A stretch of 63,808 nt of DNA from Paraspadella gotoi (taxonomy: Eukaryota > Animalia > Chaetognatha). The translations under genes and the position numbers were made by a program. This document shows, piece by piece, positions 1 to 63,808 of the stretch (its first letter is position 1; every line of letters starts with the position of its first letter). The stretch covers positions 25,028,688 to 25,092,495 of the forward strand of contig CM119263.1 of NCBI GenBank assembly GCA_051294375.1, in the 5' to 3' direction. A model generated the notes under the pieces. It did no database searches. It saw nothing but the letters and a program-made list of their open reading frames with translations, and was not told where the DNA came from.

Positions 1-2705
1 AGTGCAGCCGCAGGACCGGAGTCCACATTGACCGCAGGGGATTCCGGGACAAGCGCAGGGGCACGAGTTGCAAGAGGAACAAGTTGTATCCGAGAAGGGC
101 AGGAACCAACCTAAACCTGAATCAAACAGGACTTGCGTTGAATGGATATACCGTAGATTATAGAACGAATGAGTAGTCTAAATAATGAAAATTGCTATGT
201 TGTCAACTTTTAGTTTTTAAACACTATGTATATTAAACCTCTGGGAAACTTTTGTTGAAGAACGCCGATGCGTTCTTCGGAGTTTTCGTCCTTATGCTCC
301 GCTGGTGATTCCATGATTTTGGGCGCTTTAAATTGACAGTGTACCAAGGAGGCATCAAAATTGTTATTCGCAGATGTCACTTTATAATTATTCCAGTTTT
401 GGTTTAATTCACGAGAACTTAAAAAAAAATCATAAAATATTTAATACAAGTCAATACATTACATAGGATGCAAATTTCTTTATCGTACGAACCTTTCGTC
501 AAAATGATTAATTTCTGACCCTGCGGATGAAAATCCCGATGATTCCATATCGTCATCTGACGTAGAATCCCCTCGTAACTGGCGTTGAACTTCTTCGCGC
601 CAGCCCTTCCGTGATCTGACGCCATGCTTTCGGCGTCTTACCCGCTCCCGCCGAAACCATTTTTCCTTTCCCAAAATACGGTTCCACGTACGATCCTCAG
701 TCGAAGTGTCGGAATCGCAACTTTCCGATTCAGTCATCGGCTTCATGATGAAAGGTTCCGTACGGACAAGATCCTCATTCATCTGCCGCGCTTCCCTGCT
801 TTCTATCATTCTTTCTACTCTCTCTAAAGTTTTTTTTAAATCTTCCACAGTTTCGAAGTTGTCGTCATCGATGATTGGGGCAGAACCGGTTAATGATTTC
901 ACTGTGTATTTTACTAATAGAAAGGATTTAGAGTAAGTTCCGTTTGACCGTAGGTATTTTTAATGTCCATCTTCATGGCTTTTCTTACCTGCTGAAGTTG
1001 AGTTATTAATATTCTGGTTTTTCTCTTTATTTTCTTTTGTTTTTTCATCGTGAAAGGCTTTACCGTGACATGAACGATTTTTGCCACAATAATTGTCTTC
1101 GCATTCGGCGTGTTGGGTTATTTTGCAGCATTTTCCTCGGCTATTCTGGCAACACCCCGTGCACCCTCTTCCCTGACCTCCGTTACAAACCGTTTGGTGA
1201 CCCCCATTACAGTTGTTTCCGCAGTTTCTATTATGCTTCGACCGTCTCTGACATATGCAGCCTGAAATAGTGTCGGGAACGACTATTTTCTTACAATCTT
1301 CTACTTGCCAACCGTATTTTCCCCGTACCATGATCATTTTTTCGGCGACAAAGAGCTTTGTGCCGCCCCCTGGTTTGCATCCTTGCTCGGGTGTTTGCCT
1401 TCACATCCGTCATAAAGTTTTCGAAGTAAGGACAAAATCTAGGAGGCTTTCCGCAGCAGGGCGTCTTCCAGGCGCCGTCAACGACCTCGTCGCAAACGCA
1501 GGATTTTCCGCCACGTCTTACGGAGACTGCAGTGTCTGTGCCGCACCTCGTTAAGGGCTCGTCTTTCTCGTCTAGGAGACGCTTTAACTCTCGCCAGGCG
1601 TCATCGCAAGCGCAGCGTTCACCGTCGCAATGTCCGCCGTAAGAATACCCTTGGCCGTGGACATGAGGGTTCGCCAAGGACAGATGATCCTTTCCGTTAT
1701 TACCCGCTGTTTTAGACCCTGTAATTATTTTAATTGTCAGCTTACTGTATCGAACTTAGCATACCACTCTCTCATAAACTGATAAAGATGTATATAAACT
1801 ATACCCTCACTAACCCTCACCTCTCCCGTCGTCTCTATCATCCACAGCATCCGCCTTTCCAGTATTAACAGACTCCTGCGCGTTGACGTTATAATCTATC
1901 CGTTTCCGATCGAGAAAAACATCGATTTGATTCTGAATATAGTCTTTGATCCAGGCCATGTTCTTCCTCCATTCAAAGCCGGACGCCCATCCACTGGTCG
2001 AAGCATTCGTCGAAGCCCCTTCCTTCCGCCCTGCCGACGACGACTCCCGATTTTCATTCTGATTTTTGTCAGCGTCGTTTCCTCCAGCGGCGTCGACGTC
2101 ACCGAATTTTCGATCGTATTCCGCCGGGTTCGACGTCCACAAATCGCACCCGCATTTGTTGCACTCCTTTGGAAGCGAAAGCTTTGTATCCGAAGGAATT
2201 CCTATTCGAAGAGGAAATATAATTATTGAAGTCCACTACCTATACTGAAGGGTTTTACAACTACAGTAGTTATTTACCTAGTTGCGCCTCATACTTATAT
2301 ATAATCTTAAATTATGATCGGACAAATAAAATTTCATATTAACAAAAATTTGTATTGCTGCGCAAACTGAGATTCGACGCTAGAGGGAAAACAAAATTCA
2401 ATGGATTAACAAACCATTGACCGGTGTTACCTAAGGTTGGTTGCCGTCGTCGAATAGTAAAGTTACCCAAAAAATTTAATTTCACTCTATTCTTTGCCCA
2501 TCCACGTCAACTATATATATCGAAAAACACCTGAAATTGTACATGTGAAGCCGTGGCGATGCGGGACTCTATAAGGGCGAATGGAACTCATGATTTTAGA
2601 CGGCTCCGCATTACATACGTAGCTGGGCGCCCGCTGCGGCAGTTCCCTATTTTTTTTAAATTTTGTTTTGTAATTATAAGTTGTACGATCGTTTTCTATA
2701 ATCAT
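1..2705 (-). CDS. Multi-exon gene of unknown function, Cys-rich plus charged low-complexity segments; runs off the window start; exon structure only partly resolved
   Basis: Same-strand ORF blocks 2511-2705, 1810-2200, 1291-1720, 960-1337, 480-902, ~240-380 and 1-115 are separated by short AT-rich gaps with GT/AG boundaries (e.g. donor GCAG|GTAAG near 988, acceptor ACACAG near 903). Cys clusters (CACDD, CVCDE, CICQ, CTGCC, CSSCNSCPCAC). No family recognised; apparent frameshift near 1337. Confidence 0.5.
2368..2469 (+). repeat. ~100-bp dispersed repeat, copy 1
   Basis: CGACGCTAGAGGG..AACAAAAT..AATGGATTAACAA..ACCTAAGGTTGGTTGC.GTCGTCGAATAGTAAAGTTACCCA, also at 31021-31121. Confidence 0.7.
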
Positions 2706-4796
2706 TCTTCCTCATTTATTCATTCTTTCATCTTCCATTAAATCACTCTGCGTGAGGTCATAACAACTTTTTATTGTTCTCGCTCGTGACGTTTCGTTTA
2801 TGAAGCATATGGCTTCTGCAGACAGAAAGTGAAAACTAATTCCATATTATTTAAATATTTAGGAGGAAAAAAAATTCCCTACCTCAGAAAATCAACCTCC
2901 AACATAGAAAGAAAATCAAAACGAGAGAAAAATAACTTTCTAGAGACCAATTTAACACCCGACGGTTTGGATAATTTACCCGGATCGATCACCCGCCCCT
3001 CAAACAATTTTCGGGCCGATTTCCCTCGATTTTCCCCTAAAGCCAGGTGAAGTCGCGACCGCCCTAGGCGATAAATGCCAAGGAGTCTTGTTTTCGCATT
3101 CCCAAGGTATGAGAAGGAATGGGACGAAGGAAAATCGTCACGGTCGTTTTTATCGTCGTCATTCTTGTCGTTGCTCTCGTTCGAGATTTCTTCGACTTGT
3201 TGCCCTCCTGGTCAGTCACACGACTTTCTGCTTAAGACCGAAATAGAATTCTTCGATCGTGGCAACCGTTTTCCTCATTTTTATTGGGATTTTGAACGAC
3301 TTCCACGAAGAAAAAACCTATAAACTGGTTACTATGATAGCTAACTTGTGCGCATTGTCTCAAAAAAGATATAATCCCGCCAAATTCTCTTCTCATTCCA
3401 TCCTTTTTTTGTTTGATCTCCTTGTGTTCATTCACGAATTCTTCAGCAAGAACTCGGGGCCTTAAACTAACTGAATTCTCTCTCACTCTCTCTATCCCTC
3501 TCTCCCCCCTCTCTCTTCCCTCTTTTCTCTTCTCTTTCTCTTTCACTCTCTTTCTCTGCCCTAGATAATTTAACCGCCTGAAGTTGAACCTGTTCATGAT
3601 TCACTTTGGTGACGATAATTAAGTTTTAGTGACGCATGTAGTAGCTGCCGAAAGAGAAACATCAAATGAAAGTGAAAGTCATTCCTTACATCCAACCTTT
3701 CTCGCCGGGTCTTGTGGCTTTCTTTTTTCAACATTTTCGACTTTTTCCTCAAAAAAGGCTCGTTGTGATGTGGACAGTCTTTTTTTTTTTTGCGTTTTAA
3801 GATTTATCCTGATAATGTTAGACCGTTTTTTTCGAACCCATTAGAAACGATTACTCATTAAGAAATAATTATAAAGCTAAATTATACTAGGTTAGTGATT
3901 GAACTGGTGAAATCATGATCAATTAACTTGGCGTCGACCGAAAACATTGTTTCGGTTTATTTAATTACCGTCAAATTTTTTTTCTTTTAAATTTTTTTCG
4001 ATGTTTTTGTAATCGAAGTTGGGGTCGACCGCGGCGGATTCACATATTCAAGAACTCAAATTCGCGGCTACAAATATTTTTCGACGCGTGATTGTCATTC
4101 AAATCTATATTAGTTTATACGTTCGACGACTCAATTTTTGTGAAATCTTCTCGGTTGAACTCAATCACAACGTTAGTAACAAGAATCACAAGATCATCGT
4201 CGACTTCGGTAATGCTGTATGCATCGGATCATCACAAGCGCCTGCAAAATGTAGTCAGAAAAAAAAATTTAACCTCAGACTAACTCTAGTAACTCTACGT
4301 CCAAGTTAAAACTTTTTCTTTCGTATCTTTTCGAATTTTTGTCAGAAAAAAAACAAAATCGAGGCTATATATAATATTTTTGTAGTAGTTGAATATGAAA
4401 ATTTGCAAATTACTTGTTTCACTATTTTTCATTTTTCTATTTTAATATTTTTATGAAGGATTTACTATTTAATCTATATTATTTATTCAAACATATATTG
4501 CTTTCTTTTTTAAAAATGTTTTATTTATCTAATAATTCAATTTGGGAAGGGGAAGTTAGTGTTGTCTTCTGGAAATAGAGGGAGCATCTATACATATATA
4601 TGTATTGTATTGTAAAAATTAAAAAGCCATCAAAATTTGTTTTATTGTTTTTGCTCGATACGAAATAATTGTTATGCCCTGTTTTTTCTCACATGATTTT
4701 TTTAGGCTAAAACCTGAAAAGGATATTGGTTAATTATAAATTATAAAATAATTAATATTAAACTTAATCTAAACGGTAAGGATTCTGAAAACAAAA

Positions 4797-13689
<8,893 letters not shown>

Positions 13690-14909
13690 GATATTTCACT
13701 CCACCCCCCACTTTCCCCTCCGATTTCGAGGTGCCTGACTTCGGGCCTCTCTCCAATTCCCCGACTAGTCGCCCCCGCTAGAGCGAACACACTGGACAGT
13801 AATTAATGACGCAGCACGTCCTACGCAAATTCGCAATTGCGTAAATTAATTTTACGTCTTCTCTCCAGTATAATTATTATTACTAGCTTTGACATTTATT
13901 AGTTTTGACTATCGTGATCATTTTAATGTTATGGCGAACATTTTGGTATCATTTTAATGTTTCTTCGTTCCTTTAATCGCTTTTCCCTTTATTATGCATA
14001 CGGTGATTTAAAAGCTAAATACAAAACAAATCCTACTATCTTTTTTTTATGGGTGGGGATTGAGGTACGGAGACAGATTGACGTCAGTCTAAGCAAACAC
14101 GAAATAATAAAAACTATCAAAAGAATAGCTAGCGGATGAGTCAATGGTGACTAGGATGGAGTGATGAAAAGATTGAGTGATTGAACATTATTTTTTTGCT
14201 GCCTATGGACATATAATTAATAAATTTTAAATCCTTTAAAATTTTTTTTTTAGCATAACAGTATAGCAAATTCAATTATTTATGTAGTAATATCCTTATA
14301 AAATCGTCAAATTTCAAAATATTTATTTTTTATTTTTAAGAACTGATTTGGATTCGCTGTAAAAAACTAAGAAAGTTTTATAAAATATGTTATATGATAT
14401 TTTAATGTTTAGATCACAAAAAATAACTAAAACGTTTTAACATATATAAGTTTCTACTACAGAGAATATAAAAGTTAGGAATTTTCACCTTTTTTCTTAT
14501 TTTAAACATTGAAGATGACAGAATTTTTGATAACATGTTTTATATTTTTGATTCAACTTTTTATGAAGAATCTGAATCTTTATTAAAAGTTTGATAAAAA
14601 TTATTTTTAAAATTTACTATTTTATAAGGATATTACTACAAATATATTATATTTTACTATTCTGTTGCCGAGATAATATGAACAAAATATTTTTTGTACT
14701 AGTTAATCATACTATCTCACATCTAAATATCATTGTTCGATCATTCAAATAAATTTTTTGTTCTTGAGTGCTCCACTCTAATGGTGACGTCTCTGAAATT
14801 AAAAATGAGAAAATACTTTAAACTGTAAATACAATTTTTTTAATAAATAATAATTGTTTTAAATTTATTTTAATTGGTATTTTTATGTTTGATGTAGAAA
14901 ATGAATTGT

Positions 14910-15050
14910 TCATCAGCGCGAAAAGAATTGATTTGTGAAACAAATATTTTTACAGACTCTTCAAATATTGTGAAAATATTTGTTTTACAAATCAATTCGT
15001 TTTTGCGCTTATGAAGGCTTACATTGAAGCCGGAATATGTCCGATATTTA
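14910..15050. mobile_element. Truncated copy of the palindromic hammerhead-bearing family
   Basis: Shares AATTGATTTGTGAAA...TTTTACAAATCAATT arms with 30639-30906; degenerate motif CTTATGAAGGCTTACATTGAAGCCGGAATATGTC. Confidence 0.55.
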
Positions 15051-15192
15051 TATTTTTAAATCAAACTCATTGTATATAAACAATTCATAAAATAAATTTG
15101 TAAAATAAATAATATTTTTGTTATATTTTTTAAACGGTAACATCACATCAGGCGACATGCCTCAACAAAAACAATACACTGAAGTGATACAA

Positions 15193-15396
15193 CAGCGGCC
15201 ATTGGTGCCGGAGGCAAGTCTTTCGCCTCCCAACCCAAAGGTCTGGGGTTCTAACCCGGTAGCCGACTAGCAGTTAAGAGGGACGGGGCACTTAACCCGC
15301 CTGTAACACGATGTTACAGCCTGATCCGAAGCTCAGGGACTGCTTATATTGAACGGTTCTGTCATTAACACATAACAATTATCACTGTCTCTTCAA
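15193..15396 (+). mobile_element. tRNA-derived SINE, family A copy 1
   Basis: A-box-like TGGTGCCGGAGG, B-box-like GGTTCTAACCC; highly similar to 45006-45210; ends CTCTTCAA. Confidence 0.75.
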
Positions 15397-16087
15397 GAGC
15401 CTCTCGTCATCGATATGCTTAAAATTAAATCAGGACAGTTATTAAATATGTTTTGTTTACGTTTTATCAAAACAAACAAATTTTGTCTCTTTTATTTTTA
15501 TATTTCTTCTCTCTCTCTTTTCTCTTTTAATTATATGTCACTCTCCCTCTCTCTTTTCCCTAGTCACTGATTCATAGCATAGCCTATGCCATAGGGAAAA
15601 AAAACGAGTCTGCAGCTGGCTCTGCAGGGGCTTATTCATTTTCCTCTCTTTCTCCTGCTGCTTCTGCTGCTGCCTTTTGAGTCTGCAGCTGGCTCTGCAG
15701 GGGCTCTCTCTTTTTCTCTCTTTTCTCTCTCTGCTTCTGCTGCTGCCTTTTGATTTCTTTCTTTTTCTCTCTCTCTCTCTCTCTGCGTTTTTATTAAAAA
15801 AGAATTGAATTGGGATTGAACTCGTAAAGTTAAGCATCGCATTCGTGCATGTTATCATCTTGCTATCGCAACATCTGATTTCTATTTCGTTTTTTTTTTC
15901 TTAGAGGCTGCGTCTGCTGATTAGTTTTTTTTTCAGAAACTAACTTTAATTTCCTCGGTACTTAATTATTTCTGAATCGTTTAAAACGAGGTTCAGGCTC
16001 TGCAGTGACTGTACAGCGGCCTTCCAACGGCTGTCCAGCTTTCTCTGTGTCTCTCTGTCTTTCTCTCTGTCTCTCTCTCTCTCTGAC

Positions 16088-16430
16088 TATCATCGCATCA
16101 ATGAATGATTATCATCGCATCCATCATTTGGTTATCATAGCATGAATATTTGGTTATCGTCGCATCAATCATTTGGTTATCATCGCATCAATTTTTGGTT
16201 ATCATTGCATCAATATTTGGTTATCATCGCATCAATGAATTACTATTACATCAATAATTACTATTATATCAATCAATAAATTACTATCACATCAATCAAT
16301 CAAGTACTATTACATCAATCAATCAACATTACATCAATCAATCAATTGCTATAATTATCATTGCATCATTGAATGATTATCTTTATATCAATAAACGATT
16401 ATCATCATATCAGTGAATAATTATTATCGG
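16088..16430. repeat. Degenerate minisatellite (~21-23-bp unit TTATCATCGCATCAAT...)
   Basis: Repeated TTATCATCGCATCAA / TTACTATTACATCAATCAA units. Confidence 0.75.
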
Positions 16431-16936
16431 ATCATAATCTAGGTTAAACCACTGTTTTATTTTCGCTCGCCGCTTCTGTTAAGTAGTCAATAATAATCGT
16501 CTCTCAAAAATAAAAAACAATTCTATCTTTATTTTGCCGGTTTATGGTTTAACTACCAAACAATGTATCTCGTTATCAAGTTCCATTAGTGAGGCAGTGA
16601 GGAAGTTGAAATGTGTGTCCATTTTCTTTGTTTCATATCGATTCAAGTATTTTTTGTTAGAATTTCCACTTCATTATGATTTACTGCAATATGCAAATTA
16701 GATTATAGTACCTTTTCATTAATTTTCTTTGATACTATACCTTGGCGAGATCCTTATACTTTTAAGATTTTTTTTATATAAAAAAGCGTGACGCCGACGA
16801 CGACGACTACATCACAAAGAAGCTCAACCGAAACAAAATCGAGCCCCGACCGGCTTCGCCGGCAGGCTCGATATAAATTTATTTACCCGCATCTCATTCT
16901 CAGATTCAAGACAATCGTCTACGAATTTAATCAGCA

Positions 16937-19900
16937 ATGAGGAAAACAATTACAAAACAACCGAATATGAGCAAGCTGATTTACAAACTGGTCTTTCAAT
17001 TAGCCCTAATTGGTTTGGCTCAGAGCGTTTGTCAACTGAAATGTTTACACCAACAAAACATAAGCCGTCGCACAAAGTACCACACATTCTATTGCCATTG
17101 GGTGGGAACAGGAGGACAGACCCTTCTACCGGGATGCGTGACACTCGACCGGGCGGTCATGAGTAACATAACCACCGACTACCATCGCTGTCACAATCTG
17201 AAAAACTGCTTCCGGCGGAAAAACTGTACAGATATGTCGGAAATAAGTTTCTCTGGCATCGGCCTGGAGAGATTGGAATCCGACTTTCTCGCGGAGTTTC
17301 CGGGTCTCGAAAAACTCAACTGTTTCAACAACTCGATTTCGTTCGTGGGCGTGGGGGCTTTTAAAAACTCCCGTCTGCGGTATATAAACTTAAAGGGGAA
17401 TCGCATCTCGGAATTTTCCACTCATTTCGAAAACCTAACTAAAATGAACGCTTTGGATTTGAGACTCAACAATCTCTCAAGGTTGTCGCCTAGCATGTTT
17501 CGTGGAATGAAAAGGTGAGTTCAATATGTAGATAAATTTTAAATGTACATATCGCATTATCCTTTATAGCTTTATAAATATGTCATGCCTAGAGTTCCGA
17601 TAACCGTTAAAAGTTCACGGTTATTAACGGTTAATTATAATTTTAACTTAACCTTTAATGTATTTATTTTAACGGTTAAATTCGGTTAATTTTCAAATAC
17701 GATTTTTGTTATTATTTGTTAGGAAATCCCGTCCTCTCTTATTCTCCTCTCCCTTTCTCACCTTTTTCAATGTTTTTTTTTCCTTTTTTATTATCAACCC
17801 CAATCTTTTTTCTTTCTTAATCTCTCTTATTCTTTATTCCCCTAACTTTATACCCTTATGTTCCTTTCTTTTTCTTTCTCTCTTTTCCCCTCCTTCTTTC
17901 TCTCCTTTCTTTTCTTTCCTTTTTTTCCGCCCTTCCAGTATTTTTTTTCGTTTCAACTAATTTTATTCATTTATATCTCAGAAACAAAGTTTGAAATAAT
18001 TGGCAATAACGATTTATTATCAAGATGAAAATGTACATGTTTTGGCTTTTTTACAAGCCTTCTTCAGCGTCAATATAGTTTGTGAAAATATTAGACAGAT
18101 TTTGTGTAGAAGAAAGAGAAAGAGAGAGAGAGAGAGAGGGGGAAACATAGAGAGTGCAAAGTTTCTCTGCTTCTCTCTCTCTCTCTCCCCATCTTCTACA
18201 CAAAATCTCTCTAATAATTTTACAAACTAAATTGACGCTGAAGAAGGCATGTAAAAAATCCGAAACATGTACGTTTTCATCTTGAAAATAAATTGTTGTT
18301 GCCAATTATTTCAAACTCTGTCTCTAATCTCTAATCACAACGAAAGAAAGAATTACATAACACAATGCATTTACATCAAATAATATTTTGAAATATAATA
18401 TATATGCAAATACATACATTTTCTTTCAAATTAAATTCTTACATGAAAAACTTTTTATTCTATTTTGTTGTTAAAAAAATAAAGAATTATTCTTTTTCTT
18501 TCCCTCTTTAGAACGAACAAAGAAGCAAATGAAATAAAACCGAATGAATAGAAAAAAATTAATAAAAAATTATTATAAAAAATTTAAGAATTAATAATAG
18601 GAGGGAATCTTTAAAAAGACATATAGACTAACTAAAAATATCCTTCAATGATGATATACTTTTTAAACGAAAAAAAAAATATTAATCAATAACTCTTTTG
18701 ATCAATAGCTCAATCAATAAACCATTCAATTAATAAACTAATATTCATATTTTTATTTATAATTATGGTCATGTTTTATGAAAGACTAACAACTAGAAAA
18801 ATAATGAGGAAGAGAAATAGAGAAAGAGAAAGCGAAAGAGAGTATTATGGCAACAGCCGGGTTGCCTGTGATGCCCATTGGGATGGGGCATCTCACTGTT
18901 GGCTTTGGGGCTTCCGACCCTCAGTGACGCCTCCAGTCACTGGCGCGGTTACCCTAGGACGGTCTCGCTTTGCCAACGCAGAGGGAAGTCGTTAGGACTG
19001 TGGATGGAACACTACGCCTGGGATGGTGTGTTCCCCTCTGAGCCAATGGATTTGGCTGAAGGATGGTGGACGTGAGGCGGTGTGAATATACCGCCACAGT
19101 ATTTTAAATTTAAAGTATTGTGATTAAACTTTCTTTCGTTGTGTTTTTAGATATTTAAAATTAAAGACAAAATTCAAAAGCACTGATGAAGGCTTGAATG
19201 AAAGCCGAAACTTGTCTGTACAATAAAAATAAAATCATTGCTGTATCAAGACTTTGTCTTTAATTTCAAATTTAAAGTTGAATTATAAAATTAACCGATT
19301 TTAACGGTTAACCGTTAAAAATGTTACTTTTAACGGTTAAGCGAATTTCCTGAAAAATTAACGGTTAACGAAACTCTAGTCATGCCAAAAATGATGATGG
19401 AACGAATTTCTATCTACGTATTGCACATTGTAGTGATGAACTCAAAGACTGCGTGTAAACTTAAAAATAGTTAACTTAAAAATATTTCACAATTATTTTT
19501 TAAAAGAAACTTTGTTATGGCACTGCATTATGCAAATATGAGATTTTCGTGAGGAGGCTTGGGTTTTATTTCAGAATCTATTCTGTTAATCGTTAAAATT
19601 GTAGAAATCAATACAAATACCGTTTTTAGGTTGGGAAAACTGTATTTATGGGGAAATTCCTTGAAGACTATGGATTTTCTGTATGATTTGCCGAAACTCC
19701 ACGAGTTGTCCATCCAGTTCGACGATTCTTTCTCTTCTTCTCTCCAAGACTTTCCTCATTTTGCGAGGATGACGCGTCTCGAAGTCACTTTCGACTCCTG
19801 GGCCAACGTCACCATTTTTAACGGGACTCATCGCCGTCTTATCGATCTTAGGATGAATGGCGTGAGCGCCCTGGACGAAGCCTTTTTCGACCAGACGCCC

Positions 19901-22900
19901 GCCCTCCAATTTCTCGTAGTCAATAACGCCAAACTTGGAAACGTAACAAAGAGGCTTTTGTCTCGACTGGAAAACCTCGCAAGTCTTAATATTAACAACA
20001 CGGGAATCGAGTTTGTGGAGAAAGGGGCTTTTGCACAATGCCGCAGACTTCATCAGTTAAAGATGGGAGGAAATCGGTTGCGGGCCATCGATAGAGCCAC
20101 ATTTGAGGGATTGCATCAACTTATCTACGTGGATCTGAGCTTCAATGACTTGACGGAGCTTGGGCCCGACGCATTTTCCAGCTTGAGCCAAGTTAAGATG
20201 ATGAATCTTGGTTTTAATCGCCTTAACTTTATCGACCCTTCGGCCTTTGTCAAGACAATCGAAATTCAACACATAGATCTTGAAGCCAACAATCTGACTG
20301 AATTAAATCTCCCCCGACTGAGCTCGTTGAGGACGCTCATTCTGGACAACAACTCCTTCGTGATTCTCGATACGAAGTTGATGAAGAATCTAACGAGTCT
20401 TGAGAGAATTTCCATCTTGCACAACCCGCTGAAGAGAATTCCGGCGCCGTCCTTCATCTTCGCCCAGATCGTGGACATCAGTTTCGGGTGCTGCTCCGCG
20501 AGGTACGAAGAGAACGAGCGTCTTCAGTGTCACGACACGTCTATCAGGGTGGACAAGAACGCGCTGAAACTTTCTAACTTTTTCCAAGGGAATCGAATGA
20601 TGAGAAGGGTCAGGATATTGGGTTGTGTCGACGATTTTCACGCCGACCACTTGGTCATTGAAACGAATGAGTTCATCCTTCGCTGGAACAGTTGGCGAAC
20701 TTCTCTGGGGAACCTAGATTTGAAAAATGTAGGAGACAATGCTATATTTGACATAAGGAATAACGACATATACCGAATTAACAATAGACAGTTTCCCAAC
20801 ATGAAGGCAAAACTGCTCGATCTTTCACACAACCGCATAAGAGAAATAAATCCTAATGCCTTCGCCGATAGCAGCATAGAACACATTCGTTTGAATGGGA
20901 ACGAGCTCAAAACCCTTTCAATTATATTGAATTTGGAAAGTCCAGCCATTTTTCAGTCAATCGAATTACAAAATATGAGTTTGGAAAGTTTCTCACTCAC
21001 AGCGAAAGATGGAGCCTGTAAGCAATATTTGTCTCTGGATTTGAGCCATAATCAAATAGAAAATATGAATAGCATTCAACTGCAAGGATTCAAACATTTT
21101 AGTACAATAAATGTCAGCAACAATAGAGTTAAAACCTTTAATTCTGATGCTTCATTATTTGACATTGAAAGTATTGACAACTTTGACATTAGCAATAACT
21201 CGTTGAAAGTTTTACCAGAAGAGATACTGGATATGAAACATACATTTATCAAGGCTGATGGAAACGAATGGGATTGCTCCAAGTGTATTAATGTGTACCT
21301 ATTCGCTCATGCAAAAAAATACATGGACATTCAAGGCATGACATGTTACAACAATGTTCCTTTCAGTTTGAATGCGACACTCAACCAGTGTTTGATTGAA
21401 GAGATATACATTCCTTACCCAATTGTTTCGATTGTTTTTTTAACAATCCTAATGAAAGTAATCCATTCCATAAACATATTGCGATTAATGAGAAAATACA
21501 ATGCGTACCAAAAACTTTGCTTGAATAGTTTGAGCGCGAGAAAGAAATTTGTAGGAAAATCAAAGCTACAGCAAAAATTAAATCATAATAATATTTTAGT
21601 CTTGTATGGATTTGCTACCGAATTAAATCTCAAAACATTTTTTTTGTCGGGTTATTTGTTCACAGAAACGCCATACAGCAGCCTTCAAGAAGCGTTGAAT
21701 ATGTTCAATGACAAACAAATTATCTTGGACAGGGAAGATCTTTGTAAGCAACTTTTAAAAGCTATTGATTACCTTCATTCCTCATCACCTCCAGTCTACC
21801 ATTTGGGGCTATGTTTTGAATCTCTCCATTTGGCAGGAAAGGCCTCCGATTGGACTTTGAAGCTGAGCAATTTTTCAACTGCCCAAGTACCCGGGTCATT
21901 TGACCAGTGCTATGCGCTCCGCGATCTCCACGACGCCGCGGATCTTATTTCTTTGATGATGCAGCCTTCGACGATCGAATTCAAGGTCCTCGCCTCCGCT
22001 CTGCGCCATGGGCTCTTTGCTGCAAAGGCCCTGACGTCGCCCGCCTTCGTTCCCATCAGCACTCGCATATCAATGATACAACAGATGAGCGAAACCCTCA
22101 AGCGCTGGAACAAATTAACGCCCAATGCGCAGGCGCGGATCCCCGGATTCCAAATGGTGGAAGTCAACTCGAGCCTAGTCATAGGAGGTCGTGGCTCCTG
22201 GAACAAACTCTTTGCTCGTGAAATCATGGAAGAGTTTGGCTTTAATCACAAGGGCTATAGGACGACCAAGTTCATCGACTTGATTCGCTTCGTGCGTAAC
22301 ATCATTGCTCACGCCCAGGATCACCCGGACCTTATGTTGAGCGCCTTGGGCGCATCGACTCCCACCGACGACCAGTTTTATTCATTCTTCTCGAATTTGT
22401 TTCCTTACTTTTATCTTCACGCTATGCGCATTCACGAAAAAATTGAAAATACTAGCGGGTTTGACGATGACATCTACTTTTGCGAGTATGGGGAGCACGA
22501 GAATTCGGCTAACGTGGCAGGGCTGGCGGACGGATCGGTACTCAGGCTGGACGATGAAAGCCACGTCCATGTGACCTTTTCGTATTTCGACCCGGACGCC
22601 ATGTACTCGGTCTCAATTGCCAAAACGTTAAGTTTTCATGAGGGAGAACCGAGGTCGAGGGTGGACGGATCTGACGTCGTTAAAGAAATCATGGCTGACG
22701 TGAACACAATTTGGCCCCAAACGATCGACGAAGGCCTCGACGGCATCATCGCCAAGAATCACCTTGGAGACAACATTTTCGTCAAAGGGGCTACCAAACA
22801 AAACGCGGGAGTATTGGAAGGGAGCACCGTTGAGATTTCCAAGATGCAATGCCTCGTCCACTCGCCCTCGGTACCGAGAGGGTCCGGCTTTAAGTTTATC

Positions 22901-23095
22901 TGGGACTATCATTCCAAGAGCAACGTGGAAGCTTTAAAGGGGAAGGTCATTCTGCGACTTCGCGAAGTGGGGCATGGAGCGGTTCGTAAGGAGCAAATCT
23001 CCGTCTATCGAAACGGAAAGAAACTCGCGGCATCCGACAACATTCTCAAATTGGATTTTTCTGGCTGTCCGTTTATTGTGGAGTGCGGATCTTAA
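16937..23095 (+). CDS. LRR-ectodomain, single-TM receptor with cytoplasmic pseudokinase + KEN (IRE1/RNase L-like) RNase domain and C-terminal ubiquitin-like region (2 exons, ~1340 aa)
   Basis: Exon 1 is 16937 (or 16967)-17514 (AAAG|GTGAGT) and exon 2 is 19630-23095 (TTTTTAG|G); they join in phase (MK-R-LGKLYLWGN). Signal-like MSKLIYKLVFQLALIGLAQSVC; many LxxLxLxxNxL repeats; LRRCT-like GNEWDCSKC; TM IYIPYPIVSIVFLTIL (~21404-21465); kinase remnants HNNILVLYG, KQLLKAIDYLHS, LKLSNFS; KEN motif YRTTKFIDLIRFVRNIIAH...FYSFFSNLFP. Confidence 0.85.
17980..18325. mobile_element. Palindromic (inverted-repeat) element with a hammerhead-ribozyme-like motif in each arm; Penelope-like pseudo-LTR remnant
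   Basis: Left and right arms of ~170 bp are reverse complements. The right arm has GACG-CTGAAGA-AGGC..TCC-GAAAC-ATGTA-CGTT (18234-18275) followed by AATAAA; the left arm has the mirror copy with GAAA mutated to AAAA. Confidence 0.7.
18846..19097 (+). repeat. Dispersed GC-rich multi-hairpin repeat, copy 2 (inside the hAT element)
   Basis: Six local hairpins, e.g. GATGCCC..GGGCATC, CAGTGAC..GTCACTG, GGCGGT..ACCGCC; flanking AGTATT direct repeat. Confidence 0.75.
19180..19219 (+). ncRNA. Minimal type I hammerhead ribozyme motif
   Basis: GCA-CTGATGA-A-GGCTT(GAATGA)AAGCC-GAAAC-TT-GTC-TGT: intact CUGAUGA and GAAA core, stem II, GUC cleavage triplet at 19214-19216 and a short stem I. Followed by AATAAA and flanked by the inverted repeat AAATTAAAGACAAA/TTTGTCTTTAATTT. 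Confidence 0.65.
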
Positions 23096-24825
23096 ATTTT
23101 TCGTAAAATGTTTAAAAGATTTAGAAGAATTTTTATAAAAAATCCCCAATACCATAGCCATAGGTGATTTTTTAACTAAATTTTTTTTTTGGATAGAGCT
23201 CGATCCAGTTTTTGTTTAACACGGATATAAACCTTTTTGATTAAAAATATTTTATTTCATTTCTTAATCTATTTCAATAATCTATTTCAATAAATCAGGA
23301 TTGAGACAAAAAATAAAAAAGATTCTAAGCTTATTAAAAAAAAATTATTAACAATAATGATAATAATAACAATAATATAAATAACTAAAAAAATTAATAT
23401 TATTAAAAAAGAAGATTTTGGTTCAGTTCCCACCTCAAAACTTTTTTTTAAAACAAAATAATTTAGTCTAATTTTAGAGGATCACCATTTTGTGATGGCT
23501 CGGCTATATCTGGATATTGGGATTAAAGAGCCAAAATCCATGAAGGGTGATGACCTCAAAAATTATTTTGAACATATATAAAAATATTAAAAAATAAATA
23601 ATAAATGTATTCTATTTAAAATATAAGAAAAACAAATAAAAGTCTATTAAATTTACATCTAATATGTAAGGACGCCCCTTTCTTTAAACAGCTTTCCCCA
23701 GTATGTATCCCTATAAGAACATACAATTCTACTTTGTTGTCTTAACCCTCAATAATAACGAATCATAAATAACCTTTATCCCATAACAAATTATCCTCTC
23801 CACCCCTTTCTGTTCAGACTTTTAGATATTTTGAAATTTTCAATAAATGACTTCTTTACAAGAATCAGAAAACTAGGGCGGAAAGTATCTTTTAACTTTG
23901 TGTTGTATAGATGCTTCCTCTATTTCCAGAAGACAACATTAACGTCCCTCTCTCCCTTACATTATATTTATAAAAGAATATACTTTAGATAGAGAATATA
24001 ATTAAATCTAATATATAATGAAATTTATTAATTTTTTTCATTTTAAATTTAATACAAAAATTTAGTAAAGTAATCTTGCAATTTTTCATAGTCATAGGCT
24101 ATGCTCTCCTTTTATTCCAGTTTGCTTCGGTTTGAGCAAAGTTTCAAATTTTTTATAATAGAATTTCTGCATGCTAATTAATCTATGATCGTGCATATTT
24201 TCTGGTGGGTATTTATATCTAACCGATTTTTTAACCTGATTTTTAAATTTTGCTTTATTTTACAGTAAAATTTTCTATCATTTATATTATAAGTAATTAG
24301 TTGCACTAATGTATGCCTATTCGGTTTTAGTTTTTTTAAATTTAATTTTTACTTAGACCGTTAACATTAATTGATAATAATAATATAAATATTACTTTAG
24401 ATTAATTTTGAATTCTCCCGGCACTTCAGCTGCACCAGATGCCGCAGCTGCGGATTCTATTCTATTCAGAACTAACTCAGTCAAAACAAAATACAGTCCA
24501 GAACCAGAGCGTGATAAGCAGCCAACCGTTTCTTTGTGCAATTAATATTATAATTATATGTTAACTGCCAATGACTCGAATATTTTTAATTCATGTTTTT
24601 CTCTTTTCCCTTACAAAAAAAAGGGAAAAAATCATGTCAAAGCTGTTAGGGGGAAATTACGGTTAAAAATAATAACATAAAAACCGTAAAAATCTGGGGC
24701 TTCTCGTTGTTCATGGAAAAACTTTTTTTTTAAAAAAAGCGGTTGTAACCAAAGATTTAAGATTACAAACTTTTTAACCAAGACCACGGAACTACTCAAC
24801 CCTCTCCGTTCAAACGTAAATCACG

Positions 24826-26913
24826 ATGGGCGTATGCGGCCTTTTCGAATATTGCGAGCTTCACCGGAGGGAAGTTTCCACGCGAGTCGATCTGCTTGAC
24901 CTCCAGCGACCGTTCAAGCACCGACCCGTGGAACTTCTGGTCGACTTGAAAGATTTCGAGACGTTCGTCGTCGACAGCGTCATCGATCGCGCGACTCTCG
25001 TGGAATCGAACGAAGAGAACGATAGAATGATCAGTTGTGGCGGCGACTACGACAAATACGATTCATTTGTGCAGGTATACTTTTTATTGAAATTCTTGGG
25101 AAGTTAAAAAATTGGTTTTCCTCGTCCCCCCCCCGGAAAAAAAAAAATAACGGCAACTAATTTGTAGGGCTTCATTTCCACCCTAAAAAAACTGAAAATT
25201 CAACTGCGCTTTTACGCGACAAAAACGCTCATTGACGAAGAAATCCCTGGCCGCGTCCTTGATCGTTGTACTGCGCGTACATCAAAGCGTTGTGCCTTCA
25301 TAGAGGGCGTTCGGCAGTGGCTCGAAAATCCCGGATCCGAGGAGGAAAACGATTGGCGTCCCTCGAAATGCCTTCGATCTCCGCTCCTACGAACGCAGGT
25401 GTTAAAATCAATCCAAGAAGCCGGCGCCGTGGTCGTCGTTAATGTAGTCAAAGAGACGACGTCGTTGGCGACTGAATTAAGTCGGAGACGCGACGCGTTG
25501 GCCATACTCGCTCGCGCCGAAGACAACGCCATAGTAAAAGGCTCTAGGTTCATCCCTTTCGCCTGGTTCGACGTCAGGGACGATCTTGGAATCCGAACAA
25601 AGAAATTCGCCTCTCTCCAGGTCCTTTTAAGTATTTGAGAAATATTCATACAATCATTCTTTCCGTATAACTTGATGGTTTAGGCATAGTAAACATACTA
25701 AACATACCACAGGCATTCAATCCTGGACCACATAAACTTTTTTGTGACGTGATCACTCCGGAAAAGTTGGCTTTTAGCATGGGTCTTTCTAATCCACAAC
25801 TTCTCGCCGAAGTCGCCATCTTAAAGGGAAACAATTTTACCCACAAAATAATGCGCAACGTCCGTCTCCGGTGAGGCCTGACGTAAATAGGCAGTCATAT
25901 TAATTTATCCTACATATTTAATTTTTTAATAATAACCCTGCACCAGAGATAAGCTTCGACTCCCCAGGACACACTGGATAGAGGACTTCGCGGCTTGGGT
26001 GGCGCGACATGGAGAGATCGAGTCCAACGCGTTTCTGTATCACCTTATGAGAACCGACTTAGACTTTCGCGAGGCTGTGTCGGCGTCGCGGCGTCTTTAT
26101 TGGGCGTCGGCGTCGTCTTTTTTCCAACTCCCGTCAACGGATACGCAACTACGAGACGCTATCGACCGTCGTGTCAATGCTGTTTCCGGCGCCTTTTACG
26201 TGAGATTCCCTCCTGATTTTCTTGCAATGCATCACGGCCTCTATCGACCGATCGGATGTACTCTGTACGGAGAAAAGGACTCTTCTGGTGGCATAATCGT
26301 CGAACAAACGACGTCGGTCGTTCGTCGCCTTCGTAGCCTCCTCTACGACGTCTTGGTCCCGAGCGGACAGACAACTCGCGAGATCTTCGACCGACCCGAC
26401 GCCGACGGGGTCGTGATCGAAGACGTAAAAGCAGCCGGGATCTTGGAGTCTCTCGTTAATTTGAGTCTAAAGTCGAAGCCTGATAGGACAAATGAGTTAA
26501 CGAGGGCCTTGAAGTACGCCGCGGACGTTGTAGGCGACGAAAAATCCGCTAATGATTTTCTTCAAAGGTTTGGATTAAGAAAGTTATGTCTCTTGTGGTT
26601 GTTCCGATTCTCCGCTCAAGGATTCTTTCTCGAAAACTCCGAACGATACGCCGTTTACGAATCGATGACCGGCGATCATCTTTACGAAACCGCACACGCA
26701 CCTCGTCCTTCGTTTAGATGCTGGTCTGTCTTCAATCTCCTACAAGTTGTTTACCTCCATTTGTGGTGGCTGACTCTCGCTCTCGAACTCGACGATCTCC
26801 CTCAACCGGCCGACATTTTTAACGGACAATCTTTTGTCCATTTGTTTATGCTTAACGATTACGACCGGAGTAAACTTGAAAGTCAGGCTTTATTTAAGGC
26901 TACAGTGGCATGA
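24826..26913 (+). CDS. Asteroid (ASTE1)/FAM120-like XPG-type PIN-fold protein (4 exons, ~608 aa)
   Basis: Exons 24826-25074, 25168-25620, 25713-25870, 25947-26913 are in phase. N-terminal MGVCGL, LLVD, CGGDYDKYDSFVQGFISTL (Asteroid-type GGDYD motif), H3TH-like LAEVAILKGNNF, C-terminal QPADIFNG typical of this family. Confidence 0.75.
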
Positions 26914-28046
26914 TTTTTTCTAAAAAATTATTTTACCGTGAAAATTCCTTATCTTTGTTAATACTATTTAAAATTAAATATAGTTACTGTCGCTGTTGAA
27001 ATAAAAGAGTTAATTTCATTGTCAAATATAATTTTTTAAAGGTTTTTAATACGTTCATTAGGGTCTTTCCTCGGATTAAATATAAAGATTTATCCTCAAG
27101 TATAAAGTGCTTACAATTAGTATTCTCAAGAGATTTTTGGAAACATTTTAAATATCAATTACCATTTCTGTAGCATGGAAAATCTTTTCAAGATATTAAC
27201 CAGTCTTTTGTCTTAGAACGGATTTGAGTCACTTTTCCTTGGCAACTCGGAAAGAAGATTGATCCCTATTGAATGTTAGGCATTTTTTTGTGGCTGTACA
27301 GTGTACAATAGTGATGAGAAAATGATAAAATTTTAGAAAATTAAAATTTAACATATAGAATATGAAAACAAAAACCAATAAAAATACTTAGGTAAATTTA
27401 TTTTTTAATTTTATACAATATAATAATAAGTATATAATAGTAAAATTTCAAAATGTAAATTTTGAAATTTTAAGATCGGATTTGGATTCCTTGCAAAAAG
27501 TTGATATAAGAAAATATAATTCTTTTTTTAAAATTATTTTATTAAGTTGGTCAAAAATTAAAAAAATTATATTTAAATACTAATTTTTAATTTCCAGCTT
27601 AAAAATATAATTTTTTATAATTTTAACCTACTTAATAATATAATTTTTAAAAAAGATTTATATTTTCTTTTATCAACTTTTAACGAGAAATCTGAATCAG
27701 TTCTCAGAATTTAAAAAAAACATTTTAAAATTTTAACATTATATAAGGGTAGTACTATATACAAAATAAGCTGACTGGCTGACTGACTTGGAAAAAAAAA
27801 AAACTTCAAATTAATATTTATTATTTTTCAAGATATAACTGCTAAATTTTGATTCCAAACTTTCACTTCACCCTAGTGTACAATGAATGAGGCGAAGCAT
27901 TGTCCTCCAACAAATGCATGAATCTTTTCAGGTCTTTTCTTTTATAAAACACGAGTTTTTTATGTGAATCACTGAATGCCATAAATTAACAAAAGTAGTC
28001 ATTAAATCATGTAAAAGGTGAAGCCAAACAAAGAAATTAACAACTA

Positions 28047-31000
28047 TCAGTATTTCCAAAGAGATACTTTGTCCATAAACGTCCTAATCCGTTGTAAGTC
28101 TAAAGCATTACTCCATATTCCTCCGTTCTTGAAATGCGAGCCAACGATCAACGCGGAAGCTTCTTTGAAAAAATTTACGTTTTGCTCTGAGACCCCAGAT
28201 CCGATCATAATATTAGTACCGGAAGGCAGCTTTTGTTTTAAATCCTGAAAAAAAAAGGGCTCGAAAAATGGGTTCGATTCTTGGCCGATGCATTCACTTT
28301 TATCATTTTGATCCCTTTCACTTTTATACTTATGAAGTTGGTACTATTAGTTTTTGTTAATTTTTTGGGTCTAAAATATTTCCAAACGAAATCATATATG
28401 CAAAATTAATTACCTGAAATACTTGGGGGTTTACAGGGTCTCCTGTTTGACTTCCAGTAATAATGACGCCATCGCTGAGAAAAAACAAGGCAGCTTTCGA
28501 GGCTTCCTCCAAGGAGATGTCGCCAGTTATAGAGTGAGAACTTGAAATATTTAAAAACTATTGTTAATATTTTTACTGTATTAAATTACTGAAATATTCG
28601 TTTCGCTTTATGCCATAAGATCAGAAATGATTGGAGTGGATAATAGGCCGGAACAGGTTGAAAACTAAAAGTTCTTTCAAATAATTAATGGTTGAGTGAC
28701 TGTTAAAGAATATAAAAATAAAAATAATTTTTAAAATTTATCTTATTGATTAACGCACAGAAGCATTTAAAAATTATTTTACTATATAAAGTTTAAAATT
28801 GTTTTTAATTTTTCAATTTTTTTAAATAGATTCTGGTAGAGCTTTAAAAGTTAGATAAAGCTTAATAATATAACTTTTTAAAATTGTTTTGTTTTACTGA
28901 TAAAAATTAAAAAAAAAACCATAGAATTCAGCCGATGATTTTTTAAGGTTTTTTTAAGTTTTAACCAATTTATTGTCAAAATTTTAAAAAATTGTAGTAC
29001 TAACTTTCATTTAACTTTTCCAGCTCTATAAGAATCCGTTTTTAAAAAATAAAATAAAAAAAAAAATTTTGTCTTTTATTATTTATTAATAAATATATTC
29101 AAAAGCTTCAGTGCAACAATCAAATAAACTAATTGAAAATAGAATTAATAATAAAAAAAAACAACAATTTTTTTGAGAGAACTAGAAGTTATAAAAAGTG
29201 TTCAATTTTGGCCCACCTTAGTGGATAAGACTTCATTCTACAAAATTTCATACAAGAGTAAAATATTATAATAATGTTATTATTAAAAAAACATCGATTT
29301 GGGATACATTTCATACACACATATAATTTCATTAAACCATGCATTCAAACCATTTGGCTGGTTCATTTTTCAAGGCCAGAAAAATTATATCCAGAATCGA
29401 TGTTTTTTTTTAATTCAAACTTAGTGCAAGCGATGACATTGTTATTATCTTGAAAGAGGGATGGAGGCCTTAACCCACCATAGCCCGTTTAAAGCTTGCT
29501 TAATGTTTATTAAATGAATAATTTTATAGGAGTAAAACCTTTTTTACCTATGCTTTTTCTTTATATCTGTAAATACTTTGATGTGCTCAGCACCAATGTT
29601 CTTTCTATATCTGAGCAAAGGTCCGGCACATCCATCGATGAATCCTTCGTCGGCAATGTGACTAAAAACAAATCCCTCTAAAACCCAACCCAAGAAATAT
29701 AAAAATAGGATTTGCTAATTTCATATGTTACATTTCATATGTTCACTTTTACCAGCTCTTATAAAATCAAGATCGGCCGCAAGCGCTACTGCTAATGCTT
29801 CTCGATTAGCCCCGGCTAATATTTGAATCCCGATAGGCAAGTATGGAACCGTTCTTCGCACTTCCTTTGCGATGGTTGACATGGAAGCAATTATTTCCGG
29901 TCCTAAAGAAAATGGAATACTGGTAATGTATATAATTATTAAGTCAATGATTGCGTTTACTTCGTGAAATTTTCTTACCAATATACCGAGCTTTATTATA
30001 AGGTATGTCATGCATGTTTTCTAGAATAATACCATCTAATTTGTGGTCACGAAATGTTTCCGCCTCTTCACAAGCATTATCTAAAAAAAATCATAAAATA
30101 AATAAAATCACAATGCTATTAGTTTAAAAGCTTATTTTTACATTTGCTGACTGGGATTTTGTGGTCGGTTATTTTTTTTCGCTTCTTATGAGCGACGTAT
30201 AGATATCTACGCAAAAATAAAAGGATACTGGTAAGGGTATTGTTTTATTACAAATCCCTAACTACCCCTAACCACCCCTAATCCTTAACCAACCATAACC
30301 CAATTGCTAACAAAAAAAAAATATAACAAAAATATTGTTTTTATCTCGTCAAACGGGCGAATGCCCGACTTGGGCGAGATGTTAATTAGTTTGCTTCTTT
30401 TGACCGTTTTCATTATTATCGTCGTCATCACGCTGTTTTAACATTTAAAATAGCTCAAGTGTGTAACCATAGGAAGCTTCAAATCAGCAAGATCTTTTCG
30501 ATTCAGATGTTTTATATTTTTCCATTCATTTGTTTTTTTTTTTTACAAAACACTTTATATATATATATATATATATATAGACGAGTTAACGTCTGGCGAG
30601 ATCACTATACTTTTAAGATTTTTCCTTTCCTTTGTTTGTTTACGTACAGCGAGTTTTATTAAGAAACATAAATTTCGGACATGTTTCGGCTTCAATGAAA
30701 ACTTTTATCAGAGCAAAAACGAATTGATTTGTGAAAATAATATTTTTACAGATTTTGAAGATTGAAGAGAAAGAGAGAGAGAGAGAGAAAGAAAGAGTTT
30801 GTGAAAATATTTGTTTTACAAATCAATTCATTTTTGCGCTGATGACGGCTTATATTGAGGCTGAACATGTCCGAAATTTGTCTCTTTATAAAAATCGTAC
30901 GTAAATAATTCATTTTTTACTTAAAACATAAAAATAGCAATTAAAATAAATCTAAAACTATTATTATTTATCTTAAAATGTATATTACTAAACAAAAAAA

Positions 31001-31264
31001 TGTATATTATTGCTCAAACCGAGACACGACGCTAGAGGGATAACAAAATGAAATGGATTAACAAAGCACCGACCGTTGGTACCTAAGGTTGGTTGCGGTC
31101 GTCGAATAGTAAAGTTACCCAGTTTAATTTTTTTAGTGAAGCAGAAGCTTACCGATTAGCTCCATAATGGATTTCCTATGCCGTGGTACTCCTGGTAAGG
31201 GTCCAATATGGACCATGCCCAAAATCGAAGCAAACTTTCCATTAGAAAGATTTCTCAAACTCAT
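28047..31264 (-). CDS. BtpA/SgcQ family TIM-barrel protein (6 exons)
   Basis: Exons 31264-31153, 30080-29979, 29902-29753, 29677-29548, 28540-28414, 28244-28047. Family motifs: ILGMVHIGPLPG, DGIILENMHDIPY, PIGIQILAGANREALAVA, DFIRAEGFVFSHIADEG, VFTDIKKKHSSH, DGVIITGSQTG, IGSGV, ALIVGSHFK. Confidence 0.92.
30639..30906. mobile_element. Palindromic element with degenerate hammerhead motifs in both arms (BtpA intron 1)
   Basis: Arms are reverse complements around a (GA)n centre; + arm CTGATGACGGCTTATATTGAGGCTGAACATGTC, - arm CTGATAA...AAGCCGAAACATGTC. Confidence 0.65.
31021..31121 (+). repeat. ~100-bp dispersed repeat, copy 2 (BtpA intron 1)
   Basis: Collinear with 2368-2469. Confidence 0.7.
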
Positions 31265-32083
31265 GTTTTCAGTTTTATATGTAATTATGTAATTAATATA
31301 AATAATTCAGAAAACGAAAATAAGGGATAACTATTGAAAAACCAAAAAAACTAAGTCTTTAGTATAAAGTACAGGCGGCTTCTATTGTGCACGGAAACGG
31401 GGAATATTTTAACTTTTGTGTAACGTATATAGAAATTATTTTAAAAAATCCGTTAGAAGATTTTGTTTATAATTTTTTTTTTCACTGGCATTAAATTAAT
31501 CATTAATATATAAGTGATTAACTGATAAAAAGATTTCTGCAACGAGCACGTGACTTTTTTTAACCAATAAGAATTTAAAAAAAGTTAAAAAACATCAGAT
31601 TCAGTCATTAGTTTTGACTGTTTATGTCGTACTTGTAGGAATTAAATTTTTATTTTGTAAAGGTTGATCGCGTAAATTTCGGTTACTCCTTTATCTTCCG
31701 GTCAGGGTAAAAAGGACTTACGATTTTTGTGAACTTTTGTTTTGGGATAATTTGTAGTTTCTAGTTCTTCGTTGGATCAGCTGATTCTGACTGCTCTGCC
31801 AGCCCGATTAGCCCGTTTAGATGGGCCGATACTTGGTGGGCGATCTAATTTTGATATTTTTCCTTCTAAGAAACATGACTATAAGCTCTCTTATTATTGT
31901 CTCTCACGATCCTTATTTTTCATAATTGTTAAAATCGTTATTATTTTTGAATATTTTAAATTGTTTTTATCGATTTGCTTTTCAAAACATACGGCCAATT
32001 TTATTTCATTCATATTTAGTTATTAGATTGACCACTGACACGAAGTTCCGAAACCCATCTCATCAAATCCACGTAGAACTCGT

Positions 32084-33565
32084 ATGTTTTTACGTCTTCC
32101 GTCTAAAGTCCGAGAAAGAATGCGTCCAGTTAAGTATGTGATACCGCGGCGATTGGAGAGAGAGACAATATTGCAAAGACGATTAGAACGAATATCGATT
32201 CGGGGACGTCCGGTCTTGCCACGAGTTATCTATCGACCTCGCAGAAAGAATTTGACAGAAAACATACTTACAGAATTATATAATCTGCCAGGTATTGGGT
32301 CATGGTTAAGATGTGTAAGCAACGAACAACTTTTCTTTAAAAAAAATAAACACAAACCTGTTCTCAGACGATGTCGAGTTATCTTCCCTGGAGCTGTTAA
32401 CCTTCGGAGACTTGGAGAACATCATGATGGCTCAGTTGAGCAAGGAAGCTAGCAGAAAGGATTTTCCCGATCATCCTTGCCCCGAAGCAATCTCGCTAAT
32501 CCGAAAAGACGAGACAGAGAGCGTCCATAAAATTGTGTCATCCGTCGACGATGTAACTGGATCAGTCGTCTTTGTTGGGAGCGGGATCGAAAAACTTCCT
32601 ACTAACGATTGTACTTTATTCAAAACGGAGCCTCGTGGTAAAGTTAACATCAGATACGTATTTATAACGGCTATTTATTAAAAAAAATTCCGTGTTTTCC
32701 ACACGTTTTAGGAATCAAGGAAGAGGCGAACTCTGTATTAGCGAATGGAGGTTCTTCGAATGTGATACACGAAAATGGGGTAGACGTAAAAAAGGAATCA
32801 CAGTTTCATGGTTACAGCGACTTCTTAAACAGTGACGCCGATCCTTTCGACGATGCTAAGGATGGCGTAAACAAGCCAGACGACGAGAGTAGCCTTCCAC
32901 GGGGAGACCCTTTAGTAGTCGGTCAATCGGTTTTCCCGATCGGCTCCACGTCTTTCCCTTCTTTTCGCCCAGGCTCAGACACCCTCTCTTTTAACCTTTC
33001 GAGATTATTTGATTCTCCCGAAGCCTTGGTCGCTTCCGCGCCAGAAATACCTTATATATTCACGCGGGACGTAATCGATTCTTGCTCTGTCCACGCTGAC
33101 GTTGCTCCGCGCTTCACCCTCGTCGCGGATTCGATGGATTTCGTCAATATTGGCGGCGCCAATTATCGGATGGTCTTCGCCGCCGAAACCAAAAAGAATG
33201 TGCTCAACCTCAAGTGGAGTTCTTGCGGTGTCGTGACTAAACAGAAAAAATCCGAGACGTTTATGAACTCAAGAAAGAAAAGCAAAAATCGCAGGAAAGC
33301 CTTTACTAGCTCCTTAAAGAAATCATTTAATAGGAAACTGGACTCGTCCTCTTTCAAACCTATCGAAAAATCGCATAATATTAATAGGATGGAGATGACT
33401 CCAACGCCAAAGTTATTTAGTCGAGTGTCGGTGCAGAGGAACGTCCTTTACATTAAAAACGGGGACAAATTCGGCTACAAACGGATGGCAAAAATGTCCT
33501 CTTGCTCTAAACCTGGTCGGCATTGTTGTTGTCCTCTCAAAAATAATCAATCGATTTGTCGTTGA
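32084..33565 (+). CDS. Unknown protein, probably 3 exons; Arg-rich N-terminus, acidic middle, Lys-rich C-terminus
   Basis: ORF blocks 32084-32291, ~32368-32637 and ~32712-33565 have coding-like composition and are separated by short GT..AG introns (CCAG|GTATTG, TTCTCAG|, TTTTAG|). No recognisable domain. Confidence 0.55.
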
Positions 33566-34097
33566 ATTAGTCAAGCTTACCTCTTACGGCGTACTACTAG
33601 TCGCTTCAACCTCAACTCTCGCTGAGGATGATACATAAAGCTTTCCTGTAACGAAGATAGATGCCTCTGGCAGAGATAAATACCTACTGAATGCCCAACG
33701 CTAATGTTAATTCTTCTGATGCATATCTAGATTCTTAGTAGTAATATAATATTGTGCCGATCGTTGTGATATTTGTGTTAACAAATAAAAGTTAGTTACA
33801 AATTCGTCAAACTTCTGATATACTAATTTAAGAAAACTATCTACGACTTTCTCTATTGAGTATTATTTATTATAAGGAATTTACTGAGGTATTTATAGCG
33901 ATCTCTCAATTCTGTTATTTTTTTAAAATTAGAATATATACACACAAACTAGAATAGAAATGGTCAATATTCAGAGCCGATTATAGGTAATTGTTAGGAA
34001 TTACAAAGTTGAATCGGCTGAAAAAAAGAAACATAAAAAAGGCTTTTGATATGAAAATAATGTGGACAAGAGAAAATTTTCATTAGTTATGTGTTTT

Positions 34098-34987
34098 TCA
34101 AACCGCTTCCTCCCATTGAGAGGTTACTCCTGTTCTGTTATCTGCGTAAAACAACTTGATTCTGGTCGTACTCTCCGGAGACGTGTCTGTCCCTCCTGTT
34201 CCATGGTTGGGCAGATAGCGGTTGTGGACAGCGTTTTTTTCAATTCCTTTAAAAGTCCCCGGATTGTTAGCGTTCGGTGTTTTTCCCAACGTGGTCAAAT
34301 GATGATCGTGACGTGTGTATCGATTGTGCTGTAAAGAAAGTGGTCTTGTAATTGTTTTTGTCGGTTTCAATATAAAAAGTTTCCATTTTTAACCTCTGGA
34401 GTAGTGTAAAACGGTTGCTGTGCTTGCGAAGACGAGCTACGAGATCTGGTCATACCCCTATCTTCTTCGGCGAGTTGTTTGGCCACGGTGACGTCCTCGT
34501 CCCACCCAGCCTCCCTGGCCAAAGCCCGCGACATTTCCCGGTTAATTTCCAATCTTTCCATCCGGCTCGTTCGGTCCGGATCGACTCGTTCGTTGCGCGC
34601 CGTACGTTCGCGTTCGAGGCGCTCCAGATAATCCGCGCGTTCCTGCTGATTAACCTCGTCTCCCATCGTTTCTACGAAATCGAACGTGGACCCATTCTTG
34701 TTTATTGTGGCAGGGGACAGAAATCCTGAAGGATTCATTTTGTCACGTCGCGAACGGCTAAATTATATTTTTTTGGTTTATTATTATATTTTTTTTTTAT
34801 ATTTACCAGTCGCCGCGGTCGGAGTAATTTGTGAGATTGGCGAAGCTACGTCCGTAATCAAACCGGAAATGGAGCCTATTGGTGTTGTTAGCGCCGTTAA
34901 CGCTGGATCCATGCCGTTATTTGAAGGGCGATTCCCTATATTTTTGCAAAATTTTTTATTCACTTCATCGGTTTTTATTTTGCTCAA
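34098..34987 (-). CDS. Unknown protein, about 3 exons, charged/low-complexity; 5' end uncertain
   Basis: Consecutive minus-strand ORFs 34784-34987, 34367-34738 and 34098-34370 are joined by short AT-rich introns (ACTG|GTAAAT near 34807, CAGAG|GTTAAA near 34394, TTTACAG near 34330). Confidence 0.5.
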
Positions 34988-35702
34988 GAAGTCTTTCTCC
35001 TACCATAAGGTCTTCTATTAATTAACGATTGCAACTGTTGATGACCACGCTGTCCCATGAAAGAGAAGTTTTCGGGAACGCGAACCGTAGAAGCCTTGAC
35101 AGTCCAGCCTTTCACCTTTTTATTAACTGAATAAGAGAGATTGCAAACTTAGCATTCATACTTGTTGGTAACGTGACCTTTGACCCTCAGAGATGTTAAT
35201 TAGAGAGCTAGGTTTTGGCATAATTGACTAGTATTTTTAGAAGTTACCTGAAATAATAATTATTTTATTATTATTATTATTATAATTGTTTGATTGACTA
35301 GTTCATTTTATTAAATTTGATAGGGAAACTAAAACGATGTTAATCCTTAAGAGACTAAAAATGAACTTAATGCTTACAAAATAGATACTGAGTTTTTCTG
35401 AATCTACGAAATATTAAACTTTGAGTTTGAACTTGACAGAATTAAGAGAGACAATATTTGAACGGAAGATAATTAATTAATTAGAGGCTATTTAAAATAT
35501 TACTGACATACTAGTTACGATGACAAAAGAACGATACTTGTTTAATAGTTTTCATTTTCTCGCAAATCGTAGAAATCTTAATATTATCCCTTCTGACACT
35601 AGTATTAGTAACTTTTTCTCGAGAATCATACGCTTATTTACGCTAATTCTCAGAACATTAAACATTAATTTTAAAATCTCTTGATTAAATTTTTTTTTAA
35701 TC

Positions 35703-38581
35703 TCAACTTAAAAAATAGAGTCGCACATATACGAATCGGCTTGTTCGCTCCTAATTACTATCAATTAAAATAGCCCCAATGAGAAATTCCAAGAACTGAC
35801 CTTTTTTCTTCGAACACGGGCGCATATCGAGGCAGGGGCTCGGAAGTTCCAAGCAACGATTTAGCCTTTTGTTGAAGAAGAGGAAAATGATAGGGTTGAG
35901 CGTTGAGCTAGTCCAGGCGATTAAATTGGCGCATTTATAAATGAAGAGAGAACCTAAAACGGAAATAAACCATTATTAATTTTTTATTAATAATCTTTTA
36001 TCTAATATTTTTTCGCAGTATAATTTATCCCTTTAATTTTTTAAAAGCTCAAAACCGCCAGGAGAACATTGACAGGGTGAAAGTCGCTGAAAGAGTCCAT
36101 TCATAAATCTTTCCCTCGCGAAAAAAAAAAATCTATGCATAATTGCATATGACGTTATAAAAAACGCAAGTCGTAAATTATCCGCCCGCTTGTTGATTCT
36201 ATCTTTGAAGCGTGGGAACAATTTCACGGGTCAAGGAAAATATGAATTTTACTGCGGTATATTAAAGTAGTTGCGGGAAATGCTCCCTTCAAAACAAACA
36301 AACAATATACTTTCAAAACCTATGAAAATTCCGACCTATGCATATATTCGATTAATCGGCCATAAGTTACCATTTTTGAATTAAAACGCATTGTGAGTAT
36401 TAATTTTTAAACATTTTAATAAAAAAATATTAACCTACTTTTATTTCCCAATAATATTGGCAATATCCTTTATTTACCTTGACTCTGAGTGTCTATGATG
36501 AGCAGCAAAAAGATAGGGTGCCAGAAGACGACAAAAGCGACTAACAGCAGCGTCAAGACCCTCAGTCGTCTCATGGCGGGGGCCTCGAGCCGGGCACGCA
36601 CCGCGCGCGTCTTTGACGAATCCGTCAGCATCTCGGCGTCCACAGGACCGACTGTCATCGAGGCGGTGGACAGGAGATGCAATGTGTGGTGGTAACACGT
36701 CATGCGGATGTCTGCCGAGGGGAGGGGGTAGAATAAGATTAGTTTTCAGTACAAAATGACCATTTTTCCATGATTAACGGCTGACTAATGTTCACTAATA
36801 AGCACCACGTCCTCACCTCGATGGTAACTCCGGAGAAAGTGAGCTGTCATCAAGATTCCGGCTACGTTTACCAAAATCCAGAACGTGTTGATAAAATACA
36901 TGCGAGAAATTGGATCTGAAGGAAATTAAATAAAAAAATGTTTCTGTTGTATGAAAAAATAGAAAAATAGTTAAATACGTATAGAGTAAGGCGTAGTAAA
37001 ATTTCTAAATTTAACTTTAATTAAAATTCTAAAAGTGAGGAACGAACAACATTATACTAATGAACATATATATATAAAAAAAATTTACAATAAATTTTAC
37101 AATTTACGCAGTAGGCCATATTTATACTAGTACTAATTCAATAAATGTTAAAATTTCAAAACAGTTTTTTTAAAGTAGATTTGGATTTGTCATAAAAAGT
37201 TGATAAAAAGAAATATAACCCTTTTTGAAAAATTCCTTCATTAAGTGGGTCAAAAATTAAAAAAAGCTATATTTTAAGCTGAAAATTAACTTTTTATATA
37301 TTAAATATAGTTTTTTTAATTTTTAACCCACTTAATGAAAGAAATTTTAAAAATAATTAATATTTTCTTTTATCAACTTTTGACGAGGAATTCAAATCTG
37401 CAATCAAAATTAAGAAAAGCCTATTTTGAAATTTTTCGATTTTATAAGGATAGTACTATATATAAATATAGCCTACTGCGAAAATTAAAAAACATAAAAT
37501 AATTTTTTTTTACAAATTAATGTTTACTGATGGTATGTTGTTCATAATTTACTTTTAGAATTTCCATACGTAACTTTCACTACGCCTTAGTATAGAGTAT
37601 AGACTCTCACCCGAATTTTGTAGCTCGCAGTTCATTAGCAAACAGCTTCTTTGATCCCAACTTCCGAGTTTCCTGTTTTTAAGGTTTTCATTTAGTAGTT
37701 AAGTACATAAAATTCTATCAATAAATATGGAAATTCCATATCTTACTTAAACGTGTCGCTTGCGAGCAGAACGACGCCAAACAAGAGCAATCCGGTTCCG
37801 AACCAAAGGATGAACAGTCCGAACAGGATACACTTGCAAAGGGCGAAGGGGGGCACCGTAAGGTCGACGTCCATGTTACGGAGGTGGAAAAGTTCGTTGA
37901 CCACCATCGCTGCCATATTGAATATGGTCGTCGTTACGAAGTAGGCGTGGCTGACGCGTAGTTTTGTGCACAGCTTGAAGGCGGTAAAGTGGGCGGGGTA
38001 GGATTATGAGGTGATTTTTTTTTTGTGGACCGACTCACTTCGGGGATTGTGGGCGCGACGAAGTTGGCGGCAATCATGAGGTAGTAGAGAGACTTGGCGA
38101 GATCTAGGAACGCGTGGTGAAAGATGAAGGCGTTGGCTGCGTGACGCCAACGTTTCCGCGCCAGGATCGTCACCATCATGCAAACGTTGCCCAGAACGCC
38201 GAGAAGCCCTGCGATGAAGAGGACATTAGACGTTCTGCAGCTTCTTTTGTTCTTTGATATGTGAAAATGCTGTTCTCTAAATATTTTAGCCAAAATACTT
38301 GAAAAAAAAATAACGATACTACTACTTCATTTATATCGAAACCTATATTTTATTGTCACCAGAAAAAATAATTTGAAAATCGGTACTGATAAAAGTTTTT
38401 TCCAATTTTTAATTTTGTTAGCCTTTCCTCACTAAAAACTTTCATAATCCGTTTTTTAGTTAACCATTCCGTTACCTAATGCCAGCAGGTACTGCGTGTC
38501 TCCGTTGGCTGTGAACACTACGAACATCTTGGGTGCACGCGCGCTCGTGTTGATCGGCCGCTCCAGCAACGCGCTCTCCAT
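35703..38581 (-). CDS. Class A (rhodopsin-like) orphan GPCR, tentatively SREB/GPR85-like; about 8 exons; terminal exon uncertain
   Basis: TM1 GLLGVLGNVCMMVTIL, TM2 ANAFIFHHAFLDLAKSLY, TM3 ending AMVVNELF, TM4 FILWFGTGLLLFG, ECL2 Cys (WDQRSC), TM5 FWILVNVAGILMT, TM6 AFVVFWHPIFLL, TM7 AWTSSTLNPIIFLFFN, in order across GT-AG-flanked exons. Confidence 0.8.
36987..37589. mobile_element. hAT-like AT-rich MITE in a GPCR intron
   Basis: TIR TAAGGCGTAGT(A/G)AAA; perfect 8-bp TSD GTATAGAG; internally quasi-palindromic. Confidence 0.85.
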
Positions 38582-38651
38582 CCTGGTTTCCTCCGGTGGC
38601 GGTGCCAGCGGACCTGGTTGGAACGAGAAAGGGAAATTCTTGAAATTGAGC

Positions 38652-38694
<43 letters not shown>

Positions 38695-40819
38695 ATCTCT
38701 ACTATCTTCTCTCTCTCTCCCCCTCCCTCCCTCTCTCTCTCCGCTTCTACAATTTTCCCTTTTATTCCCACTAAAAACGTCCCACCTTCAATCTTTCTCT
38801 CTTCCAACTGACCCCGGGATTCACCTTGCCCAATTCGTCACGGGCGACTGGAAGCGTCACATTTTACGACCTTCTCCATTTTTTAAACCCATTCCTCAAG
38901 CTCAACATTTGGGGAAGCATCATATCTGGCAACAGGCCGCCAACCATTCCGCGATTCCGATGGCAGCCATTTTGTTTTATTGGCTTTTCCCCTTTTTCGG
39001 ACGAGGAAGGAAAAACTTAGACTTTTTTTAGTCGGGCTATGGGAAGGAATGGGGGAAGAAACGGTGGAGGTGGGTAGAGAAGTGAGATGTGCAAGGAGTA
39101 GAAAGAAGAACCAGTTTTATCAAAGTTTGTTGTTTGTTCATTATTGTCTTTGAACGACGATTGCACCACGGCAATATAATGCTATGCTACGCTTTCAAAA
39201 AACAGCAAATTCCACTGCCCATGTGCCCATATTTAAAGGGACGGTATGCACTGAATAATTCAGACATTTTTAAGCGATTTACGACCCTGTGGGGCGTTAA
39301 TATTTTGAGTTACGACGTTTTCTTCGGTCCTTTCCCCTTCCGTCTCGCGTCGCCAAAATTTGGAAAAGGAAAAAACTTCGCGGGAATCGGACGAGTTGGA
39401 CGCGAACGTGTGCCTTGCCCTCTCCAGTCTCCAGTCCGCCCAAATATTCGCGAAGAACCGACGGAAACATGCTGACGTCGACCGCTTTAGGAAACGAGAA
39501 GCCTTGAGATGAGATAATGCAAGAGGGCGATTTGGGGGGAGTAAAGTTATATATATAGTTTTATATATTATATAGGGGATAAATTTTCTACTACGAGTTA
39601 AAATTGGATTGGCAATTAGTATTCGTGAGTCTGTGAATCCTAATGACGCGTAATTAAAAAAAGGTTTTCTTTTATTTTTTTAACTCTTTTGCTAAAAAGA
39701 GAAGAAAAAAATGAAGTTGCTCCTCCACCATCATCGTCTCCATCATCACCTCCTTCGAGTCGTATCGGCGAATGAGGCGGGAAATGAGTTTCGTTTCTTA
39801 CAGGGGAATGGCCGATGCCTTCGGCGCCGGTGCGCGGTGTTTCCAAGGAGAAAAAGAAAAACTAGCTGGCGGGCCTGCCCGTTAATTATGAGGCTCGTTT
39901 ATCAAAACTTGTAATTCTTTTCCCGTTTTTTCCCCATTTTTTCCTGTTTATACGCGGGAATTTTTTTCTTAAGACTTTTTATCCTTTTTTTCTCATTAAC
40001 GTAACGAAGCGCGAGAGCAGCGAGACGCGGGGTGACACTTTTATTTTTAGCTTGGCTAATATTGGCTAATTAGTAATCCTCTTTTGTTTTGAATATTTAC
40101 TTGGTATTCCTCTCTTTCACCAGGCGTCAAACCTGTTTTACTTCATCCCTGAATTCGCCGAATCTGTGCGCCGAGATATGGAACATCTAATACTCAATTC
40201 TTCGAACGATATTCTTGACAAGATGAATTGTTTTTCTTTATCTTTACGACTCACAGAAAAATAAGTTATCTTCTTGAAATAAAATAAAAACCCCAGAATG
40301 CAAATGTGATTTAAATGTAAGCGTAAGAGCTAGTAAAAAGGAGGAGTAGAAGAAGTAGAAGTACGTCGTCCATGACTTAGATGGGAAACTAAACAAACGT
40401 TAGATTTTTAATATAACGTTTTTCTTCACCAGATCGTAAAAAATTAAAGTATAATTATTTCTCATATTTTAAATAACGATTATAAGAAAATGTTCGGCAA
40501 AAATATATTTTTGTTAAATTGTTTTTATTTGTTTTCGAAAACAAATCCGCGTCCGGTTTGTGTCCTTGGAGGTTTCTTTCAGAATTCCGACAAACAATTC
40601 TTGACGTCGGATAAAAAGTTCAAGGGCGAGCGCAGGAGAAGGATTATGGGGGGGGGGGTGTTGAGACAACGTTCGATAAAAGATGATACGAGGAAAATAT
40701 CTTATTTAATAAATGATAAAGGGAAAAGTTTCTAAGAAAAATGCAAGTTACTCGGGAAGAAGAAAAGAGAAAAGAAAATATATTTTTATTAAGAAATGCA
40801 TGACATGTACATTGTACAA

Positions 40820-41435
40820 TAAGGCGTAGTGAAAGTTACATACGAAAATTCTAAAAGTCAATTATGAACAACATACCATCAGTGAACATTAATTGTGTAA
40901 AAAAAATTAATTTTATGTTTTTTAATTTTCGCAGTAGGCTATATTTATATATAGTACTATCCTTATAAAATCGAAAAATTTCAAAATAGGCTTTTCTTAA
41001 TTTTGATTGCAGATTTGAATTGCTCGTCAAAAGTTGATGAAAGAAAATATAAATCATTTTAAAAATTCTTTCATTAAGTGGGTTAAAATTAAAAAAACTA
41101 TATTTAATATATAAAAAATTAATTTTCAGCTTAAAATATAGCTTTTTCTAATTTTTGACCCACTTAATGAAGGAATTTTTCAAAAAGAATTTAATATTTC
41201 TTTTTGTCAACTTTTTATGACAAATCCAAATCCGAAAAACAAATATAAAAAAAAACTGTTTCGAAATTTAAACATTTATTGGTTTAGTACTATAAATATA
41301 AATATGGCCTACTGTGTAAATTGTAAAATTGATTATAAATTTTTTATTACATAAATGTTCATTAGTATAATATTGTTCGTTCCTCACTTTTAGAATTTAA
41401 ATTAAAGTTAAATTTAGAAATTTTACTACGCCTTA
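40820..41435. mobile_element. hAT-like MITE, same family as 36987-37589, opposite orientation
   Basis: Same TIRs; TSD TTGTACAA/ATGTACAA (7/8 match); body is the near reverse complement of 36987-37589. Decayed relatives at ~14260-14660, ~27430-27760 and ~44790-45490. Confidence 0.85.
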
Positions 41436-41811
41436 ATGTACAATTACTCTTTTTTATCCATTGTTATAATTATTATTTTTATTCCATAGCATATTTTTAT
41501 CCCAAACCTAATAATAATAATAATGTCCCATATAATAATGACGAATATAATGACGATTATTAATATGTATGTATCGGTCGTGGTCTAGAATTGTCGACTA
41601 AGTCAGATCAGACGAAGTTTTTAGATTTTCAATAACTTTAAAAAAATTATTTTATTCACTGTGGTTTCGATTTTAATATAAAAAGTTTTCTAAATAAATA
41701 AACCAAGATTCGATTAAAATATGTGGTTTCACGTTTCTATCATAATATATTTTGAAACGTGTAGTTGCGATGACAAATATTTCATTCTCGATCTCCGAAA
41801 AAGTCAGTATA

Positions 41812-44149
<2,338 letters not shown>

Positions 44150-45005
44150 ATGCGATAATGTTATCAATTTAAACATTAAACTCTTGTTTTATCTTCTTAT
44201 TGTATTTTTTTTTTCATTTTTGCTTTTTGTTCATTTTAAAAACGGAGATAAATTTTTTTTCCAGCCTTCAGCACTTTAGCGGGCGGAATGAATATGCAGC
44301 TGTTTCATCCCTTTAATTAAACTTCAAAAAAATATGAATATGGATATTCTTTTCAGCCTTGCTCTTTCTCCCTCTTCCTCTTCATCCGCCAACGTCGTGT
44401 CGCATCGACGAGAAGATGAATCTCTTCGTCAGATCCGCCAGATAAATATTGGGGGGAAAGAAAAGTTGGGCCTGGGAAAAGGGGGAAAGGGGGAAAGGGG
44501 GAAAGGGGGAAAGGGAAAAAGGGAAAAGGGAAAAGGGGGAAAGGGGAAAGGGAAGTTGGGGAACTGAAATGAAAGCCGAAAAGGGGAAAGAAGAAAGTTC
44601 TAGAAAGATATAGGAAAGGAGTATTTTGTTCATCAAAAGTCAAGAAACCCTCAAAACTCGCTCAATACTTAAGTATGATTTGAACTGGCGCAGAAAAAAA
44701 TAATGAAAAAGGATAATCAGCGAAACCCAATGCAAGATAAAAAGGGGATATGTTTAGTAAAGCGTAACAAAAATATTAAAATCAAGTTGAATCAAAATTC
44801 GAAATCATGAACAAGCTTGTACCTGTGAACATTTTTAAATAAAAAAGAATTTTTTGGGTTTTTTTAATTTTCGCATACGCCCATATTTATACATAGTACT
44901 CACCATAGAAAATGTTACAATGGTTTTTTCTTATTTTTGAAAGCAGATTCGAATTCCTCACGAAAAGTTGATATTATGGTGGACTAAAATCCACCAACCA
45001 TTCAT

Positions 45006-45210
45006 CAGCGGCCATTGGTGCCGTAGGCAAGTCATTCGCCTCCCAACCAAAAGGTCCGGGGTTTTAGCCCAGGTGGTCGCCTTGCAGTGAAGAGGGACGG
45101 GGCGTTTAACAAGCCTGTAACACGGTGTTACAGCCTGATGCGAAGCTCAGGGACTGCTTATATTGAACGGTTCTGTCACTAACATATAACAATAATTACT
45201 GTCTCTTCAA
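45006..45210 (+). mobile_element. tRNA-derived SINE, family A copy 2 (inserted in a decayed MITE)
   Basis: Collinear with 15193-15396, including an identical GAAGCTCAGGGACTGCTTATATTGAACGGTTCTGTCA block. Confidence 0.75.
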
Positions 45211-46029
45211 TATAAGGAAATATAAATCTTTTTAGAAAATTATTTCAATATTTCATAATCCTAATTTTTAGCTAGCTTAATGAAAGAATTTTTATTAAGA
45301 CTTATATTTTCTTTTATCAACATTTTATGAGGAATTCGAATTTGCTTACAAAACAAAAACAAAAAAAACTATTTTCAAATTTTGAAATTTTCTATGGCAA
45401 ATACTGTGTATAAATATATCAATGTTCTTTAGTACAAGACTGTTCATGACAACTATTCGAATTTTGATCTGCAACTTTCACTACGACTTGTTTAGGTAAC
45501 AACTAACAAGTAATACTAATAGAGAGAATACATTCTGGAAAGAGAAAGAACGGTTATTAATATCATGCAGAAAAATTTTTTAATAAGAGATGAATTAAAA
45601 AATCTATATTATTGAAATAACCAAAGGAAAAAATTTAAAAATAATATAGAAAATCCTAGTAGAAAATTAATAGGGATAGCGAATAGGAAAATTTGATAAA
45701 TCGTAAATAAGTAATTGATCTTTATGCAAAAATAAAAACAAAATAAATTAGAATGGAATGTTGCTCTCCTGACGTTAAAAAAAAAACAACCTTTAAAAAC
45801 AAAAAATGACAAAAGAGCCACGTGGCCGGGGCCATTTGGCTATATGGCTCGGCGGGCCTCGAATTTGATAAGCCGCTCTTCCTCCTCTTCACAGTCAGTA
45901 GCTCCAGCAACTTCGAGGAGTCTACCACCTTTCTCCGATTCCCGTAAAAATATGTTTTTCAATTTTCATCCTTTTTACTTTCCTTCACCCTCTCTCCTAG
46001 TTATTTTTTTTTTTTTGGGTAAAACTTTA

Positions 46030-46211
46030 CTTTCGCCGACCGGGGTTTTGGCGTCTTTTGAAAAAAAAAAAATTAAGGAGACGAATAATTTATTTGCAAC
46101 AACAATTTTATTATTAGAAGAACCTCTTTCGGCTCAAAAAAACTTTGACGCTGATGATTACTACCTAATTATTACCTAATTACCTTAACCCTAAACCCCG
46201 GTCGGCGAAAG
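46030..46211. repeat. Small inverted-repeat element (MITE-like)
   Basis: CTTTCGCCGACCGGGGTTT / AAACCCCGGTCGGCGAAAG inverted pair; internal CCTAATT/CCTTAACC/CCTAAACC short repeats. Confidence 0.55.
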
Positions 46212-46509
46212 AAAATTCAACCTTTTTTTGTTTTGATAAAAAAGTGAGTCACGATAAGATTTTATGATCATCCTTCATTCTCACGCTCGACTTTTCATTA
46301 TGAAAACTTTTCACTTTTTATCTTCTCCTTTCGCAAGCTTCAAATTTACTATTTACCATAATCAATTAATCATCTGCGTCATTCTGTTATCAAAAAATCT
46401 GGGGACTCTGCCTTTCTTTTACTTTGTCCTTTTTTCTCCAGGTTTCACGAACTTTTTCCTTGTGCTTGTCCGGCGGAGACGGACTTACAAAATTTCACAA
46501 ATAATCAAA

Positions 46510-47343
46510 ATGCAAGCCTCCACCGCAGCTTCCAGGGCATCTGGGTGGCATTTTCCCGTGCCGAAGAAAGGGGTTGTCCTCGTCTTCCACGTCATCCCTA
46601 GATCGGAAGGAAGGTTCAAGCGTATGGTCATCGGCATCACACTCGACGGAGAACTTACAGCGAATCTGCCCACCTACCTCGATGCGAAGAACTTACGAAA
46701 GGTGTTGGAGAAGTTTTGGCACGAGAAGGATTTGTTCTTCTTCCGAGCCCCGCCCGAAGTGTATCGACATCTTACATCGCTCCGGGCGAGTGGCTACTTT
46801 AAGTCCTGTAACTCGTTAGAAGTTCCACTTTGGTGTGTTGGGACGGGGGAGCCCGTTGATTTGGTCCTGAGTTCCTCAACGAGGGCCATTTTGATGCCAG
46901 ACGCGAGTTCCGTCTCTGACTGGGCTAAGTGGCCGAAGAGCCCCGGCCGAACCGTGAGGGAAAGTGCAGGCGGCGTAGGGAAATGTCTTCTTATTTTGAG
47001 AGCGAACAGTGTTCGCCGAACACAGCGACGCAAGAGGCCCTTTGCTCTTAGGTGGTCATCTTCAGTGGCCGCTCGGCAACAGGATTCGTCCACCCAAGAT
47101 ACAGAATCGGGAAAGACTCGTCAATCTCGACATTTTCAGCGTCGCCGTGATAAGAAGCGTGCGGCTAAGCAACTACGCGCTGTCGACGAGCTTGGTGTCC
47201 CCGCCCACTCGTCGACGCCCAAGATTGCAAGATTAGTCTCGGGCAATTCGACGGTGGAGCAGGTTCAGGAGCAAGATGAAGACAATTCATTGAAGAGTAT
47301 ACTCTTCTGCTGCACCCGGCATCAGAGGCGGATATCGAGATAG
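46510..47343 (+). CDS. Intronless orphan ORF (277 aa), basic C-terminal half
   Basis: GC-richer open frame starting AAAATGC at 46510, preceded by a polypyrimidine/CAG acceptor at 46440 (probable 5' UTR intron). No family recognised. Confidence 0.45.
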   Translation: MQASTAASRASGWHFPVPKKGVVLVFHVIPRSEGRFKRMVIGITLDGELTANLPTYLDAKNLRKVLEKFWHEKDLFFFRAPPEVYRHLTSLRASGYFKSCNSLEVPLWCVGTGEPVDLVLSSSTRAILMPDASSVSDWAKWPKSPGRTVRESAGGVGKCLLILRANSVRRTQRRKRPFALRWSSSVAARQQDSSTQDTESGKTRQSRHFQRRRDKKRAAKQLRAVDELGVPAHSSTPKIARLVSGNSTVEQVQEQDEDNSLKSILFCCTRHQRRISR

Positions 47344-48896
47344 GAGAGGAGGTGGAAAGGGGAGGGCTCGTGAGGGAGGTGACAATTCATACACTGTACA
47401 TATCTTTATTTTCTTTTTTCGATCATGCGTATTACGGTAATTAAAACTCAAAGCTACATTATTTTTTTTATTGAATGAACGGAAAAACAGACCAAAAAAT
47501 ATTTGTGAGAGCGATCATCAAGTATATATTTCATTCCGTATCTTATTTCTATTTTCTATTTTTTGACTATACTTATTACCCATATATTCTCCGAACCTAT
47601 CATCATGAACTTAAAACTTGAAGAGAAAAAGAAAGTAGTTTACATGTGTTTTTTACTATTTTTGTTCCTCACAAAACCAACGTTTTTATGTTCCGATGTA
47701 GCGAGGTAGTACAAGCACAAGTACAAATTAATCTATTTTAAGTTCTTACAAAATATTTTAAAAAAATTAGTTTTTTTTTTCAGCAAAAATATTTATTTTT
47801 ATTCTCTTTTTAATGTTGGCTAACAAATATTGTACGTCGCGTATAATATATTTAAATAATAAACTGTAACGTTCTAACAAAAACTTTTTTACGTAGATAA
47901 ATGAATAAATAGATGGAGGACAAGTGTAAGATTGTGATTGTGATAAATTGTGACTAGCTTTTCTAAATTGTTTTTTATCTGGTTTTGTAATCATACTTAT
48001 AAAAATAATAATTATTTAGATTACTGTAATTTAAACAGGTCATACATTTTAAAGAACAGATAAGTTTTAGATATTTGTATGAACTTGAAATTTCAAAAAA
48101 AAAAAAAAAAAAATCAAATTAAAAAATAGTGATATGGAAAAGGAAAGACCATATTCACTAATTGCCAAAGCCAAAGACCAATCAATATCAAATTTGTACA
48201 AATAAAATGATAAATGGTTTTGGTTTTTCTACAAAACTTGCTCTCAATTAATAAAATCAATACAGTTTTGCAAATGGCAGCTTTTTTCTAGCGGTGGGTT
48301 TCAAATTGTCACAATGTAGTTCTCTCCAAGAGCTGGTTCTCCAGATCTCCAGGGAGCGATGCAAAAAAGGAAAAAGGGTAAAAAGGTCGCGCGATGCCCT
48401 TCATCGATAAAATGTTTTTGTTTTGCCCTTTTGCGTCATAAACGTTTCGTCGAGGGAAATATTTGGATCAACCCTTGCTCTTCTCTTAAGCCCAGTCTTC
48501 CTTTCTCTTGGATCCCAACGTCCTTCGAGTTTGTTGGCCTCTTTCAGCCTTGCCCAGATCCAAATGCAGCCGTCTTCTTGCTAGTGCTGCCCTCTTCAGA
48601 CATAGAATAAATTTATCCTTTCATTCATCTCCCATTTTACGTACGAATTTTTATTGGCTGTCGTGTGAGATTGTAAACGTTCACCTCTCTTTTTTTTTAG
48701 TCCTGCGCTAGCCTTTCATACTTTTTACTTATTCGTTCTCATCATGAAAGAGAAAACATTTTTAAGAGTTAAAGTAGTAGACGTCCCTCTGATGTACATG
48801 AGAATTCATTTGAAAAACCCTGTTTCCCCTGCCTTTTTTTATCCCGCAATTTTCATATAAAATTAATTTTAATTCGTTTTTGAAATAATAATAATA

Positions 48897-48934
<38 letters not shown>

Positions 48935-49572
48935 CTCTTTTCCTAATTTTTTTTTGAACAAGAGCTCTTTCATTTTTCATCTTATATTTTTACAGTTTCC
49001 GTTGGTGATTGCGTTCCTTTTGTTTTCATTTATCACTTTTCCGCTAGATTCCTCTTTTGTCTTGGTTTTATTACAAATGTGCTCCTCTCCAAAAGGAAGC
49101 GGACGGCGTCGTTGTCGTCGTCGTCCTTGCCATTGTCGTCCTCGTCCTCGCGTTTGTCGTCGTCGTCTCTTCGTGTTTTAAAAGGAATCGTTTGGTCGTC
49201 ATCAAGAAGAGAGATAAAAATAGCAGCGGAAGTCAGATTGGAACAGTCTAAATGATTGTTTTGCTTAGTTTAATTAGGTAAACAATGATACTTTTGGGAG
49301 TAAATATAAAACGGTGTAATTTTTACCATCATATTCTAAATTAAATCAGTGAAGTTGTGATGAATATGCAGGTAAGTATTTTCTGATGAGGTACAGAAAG
49401 GAAATCCAATAAATCAAAAGAAAAAGATTAATTATTTTTCAATAAAACTTCTGTGACGCTTTCTTTGGAATTCAATAAAAAAAAAAAATAAATAAATAAA
49501 TAAAGCCGGAGTGAAAGTTATGCAATGAAGAATGAACACAATTTTTTTTTGAGGTTGTGGCAGCAACCACAC

Positions 49573-49610
<38 letters not shown>

Positions 49611-49675
49611 TCTCTCACCACGTGTGGCAGGAGATGATTACGACACGTCTGTCTCTGTGTCTCTCTCTCTCTGTG

Positions 49676-49777
<102 letters not shown>

Positions 49778-49892
49778 AGTAAAGACTGGCTCATTTTACA
49801 TAATATAGTCAGGTAAAATAGTTTTCTGTTAAAATCCAAAGCGGAGAAAAAACCATTTTTACAACGTATATACAAAACTGTTTAAAAAAAAA

Positions 49893-52800
49893 ATGAATGA
49901 GAAAACTTCTTCGAAAGTAGAAACGGCCACTGCGGTGGCCATTGAGACTCACCCGCCGACGCCACAATCAAGTAAAACTTGTTGAAAATCTATTAGTTAT
50001 TTCTTTCAACTGAAAAATATAAAGTTCTCCTCTTCGGCCTATATTTTTGACAAAAGATGACGCTTCTGAGTCGACGCCTTTGACGCAGTCCGATCCAGCC
50101 TCTTCGATCGCTTCGTCAGAGGCGAAGGCATCCAACTTAGCCACAATTATGAGCATCTTCCGGTCATTTGTCGGCGCCGGAATTCTTTCCCTCCCTTTCG
50201 CTTTCTCCCTTGTCGGCGTTGTCGTCGGCCCCATCGGCAGCCTCTTCATTTACGGCGTCCTCACCCTCGCCTGTTATCAGATTGTCGACGCCGCCAAGCG
50301 GCTCGAGTGAGGGTTATTTTCGATCGTGATTGTTGACAGTTTGATACCAATTTTTTTTGCGAAACAACAATTTTCGGTAGGGGCACTGACCTCGATGACC
50401 TCATTCGATATTAATGATAAAATGGATAATTTTTATACTGGTTTTATCGAATTCTTAAAATTCATCTACTATTTTGATGCTAGAGTACAATTTAGATTCC
50501 CCGATCTAATACTCTTTTCGTACAATTGAAACATTCTTTTAAATATTATACAACTTCATTGCTCGGGAAGCCAGGTACTCTGGGATTGAATAAACGAGAC
50601 TGTGAGAGTCCTGATTTAAAACTTGGAGGACTTAAACCACCAAAGCCTGTCAAAAGTCAGGGGCATGATTGCTTATTTATAAAATGGATGTATAAATTTA
50701 ATACTGATTGAACCAATTTCATAAATAATATCATTAATATCTTAAACAGTACGAAACCTATTCTTTTTTCCCCAGAGATGAATTTAATCTGACGGCGACA
50801 GATATGGGATCCTGCTTTGAAGCCGCCCTCCAAGTTGGGCCCGATTGGATTAGCGACGTTGTCGCCCGGCGAGGCAGACAGTTTGTCAGATTCCTCGCCT
50901 GCATTCCACAGGTCATTTTTGCTGGACCTTACCTCGTCTTCATCGCTAAAAACGTCCAGGTTTGCAGTTTAAATTAGAAATTGAAAAAATTGTTACCCTT
51001 TCCGAATCAAAATAACGCGAGGTTTTAACGTTTGCAACAAGAAAAACGAGAGACAATTTAATTAGATCTATATAATGTTCGTGATCCAGTTTTTTTCCCC
51101 ACTAATTAGTAGTCTAGTGAGCGTTCCGAATTTACGCTTTCAAATAATTCAGCATTTTTAGGATGTGGCGGGATATAATTGGAGCATTCGACTGGTGATC
51201 TTGACCGTGTTCCCGATCGTCGCGGTTCTGGGAACGATCCGCAGCGTCAAGTTTCTCAGCGCCATCTCCTCTGTCGGCAATTTCGTCTTTTCCATTGGCT
51301 TCTTCATTGTTATGCAATGTATAGCTCAGGAACCTCTCAAATTTCAAGTAAATCTTCATTCTATCTGAAAATATGGTGTGTCAAAAATAATAAAATAAAA
51401 ATATAGGTCAAATGAGTAGTTTGATGTGAAAACTTTTTTTTATAAGTAAAATATTATACATTTTATGATGAAAAATAATATTTATTAAATGAATGGATAA
51501 TTTTTATATTGGTTGTACCAATTTCATATTAAAGTAATTCCCATTAACAATTGAATTTGGCCGGCCGGCCACGGCACAGTATAGTATAGTATCAGCGGAA
51601 CAATAAGAGGATTTTCTTGCCTCAACAGGAGTTGACCGTCGTTCCGAAAATCGTTAATGTTCCCAAATTCATCGCCCTCGTCATTTTCTCCTACGAAGGC
51701 ATTGTACCTTTGCTGCACTTGCGAGCAAAGTTGCGGCGGCCTAATGAGATGCTGGGCTGTAACGGCGTTCTTCTCACTATTCTCCACGTCATCATCACCA
51801 TTTATTGGGCAATGGGATTTTTAGGGTTAAGATTTGAATTGAATTCTCAGATGCTGGTGGCTTTCCGTTTTAAAGCTGTTTTATTGGCACTACCCCGTGT
51901 CCGTTCGCGAGTGACACCAAAAAAATCTTTACTATACTTTAAATATTTAATAAACATAATTTATAATTATATTATTAGTTGGAAAACTACTTGACGTTTT
52001 TTATGTATAAGTTTCATTTCGTGTTTAATTCATTTACTATTCTTTGTTTAATTTTTTATCTAACACAGTAAAATTGGCAAAAAAAGACTATTTTAGGCAT
52101 ATTCTTGATTGAATTTAAAAAAATATATACATCATAAGAAATCCATATTAATGGTCTAATCAATGGCGTATCTGAATTACCGTAATGTTGAGTAATTTTT
52201 TAGTAATGATTTTTTATTTATTTTTTTAATTGTAAATCTTAAGTTTCTGGTGGTCCTATCACCACAGATGGATTAAAGCTGTTTCTTTCGCAGCGCCTCA
52301 GTGGCTCAGTGGACTAATGCACCATCCCAATGTGCGTCCCTGGTTCGAGCCCTGAGGTTGTCATGTAGAAAGTGGGATGGACCGGGTAACCCGCCTGTAA
52401 GCATGGGCCTACTGCCAGATCCAAAGCTCTGGACTACATGAACATGCTGTCTCGCTGTCGCTACGAGGTGACACCGCTGCGGGTGTGGCGCCCTGTAAAA
52501 CCAGCCTCTTCAAGTTTTCTTTATACAATTCGTCCAATTAGAAAACAATTCTGTCCTGAGCATGTTCTTGACTGTTTTGAATAATTATTTTATATCGTAA
52601 GGATTCCCAGATAATTCTTAATTTAATGGTGTAAATGAATTTTAATAATTTTAAGTATTTAATGAATAATTAATTTATAATGATTTTCTTTTTATAAAAG
52701 ATTCAGTTTTTTACTGAAGATGAAATTGAATGACCATTAAAGAAAAGTTGTTTTATATAAGTAAATATCAAATTAATCTTATGAAATTAAGTACTTTGCT

Positions 52801-53854
52801 ACAGAAAGAGGAAAAAAAATTTAACAAATATTTATCCAATGAGAAATGGTACGCATTTTTTTGGTGTCACTCGCGAACGGACACGGGGTATGAAGTAGTA
52901 AATATTAACTATTTTGTATTAATTTCTCAGCGAAAAGCTATCGTTATTTAAAAGTGATAAACATTACTAGTTGATCAATCTATCTCAGATACCTAAAGTA
53001 TGGACCGGATACGGCCTCCACAATCACTCTTAATCTTCCTAAAGAACCACTTTACGATTCCCTGCGCATCATCTACAGCCTTGTCTTACTTACATCCTTC
53101 CCGGTCAACATGTTGCCCGTTGTTGACATCGTGTAATATTTTTAGTCGGATCTGCTTATCAGCAGATCCCGACTCTATAATTCAATTTATCGGTCCGCCC
53201 CCTCAATATTGTCGGGCACTCACTTATATGATGTCAGAACATTGAATTATGATAAATTATGCAAAAAAAAAAAATGATGCCCTCCGTCCGTCTGTCTGTC
53301 AGTCAATTTGATCCCAAATAACTGACTTATTAATTAATTATTAATTATTTAATTATTAATTAATCAATTAATTACCGATAATGATCGTGGGCAGATCCGA
53401 CATTGTTTGCTCAAACTTGTTTTTTAAATATTAATAGTTTTTTATATATATTTATGCATCTAACAAAATTAATAATTTTCCTTTTTTTATACATAGTTTC
53501 TATGAGAACATTTTAGCCAAACTACCCGTCCGCCTGCAACGATCCCCAATACTGTCAGAGATGACCTTCCGCTTCTTCCTCATCATCATCTACTTCATTC
53601 CTCCACTCGCGTATCCGTCATTGAGCAACCTCATGGCTTTCGTCGGCACAGTGGCGGGCATCCCTCTATCGGTGATGTTGCCCAACCTGGTGCAGCTCCT
53701 TGTACGCTATCGGCGACGAGACTATGGACCCAAATGGATTCTGCTCTACTTTTACTGTTTCGTCGTCGTCGTTTCCATTGCTCTGGTCGTTATTGGTGTC
53801 GCTGACACCGTCATCGATATGATCCACTTTTATGAGAAAAAAGGGAGAGGGTAA
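49893..53854 (+). CDS. SLC36-like amino acid transporter paralog 2, 7 exons
   Basis: SNLATIMSIFRSFVGAGILSLPFAFSLVG, FSYEGIVPLLHLRAKLRRPNEMLGCNGVL, YLKYGPDTASTITLNLP; same intron positions as paralog 1. Confidence 0.92.
51893..52888. mobile_element. Tc1/mariner-type MITE in an intron of SLC36 paralog 2
   Basis: Perfect ~32-bp TIR CCCCGTGTCCGTTCGCGAGTGACACCAAAAAA and its reverse complement, flanked by TA on both sides. Confidence 0.88.
52291..52513 (+). mobile_element. tRNA-derived SINE, family B, nested in a Tc1/mariner-type MITE
   Basis: Canonical A box TGGCTCAGTGG and B box GGTTCGAGCCC; core ACCCGCCTGTAA...GATCCAAAGCTC shared with family A; 3' end CTCTTCAA. Confidence 0.75.
53138..53425 (+). 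mobile_element. DINE-1/HINE-like non-autonomous Helentron
   Basis: 5' subTIR GTCGGATCTGC (53145) with adjacent inverted copy GCAGATCCCGAC, GTCY microsatellite (53284-53300), 3' subTIR GCAGATCCGAC (53391), short hairpin GTTTGCTCAAAC, T-runs at both ends. Confidence 0.7.
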
Positions 53855-55264
53855 TACTTAAAGGGATACTCATTATGATTGTGAAATTGCTTATTGTTTA
53901 AATATAGTGAGAATATTCAATCAAACAGAAAGTTATAACTCGATTCATTTGCTAAAATTAACCAAAGAGATAGGCCATCAAGGGAAAGATGTAAAAGAAT
54001 TAATAGTCGTAGTTGAAGGTCGTAGGAAGGCACCTCCGTGTATGAATTTTAGATTATACAATTTACAATATACATGGTCATAATTAATATAGACGAATAG
54101 ACTGGTAGTTTGAAGTGACATTTGTTTAGACTTACCTTTGGAGCCCCTCAGTCAGTGATAGTGCCCTCTCTTACCCCATGTGGTAAGTTAGAAGCCAGAT
54201 TTTGGACGCCACGCTATGAAGCCCCCTCCTCCCTTTGTTCTCTCTGGGCTTCCTCTCTACCTCGTGCTCTCTTCTCTCTTTCCCTCTCTACCCTATGCTC
54301 CTGCCTCTAAGAACTCTTTGTCTAGATGGCGTTAAGGCTGATATACAGGCACGTCATCTAGATTGATACGAAAAGACTTGTAATATTTAATTATAAAATT
54401 TTTTCATACTAATAGAAAAATACTTGACTTTTTTTCCCGGCAATTCGTAACATTCTAGCTAGGATAGTTGCTATGTCATAAACATTTTCCTCAGAGGGTA
54501 AATTTCTGAAGAAGCATTTTTTAGTTACGCCTGGACCGAAACCGTAAATATCTACAACAACGACAACATCTCGCTAAGCGAGTGGAGAGCTTACGATCGA
54601 AAATATAATGACAACTAAGTTACGGTTGAATATCAGCTATGTTATAGCTTTGAACTTTTACTGTATGGAATAAAGAACTTTATTTTTTCTTTAATTCACC
54701 TTGTTTTAAAATCAGTCAGGAATCTCGCATGACAGCCGTAAATTGCTTAACCGGTTTGAGTGGTATTTAAACGGCATAAAAATCCAGAAAAGTTATGTAA
54801 TTATAGAATGAACGAAGAATGATAATCTTTATTTTTTTCATACTTTGAATTTCTCAACACTAGCATTATACGGGTATTTTGTACGTCACAAGATCAAAAA
54901 ATTAGAAGCCCGCACAAACTATTACATTAAACTGGCGCAACTAAGTCTGCTTAACCTTGTGGTAGCAAGAAAAGAACTTCGTCTGCGATGTTTTCAATTG
55001 ATGACTCATAATAATGACTCCGATATTCCGTCTTATGGCAAAAGTTATGGCAAAAATCCTGCAAAGTTGAATTGGAAAAAAAAAACATTCCTATTTTTTT
55101 TTAATAATTTTAATTTATAGATTTAATTATATAATTCTAATTTACCTAAGATTATTTAGAATGCCATTGGAATAAAAATTTAAAAAAATAGAAAAGTACG
55201 TATGAAAAATCGTCTTTCCCTAATAAAAAAAATTATTCTAAGACAAGTTTTTTGGGAAGTCAAA

Positions 55265-57622
55265 ATGCCCGCTGCGGAGGACATTAGGACTTTTCCGCCA
55301 TCACCACCGTCGGGTAAATTAATCAGCGTATTAATTAATTCAAGCGTTATTGTAATTGTTATCTGGTAATTTTTTTTAAATTCACCTCCTCTCCTTTTTT
55401 TTCGACGACTCATAAGAAGCCAACGCTTCCGAATCCACCCCCTTGGTGCAAACTCTGCGCAGCCCGCCAGACCCAGCCGGCTCGTCCGAGGCAACATCCT
55501 CCAACTTGGCGACCATCATGAGCATCTTCCGGTCTTTCGTTGGCGCCGGGATTCTCTCTCTCCCTTTTGCTTTCTCCCTCGTTGGCATCGTCGTTGGCCC
55601 TATCGGTTGCCTCCTTGTTTTGGGCCTCCTCACTCTGTGCTGCTATCAAATTGTTGATGCTGCAAAGCGGCTCGAGTGAGCGTTGTTGTTGTTTTGAATA
55701 TCAACATTTTTTTTGAGCCCAACAAATAACCAAACTAAATGATCCTGTTAAAACGATAAAACTATAAATGCTGTTGGCCATTGAACGATATTGTTTCCTC
55801 AGAGACGAGTTCGAACTGACAGCAACGGACCTGGGATCCTGCTTGGAAGCCGCCCTACGAGTGGGGCCTGCTTGGATCAGCGACGTTGTTGCTCGACGAA
55901 GTAAAAAATTTGTTCAAGTCATCGCCTGCATTCCGCAGATCATTTTCGCCGGACCATATCTTGTCTTCATTGCTGAAAACGTTCGGGTAAGAAATTAAAT
56001 GGAAATGAATTAACTTTTTATTAGTGACATTGATATGAAGGTTCCGTTTTAAGCTTTTAATTACCAAATTCATGTCAACTAATTAATCAATTAAGCAATG
56101 CTGAGAAGGTTGAGCGTTAAAAAGTTAACCTCATAATATGACCTAAACAAGAAAAAAGAAGATCAGTGATAAGTAAAAAATAGTTTTTCTCGTTAAATAT
56201 TTTTTTTGCGTCTTTAGAGAAAAATCATCCTTTATAAAATCATCTTTTTCAATGCCGGAATTACTTCAATTTGCTTTATCTTGATTATCATTCCAAGCTT
56301 GATATGAATCCGTATTTTTCCAGTACGCAACAGGATTGAATTGGCGCAATCGGGTCCTGATCTTGTCGGCGTTCCCGATTGTGGCTGTTCTTGGATCAAT
56401 TCGCAGCAACAAGTTTCTCAGTTTTATCTCTACCGTCGGCAACTTAGTCTTTGTCGTTGGTTTTTTCATTGTCATGCAATGCATCGCTCAGGAACCATTG
56501 CGTTTTCAAGTAAATAAAATTAAATATTCAATATTGTGTTAATTAGATTCAGATTGTTTTACTTTCAGACTTCACTTATGGTGAATTATGTAAATTATAT
56601 ACTATATCTATATCTATACTCTATCTGTATGTTGTATGTTAAAAAGTATTTGAAAAAATCTGCTGTTGTCAAACAGGAGCTGACCATCATTCCTTCTATC
56701 ATCAAAATCCCCAAATTCATCGCTCTTGTCATCTACACCTACGAGGGCATCGTTCCCTTGCTGCACCTTCGAGCAAAAATGCGGCGTCCCAACGAAATGC
56801 TGGGTTTCAACGGCGTTCTTCTCACAATTCTCCACTTGATCATCATCATATATTTGGCGATGGCATTCTTAGGGTCTGGACACATTGATAAATAGTTATT
56901 TAAATTTTGAGTTTTCAGATTTAGTCCTTTTTTAAGTAGTGAAAAACTGAAGTTTTAAAAAGACGAAGAAGTATTTACATACAATAATAATCTTTGTGCT
57001 CAGCTCTTGGCTTTAGCACGAATACCTTTTTTATCCACTTTCAGTTACTTAAAGTATGGACCGGATACGGCCGCCACGATCACTCTCAATCTACCCAAAG
57101 AACCACTTTACGATTCCCTGCGCATCATCTTTAGCCTCGTCTTGCTAACCTCTTTTCCCGTCAACATGTTGCCAGTTGTTGATATCGTGTAATGCTATTT
57201 CCACATTCTTTATATCATTTAATTTTAATATAATTTAAATAGATAAGTAAAGTTTTTTTTCTCCTAGTTTCCACAAGCACCTTTTTGACAAACTGCCCGT
57301 CCGCTTCCAACAATCCCCGCTTCTCTCCGAGATGACCTTCCGCTTTCTCCTCGTCGTGCTATATTTTATTCCTCCGATCGCATATCCCTCCCTGGGAAAC
57401 CTAATGGCTCTCATCGGCACGGTGACGGGGATCCCATTGGCGGTCGTGCTGCCCAACGTGGTGCAGTTGCTCGTCCGCTATCCGCGACGAGATTTTGGAC
57501 CAAAACGAATTCTGCTATACTTTCACTTGTTTGTCGTCGTCGTCGCCGTCTGTCTCGTCGTCATCGGCGTCGTCGTTAGCGTCATAGATATGATCAACTT
57601 TTACGAGAATGAACACTTTTGA
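55265..57622 (+). CDS. SLC36-like amino acid transporter paralog 3, 7 exons
   Basis: SNLATIMSIFRSFVGAGILSLPFAFSLVG, YTYEGIVPLLHLRAKMRRPNEMLGFNGVL, YLKYGPDTAATITLNLPKEP; closest to paralog 2. Confidence 0.92.
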
Positions 57623-58677
57623 ACAGGCACGGTAATAATGTTTAAATTTAAAAACGTTTTAATTTACGTACCGCTAATGATTATGCAATGCATGATATTA
57701 TACGTAAATTATTCGAGGTAAATATACTTCTATCTTTTTATTTACGTAATTCTTTGGGAATTTAGTATAATAAAAAAAGCCAAATGAAAATACAATCTTG
57801 AGGTGGTATCGAAACTTTAAAGGTCTATATAAACCCTTGACCGGCCGGGGGGGGGGGAGATAGAAAAGGATAACCCACTGCCCACTGCCCACTCATCACG
57901 AGAAATAACGCAACAGAAAGTCACGATTTCGTCACGTCAAATATCAAAGTCCAGAGTTCATCTCTCGCGATGTTTATCTTGAAAAAGAAAAGAAAAAACG
58001 TCTTCTCTTTCGATTGATCAGATTTGTAAGTATGTTGTTAAATGTTAAGGCAGCTCGGAACAACTTTACTCAACTTTTTAAAAAAATTTAATAAACTTTT
58101 GAGGAAATCGATCTAAAGTTTATTCTTTTATCTTTCAAGAAAATTAATTGAATGATAGTTAAAAAAATCTTATCTATTTGTATAATTTCTTTTTGCGTGT
58201 AGAACTTAATATCAAACCATTCGATCTCGAAAACTTGGTAGTATCGTTCTGATCAGATAAATAGCAATTTTCTCGACTCGAATTTTAAGATTCCAAAATC
58301 CTGGATCAAAAGTACATTCGCGATCTGTTCTGAGCCGAAATTAATTTCGGCCCTTCTTTTGTGGATCTGAAAATTTTTTTTCTCAGCGATCGGGTTCTCT
58401 AATCTCTATTTCGTTAATTATTTATAAATTAATATCCTCTAAAAAAGGATTTGTTCCGCCAGGAAATATTTAATTAAACTCGAAATCATCTCGCCCAGTT
58501 AACAAATCAGGTAAACACAAATTACATGCTAAGAAAATAGGCCAAATAAAAAAACTGAGAGAAGCAACCTGGAAATTCCACTTGAGATCCGCTGAATGCT
58601 TCTATTTTTTTTTCCAAGATATTTTGTGTTCATTTGTTTTCCTATTTTCTCTTTTCTCGTTCAGATTCTAAAAAAAA

Positions 58678-59886
58678 ATGAATCCCGAGGTCGTCGTCAG
58701 TGAAGATCCCAATTCCAGCGATGAGAGACGCTACCTGCTCGGATCGGGGAAGGGCCAGAAGCGCTCTCCGATGGGGAAGAACAACAGACGCTATTTGCAA
58801 GAGGCGGAGAGGGACGAAGGCTACGAGGGATCAGCTGTGGCGTCGGGGAAGAGACCCGCCGATGAAGAATCCTTGCAAAAAGGTCGGTAACATGACAAAT
58901 GCACAAGAAATTTATTGTCACATTGGCGGCTGTATTGGGTTAAAGATTCGATGATTAAAAACGCACAACGATTTTCATCCTAGCAGATTCGGACGCCTCC
59001 TCCAGTAGCGAATCTAAAGCATCAAACTTAGCGACGATGATGTGTATCTTCCGGACTTTCGTCGGCGCCGGAATTCTTTCCCTCCCCTTCGCCTTCACCT
59101 TGGCCGGCGTGGCTCTCGGCCCGATCGGCACCCTCGCCGTCCTGGGGTTTCTCACCTTTGGCTGCTACGGGATAATTGATGCCGCGAGGAGAATGGAGTA
59201 AGTCTTATTCTAGATTTGGTTTTATTATTGTTTAATGTTTTATATTTGTCACCTTTTCTTCCTATATTATTACATTTTTAAAGTAATGAAAAAATGTAAT
59301 TTTTCTCAGTTGTTGTTGCGATTGCAAAAATATTTCACAAAACTTTTCCCCAAATCTTTCCACGATAGGGAAGAGGCCGGCATCCAAGTGAGCGATTTAG
59401 GTTCGTGCCTCGAAGCTGCCCTCAACGTGGGCCCCGACTGCTTCGGCGAGACGTTGGCGCGGAGAGCGAGGAAGTCCCTCAACGCCTTGGTCTGCGTCCC
59501 GCAGGTCGTCTTCGCGGGACCTTACCTTCTCTTCATCGCCAAGAATGTCAAGGTAGGGGATAAAGGTAGTTCTGTAATATAACTTTCTCTTTTTCATTAT
59601 ATACTAAATCAATTTGTGCTAATCCCAGGAAGTAGCCAACTTGACTTGGGACGACCGAATTGTGATCATGATGATCTTTCCCCTGGTGGTGATTCTCGGA
59701 ACTATCCGTAGCACTCGCTTTCTCGGACTCATCTCCTCAGCCGGCAACGTCATCTTCGCCATCGGATTCTGCATTGTTTTGGAAGGAGTCGTGCAAGACC
59801 CGTTGCCCATCGGGGTGAGAGATTGATCGATTGTTGGAGTCATTAATTGGTTAATTGATTTATTAGTATTTAATTGAATTAGATAT

Positions 59887-59917
<31 letters not shown>

Positions 59918-60097
59918 TTTNNNNNNNNNNNNNNNNNNNNNNNNNATATTTATTTTTTTTTTATTATTTTATTTATTTATTTATTTATTTATTTTATTTA
60001 TTTATTTTATTTATTTATTTTTTTTATTTATTTATTTATTTATTTATTTATTTTTTTATTTATTTATTTATTTATTATTATTTATTTATTTTTTATT

Positions 60098-60169
<72 letters not shown>

Positions 60170-61394
60170 TTCTTTCTTTCTTCGATTCACTTTCCCTCTC
60201 TCTAATTTTTCCCTCCCAGGATCTTCCTCTCATCACGAGCGAAGCACTGGCCCAAGTTCATCTCCCTTTGGCATCTACACGTTCGAGGGCATCATCCCCA
60301 TTGCTGCACCTGCGGGCGAGGATGCGGCACCGAAGGACATTGCTTGGCTGGAACGGCGTCTTGCACTCTTGCTCAACCTGATCCATGATCCTCTACGTCA
60401 CCATGGGATTCTTCGGGTGGTAAACTACACTTCCTTAATAAGTTAAACGTTTAAATGTCGTTGTACCATTACCGTCACTTTTACTGTCATTATCACCACC
60501 AGATACTTGAAATACCGGGAACGACGTGAGCAAAACGATCACGCTGAATCTCCCGCGGCGTCCGCTCTACGATTCCTGCGCTATTATATTCAGCTGCGTC
60601 CTCGTTCACGTCTCGTTTCCAGATGCAAATGATCCTATCGTGGAAATAGTGTAAGGAGATCATGGGCACTGGGCGTCTAACAATAACCGTTATTGGAAGT
60701 TAATCAAGTGTGAGAATAATGTTCAACGGCAAAATCATGTTTAGCTTTAAATATTTTATTTGTTGGTTGTTTGTTAAAGAGCACGCCGGATGTCACGAAA
60801 ATGAAAGTGTCGTCCGGTTTTATTCCTCTCTCAATCATTGCACTTTGCAGGCATTTGCCAGTATTTAAACAAAGGCATCATAGCGTGACTATCCAGAGAT
60901 TCTTGTTTTTCAATTCTCTCAATAAAATAATTCCTTCTACCTCCAACCCCAACGCCGAACTCACCCCTCTTCCCACACTTTCCTTCCATCCCAGCTACCG
61001 CACACCTGCCACTCTCAACACTCCCTCTTCCTTCCTCCGACGCTTCCCCTCCTCCCCGACGCTGCATCTTTTCCCGCCATTTCTCTCTCGTCGTCGTCTA
61101 TCTTCGGTTCCTCCTCCTCGTATTATCCGTCCTCATCGGACCAACCTATGTCAGTCTTCTTCGGCGACCATCACGGGAAGTGCCTTCTTTCGCGTCGCTC
61201 CGTTAGCTCTGCCCCTCCCAGTTGATCTCGTCCAGTTGCTCGTCCGCCATTCTGCTGCGGGCGACTACCGGACCCAAGAGGATCCTCTTTTCGGTCTTCT
61301 CTTCGTGTCATCTTCTGTCTCATCACGGTCTGCGTCTTCGGATCGTCGACTGCGCGTCGTCTCGACATGATCAGCTTTTACAAGAGGAATTTGA
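58678..61394 (+). CDS. SLC36-like amino acid transporter paralog 4; 3' exons (after the N gap) riddled with indels
   Basis: Clean exons 58678-~58866, ~58984-59198, ~59369-59552, ~59629-59814 (SNLATMMCIFRTFVGAGILSLPFAF). Exons in 60220-61394 are homologous but frameshifted, probably from read errors. Confidence 0.8.
59885..60182. repeat. (TTTA)n/(TTTC)n microsatellite with an internal N gap
   Basis: Direct reading; N run at 59921-59945. Confidence 0.95.
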
Positions 61395-62095
61395 CCGCAG
61401 ATGTGACAGAATGACCAATGACGACATTGATCGCCTTCTTCATGAAGATTGAGATGACGGGAAAACATGACGAAATGACGACATTGATCGCTTTTATTCC
61501 ATGGATTACGCGATGACGGAAACGATGACGACAATGACGACATGATCGCCTTTTATCGAGGATTGACAGTATGAATGATGACAATGACAATGACGACATG
61601 TCGCTTTTATCGATGGGATTGACGATGACGAAACACGATGACGACAATGACGACAAGCGTCGCCTTTTAACCGAGGATTGAGATGACCGGAAAACGATGA
61701 CGACAATGACGACAGTTCGCCTTTTTAACAGGATTTGATGAGTGAAAAACGATTCGAACGACAATGACGCACATGATCGCCTTTTAGGGATTGACAGATG
61801 ACGAAAACGATGATGCGAATGGACGACAATAAGTCGCCTTTTTACGAGGTTAATTTGATTGATGAAAACTGTGATAGAAGACCAAATGTGTACGACATAT
61901 CGCCTTTTACAAGGATTGCATAGATGACGAAAAAACGAACGGACAGTGAACACATGGTCGCCTTTTACGAGAGATTGACGATAGATGATGACCAATGACA
62001 AGACGACATGGTCGCCTTTAGTAGGATTGAGGATGACAAGACATGACGATGACGACGGTCGCCCTTGAAGGCGGAGAAGTTGACGACAATGATGA
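61395..62095. repeat. ~60-bp tandem repeat (ATCGCCTTTT..GAGGATTGACGATGACGAAAACGATGACGACAATGACGAC), error-rich
   Basis: About 11 imperfect head-to-tail units anchored by CGCCTTTT at ~60-bp spacing; no unique spacers. Confidence 0.8.
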
Positions 62096-62865
62096 AATTT
62101 AATGCATCGCTATATTATCAACAGTAACGTGAAAATTGGTGACCATATTTGAATTCTTTGATTATATTATTTTATTCGATGGCTCGTAATTTATGAGACT
62201 TTTTATTAAAAAAAATTTTCCGGTGTAATTATCTATATTAAATTCTGTTGCGTAATATCTTTCATGAACGATTCAAACCTCATTAACAGAAGAAGAAGTA
62301 ATACAATTTTACGAATATGCGGTCGGAACTTAATGAAAATGGGATTATTGCGAATGAACGAAGCGGCATTTTGGTCAGAGATATTGGATGGTCCTGCGAC
62401 ATAATCACTATATCATATAGATTTTTCCGATGGAATTCCTGAAATTAAATCAGCGATCTGTAAGTGGAGAGGAAATTTATAGAGAGTTCATAAAACACGC
62501 GATCTTGTTGATTATCTCTTAATTAAGATATATGATAAAAGTATTGAGAGACATTTTAAAATATTATAAAAGTCACGAAAAAACCAAAAAAATGTCCAAT
62601 ATGATAAGTTGAAATTGATCGTGATAATGTACATATTATAATAGTGATTTTCAATGTACCGTATTTCTCATGAGAGCAATCAGAGACGAAGAAAGAGGAA
62701 GAGAGAATGAGGAGAAAATAAGAAAGAGGAGAAAGAGGAGAGAGGAGGAGAGAAAGAGTGGGATGACCGGAGGCTTTAGTCTTGGGTTTGATTACCGAGG
62801 AGGCGGCTGGGAAATTCAACTCGAAGGGTGTTCACTTTCCCTCTCTCTAATTTTTCCCTCCCAGG

Positions 62866-63808
62866 ATCTCCCTCTCATCACGGAGCCGAAGCACTGGCCC
62901 AAGTTCATCTCCCTTTGCATCTACACGTTCGAGGGCATCATCCCCTTGCTGCACCTGCGGGCGAGGATGCGGCAACCGAAGGACATGCTGGGCTGGAACG
63001 GCGTCTTGCTCACTGTGCTCAACCTGATCATGATCCTCTACGTCACCATGGGATTCTTCGGGTAAACTACACTTCCTTAATAAGTTAAACGTTTAAATGT
63101 CGTTGTACCCATTACCGTCACTTNNNNNNNNNNNNNNNNNNNNNNNNNNNNNNNNNNNNNNNNNNNNNNNNNNNNNNNNNNNNNNNNNNNNNNNNNNNNN
63201 NNNNNNNNNNNNNNNNNNNNNNNNNNNNNNNNNNNNNNNNNNNNNNNNNNNNNNNNNNNNNNNNNNNNNNNNNNNNNNNNNNNNNNNNNNNNNNNNNNNN
63301 NNNNNNNNNNNNNNNNNNNNNNNNNNNNNNNNNNNNNNNNNNNNNNNNNNNNNNNNNNNNNNNNNNNNNNNNNNNNNNNNNNNNNNNNNNNNNNNNNNNN
63401 NNNNNNNNGACTATCCAGAGATTCTTGTTTTTCAATTCTCAATAAAAATAATTCCTCACCTCCAACCCCCAACCCCGAACTCACCCTCTTCCCACACTTT
63501 CCTCCATCCCAGCTACCGCAACCAACTCTCCAACCACCTCCCCTCCTTCCTCCGACGCTTCCCCCTCCTCCCCGAGATGATCTTCCGCTTTCTCCTCGTC
63601 GTCGTCTACTTCGTCCCTCCTCTCGTTTATCCGTCCATCGACAACCTCATGTCGCTCATCGGGACCATCACGGGCGTGCCCCTCGGGCTCGTGCTGCCCA
63701 GTGTCGTCCAGTTGCTCGTCCGCCATCCCTCGGGCGACTACGGACCCAAGAGGATCCTCTTCTTCGTCTTCCTCTTCTTCATCCTCGTCTCATCCGCCGT
63801 CTGCGTCT
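62866..63808 (+). CDS. SLC36-like transporter 3' fragment (clean near-duplicate of the paralog 4 3' exons), interrupted by an N gap and the window end
   Basis: DLPLITEPKHWPKFISLCIYTFEGIIPLLHLRARMRQPKDMLGWNGVL. Exon and intron sequence match 60220-60480 and 60890-61340 almost base for base, without the indels. Confidence 0.75.

Follow-up and report, generated by a model that had tools for sequence, protein, structure and literature searches.

The question raised by this locus is whether a leucine-rich repeat (LRR) receptor of Toll-like layout can be joined, in a single gene, to a pseudokinase and KEN ribonuclease of the kind found in IRE1 and RNase L, and what such a receptor would do. Within the window, by which we mean the whole 63,808-nt stretch of DNA that was analyzed, the gene consists of two forward-strand exons (16937-17514 and 19630-23095) that, when joined, encode 1347 aa with a single terminal stop. 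Exon 1 (aa 1-193), in a frame open over 16931-17518, encodes a likely signal peptide, a Cys-rich N-terminal cap, and the first LRRs (LRR_8 E 1.6e-11; 33% to the relative P0002). Exon 2 (aa 193-1347) holds the other LRRs, an LRRCT cap, the membrane helix, and the entire cytoplasmic module in one open frame (19553-23095), as had been proposed for the later LRRs through the C-terminus. The intervening intron of 2115 nt (17515-19629, GT-AG, phase 2) contains repeats, and its ends in the window sequence read GTGAGT...TTTTTAG. Pfam, PDB, and AlphaFold2 results together give the domain order as LRRs, LRRCT, one predicted membrane helix, a truncated pseudokinase, a KEN RNase, and a ubiquitin-like tail. 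The AlphaFold2 model (pLDDT 86.5, pTM 0.82) was built from a family-only alignment without templates, and a single-sequence model (pLDDT 34.7) was set aside. The preliminary description of the locus had listed the LRRs, membrane helix, pseudokinase, and KEN, all of which stand, and had missed the ubiquitin-like tail, the wider family, and the occurrence of the output module on a ROCO protein.

It is exceedingly improbable that this fusion is an artefact of chance read-through, mis-assembly, or pseudogenization. The exact window ORFs, searched in two start choices only, are absent from the protein collection, as such an artefact might be, but the genomic frame is unbroken from the LRRs to the catalytic His within one open frame of 1180 codons, and the splice joint, the covering contigs, and the end-to-end relatives P0002 and P0006 all argue against it. 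One contig of run X1, the kind of which was guessed as RNA and which may stem from a sample of the source organism itself, omits exactly 2115 bases with GT..AG ends and joins the exons precisely at the 17514/19630 junction that had been put forward for checking; its shorter side is 158 letters long, and the splicing support for the gene comes from this one contig in this one run. Other X1 contigs lie on exon 1 (16823-16997 and 17253-17512) and exon 2 (19628-19785, 19792-20546, 20590-22141, and 22132-23220). The contig at 20590-22141 runs from the LRRs through the LRRCT, membrane helix, and pseudokinase into the first KEN codons, and that at 22132-23220 contains the catalytic motif together with the 3' end. 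Because these two overlap by 10 bases only, no single listed contig extends from the LRRs to the catalytic His. Where they lie on the exons, the listed X1 contigs do not differ from the window, and in runs X2 and X3, a simple repeat is the sole match. The earlier claim that the fusion is not a product of gene modeling thus holds on the splice contig, the covering contigs, and the two relatives.

The putative extracellular part matches several kinds of LRR protein. A signal peptide (aa 1-30, 16937-17026, with Met11 as an alternative start) is predicted by hydropathy only (KD19 1.68) and ends in AQS, in keeping with the signal-peptide-like N-terminus proposed earlier; the N-terminus of P0006 is likewise a hydrophobic stretch (KD19 2.09). 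The main LRR solenoid (19630-21259) is matched by LRR_8 in 7 stretches (E 9.6e-37), and 17 N-glycosylation sequons lie upstream of aa 740. Among PDB entries, it most resembles generic LRR proteins, namely ALS (3e-36), TLR13 (3e-28), LGR5 (4e-26), and TLR3, and they do not favor TLRs over ALS, LGR, or LRRC proteins. The solenoid ends in an LRRCT cap (21260-21391; Cys742, 745, 765, and 780), as the preliminary description had read it, and P0002, P0004, and P0006 have the same cap ahead of the membrane helix. The predicted single membrane helix (21422-21481), followed by basic residues, likewise agrees with that description: hydropathy across the protein is highest at aa 791-809 (KD19 2.05), and the position is kept in relatives. 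The helix includes the polar residues Lys802, His805, and Asn808, and its Lys..His pair is common to P0002, which is 44% identical here. The helices at the same position in P0004 (KD19 2.51) and P0006 (2.09) are cleaner.

With Toll-like receptors, the window protein has in common a predicted signal peptide, LRRs, and an LRRCT adjoining one membrane helix. Its cysteine-cluster layout is of the one-cluster type (scc), whereas that of P0006 has two clusters, like the mcc Toll receptors as defined in the available text of PMC8609888. Unlike Toll-like receptors, it has no TIR domain and would deliver an enzymatic output instead of recruiting adaptors. We reject identity as a TLR since the cytoplasmic part is taken up by pseudokinase, KEN, and ubiquitin-like folds; TIR-less proteins are also excluded from the TLRs in the part of PMC8609888 consulted.

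Beyond the helix lies a truncated pseudokinase with a shortened C-lobe (21500-22051), for which the Pfam Pkinase match (E 8e-4) falls under its cut-off of 31.7. Judged by its sequence, this kinase is dead, with a degenerate nucleotide-binding N-lobe: HLG stands at the HRD position and NFS at the DFG position, and the 7 family rows compared at the catalytic loop lack HRD as well. With ~20 residues from the membrane helix to the alphaC-like segment, there is no room for a Gly-rich loop. In the AlphaFold2 model, the N-lobe is short and mostly at pLDDT <50; confidence is low through most of aa 817-873 and high beyond. When the kinase-KEN fold of this model was searched with Foldseek, it matched IRE1 (E 7e-9) and RNase L (E 1.7e-7), a comparison that had been suggested beforehand and that upholds the kinase-fold remnants first noticed in the sequence. 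The VIA alignments rank in the same order, with IRE1 at Z 19.1 (rmsd 3.1 A over 259 residues), RNase L at Z 16.4, and the best plain kinase, WNK1, at Z 12.6. LRR receptor kinases of plants, oomycetes, and Monosiga also combine LRRs, a membrane helix, and a kinase fold, but the kinase here is dead, is of IRE1 type by fold, and is followed by KEN. Membership in the active receptor-kinase group is rejected because the catalytic motifs are lost and the best folds are those of IRE1 and RNase L. Beyond land plants, such receptor kinases are reported only from Monosiga, Chlorella, and stramenopiles in the available text of PMC3268121.

Directly after the kinase C-lobe, the KEN (HEPN) RNase (22070-22456) is detected as Ribonuc_2-5A (PF06479; E 5.1e-13, 49.7 bits vs. 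a cut-off of 23.3) and by a PDB match to yeast Ire1 (2rio, E 2.6e-8), bearing out the KEN-like block that had been proposed. The catalytic residues are present as Tyr1069, Arg1082, Asn1083, and His1087. KEN activity needs the Arg, the next polar residue, and the His, according to the part of PMC3710099 consulted, and the corresponding Rx4-6H motif with a polar residue after Arg is found here as R1082-N1083-x3-H1087. The His is aligned with the His-to-Asn change of 3sdj, a structure titled as an RNase-inactive mutant. Among family sequences covering the site, Arg-Asn is present in 27/27 and His in 26/27, and the position at -13 is Tyr in 19/25, His in 5/25, and Gln in 1/25. Selection for catalysis best accounts for a near-invariant Arg-Asn-x3-His among sequences that are ~21-39% identical to the window protein, and these residues point to a working RNase both in the window protein and in its family.

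We consider it very improbable that the KEN is something other than a ligand-switched nuclease, be it an RNA binder, a scaffold or decoy acting with the ubiquitin-like tail, or an enzyme under the control of proteolysis or of a partner receptor instead of homodimerization. The degenerate N-lobe and the ubiquitin-like tail would suit such a role, the polar residues might serve to pair the membrane helix with another chain, and Tyr is replaced by His or Gln in 6/25 sequences, but a catalytic motif so nearly invariant among sequences so divergent argues against it.

The closest known system is IRE1/ERN1 (yeast Ire1p and human IRE1alpha; PDB 2rio, 3fbv, and 7bmk), with which the window protein has in common a type I layout of sensor, helix, kinase fold, and KEN, the same overall fold, the same catalytic residues, and a single membrane helix (predicted here). 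In the window protein, however, an LRR solenoid and LRRCT replace the ER luminal domain, the kinase is truncated and dead, and a ubiquitin-like tail is added. Identity as IRE1 is rejected given the lack of an ER luminal sensor, the HLG/NFS residues instead of active kinase motifs, and a position apart from the 5 IRE1-like rows of the trees (100/100). RNase L (PDB 4o1o, 4oau, and 6m13) likewise joins a repeat-domain sensor to a pseudokinase and KEN, and its fold is similar (Z ~16), but the window protein has no ankyrin 2-5A sensor and is predicted to sense across a membrane. The RNase L structures, as their titles state, bind nucleotide analogues, whereas the N-lobe here is degenerate. The LRRs and predicted membrane helix, with no ankyrin match at E up to 1, lead us to reject identity as RNase L.

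The KEN is followed by ~200 more residues, of which the final 85 show a ubiquitin-like fold. This C-terminal domain (aa 1263-1347, 22838-23092), which has no terminal di-glycine, aligns with the Get5 UBL in VIA at Z 12.1 (rmsd 1.7 A, 76 aligned residues) and has a beta-grasp fold; the family profile matches the RAD23B UBL (E 0.0056), and the relative P0014 has a Pfam ubiquitin match (E 3e-4). A probable first ubiquitin-like domain (aa 1166-1264, 22547-22843) shows a beta-beta-alpha-beta-beta arrangement in the AlphaFold2 secondary structure and is kept in the family, and the match to linear ubiquitin 5b83 spans it, covering model residues 352-531. It has no useful Pfam match and is barely covered by the fold searches, and its profile comparison with the second domain (probability 0.3, E 0.22) is level with controls. 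The tail probably holds two ubiquitin-like domains, one of them shown. OASL and ISG15, in which ubiquitin-like domains stand in tandem, are similar in having integral ubiquitin-like domains, as a tail on an enzyme of RNA-defense type; the chicken OASL and ISG15 UBLs score Z 10.4-10.5, a likeness at the fold level only that is tied with many other UBLs. A rice KEN-UBI fusion is listed in Table 1 of PMC3710099, in the part consulted.

The window protein belongs to a family that makes up 37/50 of the search matches, the relatives being environmental records and mostly fragments. Two members are full-length LRR-TM-pseudokinase-KEN proteins: P0002 aligns end to end with the window protein across both exons (~30%), and P0006 has the same architecture. 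These independent relatives indicate conservation of the fusion. In the LRRs, the window protein and its closest full-length relative are only ~29% identical. Tandem pseudokinase units occur in P0004 (2) and P0009 (4). P0058, a cluster-mate of one match, carries the same pseudokinase-KEN-UBL output on a ROCO sensor (LRR-ROC-COR), its COR being assigned by position and sequence reading without a Pfam match, and also has a Thr-rich loop flanked by two hydrophobic helices. Its LRR, ROC, COR-like region, and kinase fold recall ROCO proteins of the LRRK and MFHAS1 type, a likeness of P0058 and not of the window gene, but its output differs from theirs. Our trees resolve several deep subfamilies and separate 21 family rows from 5 IRE1-like rows (100/100), as does a second tree (14 vs. 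5), with this small outgroup of 5 IRE1-like rows and with RNase L rows left out. A single clade for the four LRR-TM rows is not rejected by the AU test (p 0.20). Such diversification and sensor swapping would be typical of immune genes.

We hold with moderate confidence that the gene encodes a predicted single-pass LRR receptor-ribonuclease in which a ligand would pair receptors and switch on cytosolic RNA cleavage, most likely in innate defense. The KEN sites of IRE1 and RNase L are known to be active only as dimers; the LRR-TM part would, by the same logic, be a ligand-gated dimerizer. The LRR sensor likely faces the outside or an endosome, ligand binding would bring two receptors together, and the assembled RNase would then cleave cytosolic RNA, as in IRE1. 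Given the degenerate N-lobe, the switch would rest on the ectodomain and membrane helix and not on ATP or autophosphorylation, and the shared Lys..His pair of the helix may aid pairing. More tentatively, the output could be RNA decay on a broad scale, an arrest of translation, or cell death. A role of the ubiquitin-like tail might be to regulate or stabilize the module or to link it to the proteasome. Several observations weigh against this receptor-ribonuclease reading: the hydropathy of the membrane helix is moderate, and three of its residues are polar; the N-lobe, which helps to form the active back-to-back dimer of IRE1, is degenerate and modeled with low confidence; and the ectodomain matches are not TLR-specific. 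There is also no immune-cluster context, as no paralogue lies within the window and the neighbors found encode an actin-related protein, a BtpA-family member, a GPCR, and amino-acid transporters. These neighbors indicate an animal without pointing to a particular phylum.

Some of the same observations would suit an endogenous ligand, such as a hormone, a developmental cue, or an ER/secretory-pathway signal, acting through the same ligand-gated RNase chemistry on selective mRNA cleavage or IRE1-style unconventional splicing instead of defense. The KEN and overall fold are nearer to IRE1 than to RNase L, ALS, LGR4/5, and LRRC32 match the ectodomain as strongly as TLRs, and the gene is single-copy within the window. 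We nonetheless regard this alternative as unlikely, for the family is diversified, with tandem duplications, sensor swapping, and divergent LRRs, unlike single conserved developmental receptors. A receptor for self/non-self recognition or cell-contact killing, with LRRs that recognize the surface of another individual or a damaged cell and an RNase that kills the responding cell, is allowed by the architecture and the divergent LRRs, and HEPN RNases are often suicidal (PMC3710099, in the part consulted). The X1 exon contigs, being identical to the window, are uninformative on population variation, and we consider this reading improbable.

The preliminary description knew of no such architecture, and we found no LRR-TM-KEN receptor in the literature searched or among the matches listed, a scope outside which lie subscription journals and InterPro/CDART. 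For plant receptor-like kinases, the available text of PMC7333395 records Ribonuc_2-5A in every one of the 10 species and does not link it to LRRs, entries that we read as ordinary IRE1, and RNase L is not mentioned in the part of PMC6723221 consulted. Word-based searches, which are weak evidence for absence, gave no homologue among 7985 candidates, none in a search limited to 2551-5000 aa, and P0006 alone among 6752. A pattern scan of metagenome loci from alignment A5 yielded 587 matches, none of them a relative, and the ESM Atlas, for clusters of at least 50 only, returned kinase, pseudokinase, and IRE1-like clusters alone. NCBIfam gave weak LRR and kinase cross-matches only, far under their cut-offs, and Rfam nothing at gathering scores.

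Among known kinase-KEN enzymes, IRE1 senses the ER lumen and RNase L senses a cytosolic second messenger, and known Toll-type receptors signal via adaptors and transcription. We see the case as evenly balanced for a third animal kinase-KEN class, that of one-component pattern-recognition receptors coupling surface or endosomal ligand binding to RNA destruction, with a pseudokinase-KEN-UBL module that would be swappable, like TIR, behind Toll-like (scc and mcc) and ROCO sensors. If this reading is true, an LRR ectodomain on a KEN RNase would let an animal cell answer an outside cue with RNA decay without adaptors, through a compact, putative ligand-gated RNase. The logic of sensor plus HEPN effector, known in bacterial defense, would then extend to animal membrane receptors, and the family offers a natural test of KEN switching without a nucleotide-binding N-lobe.

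The receptor gene comprises two exons on the forward strand (16937-17514 and 19630-23095), whose open frames lie where the preliminary description had placed them. Removal of the 2115-nt GT-AG intron between them leaves a single reading frame that encodes 1347 aa. RNA support had been sought for the 17514/19630 junction, and one contig of X1, a sequencing run with contigs matching the window, lacks precisely this intron and nothing else. Other X1 contigs on the gene cover 16823-16997, 19792-20546, 20590-22141, and 22132-23220. The contig at 20590-22141 joins the LRRs, LRRCT, membrane helix, pseudokinase, and start of the KEN domain, and it overlaps the last contig by only 10 bases. That the receptor is an artefact is scarcely credible. 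The kind of run X1 (RNA) is a tool's guess, and because it is possibly the source organism's own sample, we take it as evidence of splicing and not of an independent occurrence of the gene.

The intron carries two minimal hammerhead-ribozyme-like cores (CTGA[A/T]GA...GAAAC) on the forward strand, neither of which matches Rfam at gathering score. The core at 18238-18266 is followed by a palindromic stem of the kind typical of Penelope-associated hammerheads, while that at 19183-19211 has a 5-bp stem II. A repeat of ~250 nt (18840-19110) has a second copy at 11564-11801 (79% alike) and a summed contig depth of up to 41,553 in X1; it is SINE- or retrozyme-like, with many related copies. Within the 63,808-nt window there is no second receptor copy. 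To survey the neighborhood, we compared 115 of 143 selected frames with Pfam and ran additional searches. On the forward strand lie a divergent, multi-exon actin-related gene (~11300-13700), one exon of which matches Actin at E 8e-6, and at least four amino-acid transporter genes (Aa_trans, PF01490) arrayed in tandem (41998-63062, Pfam), while the reverse strand contains a BtpA-family gene (PF03437, ~28000-31300; E 9e-8) and rhodopsin-type GPCR exons (~35700-38400; 7tm_1 E 4e-4, S1P5 E 1e-4). These neighbors mark the genome as that of an animal. Long forward-strand open frames at 24800-26913 (156 and 325 aa), 32039-33565 (305 aa), and 46258-47343 (361 aa) have no Pfam match.

The LRR ectodomain, LRRCT-like cap, and membrane helix of the preliminary description were all recovered, the helix as a prediction. 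The LRRs match LRR_8 in Pfam (E 9.6e-37), and a four-cysteine LRRCT (aa 737-780) precedes the most hydrophobic window of the receptor by hydropathy (aa 791-809), which includes Lys802, His805, and Asn808. Because the Lys..His pair recurs in the related protein P0002, and two other relatives, P0004 and P0006, have cleaner helices in the same place, we take aa 791-809 as a real but unusual predicted membrane helix.

The kinase-fold remnants and KEN domain likewise held up: Ribonuc_2-5A scores 49.7 bits against a Pfam cut-off of 23.3, and the kinase match is sub-threshold. For aa 817-1347, AlphaFold2 was run on an alignment of 36 family sequences, with no IRE1 rows and no templates; the resulting model reaches a pLDDT of 86.5 and pTM of 0.82, although its first 57 residues are mostly unreliable. 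In the structural comparison that had been proposed, its best match is IRE1 (Foldseek E 7e-9; VIA Z 19.1, rmsd 3.1 Å, 259 aligned); RNase L scores Z 16.4, and plain kinases fall well below both (Z 12.6). The kinase is dead, judging from its motifs: HLG stands in place of HRD and NFS in place of DFG, and a Gly-rich loop would not fit. The KEN domain retains the catalytic residues Tyr1069, Arg1082, Asn1083, and His1087. His1087 aligns with the histidine altered in 3sdj, an RNase-inactive Ire1 mutant. The last 85 residues are ubiquitin-like in the predicted model (Z 12.1, rmsd 1.7 Å) and lack a di-glycine; the preceding 100 residues probably form a second UBL domain. We infer the membrane topology of the receptor, as we do a role for its ubiquitin-like tail.

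With the cytoplasmic part as query, phmmer returned 50 matches (E up to 0.001) among 1.84 billion representatives, which we sorted by reading into 37 members of the receptor-module family, mostly fragments, 5 IRE1-like sequences, 7 other kinases, and 1 unrelated sequence. The 28 of 50 representatives looked up are all ENA, Logan, or JGI records, titled, if at all, hypothetical protein or kinase. P0002 (1393 aa) aligns across both exons with ~30% identity. P0006 (1457 aa) is hydrophobic at its N-terminus; its LRRs carry two cysteine clusters and are followed by a helix, pseudokinase, KEN, and tail. P0004, which starts within the last LRR, shares this layout but with two pseudokinase units. Such C-lobe units occur in tandem before a single intact KEN in P0004 (two) and P0009 (four). 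The ROCO-type P0058, a cluster-mate of P0005, consists of a ubiquitin-like-looking N-terminus, LRR, ROC, COR-like region, and the pseudokinase-KEN-UBL module, which is thus common to different sensor types; a shorter mate, P0055, ends upstream of the module. In P0058, two hydrophobic helices flank a Thr-rich loop. P0020 lacks both LRRs and a membrane part and places an intact-looking kinase (HRD, DFG) before a family-type KEN; it is possibly an ancestral form, on a long branch. In KEN-region trees, which include no RNase L row, the family separates from the 5 IRE1-like rows at 100/100 and falls into several subfamilies.

Among the 27 family sequences covering the KEN site (the window protein included; non-reaching fragments excluded, with P0022 and P0051 breaking off just before it), Arg-Asn is present in all 27 and His in 26. 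The receptor is very probably an active RNase, and a module that is non-catalytic or gated differently appears most improbable. We lean toward a mechanism in which a ligand would pair two ectodomains, bringing two KEN domains together and turning on cytosolic RNA cleavage as a defense response. Ligand-driven pairing is in itself likely, and activation as a dimer would follow what is generally known of IRE1 and RNase L. The LRR sensors, diversification, tandem duplication, and sensor swapping point to a probable immune role; an endogenous ligand with selective cleavage is an unlikely alternative reading, and a receptor for contact or allorecognition killing a rather less likely one.

In its predicted layout the receptor resembles IRE1, but it lacks the luminal domain and active kinase; it shares a repeat sensor and pseudokinase with RNase L but has no ankyrin sensor and is predicted not to be soluble. 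It also lacks the TIR domain that defines TLRs. In the portion of the HEPN survey PMC3710099 consulted, the KEN partners given are kinase, ankyrin, CCCH, UBI, and BRCT, with no LRR receptor among them; solo KEN expansions are described in Oikopleura and monocots, and the LRR fusions belong to another HEPN family, DZIP3/hRUL138. The literature searched yielded no description of an LRR-TM-pseudokinase-KEN receptor. The receptor-RNase architecture is real and conserved, apparently undescribed, and a further version of the sensor-kinase-KEN plan.

What the first reader, a model, noticed from the sequence alone, without database searches (positions are those of the whole stretch)
22060..22440. KEN/HEPN RNase catalytic motif appears intact (R-N-x3-H plus upstream Tyr)
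Seen: DLIRFVRNIIAH at 22277-22312, preceded by GY. Established knowledge: it aligns by eye to RNase L DLLKFIRNLGEH and IRE1 DLLRAMRNKKHH, whose R, N and H residues and upstream Tyr form the active site (HEPN Rx4H class). Inference: the RNase has been kept while the kinase has decayed, pointing to RNA cleavage as the selected output.
Basis: partly seen in the sequence, partly recalled or inferred. Interest (0 to 1): 0.8.

Follow-up and report, generated by a model that had tools for sequence, protein, structure and literature searches.

The report
Toll-like receptor wired to an RNase
A gene of a probable invertebrate animal joins a Toll-like leucine-rich-repeat outer part and a predicted membrane helix to a dead kinase and an IRE1-type RNA-cutting domain that keeps all four catalytic residues, so it likely turns a signal from outside the cytosol directly into RNA cleavage.

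Summary
The motif is at 22277-22312, inside a KEN (Ribonuc_2-5A) domain that scores 51 bits against a Pfam cut-off of 23.3. Its Tyr, Arg, Asn and His align with the yeast Ire1 catalytic residues Y1043, R1056, N1057 and H1061. The domain sits in a two-exon, 1337-aa gene: signal peptide, Toll-like LRR ectodomain, one transmembrane helix, truncated pseudokinase, KEN, a beta-rich domain and a C-terminal ubiquitin-like domain. A search of 1.84 billion proteins found an unnamed family. Of 24 relatives covering the motif, 24 keep Arg, 24 Asn and 23 His, and three have the same LRR-TM-pseudokinase-KEN layout. The family is split from canonical IRE1 with 100/100 support. A confident model (pLDDT 92.5) matches Ire1 (Z 18.8) and RNase L (Z 17.5) over both domains. 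One correction: the kinase is catalytically dead across the family but is not decaying. It is 36% identical to the ortholog, against 39% for KEN, so it looks like a retained scaffold. Best reading: a ligand-gated receptor RNase, probably for defence. Activity, ligand, substrate and expression are untested. Nine literature searches found no description of this layout.

The parts
16967..17514 (+). Exon 1: start Met, predicted signal peptide (about aa 1-21), Cys-rich N-cap, first LRRs (an in-frame ATG at 16937 is an alternative start)
   Evidence: Hydrophobic N-terminus; Pfam LRR_8 E 1.6e-11; aa 51-182 match residues 2-133 of P0002, E 3e-18 for the pair; Cys cap pattern shared with P0006
17515..19629 (+). 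Inferred GT..AG intron, 2115 bp, phase 2; mostly a terminal-inverted-repeat element (17590-19378) with an 8-bp direct repeat on both sides and nested high-copy repeats
   Evidence: Splice sites and open joined frame; inverted repeats; very high contig depth
19630..23095 (+). Exon 2: one open frame from the LRRs to the stop codon
   Evidence: of the listed exon-2 contigs of runs X5, X7, X8 and X9, one carries one different letter and none a gap
19630..21259 (+). LRR ectodomain with an internal Cys cluster (20483-20626) shared with P0002 and P0006
   Evidence: Pfam LRR_8 E 9.4e-37; best solved matches are the acid-labile subunit, TLR13, LGR4/5 and TLR3
21260..21391 (+). C-terminal Cys cap of the LRRs (LRRCT-like)
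   Evidence: Pattern found here and in P0002, P0004, P0006; the label is recalled
21404..21481 (+). Single predicted transmembrane helix followed by basic residues
   Evidence: Hydropathy peak 2.05 over 19 residues; equivalent helix in P0002, P0004, P0006
21494..22054 (+). Truncated pseudokinase: no Gly-rich loop, helix-C Glu to Lys, HRD Asp to Gly, DFG to NFS, no APE segment
   Evidence: Pkinase E 2.6e-4 over profile positions 45-145; alignment to WNK1; kinase fold over model residues 1-194; family counts
22055..22447 (+). KEN / HEPN RNase domain (Pfam Ribonuc_2-5A)
22256..22312 (+). Catalytic set: Tyr1059 (22256-22258), Arg1072 (22295-22297), Asn1073 (22298-22300), His1077 (22310-22312)
   Evidence: Aligned to yeast Ire1 Y1043/R1056/N1057/H1061; their roles from PMC3149027; family conservation
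22448..22840 (+). Linker helix and a family-conserved alpha/beta domain; order of strands and helix resembles a beta-grasp, identity not established
   Evidence: Confident secondary structure in the model; 35/95 identical to P0002; no profile similarity to the last domain
22841..23092 (+). C-terminal ubiquitin-like domain
   Evidence: Family profile hits RAD23B E 2.9e-4 and ubiquilins; Pfam ubiquitin below cut-off in P0014, P0053, P0057; the window's own domain alone gives no Pfam hit

Best explanation
The gene encodes an LRR-transmembrane-pseudokinase-KEN-ubiquitin-like protein that likely works as a ligand-gated receptor ribonuclease, probably in innate defence. Shown: the domain order, the four Ire1-type catalytic residues, the loss of the kinase's catalytic motifs, and the conservation of this layout in a family separate from IRE1. 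Predicted: type I membrane topology, with LRRs outside the cytosol and the RNase inside. Inferred steps: (1) a ligand at the cell surface or in an endosome brings two LRR ectodomains together; (2) the membrane helices, which sit about ten residues before the first remaining kinase strand, pull the pseudokinase scaffolds together, probably without a nucleotide cofactor since the Gly-rich loop is gone; (3) two KEN domains form the composite RNA-binding surface described for Ire1 and cut single-stranded RNA near the membrane; (4) the result is loss of viral or host RNA and translational shut-down, rather than XBP1/HAC1-type splicing. The ubiquitin-like tail would regulate turnover or recruit partners.
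For: KEN domain above the Pfam cut-off. Y/R/N/H align with the residues that PMC3149027 assigns to catalysis; that paper also describes a composite surface made by two RNase monomers. R, N and H are 3 of the 4 best-conserved of 131 KEN-region columns (100%, 100%, 96%; median column 46%). The model (pLDDT 92.5, pTM 0.87) aligns 307 residues to Ire1 at Z 18.8, rmsd 3.5, and 281 to RNase L at Z 17.5, rmsd 3.1; the next entry is at Z 15.4 and covers the kinase only. The same LRR-cap-TM-pseudokinase-KEN layout is in P0002, P0004 (partial) and P0006, at three separate places in the tree. P0002 is 30% identical over 1173 columns. Kinase motifs among covering relatives: HRD Asp 2/8, following Lys 1/8, DFG Gly 1/10; only P0020 has all three. 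The ectodomain's best solved matches include TLR13 and TLR3. PMC3710099 links diversified KEN families to defence. The basic residue that Ire1 uses for stem-loop recognition (R1039) aligns with Asn here.
Against: No activity, ligand, substrate, localisation or dimer has been shown. LRR ectodomains are as typical of adhesion and hormone receptors: the best hit is the acid-labile subunit, followed by TLR13 and LGR4/5. Glycosylation sequons are 17 before and 3 after the membrane helix, but per Asn this is not significant (p 0.27). The membrane helix contains a Lys and a His. One subclade has His or Gln in place of the Tyr (6 of 24). Relatives were found by searching with this protein, which favours conservation. 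Only one copy lies in the window, and no genome was held, so an immune-type expansion was not shown. The sources of the relatives are unnamed, so paralogs cannot be told from orthologs.
Confidence: 0.6

Rival explanations
1. It is a second IRE1-like sensor of the secretory pathway: the LRRs face the ER or Golgi lumen, sense a client or a stress, and the RNase splices or degrades specific membrane-bound mRNAs.
For: The KEN sequence is closest to IRE1 among solved structures, and the topology would be the same as IRE1's.
Against: No IRE1-type luminal domain; instead a large capped LRR ectodomain. Long branch from canonical IRE1, 100/100. The R1039-equivalent basic residue and the basic residues after RN are not kept.
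Confidence: 0.17
2. It is a receptor RNase for an endogenous cue (development, self/non-self recognition or cell competition) that kills or silences the receiving cell, not a pathogen sensor.
For: LRR ectodomains of non-immune receptors score as well as TLRs. A single copy in the window with a recognisable full-length ortholog and almost no variation among the runs laid fit a conserved role.
Against: The family has many divergent members, mostly 21-40% identical over the pseudokinase, and one record puts the same module behind an LRR-Roc-like sensor (P0057), a pattern more like immune domain shuffling.
Confidence: 0.13
3. The KEN domain binds RNA or only dimerises, and the real output is signalling through the ubiquitin-like tail, as in a conventional receptor.
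For: The C-terminal domains are conserved (35/95 and 26/84 identical to P0002), and the Tyr varies in one subclade.
Against: Near-invariance of R, N and H against a median column conservation of 46%; the His contributes more than five orders of magnitude to catalysis in Ire1 (PMC3149027).
Confidence: 0.07
4. The layout is an assembly artefact or a silent relic.
For: A spliced transcript was not directly shown.
Against: LRR to KEN lie in one open frame of 1155 codons, covered by overlapping or adjacent contigs in four runs, and the layout recurs in three relatives.
Confidence: 0.03

Closest known systems
IRE1 / Ire1p (PDB 2rio, 3fbv, 3lj0)
   Same: Single-pass membrane protein with cytosolic kinase fold plus KEN; the same four catalytic residues; best sequence and fold match.
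   Different: LRR ectodomain instead of the luminal unfolded-protein sensor; dead, truncated kinase; C-terminal alpha/beta and ubiquitin-like domains; separate clade.
RNase L (PDB 4o1o)
   Same: Sensor, kinase-fold dimerisation domain and KEN (PMC10400998); fold match Z 17.5 over 281 residues.
   Different: No ankyrin repeats; membrane-bound; no sequence hit to RNase L chains; would need no 2-5A messenger.
Toll / Toll-like receptors
   Same: Signal peptide, capped LRR ectodomain with an internal Cys cluster, membrane-proximal Cys cap and a single membrane helix.
   Different: No TIR domain in the Pfam scans; the cytosolic part is itself an enzyme module.
Lineage-specific KEN expansions of Oikopleura and monocots (PMC3710099)
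   Same: Diverged KEN domains proposed as defensive RNases; a KEN-ubiquitin fusion is listed.
   Different: Described as solo KEN or fused to kinase, ankyrin, CCCH, UBI or BRCT; no LRR-TM form is listed in the passages read.
Plant and oomycete LRR receptor kinases (PMC10463195)
   Same: LRR-TM-kinase layout.
   Different: No KEN in the passages read; here the kinase is dead and the RNase is the predicted output.

Membership tests
KEN / HEPN RNase domain (PF06479) | Profile score above the curated cut-off | tested here: met
   51.2 bits against 23.3
KEN / HEPN RNase domain (PF06479) | R-N-x3-H motif with upstream Tyr | tested here: met
KEN / HEPN RNase domain (PF06479) | Helical bundle packed on the kinase C-lobe as in Ire1/RNase L | tested here: met
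   Model residues 1-328 align to 3fbv, Z 18.8, rmsd 3.5, 307 aligned
KEN / HEPN RNase domain (PF06479) | Metal-independent endoribonuclease activity on dimerisation | not testable with these tools
   Needs an assay
IRE1 | ER-luminal unfolded-protein sensor domain | tested here: not met
   The N-terminal 770 residues are LRRs
IRE1 | Active Ser/Thr kinase (Gly loop, HRD, DFG) | tested here: not met
IRE1 | Falls within the IRE1 clade | tested here: not met
   Five IRE1-like rows form one side of a 100/100 branch in a 24-row unrooted tree; the 'canonical IRE1' label is mine, from Pfam scores
RNase L | N-terminal ankyrin repeats binding 2-5A | tested here: not met
   No ankyrin family in the Pfam scan of either exon
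RNase L | Kinase-fold domain followed by KEN | tested here: met
RNase L | Falls within the RNase L clade | not tested
   No RNase L sequence was held for the tree
Toll-like receptor | Capped LRR ectodomain and a single membrane helix | tested here: met
Toll-like receptor | Cytosolic TIR domain | tested here: not met
   The cytosolic part is accounted for by pseudokinase, KEN and alpha/beta domains
Ubiquitin-like domain | Profile or fold match to ubiquitin-like proteins (last domain) | tested here: met
   Family profile to RAD23B E 2.9e-4, with ubiquilins and ubiquitin following; modest, and the window's domain alone has no Pfam hit
Ubiquitin-like domain | Second beta-grasp (domain at 22547-22840) | tested here: inconclusive
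   Secondary-structure order fits; no profile match; the fold searches were filled by the kinase

The most novel reading that the evidence does not exclude
An undescribed family of one-component immune receptors in an invertebrate lineage: a Toll-like ectodomain directly gates a cytosolic RNase through a nucleotide-independent pseudokinase, with no adaptor, second messenger or transcription step. The same pseudokinase-KEN-ubiquitin-like module is shuffled behind other sensors (an LRR-Roc-like one in P0057), giving animals a receptor-triggered RNA-destruction response comparable to bacterial abortive infection.
Probability: 0.42. Interest if true: 0.9.

Novelty: new variant of a known kind. Interest (0 to 1): 0.78.

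Why it matters
The two well-studied kinase-KEN enzymes read an ER-luminal stress (IRE1) or a cytosolic messenger (RNase L, confined to jawed vertebrates according to PMC10400998). A Toll-like ectodomain wired to the same RNase would be a third input: sensing outside the cytosol coupled to RNA cleavage in one chain. It would offer a candidate for how invertebrates without RNase L use this nuclease in defence. It is also a natural test of whether proximity alone can switch on a KEN RNase when the kinase has lost its nucleotide-binding loop. The single-exon cytosolic part and a confident model make it easy to test.

Tried and rejected
Three word-indexed homolog searches found nothing; the exhaustive HMMER search did. 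Scans of metagenome and viral contigs gave no relative (95 and 13 pattern matches, none confirmed); the family alignment was too diverse for such a scan. A single-sequence fold was useless (pLDDT 34.6). Homodimer prediction of residues 1-350 of the cytosolic part: no verdict. Sequencing runs: no RNA holder listed. In one search the contigs of X7 and X8 look like one data set; one of them stops at 17512, two bases before the donor site, with 158 letters that do not fit there. That could be a spliced join, but no such joint is among the rows shown, so it is unresolved. The Atlas gave pseudokinase-like clusters for the cytosolic part (0.91-0.93, families inconsistent) and nothing from 0.9 for the C-terminal part. 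A recent chimera inside the kinase was considered, because GC3 is 0.59/0.38/0.63 with breaks near 20717 and 21902 (log-likelihood gain 28.5 against a maximum of 9.6 in 60 permutations). It was rejected as recent, since P0002 is collinear across both breaks. An ancient chimera (kinase N-half from a non-IRE1 kinase) stays open: the family's N-half profile scores four non-IRE1 kinases at 53-59 bits, three others at 24-43 and four IRE1-like rows at 14-29, but those kinases were selected by the same search. Tandem duplication of the two C-terminal domains was not supported; one search was uninformative because both profiles included KEN columns. The 'window' line of the spacing print matched an LRR position and was not used. 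No Rfam match in the window. No genome was held, so paralog number and dN/dS could not be obtained.

Full report
Observation. The stretch 22040-22459 scores 51.2 bits on Pfam Ribonuc_2-5A (cut-off 23.3, E 1.8e-13) and hits yeast Ire1 at E 8e-9 over about 135 residues. Tyr1059, Arg1072, Asn1073 and His1077 align without gaps to Y1043, R1056, N1057 and H1061. PMC3149027 (passages read) names H1061 and Y1043 as the acid-base pair and N1057 and R1056 as phosphate ligands; H1061 is worth more than five orders of magnitude and Y1043 about tenfold. The His column is the one changed in chain 3sdj. The short motif alone is common (3,096 of 20,000 shuffles); the longer pattern is not (3 of 20,000).

The gene. 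The motif lies in an open frame at 19559-23095. An upstream frame at 16937-17518 encodes a hydrophobic N-terminus and LRRs. A GT..AG intron at 17515-19629 joins them in frame into 1337 residues. The join is inferred, not read from RNA. It is supported by P0002, whose single frame matches exon 1 (E 3e-18 for the pair) and exon 2 (30% over 1173 columns) in order. Four runs were laid; their listed exon-2 contigs show one changed letter (21245, Phe to Leu) and no gaps. X5 may be a source of this DNA, and X7 and X8 look like one data set. The order is: signal peptide, Cys cap, 13 regular LRR motifs by pattern with an internal Cys cluster, a membrane-proximal Cys cap, one hydrophobic helix (aa about 775-800), pseudokinase (805-991), KEN (992-1122), a long helix, an alpha/beta domain and a ubiquitin-like domain. 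The host is probably an invertebrate animal. This is inference from introns, a rhodopsin-type GPCR fragment, a tandem array of amino-acid transporter genes and no CpG depletion (1.26). No genome was held.

The kinase is dead by design. Against WNK1 the helix-C Glu is Lys and the HRD loop has lost its Asp, Lys and Asn. DFG reads NFS, no APE follows, and the membrane helix ends about ten residues before the first remaining strand. In the fold comparison, typical kinases align over only 163-205 residues, mostly to model residues 1-194. Subdomain names are recalled.

The family. An exhaustive search with the cytosolic 534 residues gave 50 hits at E<=0.001 among 1.84 billion proteins. I aligned 36 of the 50 plus one cluster mate (A1). 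The 14 left out were P0009 (internally repeated; added in A2), five IRE1-like proteins and eight hits to the kinase part only. With the near-copy P0058 dropped, 24 of 36 rows cover the motif: Arg 24/24, Asn 24/24, His 23/24, and at the Tyr position Tyr 18, His 5, Gln 1. R, N, a Trp and H are the four best-conserved of 131 columns (median 46%). In the kinase, the HRD Asp is kept in 2 of 8 covering rows and the DFG Gly in 1 of 10; only P0020, a kinase-KEN protein without LRRs, keeps all motifs. P0002, P0006 (with its own signal peptide) and the partial P0004 have LRR-cap-TM-pseudokinase-KEN. P0057 has the module behind LRR and Roc-like domains, but its cluster also holds the two halves separately, so it may be an isoform or a chimeric assembly. 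In a 24-row tree of the kinase end plus KEN, the five IRE1-like rows are split from the 19 others at 100/100. The LRR-TM members do not form one group (2 changes; 1 not excluded), which fits an ancestral layout with many partial records. The tree is unrooted and has no RNase L.

With P0002, identity is 192/663 in the LRRs, 66/181 in the pseudokinase and 49/126 in KEN (KEN versus pseudokinase p 0.72; versus LRR p 0.034). Over six members KEN exceeds the pseudokinase in 14 of 15 non-independent pairs, but only by 32% against 28%. The pseudokinase is therefore maintained, most simply as a dimerisation scaffold.

Structure. With A1 the cytosolic part folds at pLDDT 92.5, pTM 0.87. All 36 rows that Foldseek printed (ranks 1-50, with gaps) are IRE1 or RNase L. 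Among 48,161 chains, Ire1 (Z 18.8, rmsd 3.5, 307 aligned) and RNase L (Z 17.5, rmsd 3.1, 281 aligned) lead and cover both domains. The family profile finds 16 IRE1 sequences and RAD23B among 17 hits. A C-terminal profile finds RAD23 and ubiquilin domains (best E 2.9e-4). The domain before it is unassigned.

Mechanism. Shown: layout, catalytic residues, dead kinase, family. Predicted: type I topology. Inferred: ligand-driven pairing of ectodomains brings pseudokinase-KEN units together and builds the two-monomer RNA-binding surface described for Ire1, probably without nucleotide. The Ire1 stem-loop residue R1039 aligns with Asn, so XBP1/HAC1-type specificity is unlikely and broader RNA decay is more likely. 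I put RNase activity at about 0.85 and the defence-receptor reading at 0.6. Against it: no ligand or activity is known, non-immune LRR proteins match the ectodomain equally well, the sequon bias is not significant per Asn, and no expansion in this genome could be shown.

Known systems and literature. It works like IRE1 and RNase L but fails their defining sensor tests, and it has a Toll-like outside without a TIR domain. Nine searches for such a layout (listings and abstract starts seen) turned up no description; the library lacks most subscription papers. PMC3710099 (passages, section 9 and one short supplement file) lists KEN with kinase, ankyrin, CCCH, UBI and BRCT, and expansions in Oikopleura and monocots; its additional alignment file was not seen. 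PMC10400998 (passages and section 6) sorts RNase homologs into ten clades with architectures drawn in a figure and an SI that I could not see, so an LRR form could be shown there; 'LRR' does not occur in its main text. PMC10463195 (passages) and PMC7333395 (one passage) describe no LRR-TM-kinase-KEN protein. Unchecked notes of this scan report other sensors fused to kinase-KEN in protists and sea squirts; look-ups by sequence found nothing like this family. I use those notes only as context: sensor swapping on this module seems recurrent, which makes this a new variant of a known kind rather than a new category.

Verdict. A real, intact KEN RNase in an undescribed Toll-like receptor layout, conserved in an unnamed family. 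Interest 0.78.

Noticed in passing
window 17590-19378: Most of the intron is an element with 21-bp near-perfect terminal inverted repeats and an identical 8-bp direct repeat on both sides (hAT-like, label recalled), holding a 163-bp inverted repeat (17971-18334) and a very high-copy 250-bp repeat (about 18845-19099).
   Followed up: partly
window 20717-21902: A block of low GC3 (0.38 against 0.59 and 0.63 on either side) inside the single large exon, covering the second LRR block, the membrane helix and most of the pseudokinase; unexplained, possibly old gene conversion or recombination between paralogs.
   Followed up: partly
window 42000-63800: Tandem array of at least four or five amino-acid transporter genes (Pfam Aa_trans), on the + strand.
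   Followed up: no
window 36473-38326: Exons of a rhodopsin-type GPCR on the - strand (7tm_1 E 3.9e-4 for one fragment).
   Followed up: no
window 13274-13528: Exon of an actin-related gene (Pfam Actin E 4e-10).
   Followed up: no
window 25936-26910, 32648-33562, 46258-47340: Three long open frames (305-361 aa) without any Pfam match.
   Followed up: no
P0057 / P0054 / P0052: An LRR-Roc-like protein with two hydrophobic helices occurs with and without the pseudokinase-KEN-ubiquitin-like module; possible alternative isoform or chimeric assembly.
   Followed up: partly
P0009, P0004, P0008, P0010: A subclade with internally repeated, degenerate pseudokinase-KEN-like units ahead of the intact KEN.
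   Followed up: no
P0020: Kinase-KEN protein with intact kinase motifs on the family's side of the tree (long branch); a candidate intermediate between IRE1 and this family.
   Followed up: partly
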